64,000 nucleotides of DNA. It comes from Raja brachyura (Eukaryota). Shown here one piece after another: positions 1 through 64,000 of this stretch. Both the position numbers and the translations under genes were made by a program. The notes beneath the pieces were generated by a model. It made no database searches, was not told the DNA's origin, and saw nothing but the letters and a program-made list of their open reading frames with translations. The stretch covers positions 44,640,001-44,704,000 of the forward strand of contig OY740798.1 in NCBI GenBank assembly GCA_963514005.1, given 5' to 3'. Positions within the stretch are counted from its first letter, which is position 1. Each line of letters begins with the position of its first letter.

Positions 1-1040
1 GCCCCAAGAGCTAAATCTATCTCTCTCTTCAAAACATGTGGTGAATTGGCCTCCACTGCCTACTGTGGCAGAGAATTCCACATATTCACAACTCTCTGGG
101 TGAAGAAGTTTTTTGTCATCTCAGTCCTAAATGGCCTACCCCATATTCTTAAAATGTGACTCCTCGTTCTGGATTCCCCAACATCGGAAACATTTTTCCC
201 GCATCTAGCCTGTTCAATCCATTAAGAATGTCATATGTTTCTATAAGATCCCCTCTCATCCTTCTAAATTCCAGTGAATACAAGCCCAGTCGACCCATTT
301 TTTCTGATTCTTGATGCTTCTATTCAATGAAACAGTGCGTTCACTCTTTCTATTCCTCTCATGATTTTATAAACCTTTATAAGATCATCCCACAGCCTCC
401 TGTTTTCCAAGGAATAGTCTTACCCTGCCCAACCCTATAGCTCAGTCTCTCAAGTCCTGGTCATGGCATCATACATCTTCTCTGCTCGTTTTCCAACTTA
501 ATGGGGTCTTTCCCTTAACTGAATACAAAACTCCAATGTAGCCTCAACAACATCTTGTACAACTGTATCATAACATCACAACTTCTATACTCAATACCCT
601 GACTGATTAAAGCAAATGTGCTGAAAGCCTTCTTGACCATCCCGTCTACCTGGAACGCTAATTTCAAGGAACGATGTACCTGCAGTCCTGGATCCCTCTG
701 CTCTACAATACTCCTCAGAGCCCTGTCATTCACTGTGAAGGTCCCGTCCTGGTTTGCCTGCAAATTTACTAATCCTGCCTTGCACATTCAATTCCAAATT
801 GTTGATATAAACTGCAAACAGCTATGGGCCCAGCACAAATCTCTGAGGCACAACACTAGTCATAGGCCTCCAGTCCGAAAAACAATAGTCCCAACTTCTA
901 TACTGAATACCCTGACTGATGAAGGCCAATGTACCGAAAGCCTTCTTGACTACCCTATCTACCTGTGACACCACTTACAAGGAACTATGTACCTGCACTT
1001 CCAAATCCCTCTGCTCTATAACGCTCCCCAGGGGCTTGCC
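1..1040 (-). mobile_element. Clustered CR1-type LINE RT/3' fragments
   Basis: ORF 515..787 (GMVKKAFSTFALISQGIEYRSCDVMIQLYKMLLRLH) matches the CR1 ORF2 C-terminal region; a related segment recurs at about 893-1040. Confidence 0.75.
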
Positions 1041-1128
1041 ATGGGTTTAATGTGAAATAATTTATTGACAAATGTCACAACATAAATGACAATCAGTTAT
1101 TTAGTTTAAAATATATTAATATACAAAC

Positions 1129-1227
1129 CTGCAGAAGCTGGACAAGTTGGTCTCCTGGATGTATTACACATTGTGTCTGGACGCATTTACCACAGCATTC
1201 ACCATTCACCTCTAGGTATTCAAATCC
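1129..1227 (-). CDS. Mucin exon ([33 protein letters not shown]); the remaining C-terminal exons lie beyond position 1
   Basis: aacag acceptor, gtttg donor; 99 nt, phase 0-0. Confidence 0.9.
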
Positions 1228-4200
1228 CTGTTGTAAAGTACATGCGTTACTTCTCTCATAAACTTTTGTTAGAACCCAGCAATAAAATAATAATGATTCA
1301 AATATTGAGTTGTAAAATGTAATTATTTGAATTATTTTTCGTCACGCTTCGATTTTGATTTTGATTTGATCAAAGAGCCACGGGTCACTTGTGATTTAAT
1401 CGCTTCTCGGCCTTGTGGCTGTTTTTCTGAATAACAGGCAGAGGTTGCCTGCAAAGGAGTTGTTTCAATATGTGGACCATCCATTGTATTTGCGAGATAA
1501 CCATCCAGCACAATCCATTAACAATCACCAATTTTCAACATGCAATTACCGGAAAATAATGGACTCATTACTCGAAACAGAAATGTATAAATTATTACTT
1601 GTGCACAATCTTTCTTGCATTCTTCATTCTGACATGACATGGTGTTCAGAAGAGTAGTTGTATCTGTCACATTGTTACAAGTGCATGTTTCACATTTGGA
1701 GGTAGAAAAGACTGCACCAGGCTATGTGAAAAAGAGAAGATACGTTATCTTGGTACATTACTTCAAATGAACGTAGTTGGAAAGAAAAAATGTGTTCAAA
1801 ATAATGAACTTACGTGGTACACTATTCCATTCTTTACACAAACGCCCATTGGTTCTATGAAGGAAATATACCAAGGATCATAAAGTTAATAACTTTAAAA
1901 TAAAATAGCTATTTAATCCAAATCACAGAATCATGCAGAATAGAAATGGGCTCTTACAACCCACCTCATCCAAGCTGACTGCAAAGCCCATCTAAACTAA
2001 TCCCATATCTCTCCAAGTCTTTCCTATCCAGTTATCTGTCTGGGGGGTCACACAAAAAGCTGGAGAAACTCAGCGGGTGCAGCAGCATCTAAGGGGCGAA
2101 GGAAATAGGCGACGTTTCGGGTCGAGACCCTTCTTCCTTAAAAAAATACAGAGTTACCGGGCAGGCAGCAGGGCTGGGCGTCATCGGTAGGCAGGTGGAG
2201 GTCGGCGGCAGCATCGACGTGGAGGTCGGTGAAGGCGGCGTCCTGGTGAGCCCTGGAGGCGCTCCTTGTGGCCAAGATGGCGTCGGGGGACTCAGGCCCG
2301 CGGCTCGGGCCAGAGTTGAGGCCCGGGGCCTGCGGGCGGTCGAGTCGGGGATTGTCGGTAGCTGGAACAGCCTGGAGGCGGGCTAATTTCAGGTCCTTGG
2401 TGGAGGTAAGGTGGGACAGGAATTGTTGATTGAAGTGGTGGATCTTCCGGAGGATGTAGTGTAGTTGGGGTCCGTTGCAGGTTTGGGTAAGTGAGGCCCG
2501 AAGATTCGGGAGAGTCAATGCGAGGTCCTGCTGGTGCCGGCGCATTGCAACCAGGGTGGATCTTAATGCCCGGTTGGAGAATTGCACAGTGTGGCGGCGG
2601 ATGGCCAGTCGGTACCGATAGTCTGGCTGGGGCAGTTATCTGTCTGAATGCCTTTAAAATGTTGTAATTGCACCTGTTTTCTCTTGATCCTCTGGCAGCT
2701 CAGTAGAGATACCCACACCCTCGGTGTAAAACAAACTTGCCCCTCAAATCGTCATTCAATTTCTCATCTCTTAACTCTCTGGTTGTACAATTCCCTGACC
2801 TCGGGAAACATTCTGACCATCTATTGTTTATTTTATTTTAGGTTAGAGATACAGCGCAGGGACAGGTCCTTCGGCCCGCCGGGTCCGCACCGATCAGTGA
2901 TCCCCGCACACTAACACTATCGTACACTCACTAGGGACAATGTTACATTAATACCAAGTCAATTAACCTACAAACATGTACAGTGGCTTGCAAAAGTTTT
3001 CATACCCCTTGAACTTTTCCACATTTTGTCACGTTACAACCACAAATGTAAATGTATTTTATTGGGAATTTATGTGATAGAAACAGTTAGACAGGTACGT
3101 GGATAGGACAGGTTTGGAGAGTTATGGACCAAGCGCAGGCAAGTCGGACTAGTGTAGTTGGGACATTGTTGGCCGGTGTGGGCGAGTTGGGCAGAAGGGC
3201 CTGTTTCCACACTGTATCACTCTGTGACTCTAAATAAGGATAGCACAATGGTGCATGGTTTACAACTGTGATCTCATAACTCCAGCTATCTGAGTTTGAT
3301 CCTGACATCTGGAGTCAGCCAGTCTCCCTGTGGTCTATGGGTTTCTCCAGATACTGTCATGTCCCACAGACATACTGATATGTACGTATGTTAATGGGCT
3401 ACCATAATTTGATGCAGCATGGATGGTGGCTGGAGAATTGGGGAGCGGTGGATGAGGACCAAACAGGATCAGTGCAGACGGGTGCTTGATGTTCAGAGCA
3501 GACCCAATGGGCTGAAGGACCTCTTTCCATGATGTTTAATAAATGAGTTAAAAAGTAGTGACAATCCACGGTTCCACTTTGTCAGCCCCAGTTTTATCAG
3601 GGTGCAATGTGAACCTCATGTCAGAAAAAACAATTTGTATGTGTGGATATTATAAAAGACAAGTTAACAAAGCGAGCATTGTTCCTAGAAGTAGTGACTT
3701 CTGGGACGAATAAAGTTAAACTAGAAGATAACAGGTCATTTTTCCCCGGACAAAAAGTTACTCCAGCTTTTTGTGTCTATCTTCCGTTTAAACCAGCATC
3801 TGCAGTTCCTTCCTGCACAAGTCAAAGATGTCCATGGTTCTGAAAATGGTTATTGGACAGAAGGCAGACAGTGTGCTGGATTTCTTTTTCAGACCAGAGG
3901 GAATGTCTGTGTGTGGAATTCATCAGGCATCAGTGTTGGGATTACTGCTTTGTTTGATACATTGCACTTCACTTGGATCCATGAACATAACCTCATGGAT
4001 CATGGACAACTACCATGTCATAAAGGTTGCTCATTTCAGAGATATTTCCCAGTGTCTAATGTTGGAAATTTTGAAAATTATAATGAAGAAGATTAGTTTG
4101 TAATCTGCTGAACCTAAGAGTTTACGTACTGTGAAAGGACGATGGGCCAAATGGCCTTCATAGGGAACATAAGGAGATTAGTGAGGCAATAATATCATGG

Positions 4201-7200
4201 TGTTTAGGTTCCACAGCATACCAGTTACAATAAACATTGTGGGTTGTAATCTAAGCTGAGCGCAATAAAACTGATCAGGGAGCAATTACTTTTATTGTGC
4301 CCATTTGTTAGATATATCGGAGATTGATTTTCTAAATAACAGAGAACTTAAGGTTAAAGGTTACATTTGGGAAAGATAAAGATAAAGATGAAAGTCTACA
4401 GAAACTGATCAATCATGAATTATTACAAAATAATTAACCTACAAACCTGTACATCTTTGGAATGTGGGAGGAAATGAAGATCTCAGAGAAAACCCACGCG
4501 GTCATGGGGAGAATGTACAAAGTCCATACAGACAGCAGCCATAGTCAGGATCGAGCCCGGGTGTCTGGTGCTGCTAGCATTGTAAGGCAGCAACTCTACC
4601 GCTGCGCCATCGTGCCACCCCATGGGAACAGGTGTTACAGCTCTTGCAGTTCCCCTCTTGCAGGGGAAAGTGCCTGAGGAGGGGACTGATTGTGCGGGAA
4701 GTGATGAGTGAAGCAGGGAGTTGTGGAGGGAGTGGTCATTACAGAGAGGGTTGGGGACTGTGTGCCTGTTCCAATCTATGGCACATTTCTCAGAGTTGTT
4801 CTGAACTGACTGTACTCCTGGGTACCTTTTCCCATGACACGATTGCTCAGAGCTAGAGTCAACAAGGTGTAAGATTGCACTGTTAACTAGAAATAGATTT
4901 ACTTTAGGCATGATCCTGTCTGTGCTTATGATTTATGTAAGCTCTAAACCATAATTATGTTGCAGTATGATTTAAGATAATGGACATTTGCTGCCTATGA
5001 ATTAGTATTAGTTTATTTTTGTTACATGTGCCAAGACGTGTGTCAAGGGTTACAGAGAGAAGGCAGGAGAATGGGGTCAGGAGGAAGAGATAGATCAGCC
5101 ATGATTGAATGGCAGAGAATACTTGAGGGGCTGAATGGCCTAATTCTGCTCCTATCATATGACCTCATGACACAGTGAAAACATTTGTTTTCTATGCTAG
5201 GTTTTGGTTCATTATTGTCACGTGTATCATGGAATAGTTAAAAGCTTTGTTTGCAAGCTATTCCGGGAGATCAGATATACTACCGATAGATACATTCAGT
5301 TCAAACTCAACTACAATAGATAAAGCAAAGGGGAAGATTCAGTGCAGAATATAGTTCTCAGCATTGTAGCGCATCTGCTCCAGAGACAAAGTCCACTGGC
5401 CTCAATACGGTAGAAGTGAATTGAACAGAACCCTAGCTTGTGGATTTGCAATCCAGGTAAATCGTATATAACATGAGTGCCATCATACGGCAATCATTGT
5501 TCCCGATGTTGGGGAGGTCCAGGACAAGGGGTCACAGCTTAAGGATAAGGGGGAAATCCTTTAGGACCGAGATGAGAAGGACTTTTTTCACACAGAGAGT
5601 GGTGGGTCTCTGGAACTCTCTGCCACAGAGGGTAGTTGAGGTCAGTTCATTGGCTATATTTAAGAGGGAGTTAGATGTGGCCCTTGTGGCTAAGGGGATC
5701 AGAGGGTATGGAGAGAAGGCAGGTACGGGATACTGAGTTGGATGATCAGCCATGATCATATTGAATGGCGGTGCAGGCTCGAAGGGCCGAATGGCCTACT
5801 CCTGCACCTAATTTCTATGTTTCTATACGATGCATGAATATAACAGGGGGTGCAAAGGGAAAAAGAAGCAGATGGCAGAATATAGTGACAACTATAATGA
5901 AAGTGCAGATTTAAATAAAAGAGCAAGGGGTGCATTGAGGTAGATTGGGAGCGCAGGAACTTAAGAGAGGACTGTTCAAAAGTATTTTAACACTGTGGTA
6001 CTTGAAGGTTTTGTACTGTCTGCCTGGAGAGAGTGGCCAGGGTGTGAGTACTCCTTGGTTAACTTGCCTTCTTTCCCAAGGCAGACAAGGAAAGTATCTG
6101 AAACGACACATGATGCTATATTAACTTACCACACGAATATACTGGACAACAGCTCCCTTCTGGAATCCTTGATGATGCTTCAAATCCAAGTTTACATTGG
6201 ATTCCATTCTGAGAACAGAGGCTGATGTCACACCCTGGATAAATCACAACAAATTCATGAATTAAGCAACATTAGTGTAAATTAGTGGCAAGCTATTTCT
6301 GATGCTATCGGATTGAATAAAATGCGTTGGCCTGAATTCTGTGGGATGCAGAATTGTCTTCTACAACGATGAGCAACTTTGGAGTTTGCGTGCATTCCTG
6401 GATTTCCCTGAGATGTGAGAAGCCGGGAAATGTGAAGATCCACTAATTTCCCATTATTTCTGCTCACACTGGCGTGGAGATTTGTTCTTCGTTCATTTCA
6501 GCAGAATAATGGCTGCTGGGTGTGGAGCAAGAACTGATTGGTTTAGACTTTAGAAATACAGTCCCTTAGGTCCATCAAGTTCACGCCAACCATTGATACC
6601 CGTACAGTAGCACTATCCTACACACTAGGGACAACTTACAATTTTACCAAAGCCAATTAACCTACAAACCTGTACGTCCTTGGAATGTGGGAGGAAATTG
6701 GAGTACCCAGAGAAAACCCACGTGGTCATGGGGAGAATGTACAAACTCCGTACAGACAGCACCCGTAGTCAGGATCGAACCTGGATCTCTGGTGCAGTAA
6801 GCCAGCAAATCTACTGCTGTGCCAATATGCCACCCCGTCCACATAGACATCACATCATGTTTGAATTTATCTAGTTTATATTTGCTTTAGATTCTAATTT
6901 TTTGGTGTTATGAAGTTTGTTGATTTAAAAAAGTTTGCCATCAATTATTTCTTTAAATAGATTTTTTTTTTGACGGCTGAGCATTGAAAATCATTCAGTT
7001 TCTGACAGCTTTTGAGCGTTTCAACTAAGAGATAACATGGCTGTTCTCTTCTTTCCCAGGGCGGGGGTTTACTCTGGCTCCACATTGAGAGCATCGCATT
7101 GTGGAATACACTGCTAATGTCTACGACATTGTCAACATTAGGTTGGATTAGGTCATCTGTTCAGTGGTTAGCACGATGCTAACCACCAATTCTGTACAGT

Positions 7201-10200
7201 CGTTGTAACTCCAAATTGGTCTGAGTGTCAGTGAAATACTTGTCTAAGTAAGTAAGTTTATTGGTCAAGTATTCACATACAAGGAATTTGCCTTGGTGCT
7301 CCACCCACAAGTAACAACATGATATACAGTGACAGTTATGAAAGACTCAGAAAACACTAAACATTAATAATAATAAGACATTAATGCAGAATGCAGAAAG
7401 TCTGGTCATGTGCGGGACAACGTAGAAAGGATGCAGAGCAGAACTCTGCATTTCCGAATCGGTTAGTTCGGGTGAAAACTGTGACAGCTTAAGTGTGTAC
7501 CTTTGCAGTGACCATGAAACAATCGCATAATCATTTCCTTCAGAACAGAGCTACAACTAGTCAGGAATCTGCCATCAATCTCATATTCTTATAGGACATG
7601 AAACCTTTGCCAATCCCGAATAGTATTTCATTTATTCACCTTTAAAGAAGCATTTATTAGCCAGACCCAATTGCATTTGAGAACTGTACCTTGGTAAACT
7701 AGAGTCCTCCTCCTCCCACAGTGTTAGTGGGAGGGAGTTTCAGGATTTAAATCTAGTAATGAATGAACAATGATGTGTTTCCAAGACAGGACGGTGTGTG
7801 ACTTGGATGGGAATTTGTAGGTGGTGGTGAACCCACACGCCTGCTGCATTGCTTGGTGATTGCCTTTTGTAGATGGCATGTAGGTGACTGGTGATCAGTG
7901 GCGGAGGAAATGCAGATGCTTGACGGGGCACCAGTCAAGTGGACTGCTTTGTGTGGGTTGGGGCTACATTTGTGTGTTATTGCAACTGACGCACAACATT
8001 AATTCCATCTCACTCCTGATGGGCCTTGGAGGTGGTGGAAAGTATTTTGAGTGTCAGGAGATGAGTATAATCAAACTGGAGCCCTGGCCTTCTGCTCTGC
8101 CCCACCATTCCTGGATGATCGATCGACCCCAGTTCAATAGCAATGGAGTGGAACGTTGTAACGATGCCAATTCATGGGTCTGCACTAATATGACTTCATA
8201 CCAAACTTCAAACTGCAGATAATGGAAATTCAAAATAAAAACAAAAAATTCTGGAACCACTGCTGACTGTTTCAGAATTTTCTATTCATACGTAAGGTGT
8301 CAACCACTGTCTGACCTGCAAAATATTATTTTATGAATGGATAGCTGGTGGAAGAGAAGCACATTCTCCTTTGATTCATCTCTCGTTAAGGACATTAAAT
8401 TATATCACAATGAGCTTCCATGTGGTAAAATAACGATCAACTTACTGCAGACAGGTTTTGTACAACAATCATCATCTGGCATGGTTATGTTAACGTTGAT
8501 AAGTCCGTCTCCATCACAGGGTGGCTCGGGGAAATGAGAACAACGATGAGGCCGACAGGTGACGCGATGTGTGGTCTTGTCACAGATGCAGTCCTGGCAG
8601 TTGAACTCGAATCTTTCATCAAACTAGCGAAGAAAAATATGATCATTATGGCTGGCTGTTGGATTGGGCACTTTGTGTTTTCTGCACTCTTTAGACAGGA
8701 TGACCATTCTATCTACACAGATTGTACCATTTGTACTACAGGAAATTGCAACATCAATTGATTCGCAAGACAAGAACAATCCAGACATTATTAGCAATTA
8801 TGTGTCGTGACAGGAAGCACGTCAACAATTTCTAAAAGGGTAAAATGTCAGCGTGCGTGTTAATCCTTCACATAGAATCTCAATCAAGGCTGAATGCTTT
8901 CACCCAAATCCTGACTGTTATATTTATTCTTCATTCAATGTATGTGTTTCTGTTTTAAAAGGCAAATAGTTTCAAACAGCCTTTTAGAAGAGACCAAGGA
9001 TGACAAATGTGAAGCCAGACCTGGAAGTTTGCGGAATTCTATATCTCTCCTAATACTGATGTTAAGATAAAAGGACACAAAGTGCGAGTGCAACTCAGTT
9101 GTGTCAGGCAGTATCTTTGGAGAACATGGATACATTATCTGTAGTTTCAAATACTTTTCTTTAGGATTCCTTTAAATCTCCTTAGGATTTCTCAAGGAAA
9201 TTTTAAACATATATAAATAATGGTTGGCACAAAACACAAAGTGCCAGAGGAACTCACCATCTGGGAGGGAATGGGACATCAGTCTGAAGAAGGGTCGCAA
9301 CCCAAAATGTCATCTGCCCATTGCCTCCCCAGGTGTTGCCTGACTTGGTGAGTTCCTCAAGCACTTTGTGTTTTGCTCAAGATTGCTGCATCTGCAGTTT
9401 CTTGTATTTCTGTATATAATTCCGTTTCTCTGCTTCCTCTTTATGGCCACTTCATTTCTGCACAATGGCAATTCACCCAAGTCTTCCCTCTCTCTTTCTT
9501 TATCTTTTCTAAACGTGTGCTCACAATGATATTCTTAGATAAATACCAAACTAAATGCGATTTTGTGTAGTGTGGATAGTAGATTTAAAAAAAATATATT
9601 ATTAATTCTGCATTTTCTCATTCTCTCTCTTAAACATAATGTGTCCGTACCTATGAAGCAGGGACATCAGGTTGAGAAAAGTCGCTACTGATTGGCACAT
9701 GATAAGATTACAAAAACAGGAATGATAAAATAAGCACGAATCTCTGGAACTTCCTTCACCAATGCTTGAGAATCTGCTTACGGTTCGTCATGGCAGAGGC
9801 AAATAGATAGTATCAATTCACAAGAGGGTTGTCATGAAGGGTTACTGTGGCTAGACTTTCTGAACAGAGGAATAGGCTCAAAGGGCTAACGGGCCTAAAC
9901 CTGTTCTGAATTCAGAAGTTTGTATCATGTAGGAATAAAACATCCCATAAAGACATACAGTTTGGTATGGTAATACGCGGTTTGGGCCATCAATTCCATT
10001 CCCACCATCAAACTACCACGCACACTAATCATCATCATAGTTGCAAACATCAACGGGCACGGTGCCTTCCAATGCTATTATGACAGTGATCGCAACTTCT
10101 ACTGAAGTGTGGATGGCCGTTGGCTCGCTAGGAGCTCATCCGCCCTTTGACAGGTTTTCTTTATTGGTCCTTCTGGGGGTCCACAGCCCCCTCCTCACCT

Positions 10201-13200
10201 GGCAAACCAGGTGGGGGAGATGGTTTAGTCGCCAACTATCTGACCATGGAGCAGGTAGCACGGGATTAGATGGTACCCGTGGCGGAGGGAACTCCCGCCA
10301 ACCTGACCCAAGTTAATCTCATCTTTTATTCTCTCCACGCTCCCATCAATTCTCCCAGGATATTCCACACTAGGGGCAATTTACAGTGGGCAACTAACTA
10401 TCTTGTCTTTGGGACGTGGGAGAAAACTGGAGCACCCGGAGGAAACGCATGACGTCACGGGGAGGACGTTTAAACTCCACACACACACAGCACCGAGGTC
10501 GGGATTGAATCTGGGTCTTCAACGCTATGTGGCAGCGGCTATCTACAACTCTCACAGGTTAGAAGACGTTGTAAAGTACAGTGGATCTTTTGTATCCATC
10601 TGAAAGGGTAGATACAACTTCATTGTAATGGTCGATCTGAAGTGCTGCATCTTTGAGCAAATAGCTGTCTGAGAATGCTACCCTGAGCTGGGGTAGAAAG
10701 TGTACCTCTGAATCAGCAACAATGAAAATCAATAACCTGACAATGTTATGTATGGTGTTGCAAATTGTGAATAATCTCCTTCATGTATTTAGTAATCAAA
10801 GATTCGTATTTTAATGAGCATCATTTTATTAATATCATACCTCTCTGGGTAATCCATCAGGCCCGATGCATCCTGTAAAAGCAAACACAACAATTGCTTA
10901 CATCAATTTGAAAGGATTCCATGGACTGGAAGATTTTGCAACAACGCAAATAATAAGGCAAGACGTTTAAATAATTTTGAACATAAAGTAAAAGAGTCAC
11001 AATATTTACCACATTTATTCACACATAGGTCGGTGTCAGGGCTGAAGAGAATAGTACCACTGGCGCAGAAACAACCTTCCATGAAGCTAAGACCAGTCAA
11101 ATCTGAATTGCTTGGAAATATACATACATAATATATATTAGTACGATACATTTATCCTGATCTATGGCAACAAATAAATTAAATGCATTTAAACTATTTT
11201 AATTTCTATTAAATTTAGATTTGATATCAGTGCAGTGCACTCTGTCTCCTGATCATTACTAACCTTGTAGTGCAAGTAGGTTCTGTTTTAAAGATCTCAC
11301 ATGCTTTATACATCTTGTTGGAAGGACAATTAAAAGCTGTATTGAAAAATAAAAAATCAGATTATTACCAAACCTACATATTAGAAGAACTTAAGCCTTT
11401 TGAAGGTTAGAGGATTAAAACAAAATTAAGTAGTGCACGCACATTAGGTCTTTGAGATGAGAAAGTCACACCTGTCTGTTCATGCTAAGAATACAAGCTA
11501 ATATAATTGCATTTAGCATATTCCAGCAATACATATGATTACCTGGAGCCTGCAGCCCCTGGACCTCTCTTTGAACATGACTTCTAAATAATCTTCACAC
11601 TTGATGGTAAATTTCATTGCATATGAAGCTATTTTAATTGCTAATGTATTTAGTTTTTCAATGTTCTTTACACATCAGATCATAACCCCCCTCTTCACCC
11701 ATATCAATTGTCTACAACTACCAGAGAGCACCAGTGTTAGATTAATTCTCGATCTTGGAAATGGCTGGATACAAATACGTATAAAGGATGGAATTGTTCA
11801 GTTTGTTCAAATTTAACAGTAATCTCAATGCAAATTCAGTTGACGATTTAGGAAATCTTTTTTATCCAGAGGTTTATCAAAATGAGCTATTTGATGTCGC
11901 AAAGACTAGTTGAGATAATTAGTACTGATGCCCACATGGAGAATTTTGATAAACAGATGGAAGAATACAGAACATAAAATATAGAATGGAAGAGCACAGG
12001 CACAAGCCCTTCGACCCACAATATCCATGCCGAATATAATGCCAAATTAAGCTAATCTCATCTGCCTGCGTATGATCCATATCCCTCCATTTCCAATAAA
12101 TCCACGTGCCTAACCAAAAGCCTCTTAAATCCCATTATCGTATCTGTCTCACCACCACCCCTGGCAGCACATTCCAGCCACCCACCATTCTGTCTAAAAA
12201 AAATAGCTCTCCACATCTTCTTTAAACTTTGCCCCTCACACCTTAAAGCTTTGCCTTCTCGTCTTAAAAACATCTAACCTGATATAAAGTAGTCAAAGGA
12301 TATATTGCTGAGGCGAGGTGGGGAAAATTGGGGGAACGTATAACTGGAGCATAAAGATCGGCAATAATCTAATGGGGTGGATGACCTATTACTCTGCTGG
12401 AGTTACGATATGACTAAGTAATACTTACAACATTCCCCACGTGTGGAATTTCTCCATTCAATGCAGATGCCGTGGCTCATGCATGTCTCTGCATAGCTTT
12501 GCAAACTGGAGCACATGACGGAAGCACTTGGTGTCAGACACTCATCGTGAATGCATGCCTGGTAGTAGGAGTCTGGTGGAACCATGACATGACATTTTGC
12601 AAACAGCCTAGAAATAATAAATATCATTAAAGGAGGGGGGACAAAGGACAATGGGCACCCGGTGTGGGGTTGGGGTAGCGCTGGGGGGGAGAACAAAAGG
12701 AGGAGCCGGTGTGCTTTGTACCTTTGTCAGCACTATAGGTGGTTGCTATTTGTATACATTGTGTATGCAAGCAAAGAATCTCACTGTACCTAGTCAATAA
12801 AGTATTCCTATTCCTAAAATTTGATGACATTTTAATTAAATGCATATTCTTAATAAGAAGACAGGCATAGGTAAAGAGCAGTTTCATCTACCTTGAAAGA
12901 AAACCCTGATCAGATTTATTTTAGATTTTCGTCTGTTTCAGGCATAAATTTGCTTGAACCTCCATTAAATAGATTTACGGTATATCATATTTTATAATTC
13001 GCATATTTCTTCTGCGGAAAATCCACTTCTTATTCAGTGCATTGAGTTCCGGCTTTGTGGATGATTCTATCTGGTTAGACACACCCATATCCATTGAAAA
13101 ACTGCCACTGTTTGCTTTGGCATCATGTCCCATTACCTAATCAGAGAAAGGTGCTTGTTCTAATCTCTTACATTTTAATTCTCTTGTAGATAGATTAAAT

Positions 13201-16200
13201 AATTTGATCACCCATTCTAATATCCCATTCACATTCAATTTCATTACATCCTTGCTTTTAAATTCTACTTCTCTTGAAATGAATTCGAACATTGCATTTG
13301 CATTCCGAACTACCAACTCAACCTGCAAATTAACCTTTTTGAGAATCCTACATCAGCAATCCCAAGTCACTTTAAACCTCTCATTTCTGAATCCTCTCGC
13401 CATTTTGAAAATCTATACCTTTATTCCTTCTACCAAAGTGCATAACTGTGCAGCTTGCTATGCTGTATTCCATTTGCCACTTTTTTGCCCACTCTCCCAA
13501 CCTGTCCAAGTCCTTCTGCAGACTCCCTGCTTCCTCAACATCAACTTCCCCTCCACCTATCTTTGTATCATCTGCAAACTTGGCCATAAAGCCATCAATT
13601 GCCTCATTCAGATCCTTACCAATTGCGTGAAATGTAGCAGACCCTATACCAACCCCTGTGGGACACCACTGGTCATGAGTAGGCAACTAGAAAAGCCCCC
13701 CTGATCTATTGCCTCTTTAATTTAAAAACAATTGCTATATTTTATTGTATTGGCCATATTACATCTTTCCTCTCCCTGTTTTTGGTTTATGGTTTTTAAT
13801 GGTTTCTATTGATTTTTATAAGCCAATCCTCAACATTCCCGCTAATCTTTACCATATTATATGCCTTCTCTATTGGTTTTATGCTGCCTGTGACTTCCTT
13901 TGTCAACCACTGTGTCCTCATTCACCTTTATCTTCAATATTTCTTCCAGAAACTCCTGTCATTGCTGCTCCACCATCATTCCTGCTAGGGTCCCCTTTCA
14001 TTCAACTTTAGCCAGCTCCTCCCTCATAACTCTGTTGCTACCTTTACTCAACTGTGTAGTACAGATAATATCTGATTTTGGCTTCTTCCTCTCAAATTGC
14101 AGGTTGAATTCTATCAAATTATGATCACTGCCTCTTAGGGGTTCCTCACTTTAAGCCCCCGAATCAAATCTGGTTCATTACACACCAAATCCAGAATCGC
14201 CTTTTCCCTAGTGTGCTCGACCACGAGCTGTTCTAAAAAATGTAGGCATTTTAAAATTCCTTCTCTTGAGATCTAGTACCATCCTAATTTTGCCAGTCTA
14301 CCTGCTTATTGAAATCCCCCATGACCACTGAAAAATGACCTTCCTTAGATGTCTTTTCTATGCCCTGATGTTATTTGTACTTTGCATCTGGCTGCCATTT
14401 GAAGGCTTGTATTTATAGTAACTCCCATCACGGTCTTTTTACGCTTGTTGTTTCTTAACTCGACCACAAGGAATCTACGTCTTCTGATCCTATGTTGTTT
14501 CTCGTTGTAAACATCCACTGGTTTTAATAATTGAGAAGCATCTTAAAATGAATGCCCAATAAAGTTTCTTACTTGCTGGTAATGAGCTCGCAGTGAGAGT
14601 TGGAGCGGCAAGGCTGTTGAGTTGCTTGAGGAACATTTGTCACTTGAGGTCGTGGTGTAGTCAGCGATATGGATGGTCCATTACAATATGGTTTACCGGC
14701 ATCTGGGACCTGCCAGTAATCAGCCATTTCCGAGCAAGAGGATGCGATCTTCCCGCTGGGTAGCATGCAGTCATCATACTGATTATTATTACATGTTCCT
14801 AAGAAGACAGATCAGGGAATGTCATTTTACCAATATTACTGCATGTGTCCACTTCAACGCTCCTTCAGTCTCATTTAATAGATACTGCTCTAGATGGAAA
14901 CATTATTACTGCCTGTGGAACAATTTGTTTACATTTTCTGAAATATAAATTTACAGAACTGTGGCCATGTGTCCATCTAGCTATTACTCTCTCATCCAGG
15001 CAGTATTCTGGTAAACCTCTGCATTCTCTACAAAGCATTCTCATCCTCCCTGTTATGGGATGATCAGAACTACACCCAATACCCCAAATGCCAACCAACT
15101 AAACTCCTATAAAGCTGCAACATGACTTCTTGACTTTTAAGGGCCTGTCCCACCTGGGCGTTATTTGCGCGTCATTTACGCAACATCATTTACGCGTCAC
15201 GACGCACGACGTGCGTGTCGTGACACATGCATAACGCGCGCATGGTGGATGGTGAGACGTGGTGGCATAGGCAGTAACGCGCGGTCGCGCGCGGCGTCCC
15301 AGGATTTGGGGTCTCCAGAGGGCAATGGAGGCCGGTTCTCTGGAAACTTTCAAGAGAGAGCTAGATAGGGATATTAAAGATAGCGGAGTCAGGGGATATG
15401 GGGAGAAGGCAGGAACGGCGTACTGATTGTGGATGATCAGCCATGATCACATTGAATGGTGGTGCTGGCTCGAAGGGCCTAATAGCCTACTCCTGCACCT
15501 ATTGTCTATTGTCTATTGAATTAGGCATAAACGTGTTATTGGGATAAATCTTCATCCTGAACTGTTTCTATTACTTACATTCTTATACTAAACATTTTAT
15601 TTAAACACATTTACAAAGCAATCTTCATCCTTACCACACTGCCCTTGTGTCTTGTTTCCAAATATTTCACTCGGGAGTTTGATTGCAAAAGCAAAACCAC
15701 TGAAAGTGACCTGGGCCTTTAATTGGGGAATGTCAACAATTATATTAATGCCCAAACTGATGATCTTCACTCCATGTTTTGAATATGGTAGAGCCACAGT
15801 ATTTCCATCGATTTTAACCTGCGGAACAAGACAAAGCTTCAATATTTTGATCAGGAGCAAAATGATTACCACATGGAATCATCAATGATACAATTCATAA
15901 GAAAGCTTTGATTACATTTTACTGATTGTATACATCGTTGACACCTTTCCCTCAGCTTAACAATGATCCATTCTATATTTTCCTTGAACTTCACCCCTGT
16001 TTTCACATTTTACCCCTCTCATCTCCATGTCTCCCTCTTGCCTGACTCCCAGTTTGAAGAAAGGTCTCGACCCGAAACATCACCCATTCCTTCTCTCCAG
16101 ATACGCTGAGTTAAGGGTCTGTCCCACTTTCCCGAGTTACTCACAAACTCTCCCGAGGTTTCCCCTTGATTCGAACTCGGGGAATGTCGGCGAATGTCCG

Positions 16201-19200
16201 TAGCGAGTCTGTAGGAGGCCGTAGATATTTCGTAGCGGCTCGTAATGCCAGCTGTAGGAACTCGGGGCATCAGGTAAGTCGGGACGTTTTTTTCAACATG
16301 TTGAAAAATGTCCATGAGTAAATAAAATAGCCCAGAGTACCTACGAATGGCTATTACCGTAATTTTCCGAGTTTGAATCAAGGGGAAAACTCGGGAGAGT
16401 TTGTGAGTAACTCGGGAAAGTGGGACAGGGCCTTTACTCTGGCATTTTGTGTCTATCCTCTAAACTCTGCCTGCTCATCAACATTGATACATTATTTCAG
16501 CCATGCTGGTTCAACACATGCAGAAGGAAGAAAACTCAAAACAATGTTAGTTACCAGATTTTGAACTCCATCTGCTGCAATATTCCTGATTTCTATGTCA
16601 AGTTTTTCAAATTTCACGATGATACTGCGTTGGCAGGAGAGACTGTCTTGTGTGTCGCAGTAGTAATTGTCAATGTAAACACCAAAATCTTGACCTAATG
16701 ACGTCGTTTCCACAAGCACGTAGGTGCAGCTTCCGTCATAGTTATAATACTGTCCGTCAAAGGTAACAATATGTGAGCCTCCCCATCCATTGCAATGGCC
16801 TGTGTGGGCAATAGATTCACCTGAGTTTAATCTCAACAATAGTATATCGCTAACTTTCTCAAAGAAAGGAAATGTTAATTCTTTTTACATATTACATATA
16901 TTGTATTAAACATCCTTTATTCTTAAGTGACGAAAAACAATTACAATTGGCAACTTAAGGGCCTATCCCACTGTACGAGGTAATTCAAGAGCTCTCCCGA
17001 GTTTAAAAAAAATCAAACTCGTGGTAAGTACGTAGAATGTACGTAGCGGGTACGTCGGAGCTCGGGACGTCTCTTAGCGGCTCGTAATGCTAACGGCAGG
17101 TACTCGGGAAACGCGGTAAGCTCGTGAAGATTTTTCAACATGTTGAAAATGTCCACGAGAGCCCCGAGTACCTACGAGCGGCTATTACTGTAATTCTCCG
17201 AATATGAATCAGGGGAAACTCGAGAGAACTCTTGAATTACCTCGTACAGTGGGACCGGCCGTTTAGTTTTTTCACAATAAAATCAGATACAGCAAGTGAA
17301 TAGATGTAACAACTGCCAAAGGTATCATATTGATGATTAAACTTAAACTACAGCCATCAAGCGAGCCTACTTTGTTCATTGAGCCCCATGCAACTTTCCA
17401 ATGGAATGAAGATTTGAAAACAATTTACGTAGTCTCCAATTCTGCTCAATATTAAACTGAGGTCGGTTGAAATTGGAATTCTGACTAAGATACTGATTCC
17501 ACCTGTGCCTATTGCTTGTCGGAAGTCACTGGGTAATATATGAAGATGCTCACAAAGCGAGCAAACTCAAAATGGAAAGATTTATTGGCCTGTTCTATGT
17601 TCTACGTGAGCAAGTATCCACCACAATTGATTCACTGCTTCTGTATTCTTCCTTGTATTCCTATCCAGAGAGGAAAAGTGGAATTGTCCAATGGGACATG
17701 CAATGCCAGAGAACAGTGGGAGATCAGATTTCCAGAATACTGAACTCTGGTCAAACTAGAGTAGCCTGCACCATGAGAAAAAACAATGAGAGGGGGACAG
17801 TGAATTAGAGGGAGATTCAATGCTGAACAATTCGAAACGGCTAACTCCATAACAATATTTTTAGAGGCCAGCAAACTGAGCATGCCCCCTCTATAGAACC
17901 ATCAATGTGAGAACTGAAGAGAAAATCTTTCAGTTGAGTATCGATGTTAGGAGGTCATGTTGCCGTTGTATAAGACCACATTTACAGCATTGTGTTCAGT
18001 TCTGGGCACCATGTTATAGGAAAGATGTTGTCAAGCTGGAAAGGGTGCAGAGAAGATTTACGAGGATATGCCAGGACTCAAGGGGCTCAGTTACAGGGAG
18101 AGGTTGAGCAGGCTAGGACTCTATTCCTTGGACTGTAGATGGATGAGGAATTATCTTATAGAGGTGTACAAAATCATGAGAGAATATGATTGGCTAGACG
18201 TGCAAAGTCTCTTGCCCAGAGTAGGGGAATTGAGAACTAGAGGGCATAGGTTTAAGGTAAGGGGGGTAGGATTTAATAGGAACCTGAGGGGTAACATTTT
18301 CATGCACAGGGTGGTGGGTGTATGGAACGAGCTGCTGGAGGAGGTAGTTGAGGCAGGTACTATCGCAACTTTTATGAAACATTTAGACATGTACTTGGAT
18401 AAGAGAGGTTTAGAGGGATATGGGCCAGCACAGGCAGGTGGGACTGGTGTTGTTGGGACATTTTAGTAGGTATGGGTGAGTTGGGCCGAAGGGCCTGTTT
18501 CCATGCTGTTAGACTCGATGACTATTTGATAAAGCAGATGTGGGAAAATATTTCGCCTGGGTCTGAGATCTAGAAGTTGGGATCAAAGGTTCAAAATAAG
18601 GGGAAGGGGTTTGGAGTTTCAATAAGGTATTATATCTTCACTCAAAGGTTGGTGATTTGAGAATGGAGAACTCTTTACTTCTGAGTAGTGTGGAGCCTCA
18701 GTCACAGATGGCATTTAAAACCGTGATTGAGTTTTGGATATTGCAAGGATGAAGGGATAGGGCAACAATGCAGGAAAATGGAGCTGAGGTGGAAGTTCAC
18801 AGATCAACGTCAAGAGTGACCATCAGGGATCAAAATGGCCGCCTCCTTTTTGTTATGTTCTAATTATTAACTTCAACAGACAAAACATACCCGTGTTATT
18901 GCAACAAATCTCTGACCGACACTGACAGAATAAAAGCAAAGATTTACGATTTAGAATGACAGTAACTATATTGGTAAAAGCAATCAGTTAAAAACGATGT
19001 AAAAACAATCTTTTATGAAATGGAGGTACTTACAACCACACTCGTAATGGTAGCAACAGTTATCTTTATCATAAACCTTGACTGGAATATGGCCATTGGC
19101 ACAGTGAATAGGTTCGATGGTGGGACACACCACGGGCGATAAAGCAACAATGTTTTTTTCTATACATTTGGCCATCATACAATCACACAGCAGCCAGCTC

Positions 19201-22200
19201 TCATTATACTGAAAAGAGGAGAAAGCATTTTAGAGATTTCTGGAATTACGTTAGTACCGATTACTGGTTAATATCCCACTATTGTTGATTTTCCCTGTTT
19301 CAGCGACCCTGACTCCATAATGTGCTTTCTTTATTAGATAGTTGCTGCAGCTTTTAATCCTATCCTTATACTCTGGACTACGGAGATTGACGGGCAACCT
19401 GAGAGAAAAATATAAAATTATGAGGCGAAGATAGGATAGACAATAAGAACCTTTTCCCTAGGATGGAAATGTCGAAGACAAGAAGGAATAGCTTTAAGGC
19501 CAGAAAGGGAAAGACAGTCTAAGTGTCTCTGACTACATTTTATCCCTGTACTGCCCACTCCACCGACATCAGTCTGAAGAAGGGTCTCGACCCGAAATGT
19601 CAACCATTCCTTCTTTCCACACATGTTGCCTGAACTGCTGAGTTACTCCAGCATTTTGTGTGTATCAAAGTTTAAAGGAGATGTGTGGGGCAATGTTTAT
19701 GTAAGTGAATTGCACAAAATGCTGGAGTAACTCAGTGGAACAGGCAGCATATCTGGAGAGTAGGAATAAATGAAGTTTCGGGTCGAGACCCTTATAGCAG
19801 TGGTTGATTTTAACTTCCCCAATATTGACGGATTTCCTTGGTTAAGAGGCATTGATGTTGGGGGTGGATTTTGGGAATTAGGGAACATGTTTACAACATA
19901 GTCATGGATTCCGTGAGCCATACAGCACGGAAACAGGCCCTTCTGCTTATTTTGTCTATGCTGACCAAGTTGGCATTCTGGGCTTGTCCCATTTACTAAC
20001 ATTTAGCCTGTCTATATCCCTCTAAATGCTTCCTGTCCATATATCTGCCAAATGTCTTTTAAAAGTCATAATTGTATCCAATTCCATGACTCCCTCTGGA
20101 AGCTAATTCTAGACAACCCACTACGTGAAAAAATTCCCTGAGGTCCCCTTAATTTTACAATTCTCTACCTTGGGAGATAGACTGAGAGTTCACTTTATCC
20201 GTGTTCCTCATGGTCTTGGACACTTCAATAGGGTCACCCATTAGCCTTCAATGCTCCAAATAAAATGGCAGCCTATCTAATGTCTCCCTATTTATTATCA
20301 TGTGTACCCAGGTACAGTGAAATGCTTTTTTTGCATCCAACTTAACAAGACTATCACCATGGTTGATTAGACTATTGGCGGATGGAATTCAATCCCGACA
20401 GGAATGAGCATTTTAGAAGTATATAAGATTATGAGGGGTGCAGATATTGTAGAAAGTCAAAATATTTTTCCCATGGTAGGGTATCCAAAACAAGAGTGCA
20501 TAGTTTTAAGATGAATGGAATGAGTTTCAAAGGAGAGTTAAGGTTGTTTCACAACCTTAAGTTAAAATCAACCACTGCTATAAGGGTCTCGACCCGAAAC
20601 TTCATTTAGGGGTGACATCTGGAACACGTTGCCAGAGGAGATTGTGGAATTACATGCAATTACTACATTGAGGCATTTAGATAGACATTTAAACAGGCAA
20701 GACATAGAATGATATAGTCCTAATGTAGCAAATTGAATTAGTGTAGATGCACAAAAAACTTGGTTTGGACGTAATGGGGCCCCTATGTAGCACTGTTTCA
20801 GTGCTGTACTATTCTGATTCTAGAAAATAAAAAATGGATCAAATGCTCTGAAACATGGGAATCCTCCAGAATACAAATTACTTCACATTGCTAAGGTTGT
20901 TCTTTGAGGCAATGAACAGAAAAGGATTGCGCCTGCCCTGACAATATCCCCAATTCGACTGTTTGAGCATCATGGGCCATCAATGAGCTAATTCTGAATT
21001 GTCAACAACTGCACCATAAATGCAGTATATCCAGAGATGAAACTTCTTCAGCTGCACCACCAAAGTCTTTAGAAAGTTGACAATGGCTTTTCCCAAACGT
21101 GTGAATCATGATGTAATGCCTACTTACCTCCCTTGGTGGTTTAAGATCAGGGCATCCTGGAACTATGGTGATAGATTCAGTTGACAATGTTGGACGGCTG
21201 GTACTGCTTGTAGGTACACTTGTTAACGGTGGCATTGTGCTTCCACAGGGCCAGATATGTTTTTCGATTTCACAGGTCTCATTACACTTTGCAAAGATAC
21301 AATATCCAGCTTTATCAGTGTAGTTGTATATAATTGCATCTAAAAATGTAAGCAGAAGATGGTTTACTGTTGAATTGGGATACATATTGAAGCTTTGAGA
21401 GGTAACAAACTCAAATATATAAAATGTGCTGATTTTTAGTTAATGCTTTCATTGGTAGAGTGAAATAATGATATAAATGTTGGGATTAAATTGAAACAAG
21501 AGTAAAGTTGCCATAAATTTAGAAAATAAATAAAAACATAAGTTTATTTCAAATGGGTGTCGATTAAAAAAAAACATTTTTGACAGGACACCAAATAACA
21601 AATGTGGTATAAGCCTTGTAATGGCCAGAGAATTTGAGTGGTAATGATGGCTTGGAAAATCATTAAAATCCTACGTGAACCTTGCATTTTACAGTGAGGA
21701 TCGTTTGGGGACATCTACAGTTCTGGCAGTTTATTGACTTCTGCAAATTACACTGGAGGAATGCCACGGAACATGCAATATAACTACAGTGGTTATAAGA
21801 GCAGGTCAGATTCATGTTCCCCCTATCCACCTCCACCTCCAGTGTCCCATCTGTGCCAACGCACAGCCAAACATCATGCTGCACACTAATGCCTCCCCAG
21901 CAACCAGTCCCATGAATGTGAGCAACATGTGGGTGTAATTCAGACAGACAGGGACAGACTTCAAAAATAAATTAGAGTTAGCAATTTCAGCATAACTGAT
22001 GTGTAGGAACGAACTGGAGATGCTGGTTTAAACCAAACGTCACCCATTCCTTCTCCCCAGAGACACCGCCAAGGAACTGCAGATGCTGGTTTAAACCAAA
22101 GTTAGACGCAAAAATTGGAGTAACTCAGGAGAAAAGGAATAGATGATGTTTTTTTTGGGTTGAGACCCTTCTTCAGTCTCAACCCGAAACGTCACCTATT

Positions 22201-25200
22201 CTTTTTCTCCAGAGATGCTGTCTGACCCGCTGAGTTACTTCAGCATTTTGTGTCTATCTTCAGCATAACAGATCCCAGCCTCCCAAGCCAGAGTCTGAAT
22301 CACTAGCACATGACATATCTTAATCAAACTGATAGATAGTCCGATCTCTCTAGCAAAGTCCCATCAGGTTGTCTAAATCCATGTGAAATTGGAGAATGGT
22401 ATTGAAGATCAAAGTGGCATTATGCACTGAGGGGGAGAATAGACAATGGACAATCAGTGCAGGAGTAGGCCATTCGGCGACGAGCCAGCACCGTCATTCA
22501 ATGTGATCATGGCTGATCATCCACAATCAGTACCCCGTTCCTGCCTTCTCCCCATATCCCCTGACTCCGCTATCTTTAAGAGCCCTAGCTAGCTCTCTCT
22601 TTAAAGTATCCAGAGAACCGGCCTCCACCGCCCTCTGAGGCAGAGAATTCCCCAGACTCACAACTCTCTGTGTGAAGAATCTAAGGTGATGAGAAGAATG
22701 AACAAAAGATGAGCAATTGCCTTGCTGTCCCCAAACTGAATCCCTAACCTTACTGCACAAGTCACGAGTGCAGTTCAAGTCAACACAAATTAAGCTGTCG
22801 TATGCACATATACGGTGAGCTGCAGGTACAATGAAAACCTTGCTGCCAGTAGTATCACATGCACATAGACAGACAGATACACAAGGATAAAAATTATACA
22901 TATATTACATGTAGAATTCTGCAAGTTTAACAACACTCAAGAAACTCAACATCACCCAGGTCTTGGATTGACTTTTTTTTTCCAATTCCCTTTCTTTTAG
23001 TCTACATGTCTCTCAGTTTCCACTTCCCTCCTTTCAATTCTTGAATCAACGTTAGGATTATTTAACTTTCTTTGTTTATCTTGTCTTTCTTCTGTTACAT
23101 GTTAACCTTCTATTCAATGCTGTTGGAGTCACTAAAACTAAATAATGATTGGAAAACGTACGATACCACTGCAATGTGTAACCACTTTTGACATCATTTA
23201 TAAACCTCAGCTTCTTACCTTGCTTCTCCTTGTGCAATGCATCCATAATATTTCGTTTTTATAACTTCAGGATTAAATGCTTGTTAGACCATTCCCATTT
23301 CACATTTTTCTCAAACATGTATTTAAAATATTCATATTGCATCTATTTGCATTAAGAACTATCTGCGACGTGCATAAACAAATTGGCAAATCTGGCTTCT
23401 TCGTAAAGCATGTGGAACCATGTATGATGGAAACATTTCAAAAATGGCATCACAAGTAGATGGAATGACAAAGAAGACAAAGAGTATGCTTGCTTTCGGG
23501 GCTTTGAGGATAAGAGTTTGTCAGAAAAATTTGATAAGGCCACATTTGGAGTATTGTGTGCAGTTCTAATCGCCTCAATACAGGAAGGATGTGGAAGCGT
23601 AGAAGAGGATGCAGACGAGGTTTACCAGGATGCAGCCTGGATAAGAGTATGAGCTTTAAAGACAAATTGGCCAAATGTGGATTATTCCTCTGGAGGGTTG
23701 AAGGTTGTGGGGAGACATGAGAGAAGTACATCAAATTGTGAGAGGCATGGGTAGGTTTGACAGTCAGGATCTTATCACCAGAATGGAAATGTCAAAGTCT
23801 AGAATATATTGTTTTAAGGTCAGAAAGGGGAAAGTGTAAAGGAGATGTGCAAGACGAGTTTTTTTTACACGGTGGTGTGTTCCTGGATTGCACTGCTGGG
23901 AGTGGTGGTGGAAGCAGATGTGTTAGTGGTGATTCTGAGCATTTAAAATAGGCAGATGGATATGCAAGGAATAGAGGGACATGGATCGCAAAAGTAGAGG
24001 TGATAAGTTTAACTTGGAATCATTGTCAGCAGAGACAGTGTGGGTCAAAGGGCTGGTCCCTGTGCAGGTCCGTTCTACGTTCCAAATGCTTTCTCTAGCA
24101 AACAGCAAAGCAAGCACCAGTAGCTTACCTTGGGAATACACCGTTCCATTCACAATGCAGACACATTCTGTGACGGGAGAAGAAGAACTTGTGGTTGCAG
24201 AAAGCGTAGAGTGCTCAATGGAACCAGTGGGTCGGGAAGAAAACGTTGAGGGCATCCTGGTCGTAGATGCAGACAAAGAAGTTGATGATCCGCCAGTGGT
24301 GAGTCGAACAGTGACGGCAGTGGTGGTAGTCCATGCGGCGGTTGATGAAGAAGAATGGTTTACAGTGATTCTGCTGGGGGTTGGAGTCACTGAGGTTGAT
24401 TCTGTGCTACCACTGTGAGTGCTAGGCACCACCAGAGGTGTGCTATATGTAGACGCAGTGATGGTAGTGCTGTTCGTTGTAGTTGACAGGGGACTCGTGG
24501 CAGTTGTGGCAGAGAGTGTTGTGGGTTCTTCTGATGTTGTGGTTGTGGACGTTGTTCCTGTTCCAGGAGTTGTGCTTGTGGGCACCAATGGGGTCTGGGT
24601 AGTTGTTGTGGACTTGGTGGTCGTGGGTAGTTCAGTAGTTTCTGTTAGTTCAGTTGTACAAGTTGTGGTCAATTCTGTTGTAGTACTTGCTGGTGTGCCA
24701 GAAACTGGAGATGTAGAGGTCATGTGCTCTGTAGTAAGTGTAGTGGGACGAGTTGTACTGGTTGTGCTTTCAATGGTACGAGTGGTTGTTGATGTTGTCT
24801 CTCTGACTGGAGATGTGGGGCTCGTGTGTTGCTGTGTTGGTGTTGTGGGACTTCCTGTTTTGCTTGTAGCAATGCTAGAATATGGTGTTTTTGTTTCGGT
24901 GCTTGTGCCAGTTGATGGGCTGTGTGTCTGTATTGTCGTGGGTTCAGTTGATTTTGATGTAGTCGTGGTGGATGCTGTTTGTGTTTGAGGTGTTTTGGTT
25001 GTGATAACCTCTGTAGTTTCTGTAGTTCCTTTTGACGTGGTGGTAAATGGTGTTTCAGTAGATTCCGTTTTTTCAGTTGTGGAAGTTGTGGTCAGTTCAG
25101 GTGTGGAACCTTGTGGTGTTCCTGACACTGAAGGTGTTGTGGTTGTGTGCTCTGTTGTAGGAGAAGTGGAACCAGTTGTTTTGCTTGTGGTTGTGGTTGT

Positions 25201-28200
25201 ATGAGGGGTTGTGGACGTTGTTCCTGTTTCAGGAGTTGTGGGGCTCGAGTGTAACTGAGTTGGTGTTGTGGGACTTCCGGTTGCGGTTGTAAAAGTGGTT
25301 GAATGTGGGGTTTTTGTTTCTGTTGTTGGGACGGTTGTTGGGGTGTGAGTGTGCAGTGTTGTGGTTTCCGATGGTGTTGATGTTGTGGTTGCGGACGTTA
25401 TTCCTGTTCCAGGAGTTGTGCTTGTGGGCACCAATGGGGTCTGGGTACTTGTTGTGGACTTGGTGGTTGTGGGTAGTTCAGTAGTTTCTGTTAGTTCAGT
25501 TGTACAAGTTGTGGTCAATTCTGGTGTAGTACTTGCTGGTGTGCCAGAGACTGGAGATGTAGAGGTCATGTGCTCTGTTGTAAGTGTAGTGGGACGAGTT
25601 GTACTGGTTGTGCTTTCAATGGTACGAGTGGTTGTTGATGTTGTCTCCCTGACTGGAGATGTGGGGCTCGTGCGTTGCTGTGTTGGTGTTGTGGGACTTC
25701 CTGTTTTGCTTGTAGCAATGCTAGAATATGGTGTTTTTGTTTCGGTGCTTGTGCCAGTTGATGGGCTGTGTGTCTGTACTGTCGTGGGTTCAGTTGATTT
25801 TGATGTAGTCGTGCTGGATGCTGTTTGTGTTTGAGGTGTTTTGGTTGTGATAACCTCTGTAGTTTCTGTAGTTCCTTTTGACATGGTGGTAAATGGTGTT
25901 TCAGTAGATTCCGTTTTTTCAGTTGTGGAAGTTGTGGTCAGTTCAGGTGTGGAACCTTGTGGTGTTCCTGACACTGAAGGTGTTGTGGTTGTGTGCTCTG
26001 TTGTAGGAGAAGTGGAACCAGTTGCTTTGCTTGTGGTTGTGGTTGTATGAGGGGTTGTGGACGTTGTTCCTGTTTCAGGAGTTGTGGAGCTCGAGTGTAA
26101 CTGAGTTGGTGTTGTGGGACTTCCGGTTGCGGTTGTAAAAGTGGTTGAATGTGGGGTTTTTGTTTCTGTTGTTGGGACGGTTGTTGGGGTGTGAGTGTGC
26201 AGTGTTGTGGTTTCCGATGGTGTTGATGTTGTGGTTGCGGACGTTATTCCTGTTCCAGGAGTTGTGCTTGTGGGCACCAATGGGGTCTGGGTACTTGTTG
26301 TGGACTTGGTGGTTGTGGGTAGTTCAGTAGTTTCTGTTAGTTCAGTTGTACAAGTTGTGGTCAATTCTGGTGTAGTACTTGCTGGTGTGCCAGAGACTGG
26401 AGATGTAGAGGTCATGTGCTCTGTTGTAAGTGTAGTGGGACGAGTTGTACTGGTTGTGCTTTCAATGGTACGAGTGGTTGTTGATGTTGTCTCCCTGACT
26501 GGAGATGTGGGGCTCGTGCGTTGCTGTGTTGGTGTTGTGGGACTTCCTGTTTTGCTTGTAGCAATGCTAGAATATGGTGTTTTTGTTTCGGTGCTTGTGC
26601 CAGTTGATGGGCTGTGTGTCTGTATTGTCGTGGGTTCAGTTGATTTTGATGTAGTCGTGGTGGATGCTGTTTGTGTTTGAGGTGTTTTGGTTGTGATAAC
26701 CTCTGTAGTTTCTGTAGTTCCTTTTGACGCGGTGGTAAATGGTGTTTCAGTAGATTCCGTTTTTTCAGTTGTGGAAGTTGTGGTCAGTTCAGGTGTGGAA
26801 CCTTGTGGTGTTCCTGACACTGAAGGTGTTGTGGTTGTGTGCTCTGTTGTAGGAGAAGTGGAACCAGTTGTTTTGCTTGTGGTTGTGGTTGTATGAGGGG
26901 TTGTGGACGTTGTTCCTGTTGCAGGAGTTGTGGAGCTTGAGTGTAACTGAGTTGGTGTTGTGGGACTTCCGGTTGCGGTTGTGAAAGTGGTTGAATGTGG
27001 GGTTTTTGTTTCTGTTGTTGGGACGGTTGTTGGGGTGTGAGTGTGCAGTGTTGTGGTTTCCGATGGTGTTGATGTTGTGGTTGCGGACGTTATTCCTGTT
27101 CCAGGAGTTGTGGTTGTGGGCACCAATGGGGTCTGGGTAGTTGTTGTGGACTTGGTGGTTGTGGGTAGTTCAGTAGTTTCTGTTAGTTCAGTTGTACAAG
27201 TTGTGGTCAATTCTGGTGTAGTACTTGCTGGTGTGCCAGAGACTGGAGATGTAGAGGTCATGTGCTCTGTTGTAAGTGTAGTGGGACGAGTTGTACTGGT
27301 TGTGCTTTTAATGGTACGAGTGGTTGTTGATGTTGTCTCCCTGACTGAAGATGTGGGGCTCGTGCGTTGCTGTGTTGGTGTTGTGGGACTTCCTGTTTTG
27401 CTTGTAGCAATGCTAGAATATGGTGTTTTTGTTTCGGTGCTTGTGCCAGTTGATGGGCTGTGTGTCTGTATTGTCGTGGGTTCAGTTGATTTTGATGTAG
27501 TCGTGGTGGATGCTGTTTGTGTTTGAGGTGTTTTGGTTGTGATAACCTCTGTAGTTTCTGTAGTTCCTTTTGACGTGGTGGGAAAGGGTGTTTCAGTAGA
27601 TTCCGTTTTTTCAGTTGTGGAAGTTGTGGTCAGTTCAGGTGTGGAACTTTGTGGTGTTCCTGACACTGAAGGTGTTGTGGTTGTGTGCTCTGTTGTAGGA
27701 GAAGTGGAACCAGTTGTTTTGCTTGTGGTTGTGGTTGTATGAGGGGTTGTGGACGTTCCTGTTTCAGGAGTTGTGGAGCTCGAGTGTAACTGAGTTGGTG
27801 TTGTGGGACTTCCGGTTGCGGTTGTAAAAGTGGTTGAATGTGGGGTTTTTGTTTCTGTTGTTGGGACGGTTGTTGGGGTGTGAGTGTGCAGTGTTGTGGT
27901 TTCCGATGGTGTTGATGTTGTGGTTGCGGACGTTATTCCTGTTCCAGGAGTTGTGGTTGTGGGCACCAATGGGGTCTGGGTAGTTGTTGAGGACTTGGTG
28001 GTTGTGGGTAGTTCAGTAGTTTCTGTTAGTTCAGTTGTACAAGTTGTGGTCAATTCTGGTGTAGTACTTGCTGGTGTGCCAGAGACTGGAGATGTAGAGG
28101 TCATGTGCTCTGTTGTAAGTGTAGTGGGACGAGTTGTACTGGTTGTGCTTTCAATGGTACGAGTGGTTGTTGATGTTGTCTCCCTGACTGGAGATGTGGG

Positions 28201-31200
28201 GCTCGTGCGTTGCTGTGTTGGTGTTGTGGGACTTCCTGTTTTGCTTGTAGCAATGCTAGAATATGGTGTTTTTGTTTCGGTGCTTGTGCCAGTTGATGGG
28301 CTGTGTGTCTGTATTGTCGTGGGTTCAGTTGATTTTGATGTAGTCGTGGTGGATGCTGTTTGTGTTTGAGGTGTTTTGGTTGTGATAACCTCTGTAGTTT
28401 CTGTAGTTCCTTTTGACGCGGTGGTAAATGGTGTTTCAGTAGATTCCGTTTTTTCAGTTGTGGAAGTTGTGGTCAGTTCAGGTGTGGAACCTTGTGGTGT
28501 TCCTGACACTGAAGGTGTTGTGGTTGTGTGCTCTGTTGTAGGAGAAGTGGAACCAGTTGTTTTGCTTGTGGTTGTGGTGGTATGAGGGGTTGTGGACGTT
28601 CCTGTTTCAGGAGTTGTGGAGCTCGAGTGTAACTGAGTTGGTGTTGTGGGACTTCCGGTTGCGGTTGTAAAAGTGGTTGAATGTGGGGTTTTTGTTTCTG
28701 TTGTTGGGACGGTTGTTGGGGTGCGAGTGTGCAGTGTTGTGGTTTCCGATGGTGTTGATGTTGTGGTTGCGGACGTTATTCCTGTTCCAGGAGTTGTGCT
28801 TGTGGGCACCAATGGGGTCTGGGTACTTGTTGTGGACTTGGTGGTTGTGGGTAGTTCAGTCGTTTCTGTTAGTTCAGTTGTACAAGTTGTGGTTATTTCT
28901 GATGTAGTACTTGCTGGTGTGCCAGAGACTGGAGATGTAGAGGTCATGTGCTCTGTTGTAAGTGTAGTGGGACGAGTTGTACTGGTTGTGCTTTCAATGG
29001 TACGAGTGGTTGTTGATGTTGTCTCCCTGACTGGAGATGTGGGGCTCGTGTGTTGCTGTGTTGGTGTTGTGGGACTTCCGGTTGCGGTTGTAAAAGTGGT
29101 TGAATGTGGGGTTTTTGTTTCTGTTGTTGGGACGGTTGTTGGGGTGTGAGTGTGCAGTGTTGTGGTTTCCGATGGTGTTGATGTTGTGGTTGCGGACGTT
29201 ATTCCTGTTCCAGGAGTTGTGGTTGTGGGCACCAATGGGGTCTGGGTAGTTGTTGTGGACTTGGTGGTTGTGGGTAGTTCAGTAGTTTCTGTTAGTTCAG
29301 TTGTACAAGTTGTGGTCAATTCTGGTGTAGTACTTGCTGGTGTGCCAGAGACTGGAGATGTAGAGGTCATGTGCTCTGTTGTAAGTGTAGTGGGACGAGT
29401 TGTACTGGTTGTGCTTTCAATGGTACGAGTGGTTGTTGATGTTGTCTCCCTGACTGGAGATGTGGGGCTCGTGCGTTGCTGTGTTGGTGTTGTGGGACTT
29501 CCTGTTTTGCTTGTAGCAATGCTAGAATATGGTGTTTTTGTTTCGGTGCTTGTGCCAGTTGATGGGCTGTGTGTCTGTATTGTCGTGGGTTCAGTTGATT
29601 TTGATGTAGTCGTGGTGGATGCTGTTTGTGTTTGAGGTGTTTTGGTTGTGATAACCTCTGTAGTTTCTGTAGTTCCTTTTGACGCGGTGGTAAATGGTGT
29701 TTCAGTAGATTCCGTTTTTTCAGTTGTGGAAGTTGTGGTCAGTTCAGGTGTGGAACCTTGTGGTGTTCCTGACACTGAAGGTGTTGTGGTTGTGTGCTCT
29801 GTTGTAGGAGAAGTGGAACCAGTTGTTTTGCTTGTGGTTGTGGTTGTATGAGGGGTTGTGGACGTTCCTGTTTCAGGAGTTGTGGAGCTCGAGTGTAACT
29901 GAGTTGGTGTTGTGGGACTTCCGGTTGCGGTTGTAAAAGTGGTTGAATGTGGGGTTTTTGTTTCTGTTGTTGGGACGGTTGTTGGGGTGCGAGTGTGCAG
30001 TGTTGTGGTTTCCGATGGTGTTGATGTTGTGGTTGCGGACGTTATTCCTGTTCCAGGAGTTGTGCTTGTGGGCACCAATGGGGTCTGGGTACTTGTTGTG
30101 GACTTGGTGGTTGTGGGTAGTTCAGTCGTTTCTGTTAGTTCAGTTGTACAAGTTGTGGTTATTTCTGATGTAGTACTTGCTGGTGTGCCAGAGACTGGAG
30201 ATGTAGAGGTCATGTGCTCTGTTGTAAGTGTAGTGGGACGAGTTGTACTGGTTGTGCTTTCAATGGTACGAGTGGTTGTTGATGTTGTCTCCCTGACTGG
30301 AGATGTGGGGCTCGTGTGTTGCTGTGTTGGTGTTGTGGGACTTCCGGTTGCGGTTGTAAAAGTGGTTGAATGTGGGGTTTTTGTTTCTGTTGTTGGGACG
30401 GTTGTTGGGGTGTGAGTGTGCAGTGTTGTGGTTTCCGATGGTGTTGATGTTGTGGTTGCGGACGTTATTCCTGTTCCAGGAGTTGTGGTTGTGGGCACCA
30501 ATGGGGTCTGGGTAGTTGTTGTGGACTTGGTGGTTGTGGGTAGTTCAGTAGTTTCTGTTAGTTCAGTTGTACAAGTTGTGGTCATTTCTGGTGTAGTACT
30601 TGCTGGTGTGCCAGAGACTGGAGATGTAGAGGCCATGTGCTCTGTTGTAAGTGTAGTGGGACGAGTTGTACTGGTTGTGCTTTCAATGGTACGAGTGGTT
30701 GTTGATGTTGTCTCCCTGACTGGAGATGTGGGGCTCGTGCGTTGCTGTGTTGGTGTTGTGGGACTTCCTGTTTTGCTTGTAGCAATGCTAGAATATGGTG
30801 TTTTTGTTTCGGTGCTTGTGCCAGTTGATGGGCTGTGTGTCTGTATTGTCGTGGGTTCAGTTGATTTTGATGTAGTCGTGGTGGATGCTGTTTGTGTTTG
30901 AGGTGTTTTGGTTGTGATAACCTCTGTAGTTTCTGTAGTTCCTTTTGACGCGGTGGTAAATGGTGTTTCAGTAGATTCCGTTTTTTCAGTTGTGGAAGTT
31001 GTGGTCAGTTCAGGTGTGGAACCTTGTGGTGTTCCTGACACTGAAGGTGTTGTGGTTGTGTGCTCTGTTGTAGGAGAAGTGGAACCAGTTGTTTTGCTTG
31101 TGGTTGTGGTTGTATGAGGGGTTGTGGACGTTCCTGTTTCAGGAGTTGTGGAGCTCGAGTGTAACTGAGTTGGTGTTGTGGGACTTCCGGTTGCGGTTGT

Positions 31201-34200
31201 GAAAGTGGTTGAATGTGGGGTTTTTGTTTCTGTTGTTGGGACGGTTGTTGGGGTGTGAGTGTGCAGTGTTGTGGTTTCCGATGGTGTTGATGTTGTGGTT
31301 GCGGACGTTATTCCTGTTCCAGGAGTTGTGGTTGTGGGCACCAATGGGGTCTGGGTAGTTGTTGTGGACTTGGTGGTTGTGGGTAGTTCAGTAGTTTCTG
31401 TTAGTTCAGTTGTACAAGTTGTGGTCATTTCTGGTGTAGTACTTGCTGGTGTGCCAGAGACTGGAGATGTAGAGGTCATGTGCTCTGTTGTAAGTGTAGT
31501 GGGACGAGTTGTACTGGTTGTGCTTTCAATGGTACGAGTGGTTGTTGATGTTGTCTCCCTGACTGGAGATGTGGGGCTCGTGCGTTGCTGTGTTGGTGTT
31601 GTGGGACTTCCTGTTTTGCTTGTAGCAATGCTAGAATATGGTGTTTTTGTTTCGGTGCTTGTGCCAGTTGATGGGCTGTGTGTCTGTATTGTCGTGGGTT
31701 CAGTTGATTTTGATGTAGTCGTGGTGGATGCTGTTTGTGTTTGAGGTGTTTTGGTTGTGATAACCTCTGTAGTTTCTGTAGTTCCTTTTGACGCGGTGGT
31801 AAATGGTGTTTCAGTAGATTCCGTTTTTTCAGTTGTGGAAGTTGTGGTCAGTTCAGGTGTGGAACCTTGTGGTGTTCCTGACACTGAAGGTGTTGTGGTT
31901 GTGTGCTCTGTTGTAGGAGAAGTGGAAACAGTTGTTTTGCTTGTGGTTGTGGTTGTATGAGGGGTTGTGGACGTTCCTGTTTCAGGAGTTTTGGAGCTCG
32001 AGTGTAACTGAGTTGGTGTTGTGGGACTTCCGGTTGCGGTTGTAAAAGTGGTTGAATGTGGGGTTTTTGTTTCTGTTGTTGGGACGGTTGTTGGGGTGTG
32101 AGTGTGCAGTGTTGTGGTTTCCGATGGTGTTGATGTTGTGGTTGCGGACGTTATTCCTGTTCCAGGAGTTGTGCTTGTGGGCACCAATGGGGTCTGGGTA
32201 CTTGTTGTGGACTTGGTGGTTGTGGGTAGTTCAGTCGTTTCTGTTAGTTCAGTTGTACAAGTTGTGGTTATTTCTGATGTAGTACTTGCTGGTGTGCCAG
32301 AGACTGGAGATGTAGAGGTCATGTGCTCTGTTGTAAGTGTAGTGGGATGAGTTGTACTGGTTGTGCTTTCAATGGTACGAGTGGTTGTTGATGTTGTCTC
32401 CCTGACTGGAGATGTGGGGCTCGTGCGTTGCTGTGTTGGTGTTGTGGGACTTCCTGTTTTGCTTGTAGCAATGCTAGAATATGGTGTTTTTGTTTCGGTG
32501 CTTGTGCCAGTTGATGGGCTGTGTGTCTGTATTGTCGTGGGTTCAGTTGATTTTGATGTAGTCGTGGTGGATGCTGTTTGTGTTTGAGGTGTTTTGGTTG
32601 TGATAACCTCTGTAGTTTCTGTAGTTCCTTTTGACGCGGTGGTAAATGGTGTTTCAGTAGATTCCGTTTTTTCAGTTGTGGAAGTTGTGGTCAGTTCAGG
32701 TGTGGAACCTTGTGGTGTTCCTGACACTGAAGGTGTTGTGGTTGTGTGCTCTGTTGTAGGAGAAGTGGAACCAGTTGTTTTGCTTGTGGTTGTGGTTGTA
32801 TGAGGGGTTGTGGACGTTCCTGTTTCAGGAGTTGTGGAGCTCGAGTGTAACTGAGTTGGTGTTGTGGGACTTCCGGTTGCGGTTGTAAAAGTGGTTGAAT
32901 GTGGGGTTTTTGTTTCTGTTGTTGGGACGGTTGTTGGGGTGCGAGTGTGCAGTGTTGTGGTTTCCGATGGTGTTGATGTTGTGGTTGCGGACGTTATTCC
33001 TGTTCCAGGAGTTGTGCTTGTGGGCACCAATGGGGTCTGGGTACTTGTTGTGGACTTGGTGGTTGTGGGTAGTTCAGTCGTTTCTGTTAGTTCAGTTGTA
33101 CAAGTTGTGGTTATTTCTGATGTAGTACTTGCTGGTGTGCCAGAGACTGGAGATGTAGAGGTCATGTGCTCTGTTGTAAGTGTAGTGGGACGAGTTGTAC
33201 TGGTTGTGCTTTCAATGGTACGAGTGGTTGTTGATGTTGTCTCCCTGACTGGAGATGTGGGGCTCGTGTGTTGCTGTGTTGGTGTTGTGGGACTTCCGGT
33301 TGCGGTTGTAAAAGTGGTTGAATGTGGGGTTTTTGTTTCTGTTGTTGGGACGGTTGTTGGGGTGTGAGTGTGCAGTGTTGTGGTTTCCGATGGTGTTGAT
33401 GTTGTGGTTGCGGACGTTATTCCTGTTCCAGGAGTTGTGGTTGTGGGCACCAATGGGGTCTGGGTAGTTGTTGTGGACTTGGTGGTTGTGGGTAGTTCAG
33501 TAGTTTCTGTTAGTTCAGTTGTACAAGTTGTGGTCAATTCTGGTGTAGTACTTGCTGGTGTGCCAGAGACTGGAGATGTAGAGGTCATGTGCTCTGTTGT
33601 AAGTGTAGTGGGACGAGTTGTACTGGTTGTGCTTTCAATGGTACGAGTGGTTGTTGATGTTGTCTCCCTGACTGGAGATGTGGGGCTCGTGCGTTGCTGT
33701 GTTGGTGTTGTGGGACTTCCTGTTTTGCTTGTAGCAATGCTAGAATATGGTGTTTTTGTTTCGGTGCTTGTGCCAGTTGATGGGCTGTGTGTCTGTATTG
33801 TCGTGGGTTCAGTTGATTTTGATGTAGTCGTGGTGGATGCTGTTTGTGTTTGAGGTGTTTTGGTTGTGATAACCTCTGTAGTTTCTGTAGTTCCTTTTGA
33901 CGCGGTGGTAAATGGTGTTTCAGTAGATTCCGTTTTTTCAGTTGTGGAAGTTGTGGTCAGTTCAGGTGTGGAACCTTGTGGTGTTCCTGACACTGAAGGT
34001 GTTGTGGTTGTGTGCTCTGTTGTAGGAGAAGTGGAACCAGTTGTTTTGCTTGTGGTTGTGGTTGTATGAGGGGTTGTGGACGTTCCTGTTTCAGGAGTTG
34101 TGGAGCTCGAGTGTAACTGAGTTGGTGTTGTGGGACTTCCGGTTGCGGTTGTAAAAGTGGTTGAATGTGGGGTTTTTGTTTCTGTTGTTGGGACGGTTGT

Positions 34201-37200
34201 TGGGGTACGAGTGTGCAGTGTTGTGGTTTCCGATGGTGTTGATGTTGTGGTTGCGGACGTTATTCCTGTTCCAGGAGTTGTGCTTGTGGGCACCAATGGG
34301 GTCTGGGTACTTGTTGTGGACTTGGTGGTTGTGGGTAGTTCAGTCGTTTCTGTTAGTTCAGTTGTACAAGTTGTGGTTATTTCTGATGTAGTGCTTGCTG
34401 GTGTGCCAGAGACTGGAGATGTAGAGGTCATGTGCTCTGTTGTAAGTGTAGTGGGACGAGTTGTACTGGTTGTGCTTTCAATGGTACGAGTGGTTGTTGA
34501 TGTTGTCTCCCTGACTGGAGATGTGGGGCTCGTGTGTTGCTGTGTTGGTGTTGTGGGACTTCCGGTTGCGGTTGTAAAAGTGGTTGAATGTGGGGTTTTT
34601 GTTTCTGTTGTTGGGACGGTTGTTGGGGTGTGAGTGTGCAGTGTTGTGGTTTCCGATGGTGTTGATGTTGTGGTTGCGGACGTTATTCCTGTTCCAGGAG
34701 TTGTGGTTGTGGGCACCAATGGGGTCTGGGTAGTTGTTGTGGACTTGGTGGTTGTGTGTAGTTCAGTAGTTTCTGTTAGTTCAGTTGTACAAGTTGTGGT
34801 CATTTCTGGTGTAGTACTTGCTGGTGTGCCAGAGACTGGAGATGTAGAGGCCATGTGCTCTGTTGTAAGTGTAGTGGGACGAGTTGTACTGGTTGTGCTT
34901 TCAATGGTACGAGTGGTTGTTGATGTTGTCTCCCTGACTGGAGATGTGGGGCTCGTGCGTTGCTGTGTTGGTGTTGTGGGACTTCCTGTTTTGCTTGTAG
35001 CAATGCTAGAATATGGTGTTTTTGTTTCGGTGCTTGTGCCAGTTGATGGGCTGTGTGTCTGTATTGTCGTGGGTTCAGTTGATTTTGATGTAGTCGTGGT
35101 GGATGCTGTTTGTGTTTGAGGTGTTTTGGTTGTGATAACCTCTGTAGTTTCTGTAGTTCCTTTTGACGCGGTGGTAAATGGTGTTTCAGTAGATTCCGTT
35201 TTTTCAGTTGTGGAAGTTGTGGTCAGTTCAGGTGTGGAACCTTGTGGTGTTCCTGACACTGAAGGTGTTGTGGTTGTGTGCTCTGTTGTAGGAGAAGTGG
35301 AACCAGTTGTTTTGCTTGTGGTTGTGGTTGTATGAGGGGTTGTGGACGTTGTTCCTGTTTCAGGAGTTGTGGAGCTCGAGTGTAACTGAGTTGGTGTTGT
35401 GGGACTTCCGGTTGCGGTTGTGAAAGTGGTTGAATGTGGGGTTTTTGTTTCTGTTGTTGGGACGGTTGTTGGGGTGTGAGTGTGCAGTGTTGTGGTTTCC
35501 GATGGTGTTGATGTTGTGGTTGCGGACGTTATTCCTGTTCCAGGAGTTGTGGTTGTGGGCACCAATGGGGTCTGGGTACTTGTTGTGGACTTGGTGGTTG
35601 TGGGTAGTTCAGTAGTTTCTGTTAGTTCAGTTGTACAAGTTGTGGTCATTTCTGGTGTAGTACTTGCTGGTGTGCCAGAGACTGGAGATGTAGAGGTCAT
35701 GTGCTCTGTTGTAAGTGTAGTGGGATGAGTTGTACTGGTTGTGCTTTCAATGGTACGAGTGGTTGTTGATGTTGTCTCCCTGACTGGAGATGTGGGGCTC
35801 GTGCGTTGCTGTGTTGGTGTTGTGGGACTTCCTGTTTTGCTTGTAGCAATGCTAGAATATGGTGTTTTTGTTTCGGTGCTTGTGCCAGTTGATGGGCTGT
35901 GTGTCTGTATTGTCGTGGGTTCAGTTGATTTTGATGTAGTCGTGGTGGATGCTGTTTGTGTTTGAGGTGTTTTGGTTGTGATAACCTCTGTAGTTTCTGT
36001 AGTTCCTTTTGACGCGGTGGTAAATGGTGTTTCAGTAGATTCCGTTTTTTCAGTTGTGGAAGTTGTGGTCAGTTCAGGTGTGGAACCTTGTGGTGTTCCT
36101 GACACTGAAGGTGTTGTGGTTGTGTGCTCTGTTGTAGGAGAAGTGGAAACAGTTGTTTTGCTTGTGGTTGTGGTTGTATGAGGGGTTGTGGACGTTCCTG
36201 TTTCAGGAGTTTTGGAGCTCGAGTGTAACTGAGTTGGTGTTGTGGGACTTCCGGTTGCGGTTGTAAAAGTGGTTGAATGTGGGGTTTTTGTTTCTGTTGT
36301 TGGGACGGTTGTTGGGGTGTGAGTGTGCAGTGTTGTGGTTTCCGATGGTGTTGATGTTGTGGTTGCGGACGTTATTCCTGTTCCAGGAGTTGTGCTTGTG
36401 GGCACCAATGGGGTCTGGGTACTTGTTGTGGACTTGGTGGTTGTGGGTAGTTCAGTCGTTTCTGTTAGTTCAGTTGTACAAGTTGTGGTTATTTCTGATG
36501 TAGTACTTGCTGGTGTGCCAGAGACTGGAGATGTAGAGGTCATGTGCTCTGTTGTAAGTGTAGTGGGATGAGTTGTACTGGTTGTGCTTTCAATGGTACG
36601 AGTGGTTGTTGATGTTGTCTCCCTGACTGGAGATGTGGGGCTCGTGCGTTGCTGTGTTGGTGTTGTGGGACTTCCTGTTTTGCTTGTAGCAATGCTAGAA
36701 TATGGTGTTTTTGTTTCGGTGCTTGTGCCAGTTGATGGGCTGTGTGTCTGTATTGTCGTGGGTTCAGTTGATTTTGATGTAGTCGTGGTGGATGCTGTTT
36801 GTGTTTGAGGTGTTTTGGTTGTGATAACCTCTGTAGTTTCTGTAGTTCCTTTTGACGCGGTGGTAAATGGTGTTTCAGTAGATTCCGTTTTTTCAGTTGT
36901 GGAAGTTGTGGTCAGTTCAGGTGTGGAACCTTGTGGTGTTCCTGACACTGAAGGTGTTGTGGTTGTGTGCTCTGTTGTAGGAGAAGTGGAACCAGTTGTT
37001 TTGCTTGTGGTTGTGGTTGTATGAGGGGTTGTGGACGTTGTTCCTGTTTCAGGAGTTGTGGAGCTCGAGTGTAACTGAGTTGGTGTTGTGGGACTTCCGG
37101 TTGCGGTTGTAAAAGTGGTTGAATGTGGGGTTTTTGTTTCTGTTGTTGGGACGGTTGTTGGGGTGTGAGTGTGCAGTGTTGTGGTTTCCGATGGTGTTGA

Positions 37201-40200
37201 TGTTGTGGTTGCGGACGTTATTCCTGTTCCAGGAGTTGTGCTTGTGGGCACCAATGGGGTCTGGGTACTTGTTGTGGACTTGGTGGTTGTGGGTAGTTCA
37301 GTCGTTTCTGTTAGTTCAGTTGTACAAGTTGTGGTTATTTCTGATGTAGTGCTTGCTGGTGTGCCAGAGACTGGAGATGTAGAGGTCATGTGCTCTGTTG
37401 TAAGTGTAGTGGGACGAGTTGTACTGGTTGTGCTTTCAATGGTACGAGTGGTTGTTGATGTTGTCTCCCTGACTGGAGATGTGGGGCTCGTGTGTTGCTG
37501 TGTTGGTGTTGTGGGACTTCCGGTTGCGGTTGTAAAAGTGGTTGAATGTGGGGTTTTTGTTTCTGTTGTTGGGACGGTTGTTGGGGTGTGAGTGTGCAGT
37601 GTTGTGGTTTCCGATGGTGTTGATGTTGTGGTTGCGGACGTTATTCCTGTTCCAGGAGTTGTGGTTGTGGGCACCAATGGGGTCTGGGTAGTTGTTGTGG
37701 ACTTGGTGGTTGTGTGTAGTTCAGTAGTTTCTGTTAGTTCAGTTGTACAAGTTGTGGTCATTTCTGGTGTAGTACTTGCTGGTGTGCCAGAGACTGGAGA
37801 TGTAGAGGCCATGTGCTCTGTTGTAAGTGTAGTGGGACGAGTTGTACTGGTTGTGCTTTCAATGGTACGAGTGGTTGTTGATGTTGTCTCCCTGACTGGA
37901 GATGTGGGGCTCGTGCGTTGCTGTGTTGGTGTTGTGGGACTTCCTGTTTTGCTTGTAGCAATGCTAGAATATGGTGTTTTTGTTTCGGTGCTTGTGCCAG
38001 TTGATGGGCTGTGTGTCTGTATTGTCGTGGGTTCAGTTGATTTTGATGTAGTCGTGGTGGATGCTGTTTGTGTTTGAGGTGTTTTGGTTGTGATAACCTC
38101 TGTAGTTTCTGTAGTTCCTTTTGACGCGGTGGTAAATGGTGTTTCAGTAGATTCCGTTTTTTCAGTTGTGGAAGTTGTGGTCAGTTCAGGTGTGGAACCT
38201 TGTGGTGTTCCTGACACTGAAGGTGTTGTGGTTGTGTGCTCTGTTGTAGGAGAAGTGGAACCAGTTGTTTTGCTTGTGGTTGTGGTTGTATGAGGGGTTG
38301 TGGACGTTGTTCCTGTTTCAGGAGTTGTGGAGCTCGAGTGTAACTGAGTTGGTGTTGTGGGACTTCCGGTTGCGGTTGTGAAAGTGGTTGAATGTGGGGT
38401 TTTTGTTTCTGTTGTTGGGACGGTTGTTGGGGTGTGAGTGTGCAGTGTTGTGGTTTCCGATGGTGTTGATGTTGTGGTTGCGGACGTTATTCCTGTTCCA
38501 GGAGTTGTGGTTGTGGGCACCAATGGGGTCTGGGTAGTTGTTGTGGACTTGGTGGTTGTGGGTAGTTCAGTAGTTTCTGTTAGTTCAGTTGTACAAGTTG
38601 TGGTCATTTCTGGTGTAGTACTTGCTGGTGTGCCAGAGACTGGAGATGTAGAGGTCATGTGCTCTGTTGTAAGTGTAGTGGGACGAGTTGTACTGGTTGT
38701 GCTTTCAATGGTACGAGTGGTTGTTGATGTTGTCTCCCTGACTGGAGATGTGGGGCTCGTGCGTTGCTGTGTTGGTGTTGTGGGACTTCCTGTTTTGCTT
38801 GTAGCAATGCTAGAATATGGTGTTTTTGTTTCGGTGCTTGTGCCAGTTGATGGGCTGTGTGTCTGTATTGTCGTGGGTTCAGTTGATTTTGATGTAGTCG
38901 TGGTGGATGCTGTTTGTGTTTGAGGTGTTTTGGTTGTGATAACCTCTGTAGTTTCTGTAGTTCCTTTTGACGCGGTGGTAAATGGTGTTTCAGTAGATTC
39001 CGTTTTTTCAGTTGTGGAAGTTGTGGTCAGTTCAGGTGTGGAACCTTGTGGTGTTCCTGACACTGAAGGTGTTGTGGTTGTGTGCTCTGTTGTAGGAGAA
39101 GTGGAAACAGTTGTTTTGCTTGTGGTTGTGGTTGTATGAGGGGTTGTGGACGTTCCTGTTTCAGGAGTTTTGGAGCTCGAGTGTAACTGAGTTGGTGTTG
39201 TGGGACTTCCGGTTGCGGTTGTAAAAGTGGTTGAATGTGGGGTTTTTGTTTCTGTTGTTGGGACGGTTGTTGGGGTGTGAGTGTGCAGTGTTGTGGTTTC
39301 CGATGGTGTTGATGTTGTGGTTGCGGACGTTATTCCTGTTCCAGGAGTTGTGCTTGTGGGCACCAATGGGGTCTGGGTACTTGTTGTGGACTTGGTGGTT
39401 GTGGGTAGTTCAGTAGTTTCTGTTAGTTCAGTTGTACAAGTTGTGGTCATTTCTGATGTAGTACTTGCTGGTGTGCCAGAGACTGGAGATGTAGAGGTCA
39501 TGTGCTCTGTTGTAAGTGTAGTGGGACGAGTTGTACTGGTTGTGCTTTCAATGGTACGAGTGGTTGTTGATGTTGTCTCCCTGACTGGAGATGTGGAGCT
39601 CGAGTGTAACTGAGTTGGTGTTGTGGGACTTCCGGTTGCGGTTGTAAAAGTGGTTGAATGTGGGGTTTTTGTTTCTGTTGTTGGGACGGTTGTTGGGGTG
39701 TGAGTGTGCAGTGTTGTGGTTTCCGATCGTGTTGATGTTGTGGTTGCGGACGTTATTCCTGTTCCAGGAGTTGTGCTTGTGGGCACCAATGGGGTCTGGG
39801 TAGTTGTTGTGGACTTGGTGGTTGTGGGTAGTTCAGTAGTTTCTGTTAGTTCAGTTGTACAAGTTGTGGTCAATTCTGGTGTAGTACTTGCTGGTGTGCC
39901 AGAGACTGGAGATGTTGATGTTGAATATGTTGTTCTGGATGTTATGGGGCTGGTTGTTGTGGGTATGGGGCTGGGCAAGGATGATGGGCCTATGGTTGTT
40001 GTGGTTGGCTCTGGTGTTGTTGTTGGAGGTTGGCAAATGTAGTCACAGCACTGTACCTGTATTTCATAGTCAAAGCACTGTTTGAATAGATATTGATCCT
40101 TGTTTCTGCATGTTAGCCCAAAGGAAACATTGCACTGCACTGTCTGTGCGAGGTCTTCGAGATCGACGTCTGGTGCATGCGTTGCTCTGCACTCAATCCT

Positions 40201-43200
40201 GCTTGGAGCATCACAGGGCAGGTGTCCTTGGTCTTTGATTTTATCATACGTTTCAATATCACCTCCGCCGTAACCATGTGTCGGTTTGCTTACACTTATC
40301 CATTTGCTCCAATCGCATTGTTCCACGATCACACAAGTTGCTGTGGAGTTATGAAAAGATACATTCATTTAATTAAGCCAATTTACGTTACTTATCAGAA
40401 TAGATGCATCATGTTTACAAATATATTATAGTAATCTCTGCTTGAGAATAATCAGTAATGTAATCTTGGGTTACTGCTATGACATTCTGCGTAATCAATA
40501 AATTAAAACCGCCTCCTCTTTTACCCCCAACTCTATTTCTCCTGTAGCACCTGGACCCTGAACATTAAGCTTCCAATCCTGTCCCTCTCTTAGCCAGGTT
40601 TGCATGATGGCTACAATGTCCCAGTCACACGTATCTATCCATGCTCTGAATTCATCACCTTTAGGGCCTGTCCCACTTGGACGACCTAATCCACGAGTTT
40701 AGAAGACCCTAGACGAGTTGAAAAAAATGTCACGGTCGTGTTGACTCACCGAATTAAAAGACCTCCTACGACCATGTCTACGACCCCCCCCCTCGACCTC
40801 AGTCTTCCACACCTAAGACCAACTACGACTAGCTAAGTGTGGAAAATGATCACATGATAAAATAATGTATATTTGCATTTTTTTTCTCAGGCCAGTTACC
40901 GATCTAGGACTACCTACAACTACCATCACGACCTACTACGACCTACCTACGAGTAAAAAGTGTTAATTTTTTCCACACCAACCTTGTTTTTACTCGTGGA
41001 CATTTTTTAATCAGGCTGGAACATACTCCGCGACCTACTTGAGGCCACGAGTACGCGGAGACCACTCACGAGCATGAGGAAGAGTGATGAAAACCTCCTT
41101 CGACCTCGTGGCGACCATGCTGCGAGTATGAGTCAAGGGCAAACTTCGCACAGGTCGCCAATTTGGTCATGAAAGTGGTACAGGGGCTTTACCAATCAAG
41201 CCTCTAGCATAAAAATGAATACAATTCAATCTAACAGTCCTTCCTCCCTCCCTCCCTCCCACCCTGCTGTGCTCCTGCCTATTCTGTGCACTGAACTTTT
41301 TTTCCCATCATCTTCATTATCAACTACCAACCTCTCAACTGTCACAGTCCTGCATTTGATCATGGCCTCCTGCCAATCTAGTTTAAACCGACCCATGTAG
41401 CACTCGCAAACCTGCCTACCAGGACATTGGTAGCCCTTGAGTTCAGGTGCAACCCATTTCTCGTGTACACATCACCTCTGCCCCAGAAGAGATTCCCAAG
41501 GTCCAAAAGTCTCTGCCCCCTTCATCAAATTCCCATTCTCGCATTAATTGGGACTTTCTTCCTATTCCTACCCTCACTATCAGCTGGCACATGGAGCAAT
41601 CTGGACATCACTGATGAAATATATTGTTTCGACACACTGAAGTTCACATAGGAGTCCAAGCCGTGGAGGTGTCGCAGCCACCAGCACTGGTAGGACTAAG
41701 GTCAGGTGTTGCCCACAGGAACTCTGTGCCCACATTCCTTGCGAGTAATAAGGATTTAGTGAATTCTCTTCTGATGGGTTTCATTTAATTCCCTTTGCCA
41801 GTCAATAAGCTGAAATCTTGCAAACCTGACAGATTGAGAAAATCAGTGCATGGTTCCTTCACATTCCCGACATTTCAATTTACTTACAGGTCAACGGTTT
41901 GCTGGTTGTGGAGAAAGATGGCGTTGATGTCAAAATCACTGCAGAAAATAAATTAATAGACGGATTTAAAAAATGTGCAGGTCATTTCAGAATAGTGTAA
42001 ATGAATTATGTAAACATCTGTGAATTGGTGCTTAAATGTATCACCCTGTTACATTTTGGCCTTGGGTTAGTCTGCACACTGGTACAAATGGCTAACGAGG
42101 TATTCTGGTTGCCATTGTCCTTGCTGAACTTACCATAAGACCATTAGACATAGAAGCAGATTTTGGCCATTCAGCCCATTGAGTCTACTCCACCAATCAA
42201 TCATGGCTGATTTGTTCATCATCTCAACCCCATTCTCCTGCCTTCTCCCCATAACTCTTGATATAAATCACAAATCTATCAATATCTGTTTTAGAAATAC
42301 CCAATAACTTTGCCAGGGCCTTCTGTGGTAAATTATTCCACAGATCCATCACCCTCGGTCTGAAAAAAATCCTACTCATCTCTATTCTGAAGGTACGTCA
42401 TTTAATTCTTAGGCTGTGCCATTTAAGTCTCGACCCTCTCATTACTGGAATCACCCTTTCCGACTCAACTCTATCTGGGCCTTTCATTATCTGGTAGATT
42501 TCAATGAAATTTCCCCTCATTCTTCCAAACGCCAGCGAGTACAAGCCCAGAGCCTTCAAACGCTCCTAATACATTAACCCCGTCATCCCCGGGAACTTTC
42601 CTGTAAAACTCCTCTGGACTCTCTCCAAAGCCAGCACACTCTTCCTCAGATATGGAGCCCAGAATTGCTCACAATATTCCAAATGTGGCCTCACCAGCAC
42701 CAGATAAAGCCTGAGCATTACATCCTTGCTTATATATTCTAGTCCCCTTGAAATGAATGCTGGCATTGCATTTGCCTTCTTTACAACCGACTCAACCTGC
42801 AGTAATCCTTTTGGGAATCTTATACCAGCACTCTCAAGTCTCTTGGCAGCTGTGATTTCCGAATCCTCTCCCCATTTAGAAAGTAGTCGCACTGCGTTCC
42901 GGTGCCAGGAACCCAGGTTTGATCCTGACTACGGGTGTTGTCTGTACAGAGTTAGTAAGATCTCCCTGCGACCGCATGGGTTTTCTCTTGGTGCTCTGGT
43001 CTCCACCCGCATTTCAAAGACATGCACGTTTGTAGGTTAATCGGCTGTAAATTGTTCCCTAGCAAGCTACTAACAACTAGAATAGAAATCTGCCAACAAA
43101 ATTAAAACATAAAGTACCAAAAATAATTAAGTGCAATCAATGACTGAAAACATTAATTCACACAATGCAAATTCCCTGAAGCCTACATCTCCCATGCAGT

Positions 43201-46200
43201 TTGGTCACTCATAAGATCATATGTAATAGGAGCAGAATAAGGCCATTAGGCCCATCAAGTCTACTTGGTCTACTCAGCCATTCAATCGTGGGCGATCTAT
43301 CTCTCCCTCCTAACCCTGTTCTCCTGCCTTATCCTCATAAACCCTGACACCCATGCTAATCAAGAATCTAAGATAGACACAAAATGCTGGAGTAACTCAG
43401 CGGACCAGGCAGCATCTCTGGAGAGAAGGAAGGGGTGACGTTTGAGGTCGAGACCCTTCTTCAGTCAAGAATCTATCTAGATCTGCCTTAAAAATATCCA
43501 TTGACTCCATTGACATGAATGAACTCTGATCCTAGGTCCAATTTATCACAGGCTCAGCGAGTCAATTGCCTGGGCAATAAACGGGAGATTTCAGGAAGTC
43601 AGCATTCTGTTGCTGGATTCCGTGAGTGATGTGAACTTGGATTTCAAATGCAATGAGGTTCTCCCAAGAAGATTTTGGCTTCTGCATTCGGGTGAGGCCA
43701 TCTGAATGTTCACTCCAGTCCTTCATGAAAACAGTTTCACACCATTGCTTGAATAAAACTGTTCATTGATGGACCTCTGTCTGTCTCTCTGTTGCACAAT
43801 CCCCTCTCTGCAATCCCAGTTCTCTAATCTGCTAATCATTTGCACACTTCATGAATTCAAAGGTGTCTGCTCATCTGCGGCCAATCCAGTATTTATTCCG
43901 AGAACAGAATTGCACATTGGCGTGACTTTTAGTGTTTCAGTTGTAAAGTAAGACAGGTTAACAGGAAAGTTACCTGTACTAGCGGTGATTGAAGATGATG
44001 GTAATGGCATTGCTGTGGTTGTGCCATTTTCACATGGCTCAAATGTTCTAATAATTGTTCCATTTTCAGCACAGATTGCTTTGAAGCACTCCCCAAGGCT
44101 ATCATTTACATAGTAGATAGTATCATTCACATTATACACCGTTCCATTATATATACAGACACAACCTGTGAAGAGAATTTACAGGATGATTTTAGTACCT
44201 TCATGTGTAATATTATTCTAAAATGAATAATTTATTTCATAGGAGAATTAAATGAACACTTGCCACTGCTGTCATTCATGCATTTAATGCCATCTGGTGT
44301 GCACAGGCTGAAAAAAAAATGTTTATTTGTTTTTCTAAGAGTTTAACATGATGGTCGTGAATACAAAAAATGGCGCTTTAATTCATGTGCATGATCAAGC
44401 CTTTGGAAATTTCCAAATATTTCATAACTTAAAAGTAAAGCGCTGCTGGATATACATACAAAACACACTTTGCACATGATTATGGAATCAACACAAACAG
44501 CTAATGACTGACTATGCAATACACAGAATATTGACTGGCATCACAAGGATACTGCTTGAGTAATCACAATGAGTAGCTTACATTGAAATGTTGTATCAGG
44601 CATGCATTTGGAGCAGGAATCGTAAACATAGAGTCATAGCTTTCAAGAGAGAGCTAGATCGGGCTCTTAAAAATAGCAGAGTCAGGGGATATGGGGAGAA
44701 GGCAGGAACGGGGTATTGATTGGGGATGATCAGCCATGATCACATTGAACAGCGGTGCTGGCTCGAAGGGCCAAATGGCCTACTCTTGCACCTATTGTCT
44801 ATTGTCTATAGAGTGATACAGTGTGGAAATAGGCCCTTTGGCCCAACTTGCCCACACTGGCCAAAATGTCCCAGCTACACTAGTCCCACCTGCCAGCATT
44901 GGGTCCATATCCCTCCAAACCTGTCCTATCCATGTATCTGTCTAACTGCTTCTTAAGTGATGGGATAGTCCCAGCCTCAACTACCTCCTCTGGCAGCTTG
45001 CTTCAGACACCCACCACCGTTCGTGTGAAAAGGTTATCCCTCAGATTCCTATCAGATGTCCAGATGTCAGGACTTTCATATGAGGAAAGATTGGATAGAC
45101 TCGGTTTGTACTCGATGGAATTTAGAAGATTGAGGGGGGATCTTATAGAAACCTACAAAATTCTTAAGGGGTTGGACAAGCTAGATGCTGGAAGATTGTT
45201 CCCGATGTTGGGGGAGTCCAGAACAAGGGGTCACAGTCTAAGGATAAGGGGGAATTCCTTTAGGACCGAAATGAGGAAAACATTCTTTACACAGAGAGTG
45301 GTGAGTCTCTGGAATTCTCTGCCACAGAAGGTAGTTGAGGCCAGTTCATTGGCTATATTTAAGAGGGCGTTAGATGTGGCACTTGTGGCTAAAGGGATCA
45401 GGGGGTATGGAGAGAAGGCAGGTACGGGATACTGAGTTGGATGATCAGCCATGATCACATTGAATGGCGGTGCAGGCTCGAAGGGCCGAATGGCCTACTC
45501 CTGCACCTATTTTCTATGTTTCTATGTTTCTATGAAATCTTTTCCCCTCTTGATCAATTCCCTTGATCAATTGGCCAAGTGGGCTAAGGAATGGTTGATG
45601 GAATTTAACGCAGAAAAATACATCTTATTCAGAGATTAAAGTGATATTAGTTGAGTCTAGCATGAAAGTGCTTGTATCATGCTAGAGTTACACAGCAGGG
45701 AAACAAGCCCATTGAACCACCGATTCTATGTTGACCATCAACCACTATAGACACTAATCCTATATGAATTCCATTTTATTTTTACTTTATTGTACAGTAT
45801 AATCCCATAGTTTATGAAAATCAAACAATACCATTTTTCACAGTTATTGGTGGTTTGTACAGTTTGATTAATTTCATAATGCTTTCCATTTTCATAACAG
45901 CCACATTCATCAACGCATTTCATGGTATGTTCGTCAAAAATAGGTGTTTCCTCCGGACATTTTGGGTAGCAACCTAAGAAAGAAATCCACATTTATAAGG
46001 CTCTTACGGAGAAATTGAAGCTCAGCATAGGGCAGAGATTAGAGTCAACAAGCCAGGAGCTGGGTCGTGTGGCCATCCTTTGCGAGAGAAACTAGTGAAT
46101 GTTGTGAGTTCGTCAGGAGGTATAAGAGTCAAGAAGTCAAGATGCCACTTCATAGGACTTTGGTTCGGCTGCGTTTGAAGTATCATGTGCTGTTCTGTTT

Positions 46201-49200
46201 GCACCATTGCAGGAAGAAGGATTCCTTACTGCTGATCCAAATCAGGAAATTAGCTTTTGAGGAATCCTGCACCAGCACTCCCCAGTCCCTTTGCACCTCT
46301 GATTTCTGAATCCTCTTCCCATTTAGAACGTAGTCTATGTCTTTATTCTTACTACCAAAATGCTTGACTCCACACTTTGCTACACTGTATTCCATCTGAT
46401 ATTTCTTTGCCCACTCACCAACCTGTCTAAATCCTTCTGCAGATTTTCTGCTTTCTCTACTTTCCTTCCCCTCCACCTTTCTTCATATTATCCACAAACT
46501 TGGCCACAAAGCCTTCAATTCTAAATCATTGATATACACCATGAAGAGTAGTGGACCCAGCACCGTCCCCTGTGGAACGTAGCCAGTTACTGGCAGCCAA
46601 CCAGAAAAAAAACACTTTATTCCCACTATTTGCCTTCTGCCATCCAGCCAACCTGCTATCCATGCTAGTATCTGCCCTCTGATACCATGGGCTCTCATCT
46701 TCTTTAGCACCTTTGCCTTATCAAAGGCCTTCTGAAATGTTATAAACAACATCCACTGACTCTCCTTTGTCTATCCAGCTATTTACTTCCTCAAAGACTT
46801 CCAACAGATTTGTCAGGCAATATCTCTCCTCCACAAAAGTTGAGCAAGTTTTCTTTGCTTCGAATACTCTGCTCCTGCCTCTGTTGCTTATGGGCCTGTT
46901 CTACTTTGCCGATTTTTTAGGCAACTACAGGCGACTAGATTGTCGCCACATGTTCGCTGGTGGTCGCCAGGAAGCGCGAGTCCTCAGTCGCGCAAAAGGT
47001 CACAACGTCTTTCTGGACGCCGCTAAATTTTCAACATGTTGAAAAATTTTCGCCGACAGTGGGTTTGACGCCAATGAGCATAGCTTGACGTAAGTGCTGT
47101 CGTAGGTTGTCACCAGCATGACGTAGGTTGTCACCGGTTTTTCGGCGACCTGCTACGACTATGACAGTCGACGGCAGTTGCCTACAAAATCGCCAAGTGG
47201 AACGGGCCCTTTATGTTGTCATTTTTATGCAAACTTGGTTTGAACAAGAAACTGAAAATGGGGAATCTTATGGGAACTTTTCCTGCATGACAGGCATAGG
47301 TTGATATTTAATAGCAGCAGAGCGTTTGAGGATTTGTTTAAAAAATACCATAAATATATCTACCTTCAAGCTGTAACGTGGCATTGCAGAGACCTTGAGG
47401 GTTGAGGCAACTTTTAAAGCAATGGACTCCACAAGGATGGTAATGCCATCGACACATTCCAGGATCAGGGTTGTAGAAACTGCAGAACATGGCTGAAAGA
47501 ACAGAACATAGATATTCACTGGACATGAAATGAAGATATTACATCGTTTTCTTGAGCCATCAGGCTGTTATTTCTATCACCAGTATCTTGTCTCATTTCC
47601 TTTCCTTTTATTGCTGCTTAAACAATCGATTCCTTCAATGTTCACCCCTTTGCATATGTTTCTGTTGCTTATGACGCTGCATCTTCTGGCATCTTTCTAA
47701 CATTGATATTCTCTAATCATCCTTCATCTTTAATTTTAATAATCACTCATCTCTTTTATCTCACGTTATGTCTATGATAGAATCAGTCGGTGGCAGAGTT
47801 CCAGCTCATTACCCACATTTCCAATTTGAGTATTGCTTAAAGTAAGATTAATTAATTATCATTCACAACTGCAAATATTTCAGTTTCATCATTATTTGTG
47901 ACTGAGCGAAGCTGTGGCCATCTGCAGCATTCACTTTATGCATTAGGCCATTCTTCGCTTAACAACTGCTGGGAATGGAGATTTCTGGCACCAAGCAGCA
48001 AGTGGCATTAATTTCCAAGCTGTATTGGATAGGGTGAACATTTATTTATTTCCTTTAATTTCGTTCATAAAAATACAGCATAGAAACAGGTCCTTTGGTC
48101 CACTGAGTTCATACCGATCATCGATCACCTGTTCACAATAGTTCCACATTGCCCCACTTTTGTATCCGTTCCCTACACACTTGGGATGACTTTACAACCT
48201 ACACATCTGCACCTCTTTGAGATGTGGGAGGAATCCAGAGCACCCAGAGGAAACTCACACGATGACAAGGAGAACGTGTGAACTCCACACAGACTGCTCC
48301 TGAGGTCTCTGGTGCTGTGAGGTAGCAGCTCTATCAGAATTGTTTCCATGCACCTCCCCCTCAATAATTGGACATTATTTTCCCTTAAGAACACCGTCAA
48401 GTTCACTGCAAACCATTGACATTGACAAGCGATCGCTTGAATAGACACTTTGCAATAATACTTTTAATCAAAGGAACATACAATCTATAGTATTTTTAGC
48501 ATGCAGTAACATTGCCATTGAAAAGACCTTTACTATTGAAAAACCTGTGACAAAAGTAACTTATTGTTACAAGTCTGAAATACTCTAGCTCCTAACCTTC
48601 CCCTGTTCCCCAAAGACACAATTGTCATTATAACATGGTTTTGTATAATACGAGATTACTTGGGATGCAACAAAAGCTTTGTAGCAGAACTACCTGTACT
48701 ACCTGTACTAGTATATGCTATCATCAAACAAGACCTGTAAAGTGACAATATAGTCAATTGCCGAGCCTTATAAATGACTGGAGCCATTACATGTTTATGT
48801 TTGGGTGATGTTTCGGGTTGAGACCCTTCTTCAAACTCTTTCTGAATGTCACTCATTCCTTCTCTCTCAACCCGAAACGTCACCCATTCTATCTCTCCAA
48901 AGATGGTGCCTGTCCTGCTGAGTTACTCCAGCATTTTGTGTCCATCTTTGGTTTAAACCAGCATCTGCAGTTCCTTCCTTCACATGTTATGTTTACAACA
49001 CTGTTACATTGGTCGCCCAAAGCTGATAATTTTATTACAATTCCCATTCATGATTATAACCTCTGGAGTTAGTGCTGTATGAAACTTACGACAGATTTCA
49101 GGTGTCCTCCAGTTAACACATATCCCAGCTTCATGACAGGCAGTCCCATAGGCAGCTACAGCTGTGCAAAAACACTCGCAGTCTCCACCACTGTCACACG

Positions 49201-52200
49201 AGCAAGAATCATGGACACAAGCGTCAAAATATGGAGTCGGGTCAACCTGTTGATGAAGCAGATCACTACGTCAGGTGGCAGTTGGAAGGAAAGGCAGCAA
49301 GAGAAAACAATTTTTTTTAAATAAATAAATTCACAACCTTCCCGGCACAAATTTCGAAGACTTTGCTCTTGATTATCCAGCACTGCGTCTGTGCCCAGGC
49401 TACACGATGTGGATTCTTAATGCAAGGATCACGATCGGCCACAGCATCGGGACAAGAGGCTCCCAGCTTCCAGGAATTGCCAAACTCAGTCACTTCTGTA
49501 ACGACGGACTGGCCTCTGGTCATCAAGTCATTGTTGGCATTTCCATCAAAGTTACCACATAAGCCACAGGTATTATTCTGGAATCAAAAAGAAAACCAAC
49601 CATATATATCTACTGTGAGTGAGGTCCAGCACAAACTGGAGGAACAGCATCTCATATTTTGCTTGGGCAGCTTACACACACCAACAGTATGAACATTGAC
49701 TTCTCTAACTTCAAATAGCCCTTGCTTTCTCCCTCTCTCCATCCCCTCCTCCTTCCCAGTTCTCCTACCAGTCTTACTGTCTCCCACTACATTTTAACTT
49801 TCCTGACATCAGTCTGGAGGTCTCGACCTGAAGCGCCACCCATTCCTTCACTCCAGAGATGCTGCCTGTCCCGCTGAGTTAGTCCAGCATTTTGCGTCTA
49901 TCTTCGATTTAAACCAGCATCTGCAGTTCTCTCTACACATATATATCTACTAATACTTAAGCAGTTAGGAGAGAAATTATAGTATATGGATAACTTTATT
50001 CATACCTGGTAAGAAGGGTTCAGCTTAATAAAAATACTAGTTTTTTTGTCCCATATTAGAAGTAATCCGGTATTAGTTTCAACTGTAAGGTAAAGTCCCA
50101 GAGTGCGGATAGTGAAAGGGATTTTTTTGTTTTCATTTTGTTGAATCAATTCGTGCTTCCCTTCTGCTAACTTCAGTTCAAAATTCTGCATTGGGATGAG
50201 ATAACAATTCAGTAATGCAGTCGGCAAAAGCACAATCGGGATGGATTTAAATGATTTCTTGGTGTGCAATTGCAAGCAAGGAAACTGAATACCTGGAAAA
50301 AAAGCTTGATTGTTTTTGAGCAAGTTGTCCCAGTGGTTCCACAGGGAATATTTTCTGTGATCACGCTGAAGGTTCCATTGCTTGGATTAGCTCCGCAGTA
50401 GTCCTGCAGATAAAACGTGCAGCAAAAAAAAAACAACTGTCAATAATTCAGAAATTGGTGTGAAAAAGGTTCTGTTACTAGTTTGTTAACTTAAAAGAAA
50501 TGCACAAGATTAGCACAAGGCAAAATATGGTGTTACGGCGGCATGGTGGCACCGGGGTAGAGTTGCTGCTTCACAGCGCCAGAGACCCGGCTTCCATTCT
50601 GACTACATACAGATTTGGTCTGTATGGAGTTTATATGTTTTCCCTGTGACCTGCGTGGTTTTCTCCGGGTGTTCCAGTTTTCTCCCACATTCCAAAGACG
50701 TATAGGTTTGCAGGTTAATTGGTTAAATTGTAAATTGTCCCTGTACTGTGTAGGATAGATGTTCGTGCGGGGATCACTGGTTGACGAGGACTCGGTGGGC
50801 CGAGAGGCCTGTTACAGGTTGTATCTGTAAACTAAACTTAAATGTTGGTTTGCAGTTGGTAAGATGAGTGTCCACTGTGAATTCCATGCTCCTTGCACAT
50901 TCTATCTCGGTAATAGCTTGGTTGGGGGGGGGGGCAAAAGATTTGGATGAGGGTGTGGGGAGAATACTAGATAGCTAGATACAGCTCTTAAAGACAGCGG
51001 AGTCAAGGGATATGGGGAGAAGGCAGGAACGGGGTACTGAATGGGGATGATCAGCCATGATCCCATTGAATGGCGGTGCTGGCTTGAAGGGCCGAATGGC
51101 CTACTCCTGTATCGGTTGTCTATTTTCTATAATACATTTTTTTGTTAATATCATATTCGTGTAGATCGGTGCTTGATGGTTGGTGTGGACAGAGTGGGCC
51201 AAAGGGCCTGTTTCTGTGCTGCATGTTTCTGGGATTCTGCGACGCGGAGCTTGGTGGTGTTGAGATAGTGGGGGCAGTTGTCTCAGGTTACAGCAGGACA
51301 CAGATAAATTAGAAAGGTGGGCTGAGCCTTGGCAGATGGAGTTTAACTGCAACAAGTGTGAGGTAATGAATCTTAGGAATTCAAATAGAGAAGAATGTGT
51401 ACAGTAAATGGTATGTTGGCAAGTAATATAGATGAACTGGGGGACCTTAGAGTCTACAGCTTGTTGTAAGTGGTCACACAAGCTGATAGAGTGGTGAAGA
51501 AAGTATATTGCATGCTTGCCTTTATAGCTCAGGATATAGAATATAAATGTTGAGTCATTATATTTATATTGATATAACACTGGGTAGACTGTACGGTGTA
51601 TGGTGTGTGGTTCTGATGACCACTCTAGAGGAGATAAGATTGTACTGGAGAGAGTGCAGAATCGATTCACCCGGGTCACGCTTAGACTGGAGCACTTTAG
51701 TTGTGCAGAAAGAATGAATAAGATGGGCTTGTTTTATGAGGAGCCAAGGAAGGTGGGAGGGGGGGTGGAGGGGGTGAGCTGACAGACGTATATAAAATTA
51801 TGAGGCATAGAAAGAGTAGATATGCAGCATTTCTTTCTCATGGTAGAGGTATCAAAAATGGAAGGGAATAGGTTCAAGGTGAGGGGAAGTGGTTTTAAAG
51901 GAGGGGGATGTTTTTTTACACAGAGGGCGGTTGATACCTGAAACTCACTACCGGATGAGGTGGTGGAAGTAGACACATACACATCCTTTCGGAGGCATTT
52001 AGACAGGCAAAGCATCGAACATTACACACCTAGTATGGGCAAATAGTAGATTGATATAAAGGATGTGGTGGGCCAAAGGGCCCATTTCTATGCCATATGA
52101 ATCTATGACTCTAATAGTGGCAGCTAAATTCATGTCGATGTTGCCTCATGAAACTGTAATGATGGGGACAAGGTTTTGACCAAAGGCTCCTCATGATAGG

Positions 52201-55200
52201 AATGGAGAAAATTCAGCTGGAGGACTATCACAGAATTGCGTGAGAGTCCTTGAGAAATGTTACAGACGGCTCCCATGCCAGTCTAATGCTAGGTGCATTG
52301 TGCCAACATAAAGAAGACAGAAGAAACCTTACCTGGGCAGCAACATATTCGCAATCTCCCTCAAAGTTATAACGATTGCCATCAAATGTGATGTAGTGAC
52401 CACTACCATATATTTTACAAGATCCAGGGCACTGATTTTTGGAACACATCCAGTTGCCTTTCGTACAGGTGCTAAACAGAATAAGATGAATTGAGAGCAA
52501 TAACATGATTACTAAGTGAGCTGAGGACACACTGAGTTATGGTATGGAAATTCTGATCGATACTTCAAATCAAAAAGCTTTATACCCTCATGAATTTAAG
52601 CTGGTGGTTTAACTAGAGTTGCTAAGTGTTTGGAGTTCAGTAGGGGAGTGTGAGTACTAGGATCCATATCATGAGCTACAAGACTAGTCTGTGTGTGCTA
52701 AATCCTGAAAATATGACCCATTTCTCATGATAATTGTGGGTGAAATATTTTGCCTTGTGGCGGTGCTTTGCCTACTGCTTGGAAATGGGTCAGGCTTTAA
52801 AGATCACATTCCATGGCAGCCACAGCACAGCAAAGAAGTGGCAAGAGGCTGAAGATGCTGCAAGCTGGAACAAAAGCGCACACTGCTGGAGGAACTCTTT
52901 GGGTCAGGCAGCATCTGTGGACCAGACTGCTGCCGAGTTGCTGCAGCACCTTACTTTTTGCAGCAGAGAGTTTGCCGAGCTCTGTGACAGCAAGCTGCAT
53001 TTCCATGCTGATATTTCTTTCAGCATAGACTTGGTTTTAGGGTCATTGAGTGATACAACGTGGAAACAGGCCCTTAGGCCCAACTAGTCCACAACCTGCC
53101 TGCATTTGGTCCATATCCCTCCAAACCTGTCCTTTCCATGTACCTGCCTAACTGATTCTTAAATGTTGGGATAAAGTAAAAGGATAATTGGGATTAATTG
53201 GGATACATTTTTATTAAAAGATCATGATGCATTTACACAGATACGAACTTGGGTAAATATTGCACCATTACTGGGGAGCAAAGCAATTGGTAAATGTTCA
53301 AGTCTAGAAAATCTTTCTATGCAGCATCACACTGATGCACAGCCTATCAGAGGTTATGTGCTCTGTACTAGTTCTGAAATGTAGTTTTGTTGTAGATGGT
53401 CATTACCAATTTAGCATGCGTGATTAAGGCAAAATGTTTCCACAATTTCTAAAGTATAATAGTTAACGCTAAATCTGTCTGAGCAAAGAGTAATTTCACA
53501 ATTTTACTATCACATTTCTGAAATACTTAGACAAACATGGTATCATACATGATATATTTAACATTTGAAGCTATTTTTTACAGTTTAAAAGTTACCAATT
53601 GTTACAGCTGACTGCAACTGTGCTTCTTGGAGGGTACGCGATATTATCGTGCATACAAGGACACTTCTCCTCTGTCACGCAGTCTCCCTTTCCATTGTCC
53701 AGGAGCCCCTCAGGGCAAACGCAACCCGACTTACACTTTTCACTGTACTGTAGAGACCAAGAAGCAGATACAGTTTACGGTTAATATGATTCACTTCTTG
53801 CACTGGCATTTTTGTCATTGTGTTTGCATTCATCTTTTTTTTTATTTTAGGCATTTTATGCGTAATTTATGTAGTATCTATGTACAATGTTATATGCATG
53901 GTTGTATGTATGTATATCTGTATGTATCTATGTATGTGAAGGAAGGAACTGCAGATGCTGGTTTACACCGAAGATAAACACAAAAAGCTGGAGTAATGCA
54001 GCGGGTCAGACAGCATCTCTGGAGAAAAGGAATCGGTGATGTTTCAGGTCGAGACCCTTCCTCAGACTATGTATGATTGTCTATGTGCCTGTGGTGTGGC
54101 TGCAAGCGAGAGTTTCATTGTACCGGTACCTCACCGTACTTGTGCATATGACAATAGACTTGACTCAGGGCCCCGGCCACGGGTGAACAAGGGAGGGGGA
54201 GGAGGAGGACTGTCTGAACTGTATTGCCTTCCGCCACAGTGAAGAATGCTGTGGTGGATGTCTCTGTTGAATTATGTTGTGTATTGTGTCCTTTTTTAAT
54301 TGTAACGCATTTCACTGCACCTTATGGTGCATGTGACCAATGAGTTTGAACTTGAACTTGATCAATTCCTATGAATCCAAATGTCTATCTCGGTGTTATT
54401 AATTATTTCAATGAAAGGTTATTTTGGCTAACTTATCATTCTTCAGTTCTATAATTCCAATGTTTGGGATATTACCCATATATACAAACATATATACGTA
54501 CATTATACATAGATACTACATAAATTATACATAAAATGTCTAACAGAAATACATCAAGAAAGGATACCGTTAAGCTTATATATTTTTCATTTCATCTCAT
54601 GAAGCTCCTAAAGCCACAGCTTGTACAGTTCTGGTAACTGCAATATGGGAATGGGAAGCTCACAGAGGACACGCGCAAGGATCTTGGAAGTGAAAGGATG
54701 GATGGGCTGGGATAAAATAAAAAAAATACTGGAAGAGCTCGGATCTTTACTTTGCCGCATCTGTGCTGATAGAAACAGATTTAACATTTCAGATCAAAAA
54801 CTTACTTCAGTTCTGGGAAAAAAGAGAAAAACAGTTAATTTTATATTGCAGAGAATGTAGAAAGATGGGATTATTTTGAATTAATAAAATAGCAAGATAT
54901 CCATTGTATCTTTGTACCCCAAACAGCACTCCAGTGACATTTTAGTGGTTGTCTTGTACTATACTCCAGATGTTTTGGAGTGCTTCAACTGTCCAGAGAG
55001 CTGCAGAAAGTCACCACAATGACTGAAAAGGCATCCTAAAGTAATGGAGTAGGAATCATGGATGAGAAATGTATTTATAGACCAACACAATTTCTGTTCC
55101 GTTCTGTGCCACTGCACCATGACGTCAACAAGATAGACTACTTTGCTGAAAAGCCCAGGATGGTATATCACAATAAAATATACAATGTACCTTTAAGATC

Positions 55201-58200
55201 TTCAAAAGGCATCTTTCTCACCTTCTACAACATTCAATTGGCACTTCATAGAATGGCCAAAGGCATTTAAGAGGTTACAATGACTTAAGCAATAGGATAC
55301 ATTGCTTAATATTAATGTTCTTTTGGTGGTGACATGGTTTCATTGATTTTATCCTGGATAAAGAATGAATTAGCTACTTTCATTGTGATCACCAAGGATA
55401 ATAAGTTTGAAAACAATTGAGTGGAGGTATTGGATTTCAGGATCGATGGAAGACTTTGGGTATTTTGTTCCCTGTTTGAATAATTCAACTGAAGCCATTT
55501 AGAGTTCTGCCTTGTCCATCTTAGCTTCCTCTTCATCCGTCAGCAGTGTTGAGTCTGATGCCCTGTCACAAGGGCTGGTGGGGACGGGAGTCTTTCAGGA
55601 CTAGATTAAGACTGTAGAGCATGCAACAAGTCACTACAAACATCTCCCCCTGACTACAAACTTCAGGCTGTCCTTGCCCTTCTGGGCGTTTTGAGAAAAA
55701 AGGTGCCAAACTTCAGAATGCAGAAAAAAAAAAAAAAAATAGAAACCATCACAATCACAACCCGCATCTGTGGAAGTTGAACAGTTAAAGGGATCGCGTG
55801 GGAGATGGTTTGCTGTTTTTCCAGCTTGTTTTGGAGTTCGTTTAACAGGAGGCCACAAGGAGAAATATCAGAGTGGCGGCCAATGATTTAGGACAGATGA
55901 GGAAAATATTCTTCACCCAGAGAGTTGTGAATTTGTGGAATTCTCTGCCACAGACGGCAGTGGAATTCACTGGATGTTTTCAAGAGAGAGTTAGATTTAG
56001 CTCTTAGGGCTAAAGAAATCATGGGATATGGTAAAAAAATCAGGAACAGGGTACTGATTTTAGAAGATCGGCCACGATCATATTGAATGGCGGTGCTGGC
56101 TCGAAGGGCCGAATGGCCTACTCCTGCACCTATTTTTCTATGTTTTCTATGTTCCATCTCCTCTAAACCTACTGCCTCGTCTCCACTTTCTCCCCATTTC
56201 TCCTACAGACCGAGGGATCACAAGCTAGATTCCCTCGTCATATTGCCTTTAAAAAAACCCTCTAATAGCCCAACAGAGATGTACAGTACCTATCTTCAGG
56301 TAAATTCCTTGAGCATTTAGGGAATAAATATCAATGACATTTTGGTGAAGTTTTGACAAAAAGATCCAGAAGCCCACGATTTGCATCAAGGACTGCTTTA
56401 AATGCAATGTCATCAATCTATCTTGACTGTTAAATGAGTCATAAATGTGCCACTACTTGCAACCAGTGTGGTCTCTCTTGCAACAATATTTCTACTTTGG
56501 TCTTGAAGTATGTTTTAAATTGCAGTGATCGCCCACAGCAACAGAACAAGATCATTCTTACTTGCAGCAGTATTACTGGCCCATTAATGTAACAGCACAT
56601 ACAATAATCAATGATACAATAGATTGATTATACTTGATAACCAGACCCTGGAGTGATTCTTTAGTCACCCTTCAGCACCTAACTTACCAGCACTAGACTG
56701 AGGAAACTACTCCTTGAGTTTTATGTAAATGTAGAATCCAACTGCGAACTAGACAGAAAGATTATAATGTGATGAATGACCCATGTGTTCGTTAGTGAAG
56801 TGTAATTGACTAGGACATAGCATTTTCTTTTTCGTGGGCATAATGAAAATTATTATTTGGATATGAAATTTACATTCTTTGGCTGGATGTATTTAATTAC
56901 CTGGTAATTAACTCTTTATGACTTCCCCAAGACTCAAATCAGGAGTGTGATGGAATATTCTCTGCTTGACTGGATGAACATAGTTGACTGAACATGGAAC
57001 AGTACAACACAAGAACAGCTCTTCAGCCCACAATGTCTGGGCCAAACATGGGACCAACTAACGACCTACACACAATCCACATCCTTCCATTCCCTGCATA
57101 TCTACTGTATATACCTATAACAATCTTAGACCCCCCCGAACAACATTGTGGGTATATCTACACCTCAAGGATTGCAGTGGTTCAAGAAAGCAGTTCCCCA
57201 TCACCTTCTCTAGAACAACTAGGGATGGGCTATTAAAAGCTGGCTCAGCCTGTGAACCCCATGCCCCTTGATGAATGTAACCAAAAATAAATAAGACAGA
57301 TAGACACAAAATGCTGGAGTAACTCAGCGAGACAGACAGCATCTCTGGATAGAAGAAGCACGTGACGTTTCAGGTCGAGACCTTCTTCAAAGAAGGGGCT
57401 CACCACAAAACATCATCCATCCCTTCTATTCAGAAACGCTGTCTGTCCCACTGAGTTACTCCAGCATTTAGTGTCATTCTTTAGTGTAAACCAGCATCTG
57501 CAGTTCCTTCCTACATAAATCAGATATTTTGGTTAAGAATCAAATATTTCAAAATGATTCAAGGATAGAGTAGAATCTAGTTATAATGCCGATTCAAGAG
57601 TCACCTAGTAGTGTGGACCAGATTAGAATTGTGAACATGTGTTTAATCTGTGATTGTACAAATTGTGAAACTTCATTCTGAAAACTACTTACGCATTCAC
57701 CACTAATGGCCCCACAGGTCCTTTGACATTCTTCCCCTGTTGTGCCTGGGTCACTTGTATCACAGTTGATGTAGACCTTAGACCGTGGACACGCTGCAAA
57801 GTGGACAGACTTATGAGGATCATGTAATGTGTGAATATTCTTTCTTTAAGACAACAAGGTAGTAGGACTTACCCGTAATTTTTGCCTGTAATCTAGTGCA
57901 CTGAACTTTTCCATTTTTACATACACTGCAACAGAAAAGGAAATCAAATTGCATATGTGCCACATAGTCACCGTAATTGAGTAAAGATGCTCATGGCAAC
58001 TTGATTTACCAATGTGTATCTCCTATTCTGATCAGTTCTCCAGGGTTTAGGAGGGTGCCCTGGTGGAGGCATGGGCATTGGATCGAGGGCACACATTTGT
58101 CTTTCTCGTTCATATATGTTCCTTCCTTGCATCCGCATCCATCCACCGGCACATGTTGGATTCCACAAGTGACGTCCTTCTCACTCAGTGAATGACAAGT

Positions 58201-59033
58201 GCGCTTGCAGGTCTTCATGTCATAACTGTACGTCTGTGTCTCTGGGCAGCTTTTTGTGTAAGAACCTAAAACAGTTACAGAACATAGGAAACATAAGAGC
58301 TGAAAACAATCTAGTCAGTATCAAAAACTTTATAATAAATCTTGCTAAAGAGGCTCTCATGTGAACATATCTTTCATATTCTGAAATGACTAGTTTTAAT
58401 TCTGATTATAGTTTATCAATCTCAAAATTCATATCAGAAGCTACATGAAATAAAAACTGAAGATAGACACAAAAAGCTGGAGTAACTCAGCGGGACAGGC
58501 AACACTAGCGGAGCGAAAGAACGGGTGACGTTTCTGAATGGGTCTGAAGAAAGGTCTCGACCCGAAACGTCACCCATTCGTTCTCTCCAGCCTGCCCCAC
58601 TGAGAAGCTGAGTTACTCCAGCTTTTTGTGTCTATCTTCGGTTTAATCCAGAATCTGCAGTTACTTCCTACACTTGCATAAAAACTAGTGGGAACTATGC
58701 TCACGGACGAGCCTGGGCCATCCGCGGCCACAGGCTTCCCTACCATCAACAGCATCTCAACGGTCTCAAGAAAGTGATCCCAAGCACCTGAGCCATGCCC
58801 AGATCTTCCTTCCAGTTTGGGCAGGAGGTGCAAAAGCATGGAATTGCATCCAACTATCTTCAAGAATCGATACCTTCGCATAACCATCAGATTGTTAAAC
58901 AAACACACACACAATGCTAACCTACCTTTGACAATGGAGCACTATGGACCACTTCTTGCATTACCAAGGATATATTTTCTAATTGTGTATTTCACTAATA
59001 TCTCTTTCTTTTCACTGTCTTGTACGACGTATG

Positions 59034-59087
<54 letters not shown>

Positions 59088-62000
59088 ATCTATCTTGTGT
59101 TTTTGTCTGTTGTCTGTTGTCTGAATTACTGTGCCTGCTGCAAGCAAGATTTCCATTGCATTAACTCTTCACCAAACTTGCACATATGACAGTGAAGAGA
59201 CGTAACTCCATGTCAGACAATATTTTTAGTTTAAACATCTCATCCTTCTACTCATGTGCCTCCCTGTCCTCACCGTTGGATGATTCTAAACTGCTTTGGA
59301 CCTAAATATCAATTAGGCCATTTCTGCATTTCTGTTTTTTGTATTGCTCCTCTCTTAGATTGGAAGACTTCCCTCCTGCAGAAGCATACAAAACAAGAAA
59401 GTGTTGGCTTAAAGTATGTGGTGGGTTTGGAGGAGAGTTGAGAAAGAATTTTCTTCACTCAGAGAATGGTTGGAATCTAGCAAGCACTGCCTGACAGATT
59501 GTGGAGGCAGAGTCTCTCGTATTTAAGGAGAACCTGGATGAACTCTTGACTCACAATGCATAGATGACCATGTGCTGGAAAGTGTCTGGGGTGTTCCGTT
59601 GCTGAGGTAGGATTAGGGTTGTGCGGGCAGTTCAAGAATCTGATGGTTGCAGGATAGTAGATATTCCTGAACCTGGTGGTGTGGAGTTTCAAGCTTATGG
59701 TTACGTTTATGGTTATGGTGCAAGCTCATGCTTATGGTCAGCATGAGCCAAAGTGCCTGTCCCTATGTTCTTTGACTAAAATTGTTAGCAGGTTACACCT
59801 GAGCTAACTCCACCCTAATCTCTGAGATTCACTCAGAGAAACGACTCTACCTTGCTCTCCTCTTTCAAAATACGTTTACAAACCTTCCAATTTAACAAGG
59901 TTTTTCATCCTAATAACTCTCCCGGTGGCACAGTGTGAAACATAGGTTTATCATGTTCAACGTGCTACATAGATTCACATTGTTCTTGTGGAAGTTCAAC
60001 TGGATGAGTGAAGTGAGAGTGTATTCAAACACTGATGATGACGCACTCACGTGGAGCATCTTTAATCAAATACACGATGTTTCCCGGATGCATGAATTAC
60101 TGAAAACCCATTTTCATATAAGATCAATATTCTGTTGCATTGTTGGTTGCACGTAACTATTTCTGGAAATATGTTGTAAAGAGACCTTTGAATACAGAGT
60201 TGGCCATTACTTGTGAAATGGATCTGCTGTGACTATTCCTTCCTTTGTTAACCTAATATGTCAAAATTGTAAGATCCCACTACACTGTATGAAAATACCA
60301 AACGTTTACTCACCGCACACATTTCTTCGCCAGTCGCTTAACACGACTCCTTTGGTCGCACATGCTCGCACATAGGAATATATGGCAGCGCACATACAGT
60401 CCTCGTTTTGATCACAGTTGCAGCTGTCATATTTACATTTCTAAGGTAAAGGGAAAGTAAAAGGCATGTATTTGGATCACATACTTACAAGGGAGATCAA
60501 TACTTGAGAGCATAGTTTTAAGATGAGCAGAGCAAGTTTGTTATATAGAGAATGATGGGGGCCTGGAACACGCTGCCAGGGGTTATAGTGGAGGCGGATA
60601 CCACAGTGGTGTTGAAGAAGCTTTTAAATAGGCACATATGTATGTATGCAGGGAATGAGGGGATATGAATCATATGCAGGCAGATGAGATTAGTTTATCT
60701 CGGCACCATGTTCAACACAAGCGCTGTGGGCCGAAGGGCCTCTGCCTATACTGCACTGTTCTATGTTCTATTTTGGAATACAACAATGGATGTAACAAAT
60801 GCAGAAAAGGCCAGAGATACACAGCAGGTCTATGGAGAGCGACATGAAATTTCAGCTCAATGTCCCTACACATCGACTATTGTTTTTCTCTCCGCGGCTG
60901 CTACCTGACCTGCTGAATGTCTCCAACATCCTCTCTGGTTTGGTTTTGTATTTCCATCCTATGCAGTTTTTTGCTTCATTCACAGAAGGTATGTCATTGA
61001 AGACTGCCTCAGATTTACCTCTGTGTGAATGCCCAGCTTTCGGGTGACATTCCAAGTTATTATGACTCAGTTTCAGAAAATTATTTTTGCATGAATTATA
61101 CTTCATCTACACGTGAAGGTTTAAGGGAAGAAAAATCTGATGCAACCAATTCTTTTTGCGCAGTTGAGAAAGACTTGTAGTTCTCTAGGATATAATTAAC
61201 AAAACACACTTTAAATGAACCCACTTGTAATACAGGAATAACATCCGCTATTGTTACAATGGCAAACTCTCACATACAACAAGCAAGGATATCCAGCTAA
61301 TCTGTTTCAGCAATATTGATTGATGAAGAAAAATGTCAGGAGACAATGGATAACTGTGCTTTTTTTCAAAGTAGCATCATTGCAATTGTGTATGTTAAGG
61401 TTCAGAAGAATAAATGGGCCTTTGGTTTACTGTGGCCTTCTGAAGAAGGCATTTTTGTTATTGCAGCACTCCCTCAGCTATGCAATAGTTACAGTCAGAG
61501 GCAAGTGTGCTACCAAATGAGGTGGTGCTGGCAGCTGCAGCTCAACCTGACAGTGGTTCATTTATTCCACTGAGATACATACAGCAGAGGCCTGGAATCT
61601 CCAGTGGGTGGCAATTCCATAATTGGTGTAAGTTCTACGATGCAGGTCCTTGTGTTTGGCAGAAGAGGAATGTTCACTGAAAACACACTGGTAGAAGTAC
61701 AGGGAACAGTATTGTCTTACCTTGAAGTACTCATTTGGATTGATGGTAGTGTGGCAAGGAGAAAATTCTCCTTCAGGCTTTTTCAGAAGGGCGCACCAAT
61801 ATTCAGCATAGTTTTCTGCAAGAGAATTTTGGACATGTATTCCGAGTAAAGTACATTTCTAACTCTGGAGTAAAGGTTGGTGGGCTTACTGCGTTAATCA
61901 TATGCACAGCACATGCCTAAAAGCTGGGCATGGTAGTATTCCAGCCATACCTTTTATTAGCCTGCTGTTGGGATGGCCCACACCATCCTTCAGCGGCTCC

Positions 62001-63813
62001 AGGAGAGGGTGAGGCACAGGATCAAGGTGAAGTCATAATACGGTAGAGAGCACAACAGGCCCTTCAACCCAGCCACCATGTCCAAGTCGACTATTTTCCC
62101 CACCTACACTTGTCCTATTTGCCCTCATAGGTTATATCTTCCATAGCGTGCCTATTTAAGTGCCTTTTAAAATAGCTCTTAAATATAGTGACTTCATCTG
62201 ATTCTATCACTTCCTCTGGCAGCATGTTCCAGAAATCAACTGTCACTGTCTGTGTAAAAGTACCTACCCCTCAGCACCCTTTAAAACTCCTTCCTCCACT
62301 TTAAATCCATACAGGTATTGGTTTCTTATTGTCACGTGTACCACGATATAGTGATAAACTTTGTTTCGCATGTTGTCCAGGCAAATCATGTCATACCATA
62401 CACACGTAATTGGTGACCAGCAGTAACAGTCTCCAAATGAGGGTCAACAGTTCAAGGAAGAGATCTACTCCAGAGGGTGTTGAATCTTTGGAATTTACCA
62501 GCCAAGGAAGCTTGATCATCAAGTATATTCAAGATGGGATCGATGATTCTTTGGATATTAAGGTCACGTGATAGGAGCAGAATTAGGCCATTCAGCCCAT
62601 TCAATCATGGCTGATTTATTTTTCCCTCCTAACCCCATTCTCCTGCCTTTTCCCCCATAACCCCTGACACCCATACTAGTCAAGAATCTATCTATCTCTG
62701 TCTTAAAAATATTCATTGACTTGGCCTCCACTACCTTCTGTGGCAATGAATTCCACAGATTCACCACCCTCTGACAAAATAAATTCCTCCTCATCTCCTT
62801 CGTAAAGAAACATCCTTGAATTCCAAGGCTATGACCTGTGGTCCCAGACTCTCCCACTAGTTGAAACGTCCTCTCCACATCCACTCCATCCATGCCTTTC
62901 ACGATTTATATATGGCATGATTTGCCTGGTCAACACACAAAACAAGGTTTTTCACTGTATCTTTACACACGTGACACGTAAAGAAATCAAGGTATTACAG
63001 TCTGTGCAGGAGGAGCTACATTGTGGGGACAGCACCTTGGGCACGAGGGGCCAAATGGCCTACTTCTATTTCTTGTGTTCTCAAAGATAATTTACTGGCT
63101 GAACTTCCATCGGATCAGCAGAGAACCGGTTCACTGATCATGAAATACTATGTAAGAATGGTCAATTCATGGGGGAACATAAATATCTCAGAACAAGCTG
63201 GTTCTTTCTTTTCTTTGGACAGATTTTTTAAATTCTCAGCATCAGTACATAGAATGGTTTTGCACAGGAACAGGCCCTTTGGCCCACAATGTCCGTGCCA
63301 AGTATGATGGCAAGAAAAACTAATCTCACCTGCCATCACGTAATCCATATTCCTCCATTCCCTGCATATCCATATGTCTATCCAAAAGCCTGTTAAATGC
63401 CACTATCTGCCTCCACCACCACCTCTGGCAAAGCATTCGAGGCACATATGACTCTGCATAAAACATTCACCCCACCCATCTCCTTTAAACTTTGCCGCTC
63501 TCACCTTAAAGCTATGCCCTCTTGTCTTTAACATTTCCACACTGCATAAAAAGGTTCTGCCCTACCTTAGCATAAAAGAAGGCTTGCTTGAAGAGTGCAG
63601 TTTTGACTTTAGCCAATCTAGCCCACAGTTATTTAATGTTGTTCTTACGGTTTTCAATGCTAATGGCGCAGGGATCTTCCAGATGGTCTGATACAGAGCG
63701 GCAGCTATGCTGGGCCTTCCAAGTGTTGGCAAATGGTGCAGCCGTGCCCTCGATCAATCCGTTACTTGCCTTGAAGTCATCCTGCAGAATGTCGTTAAAA
63801 TTCCCACAGAAAC
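1129..63813 (-). CDS. MUC2-like: Gel-forming mucin, MUC2-like (multi-exon gene, 32 exons visible, incomplete at both ends): VWD2(end)-C8-TIL-D'-VWD3-C8-TIL-E-CysD-PTS-VWD4-C8-VWC
   Basis: 32 exons with AG acceptors and GT donors (one probable GC) splice in continuous frame. Motifs include [24 protein letters not shown], a CysD with WSKW and a large Thr/Ser/Pro exon. The C-terminal exons ([11 protein letters not shown]|[12 protein letters not shown]; [10 protein letters not shown]; [10 protein letters not shown]) closely follow the human MUC2 sequence as I recall it. Confidence 0.93.
1399..1420 (+). pseudogene. 22-nt U2 snRNA 5'-end fragment
   Basis: atcgcttctcggccttgtggct vs the U2 5' end ATCGCTTCTCGGCCTTTTGGCT (21/22). 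Confidence 0.6.
1599..1721 (-). CDS. Mucin exon: VWC ([41 protein letters not shown])
   Basis: catag acceptor, gtaat donor; 123 nt, phase 0-0. Confidence 0.9.
1814..1854 (-). CDS. Mucin micro-exon ([14 protein letters not shown])
   Basis: catag acceptor, gtaag donor; 41 nt, phase 1-0. Confidence 0.87.
2043..2632 (-). mobile_element. Penelope-like element fragment with a 14-bp target-site duplication, nested in a LINE tail
   Basis: TSD cagttatctgtctg at 2029-2042 and 2633-2646; GC-rich ORF 2138..2587; ends in the same gaagaagggtctcgacccgaaacgtc...gctgag...ctccagc tail seen in the other PLE copies. Confidence 0.75.
2981..3081 (+). mobile_element. Tc1/mariner terminal inverted-repeat fragment inserted at TA within a SINE
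   Basis: ta|cagtggcttgcaaaagttttcataccccttgaacttttccacattttgtcacgttac is a typical Tc1 CAGTG end. Confidence 0.7.
4430..4622 (-). mobile_element. tRNA-derived SINE (HE1/V-SINE-like)
   Basis: Reverse strand reads gggtggcacgatggcgcagcggtagagttgctgcc...gggctcgatcc (A and B boxes), followed by the conserved body shared with other copies. Confidence 0.75.
5495..5826 (+). mobile_element. CR1/HER1-type LINE 3' end
   Basis: [12 protein letters not shown]...[15 protein letters not shown]-terminus followed by 3'UTR and tttctatg tail. Confidence 0.85.
6130..6234 (-). CDS. Mucin exon ([35 protein letters not shown])
   Basis: tccag acceptor, gtaag donor; 105 nt, phase 1-1. Confidence 0.9.
6540..6836 (-). 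mobile_element. tRNA-derived SINE (HE1-like)
   Basis: Same body as 4430-4622 and 50537-50840. Confidence 0.75.
8446..8623 (-). CDS. Mucin exon: VWC-type ([28 protein letters not shown]...DDCCTKPVC)
   Basis: gctag acceptor, gtaag donor; 178 nt, phase 0-1. Confidence 0.92.
10027..10312 (-). mobile_element. Structured non-autonomous retroelement with (ATG)n tail (RTE-like?), nested in a SINE
   Basis: GC-rich with several hairpins; catcatcat at the left end; interrupts SINE sequence at about 9960-10550. Confidence 0.45.
10841..10872 (-). CDS. Mucin micro-exon ([11 protein letters not shown])
   Basis: tacag acceptor, gtatg donor; 32 nt, phase 1-0. Confidence 0.88.
11010..11110 (-). CDS. Mucin exon ([34 protein letters not shown])
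   Basis: ccaag acceptor, gtaaa donor; 101 nt, phase 2-1. Confidence 0.9.
11264..11336 (-). CDS. Mucin exon ([25 protein letters not shown])
   Basis: tacag acceptor, gttag donor; 73 nt, phase 1-2. Confidence 0.88.
12429..12607 (-). CDS. Mucin exon: C8-4 ([23 protein letters not shown]...[28 protein letters not shown])
   Basis: tctag acceptor, gtaag donor; 179 nt, phase 2-1. Confidence 0.93.
13140..14500 (-). mobile_element. Degenerate CR1-type LINE ORF2 fragments
   Basis: ORF 13381..13686 contains [11 protein letters not shown]...[19 protein letters not shown] (RT motif). Confidence 0.8.
14573..14798 (-). CDS. Mucin exon: VWD4 end ([29 protein letters not shown]...HCELITSK)
   Basis: cttag acceptor, gtaag donor; 226 nt, phase 1-2. 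Confidence 0.92.
15140..15320. mobile_element. Truncated Harbinger-type MITE (left TIR only), followed by a LINE tail to about 15520
   Basis: tta|agggcctgtcccac TIR as in the other MITEs; CpG-rich interior; no right TIR. Confidence 0.6.
15635..15818 (-). CDS. Mucin exon: VWD4 ([16 protein letters not shown]...[10 protein letters not shown])
   Basis: cgcag acceptor, gtaag donor; 184 nt, phase 0-1. Confidence 0.93.
16114..16433. mobile_element. PIF/Harbinger-type MITE with TTA TSD, inserted in a Penelope-like tail
   Basis: TIRs of about 70 bp (agggtctgtcccactttcccgagttactcacaaactctcccgag... / ...ctcgggagagtttgtgagtaactcgggaaagtgggacagggcct); TTA on both sides; removing it restores gctgagttactc. 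Confidence 0.85.
16555..16799 (-). CDS. Mucin exon: VWD4 start ([31 protein letters not shown]...[10 protein letters not shown]...VQNL)
   Basis: cacag acceptor, gtaac donor; 245 nt, phase 1-0. Confidence 0.93.
16958..17262. mobile_element. PIF/Harbinger-type MITE with TTA TSD
   Basis: TIRs agggcctatcccactgtacgaggtaattcaagag... / ...ctcttgaattacctcgtacagtgggaccggccgt; TTA at 16955-57 and 17263-65. Confidence 0.85.
17940..18525 (+). mobile_element. CR1-type LINE 3' fragment
   Basis: [13 protein letters not shown]...[10 protein letters not shown]; [15 protein letters not shown]...RTRGH...VWNEL. Confidence 0.85.
19034..19208 (-). CDS. Mucin exon ([15 protein letters not shown]...[12 protein letters not shown]...CCYHYECGC)
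   Basis: ttcag acceptor, gtaag donor; 175 nt, phase 0-1. Confidence 0.92.
21128..21339 (-). CDS. Mucin exon ([32 protein letters not shown]...[11 protein letters not shown])
   Basis: ttttag acceptor, gtaag donor; 212 nt, phase 1-0. Confidence 0.92.
22001..22260. mobile_element. Penelope-like tail remnants in inverted arrangement
   Basis: Head-to-head copies of the ctgcagatgctgg...gagtaactcag...gagacccttcttcag tail; flanking duplication ttcagcataac. Confidence 0.7.
22437..22678 (-). mobile_element. CR1/HER1-type LINE 3' end
   Basis: [23 protein letters not shown]...[10 protein letters not shown]. Confidence 0.8.
23490..24080 (+). mobile_element. Degenerate CR1-type LINE 3' fragment adjacent to the giant exon donor
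   Basis: aggccacatttggagtattgtgtgcagttct...gcagacgaggtttaccaggatg matches CR1 ORF2 motifs. Confidence 0.7.
24129..40340 (-). CDS. Mucin giant central exon (16,212 nt): CysD, PTS tandem-repeat domain, then [12 protein letters not shown]
   Basis: Lies inside ORF 23923..40368; ccacag acceptor adjoining 40340, gtaag donor adjoining 24129; phase 1-1; no stop codons. Confidence 0.95.
24540..39915 (-). repeat. Coding VNTR: 22 A units (423 bp) and 15 B units (420/423 bp), near-identical copies
   Basis: Periodic antisense ORF starts at 423/843/846/1266-bp spacings; TTTCTTE occurs 22 times and [10 protein letters not shown] 15 times. Confidence 0.95.
40033..40335 (-). other. CysD domain with WxxW (WSKW, 40300..40311) C-mannosylation motif
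   Basis: CDWSKWIS...GGGDIETY...IECRA...[18 protein letters not shown]...[11 protein letters not shown] is the typical CysD pattern. Confidence 0.92.
40663..41188. mobile_element. Harbinger-type MITE (about 525 bp)
   Basis: agggcctgtcccactt... / ...aagtggtacaggggct|tta termini; internal acgacc repeats. Confidence 0.7.
41888..41938 (-). CDS. Mucin small PTS exon ([17 protein letters not shown])
   Basis: ttttctgcag acceptor, gtaag donor; 51 nt, phase 1-1; Ser/Thr/Pro-rich. Confidence 0.8.
42135..42885 (-). mobile_element. CR1-type LINE 3' fragment
   Basis: ORF 42566..42892 ([45 protein letters not shown]). Confidence 0.85.
43371..43464 (-). mobile_element. Short Penelope-like tail insertion with 11-bp TSD, inside a LINE tail
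   Basis: TSD tcaagaatcta at 43360-43370 and 43465-43475. Confidence 0.75.
43974..44165 (-). CDS. Mucin exon ([45 protein letters not shown]...SSSITAST)
   Basis: cacag acceptor, gtaac donor; 192 nt, phase 1-1. Confidence 0.9.
44264..44307 (-). CDS. Mucin micro-exon ([16 protein letters not shown]) with probable GC donor
   Basis: tttttttttcag acceptor; 44 nt, phase 2-1, which is required to join the flanking exons; donor TG|GCAAGT. Confidence 0.82.
45057..45534 (+). mobile_element. Young CR1/HER1-type LINE 3' end nested in an opposite-strand LINE tail (about 44810-45550)
   Basis: Uninterrupted [17 protein letters not shown]...[10 protein letters not shown]; near-identical to 5495-5826; (tttctatg)n tail. 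Confidence 0.85.
45832..45973 (-). CDS. Mucin exon: TIL3/E3 ([33 protein letters not shown]...NNCEKC)
   Basis: cttag acceptor, gtatt donor; 142 nt, phase 1-2. Confidence 0.92.
46230..46840 (-). mobile_element. CR1-type LINE RT fragment
   Basis: FQKAFDK...[19 protein letters not shown]. Confidence 0.85.
46891..47210. mobile_element. Harbinger-type MITE with TTA TSD
   Basis: TIRs tgggcctgttctactttgccgattttttaggcaact... / ...agttgcctacaaaatcgccaagtggaacgggccct; TTA at 46888-90 and 47211-13. Confidence 0.8.
47364..47492 (-). CDS. Mucin exon: TIL3 ([44 protein letters not shown])
   Basis: ttcag acceptor, gtaga donor; 129 nt, phase 1-1. Confidence 0.92.
48802..48982. mobile_element. Penelope-like tail remnants (inverted pair)
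   Basis: Inverted copies of the cccgaaacgtcacccattc tail. Confidence 0.65.
49090..49246 (-). CDS. Mucin exon: C8-3 ([52 protein letters not shown])
   Basis: aacag acceptor, gtaag donor; 157 nt, phase 0-1. Confidence 0.93.
49338..49577 (-). CDS. Mucin exon: VWD3 end/C8-3 start ([17 protein letters not shown]...FGNSWK...DPC...FEICAGK)
   Basis: ccag acceptor, gttgt donor; 240 nt, phase 0-0; CGLCG motif. Confidence 0.93.
49615..49937 (+). mobile_element. Penelope-like element 3' end with GIY-YIG C-terminal remnant and 14-bp TSD
   Basis: Encodes [31 protein letters not shown] (frameshifted), then the shared tail; TSD catatatatctact at 49601-49614 and 49938-49951. Confidence 0.8.
50006..50185 (-). 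CDS. Mucin exon: VWD3 (NFELKLAEG...[31 protein letters not shown])
   Basis: tgcag acceptor, gtatg donor; 180 nt, phase 0-0. Confidence 0.93.
50293..50403 (-). CDS. Mucin exon: VWD3 ([37 protein letters not shown])
   Basis: tgcag acceptor, gtatt donor; 111 nt, phase 0-0. Confidence 0.93.
50537..50840 (+). mobile_element. Near full-length tRNA-derived SINE (HE1/V-SINE-like)
   Basis: ggtggcaccggggtagagttgctgc head, conserved body, LINE-like tail ending taaactaaac. Confidence 0.8.
51270..52112 (+). mobile_element. Degenerate CR1-type LINE 3' fragment
   Basis: ttacagcaggacacagataaatt...tggcagatggagtttaac; [10 protein letters not shown] motif. Confidence 0.75.
52333..52471 (-). CDS. Mucin exon: E'/VWD3 start ([46 protein letters not shown])
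   Basis: Within ORF 52228..52530; ttag acceptor, gtaag donor; 139 nt, phase 2-0. Confidence 0.93.
53596..53747 (-). CDS. Mucin exon: D' ([35 protein letters not shown]...SCNNC)
   Basis: tacag acceptor, gtaac donor; 152 nt, phase 0-2. Confidence 0.92.
53935..54068 (-). mobile_element. Penelope-like tail insertion
   Basis: Same tail as the other copies; flanking ctatgtatg duplication. Confidence 0.7.
57296..57515. mobile_element. Penelope-like tail remnants (inverted pair)
   Basis: Left arm agatagacacaaaatgctggagtaactcag..., right arm ...ctgagttactccagcatt. Confidence 0.7.
57693..57793 (-). CDS. Mucin exon: D' TIL ([34 protein letters not shown])
   Basis: tgcag acceptor, gtaag donor; 101 nt, phase 1-0. 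Confidence 0.9.
57873..57925 (-). CDS. Mucin exon ([18 protein letters not shown])
   Basis: tgcag acceptor, gtaag donor; 53 nt, phase 2-1. Confidence 0.88.
58010..58265 (-). CDS. Mucin exon: TIL2/E2 ([19 protein letters not shown]...DGCGCKEG...CPC)
   Basis: Overlaps ORF 58006..58218; ttttag acceptor, gtaaa donor; 256 nt, phase 1-2. Confidence 0.92.
58458..58672. mobile_element. Penelope-like tail inverted pair containing the best hammerhead motif
   Basis: Arms gaagatagacacaaaaagctggagtaactcagc / gctgagttactccagctttttgtgtctatcttc. Confidence 0.75.
58536..58579 (+). ncRNA. Minimal type-I hammerhead ribozyme motif (PLE-associated)
   Basis: gaatgggt-CTGAAGA-a-a(ggt-ctcg-acc)c-GAAAC-GTC-acccattc: 8-bp stem I, conserved cores, GUC site, loopless stem III. 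Confidence 0.6.
59036..59085. repeat. (TA)n microsatellite, about 25 units
   Basis: Read directly from the sequence. Confidence 0.95.
60314..60440 (-). CDS. Mucin exon: C8-2 ([42 protein letters not shown])
   Basis: cttag acceptor, gtgag donor; 127 nt, phase 0-1; C8 cysteine pattern. Confidence 0.92.
61721..61815 (-). CDS. Mucin exon: C8-2 start ([32 protein letters not shown])
   Basis: tgcag acceptor, gtaag donor; 95 nt, phase 1-0. Confidence 0.9.
62565..62900 (-). mobile_element. CR1/HER1-type LINE 3' end
   Basis: ORF 62564..62902 (TTGHSL...[17 protein letters not shown]). Confidence 0.8.
63649..63813 (-). CDS. Mucin exon: end of VWD2 ([38 protein letters not shown]...DPCAISIEN)
   Basis: ccaag acceptor, gtaag donor; 165 nt, phase 1-1; typical VWD GxCGNF...F.N.W motif. 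Confidence 0.9.
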
Positions 63814-64000
63814 CTTGGAGAAGTAAAATGATAATGTCAACTCCACTGGCCTTTTATGTTGACCTTACAAAAGATGGTAAATGTAGAATAGAAGTACGGA
63901 GAATATGAGGCTCATCAAAAATGAACAGGAAAGTCACATGGGCCCCATTGTAGCATTGGAAATTTATTTGGAAACAGGAAATACTTTGTTTGAAAGCAAA

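Follow-up and report, generated by a model that had tools for sequence, protein, structure and literature searches.

A Muc2-type gel-forming mucin gene in a ray

We analysed a 64,000-nucleotide stretch of DNA from the ray Raja brachyura (the window), which holds part of a Muc2-type mucin gene (Table 1). The gene runs past the window at both ends, its 5' part extending to about G000:C18:44,727,300 and its 3' end lying at about G000:C18:44,636,400. The last 120 residues of a shark orthologue match exons just outside the window, which may encode a C-terminal cystine knot. The central exon contains a CysD domain, the PTS array and the first residues of the next Cys-rich module, and lies in a stop-free minus-strand open reading frame (23926-40368, 5481 codons). 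Its borders, an acceptor (...ccacag/CAACT at 40340) and a donor (...CCAAG/gtaagc at 24129), were read from the sequence rather than from RNA.

Gel-forming mucins are defined by three N-terminal VWD-C8-TIL assemblies, a central PTS region and a fourth VWD-C8 (PMC4948705). The ray gene fits this definition for the MUC2/MUC5 type, including the presence of CysD in the central exon. The ray CysD begins T-A-T-C and carries a WxxW motif and 10 Cys, an even number that likely leaves no spare thiol. A search of the genome gave a single CysD match within this gene, in line with the first-pass annotation.

The neighbouring genes place the ray gene in the Muc2 position. Upstream, on the opposite (plus) strand, are three distant mucin genes that are probably Muc6-like, a label given from position and distance and not from a named match, while downstream is a same-strand gene that falls in the Muc5 clade (SH-aLRT 98). 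Among named proteins, Mobula birostris mucin-2 is the closest (76% identity over 641 columns). In a quick rooted tree of 25 rows, the ray clade did not fall within the Muc5 clade (98) and formed a polytomy together with tetrapod Muc2.

Table 1. Positions of the mucin features in the window.
Feature	Position	Strand	Details
Central exon, Muc2-type gel-forming mucin	24129..40340	-	16,212 bp, 5404 codons, symmetric phase
CysD domain, sole one found in the gene	40030..40335	-	Pfam PF13330, E 1.5e-26
Exons: end of D2, D', D3, module before CysD	44050..63814	-	tblastn of P0003 and P0277; Pfam VWD, C8, TIL
Exons: post-PTS module, D4-C8, VWC domains	1132..21439	-	tblastn; Pfam
PTS tandem array	24532..39915	-	period 423 bp, 37 units of about 141 aa (22 A, 15 B); TRF
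22 lone Cys codons, all TGT	24658..39861	-	each within [10 protein letters not shown]
Cys codons 1-11, first bases	39861, 39438, 38595, 37749, 37326, 36480, 35637, 34791, 34368, 33525, 33102	-	
Cys codons 12-22, first bases	32259, 31416, 30573, 30150, 29307, 28884, 28041, 27198, 26352, 25506, 24660	-	
Example B-unit Ser (TCC) at aligned site	39016..39018	-	acidic patch retained, S-T-T-E-K-T-E

The array carries one cysteine in every A unit

The array, a disordered segment of low complexity, is rich in Thr (44%), with 14% Ser, 10% Pro and 7% Glu, and its units follow the order AABABAABABABAABAABABABAABAABABABABABA. Between CysD and the end of the exon there are 22 Cys, one per A unit, and the aligned site in the B units is Ser (TCC in 15/15). 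The regular lone Cys reported in the first-pass annotation, with Ser in B, is thus confirmed. Of the motif variants it named, PEL (7), PEM (6), SEI (7) and SEM (1) are present but PE-I is absent, and TEL also occurs once. The 21 Cys-Cys intervals are 141 aa (6), 281 aa (9) or 282 aa (6), and Cys density along the array is 4.3 per 1000 aa. Unit types separate even when the Cys/Ser codon is left out: over 306 sites, 21 A units differ from an A reference at 0-9 positions and from a B reference at 82-91. The final unit, A37, resembles A for only about 56 codons from its start. The exact pattern T-T-C-T-T-E-x-T-E had 22 matches genome-wide, all in this array (reversed control, 0). Elsewhere among the mucins of the genome, 4 PTS-rich frames contained no lone Cys; these frames come from parts of five regions and probably miss multi-exon PTS.

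Constancy of the cysteine is as expected from homogenisation

The first-pass annotation noted that the Cys is kept while neighbouring codons vary, which implies that it is more constant than they are. Our data do not confirm this implication. The A copies are about 98% identical (mean pairwise difference 1.6-2.5%; 0.4% for the B copies), and 48/56 residues and 43/56 codons are invariant across all 22. The Cys belongs to a stretch of 10 consecutive codons that do not vary even at silent positions, and the surrounding 27 nt are identical in 22/22 copies, again including silent sites. By chance alone, the Cys codon would show no amino-acid change with a probability of 0.72-0.80. The constancy of Cys within the array is therefore what homogenisation gives, and we rejected it as an argument for selection. 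Comparison of A with B gave a near-neutral dN/dS of 0.71. A B-type tail is present at every A-A junction, the pattern that a deletion running across a shared segment would produce.

The same acid-flanked motif occurs in tetrapod Muc2

We defined an acid-flanked motif as C-x-[T/P]-E with a further E at +4 to +7 and no other Cys within 15 aa; the ray Cys site fits this definition. The motif was found at all 22 lone PTS Cys of tetrapod Muc2-type proteins (12/30 records), and at 0/28 lone PTS Cys of Muc5-type proteins (168 records). Carriers make up 9/18 named tetrapod species for Muc2-type proteins. The motif is missing in the other nine (four birds, hare, Xenopus laevis, Rana, Lithobates and Rhinoderma) and in 2 further records. 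Frog, salamander and lizard Muc2 have 1-3 copies each. When the acidic frame was sought in 19 tetrapod Muc2 proteins, it occurred 14 times, with Cys at that position every time.

Of 140 positions in the A unit, only 2 agree with the short motif, one of which is the Cys. Scored against a profile of the tetrapod flanks that omits the Cys column, the ray site ranked 1/140 in 4/6 settings and scored +4.6, compared to below zero for all 15 non-Muc2 lone Cys. With a wider window it ranked 5 and 16 of 140, so no extended homology is seen; the shared motif spans about 7 residues in low-complexity sequence. The presence of the same motif in amphibian and lizard Muc2 would favour a function, and the ray and tetrapod motifs may share common descent. 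No description of the motif or of a ray Muc2 array was found in literature searches, including the supplement text of PMC4948705; subscription papers may describe them.

The amphibian and lizard proteins (P0039, P0040, P0041, P0043, P0051, P0066/P0363, P0075, P0081 and P0121) have, like the ray, lone PTS Cys in the context T-x-x-C-x-[T/P]-E..E, often 18-60 aa from a CysD. They differ in scale, having 1-3 copies and 5-11 CysD, compared to 22 copies and one CysD in the ray.

Lone PTS cysteines are rare, and compensation for CysD is not supported

Lone periodic Cys are rare in vertebrate PTS regions. By a strict definition, 0/165 mucins with at least 500 PTS residues had at least 5 lone Cys. Under a looser definition applied to further proteins, a Muc5-type protein of hawfinch had 11 lone PTS Cys and one of mackerel had 6. 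In these two (P0306 and P0352, respectively) a lone Cys recurs once per PTS repeat, as in the ray, and has been amplified 11x and 5x; unlike the ray protein, they belong to the Muc5 clade (in a tree without an outgroup) and have the flanks C-E-P-E and C-P-T-P.

The first-pass annotation had also proposed that the thiols compensate for having one CysD. We saw no inverse relation in tetrapod Muc2, where CysD number 5-11 in proteins that carry the lone Cys and 3-10 in those that do not, in a sample biased toward many CysD; compensation is not supported. Its broader proposal of functional lone thiols survives in part: the cysteines are real, periodic and rare in vertebrate PTS regions, but neither their constancy nor the compensation argument supports it.

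That PTS Cys cross-link in place of CysD is itself a prior published idea. In the accessible part of PMC2515642, Cys-bearing PTS repeats of Xenopus and of three Drosophila mucins are proposed to replace CysD in cross-linking, with a CysD-like role in organising chain interactions, the role proposed for the ray array as well. In the ray a single Cys recurs every 141-282 aa, the array has a long period and two unit types, and the Cys has a defined acidic flank that is also present in tetrapod Muc2; that part of the paper gives no motif for Xenopus or Drosophila. Human MUC2 shares with the ray gene its layout (D1-D2-D'-D3, CysD, long PTS, D4-C8-VWC) and locus position, but has two CysD and cross-links via its termini and CysD. 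We compared it by description only, and the accessible portions of these sources do not mention PTS Cys (PMC7599080, PMC11207715, PMC3195396).

Origin and possible role of the 22 cysteines

What gives rise to the 22 Cys? Our preferred reading, at a probability of roughly 0.5, is that they are copies of one founding Cys at an old Muc2 motif that would leave an exposed, unpaired thiol. The founding site was likely this motif, Cys followed by x-T-E-x-x-E, and unequal crossing-over, together with homogenisation among the mucin repeats, likely carried the Cys through the array. The copy number would then likely be a by-product of array growth rather than a new gel architecture under selection. As proposed for TFF1 and Ig light chains, and by analogy with them, the adjoining glutamates may mask the thiol from ER retention, such that the mucin could be secreted with free thiols. 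Such thiols could take up oxidants or metals, with inter-chain disulfides arising only occasionally. The accessible part of PMC7350206 describes Glu-flanked unpaired Cys in TFF1 (CysVII) and Ig light chains, proposes that acid masking allows escape from ER retention, and suggests oxidant scavenging or copper binding as roles. Both are small, folded proteins in which the Cys is terminal and the acids adjoin it directly (PMC7350206), whereas the ray Cys is internal, with acids at +3, +6 and +9 in a chain that is probably O-glycosylated, and the comparison is an analogy only.

A possible but doubtful alternative is that a chance point change made one Cys in an ancestral ray unit, which was tolerated, possibly because of adjacent acids, and hitch-hiked to 22 copies without function; the tetrapod match would then be convergence or chance. 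The lack of excess conservation and the A to B dN/dS are consistent with this, as are the periodic lone Cys in other contexts in hawfinch and mackerel; the 11 C-E-P-E sites of hawfinch further show that acid flanks can arise independently. Further observations count against an old motif. In B units the acids are retained beside a Ser, and these units reached 15 copies without Cys. The tetrapod distribution is patchy, and the ray clade is not joined to tetrapod Muc2 in the rooted tree. Against a chance origin, the Cys occupies one of the few positions that fit the motif and ranks first in most profile settings, its match is to the gene at the same locus position and to none of the Muc5-type lone Cys, and the A and B codons (TGT and TCC) are two bases apart.

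It is unlikely that the thiols were selected for regular lateral disulfide cross-links or for acylation, giving a different gel that offsets the single CysD. The one CysD and the density of Cys along the array would suit such a gel. However, the array carries no sign of selection on Cys, the spacing merely tracks unit length, and tetrapod carriers are not short of CysD. S-acylation is mainly cytosolic, and acylation of a lumenal, O-glycosylated segment is unlikely. In the accessible text of the sources, a cross-linking role of this kind has been suggested for the PTS Cys of Xenopus (as cited in PMC2515642) and the CysD cross-links of human MUC2 are non-covalent (PMC3195396), which both favour lateral cross-linking, but the TFF1 literature links acidic flanks with staying unpaired over dimerising (PMC7350206). 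Finally, it is quite improbable that the lone Cys are what remains of the start of a CysD (T-T-x-C) after partial duplications that happened separately in several lineages, as suggested by the Bombina CysD, which starts P-T-T-T-E-C like one of its lone Cys, by the T-A-T-C start in the ray and by the closeness of many tetrapod sites to a CysD, because the conserved part is the downstream x-T-E-x-x-E, absent from CysD starts, and some tetrapod sites lie 460-1685 aa from the nearest CysD.

A more far-reaching form of the preferred old-motif reading, which we put forward only tentatively, is that the Muc2 PTS has held a functional, acid-flanked free Cys since the jawed-vertebrate ancestor. This Cys would have been lost in birds, the sole sampled mammal and some frogs, and amplified twenty-fold in a group of rays into a redox-active or laterally cross-linkable gel.

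The prevailing view of PTS regions is of an unalignable glycan scaffold in which composition and length alone count. If shared by descent, the short Cys motif that the Muc2 proteins of ray, frog, salamander and lizard have in common would give such a region a sequence-specific site; if it is convergent or neutral, the array is an ordinary homogenised mucin repeat. The natural 22-copy array makes the old idea of chain cross-linking by PTS Cys directly testable, and the 141-aa A unit comes with a natural Ser control in the B unit.

Cartilaginous-fish relatives

No chondrichthyan orthologue with an in-frame PTS was present among the matches listed in protein searches (best 120 of 189 and best 120 of 1266), and the searches likewise gave no in-frame Muc2 PTS from lungfish or coelacanth. 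The Mobula gene model ends after CysD and the Hypanus model omits the exon. The Mustelus (shark) model reads the PTS exon in a shifted frame, where 0/13 candidate contexts fit C-x-x-E, although ACT-GAA makes a stop when shifted in this way, and a model of this kind would leave it out. The contig of a fourth organism starts inside the Cys codon. In contigs of three related organisms, which are 97-99% identical to the ray, the Cys codon is unchanged, as would be expected 95-97% of the time at this identity.

The repeat array and its cysteines

The 22-Cys array is a genuine feature. It lies in a minus-strand open frame of 5481 codons (ORF reading), in which splice-like borders at 40340 and 24129, predicted from sequence alone, mark an exon of 5404 codons. 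This begins with one CysD (Pfam E 1.5e-26; 10 Cys), followed by 22 lone Cys. As proposed in the first-pass annotation, there is one in each A unit (n = 22), regularly spaced, and B units have Ser at the aligned position. The spacing is 141, 281 or 282 aa, every Cys is encoded by TGT, and Ser is TCC in the B units (n = 15). A and B units differ at 87 of 309 bases (dN/dS 0.71) and separate even with the Cys/Ser codon masked. The Cys-site motif has 22 matches in the whole 2.7-Gb genome, every one inside the array.

Features of the array and its surroundings (G000, source genome; C18, contig; L-numbers, loci)
Feature	Location	Strand	Remarks
Tandem array, 423-bp period	window 24532-39915	-	repeat detection
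Intronic frame	window 18020-18463	+	ORF reading
Degenerate CA-rich simple repeat, 3 kb	L015, G000:C18:44,710,660-44,713,641		intron of Muc2-type gene
Downstream Muc5-clade gene	L001-L010, G000:C18:44,503,800-44,596,500
Three Muc6-like genes	L019-L038, G000:C18:44.96-45.66 Mb	+

Array units comprise a head (A or B, ~103 aa) and one of two tails, and the tail type foretells the following head. All six A–A junctions have a B-type tail, being A-head/B-tail chimeras joined within a shared segment; these tails are the footprint of unequal crossing-over.

The Cys had implicitly been taken to be selected, as it is constant while neighbouring codons vary. Of the 56 codons that the 22 A units have in common, 43 never varied, and neither did 48 of the encoded residues (mean pairwise difference 2.5%). 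The Cys codon sits in a stretch of 10 invariant codons, silent positions included, and would remain unchanged with a probability of 0.72 or 0.80, as estimated from synonymous or from non-synonymous variation within the array. Its constancy is not special, and this evidence for selection fails. Given near-identical copies, no excess constancy and B-type tails at the junctions, we infer that Cys number and spacing are products of repeat turnover.

Relatives were compared through sequencing runs of other organisms (4 of 20 listed). The Cys was kept in three, whose contigs span the A-unit Cys codon and differ only elsewhere (2/160, 3/160 and 3/311 bases); retention is expected 95–97% of the time at such closeness. 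In the fourth, the contig starts within the Cys codon. None of the database models of ray and shark Muc2 orthologues (P0277, P0003, P0362) has an in-frame PTS region. P0277 (Mustelus asterias) translates the central exon out of frame, giving ~2200 aa rich in Asn, His and Ile; P0003 (Mobula birostris) is truncated after CysD, and P0362 (Hypanus sabinus) skips the exon altogether.

Lone cysteines in other mucins

Under a strict definition, 0 of 165 fetched mucins with ≥500 PTS residues had at least five lone PTS Cys. A later batch, under a looser definition, gave a hawfinch protein (P0306, residues 1673-2481; 11 lone Cys, one per repeat, roughly every 65–140 aa) and a mackerel protein (P0352; 6 lone Cys, with an array of five copies at residues 1937-2769, one per repeat). 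Both are Muc5-type and independent of the ray array. Periodic lone Cys are thus rare, with more than one origin.

Of 370 fetched proteins, 198 were assigned to a type by comparison with Muc2 and Muc5 references that lack the motif; those with <500 PTS residues or without a D2-D3 region were left out. In tetrapod Muc2-type records (n = 30, isoforms included), 22/22 lone PTS Cys fitted C-x-[T/P]-E with another Glu at +4 to +7, compared to 0/28 in Muc5-type records (n = 168). Carriers were nine of 18 named tetrapod species (seven frogs, a salamander and a lizard; 1–3 copies each); the motif was absent from four birds, hare, X. laevis, Rana, Lithobates, Rhinoderma and two further records. When 19 proteins were searched with an acidic-frame pattern built from carriers, there were 14 matches, and each had Cys at the expected site. 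With a profile of 18 tetrapod flanks, Cys column omitted, the ray Cys site ranked first of 140 A-unit positions in four of six settings (5th and 16th with wide windows), and 15 non-Muc2 lone Cys scored below zero. Because the likeness was noticed before this test was built, the sample is biased to many-CysD proteins and the sequence compared is short, the motif apparently shared by ray and tetrapods is a lead, not proof of common descent. The literature searched, whose coverage did not extend to the 2007 Xenopus paper, did not contain this cross-vertebrate motif, which merits comparative follow-up.

Possible role of the thiol

One source states that unpaired Cys normally lead to ER retention, reports that flanking acids mask those of TFF1 and Ig light chains, and proposes oxidant scavenging and copper binding as roles for acid-masked Cys (PMC7350206). 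The ray Cys stretch is among the most acidic of its repeat: of 281 windows, 10 attain its 3 acids per 11 residues. Such flanks may allow the lone thiol to be tolerated and exposed; it would be mostly free at secretion, with cross-links just now and then. We give this reading a probability of about 0.5. Neutral hitch-hiking of the Cys, together with convergence on the tetrapod motif, is somewhat unlikely, though the nearest competitor. A selected lateral disulfide network, as originally proposed, appears improbable. Cross-linking is also not a new idea, since Cys occur in PTS repeats of three Drosophila mucins and of Xenopus mucins, as in the ray array, and it has been suggested that they structure contacts between chains there as CysD does (PMC2515642). 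Compensation for a single CysD is unsupported, because motif carriers have 5–11 CysD and non-carriers 3–10. That the Cys is a CysD relic is the least probable reading.

Gene identity and locus

Exons for D2-D'-D3, D4-C8 and VWC domains lie on either side of the central exon, in a gene spanning about C18:44,727,300 to 44,636,400. Among named proteins, those closest to its product are Mobula birostris mucin-2 (76% over 641 columns) and one from Mustelus asterias, which marks the source animal as a cartilaginous fish, likely a ray. Upstream, on the other strand, there are three distant mucin genes; the gene downstream groups in the Muc5 clade. This order puts the gene at the Muc2 position. A published account confirms the mucin gene cluster, and only the cluster (PMC9712336). 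In a rooted quick tree (25 rows, one removed for low coverage), the ray/shark clade and tetrapod Muc2 had no resolved order. The intronic frame resembles the last part of a CR1-type LINE reverse transcriptase.

In the Muc5-clade gene the PTS frame is short (663 aa) and lies between two six-Cys-type modules; the genome search gave no CysD match in it, and no additional long PTS frame was found in the 45-kb gap ahead of its D4. No long single-exon PTS frame was found within the 200 kb fetched for the Muc6-like genes. In the CA-rich repeat all three minus-strand frames are open. Contig C19 holds another cluster, of roughly twelve mucin-like genes, at 30.6-34.9 Mb, where one gene has five divergent CysD-like exons, ~1.3–1.9 kb apart, at 30.675-30.682 Mb.
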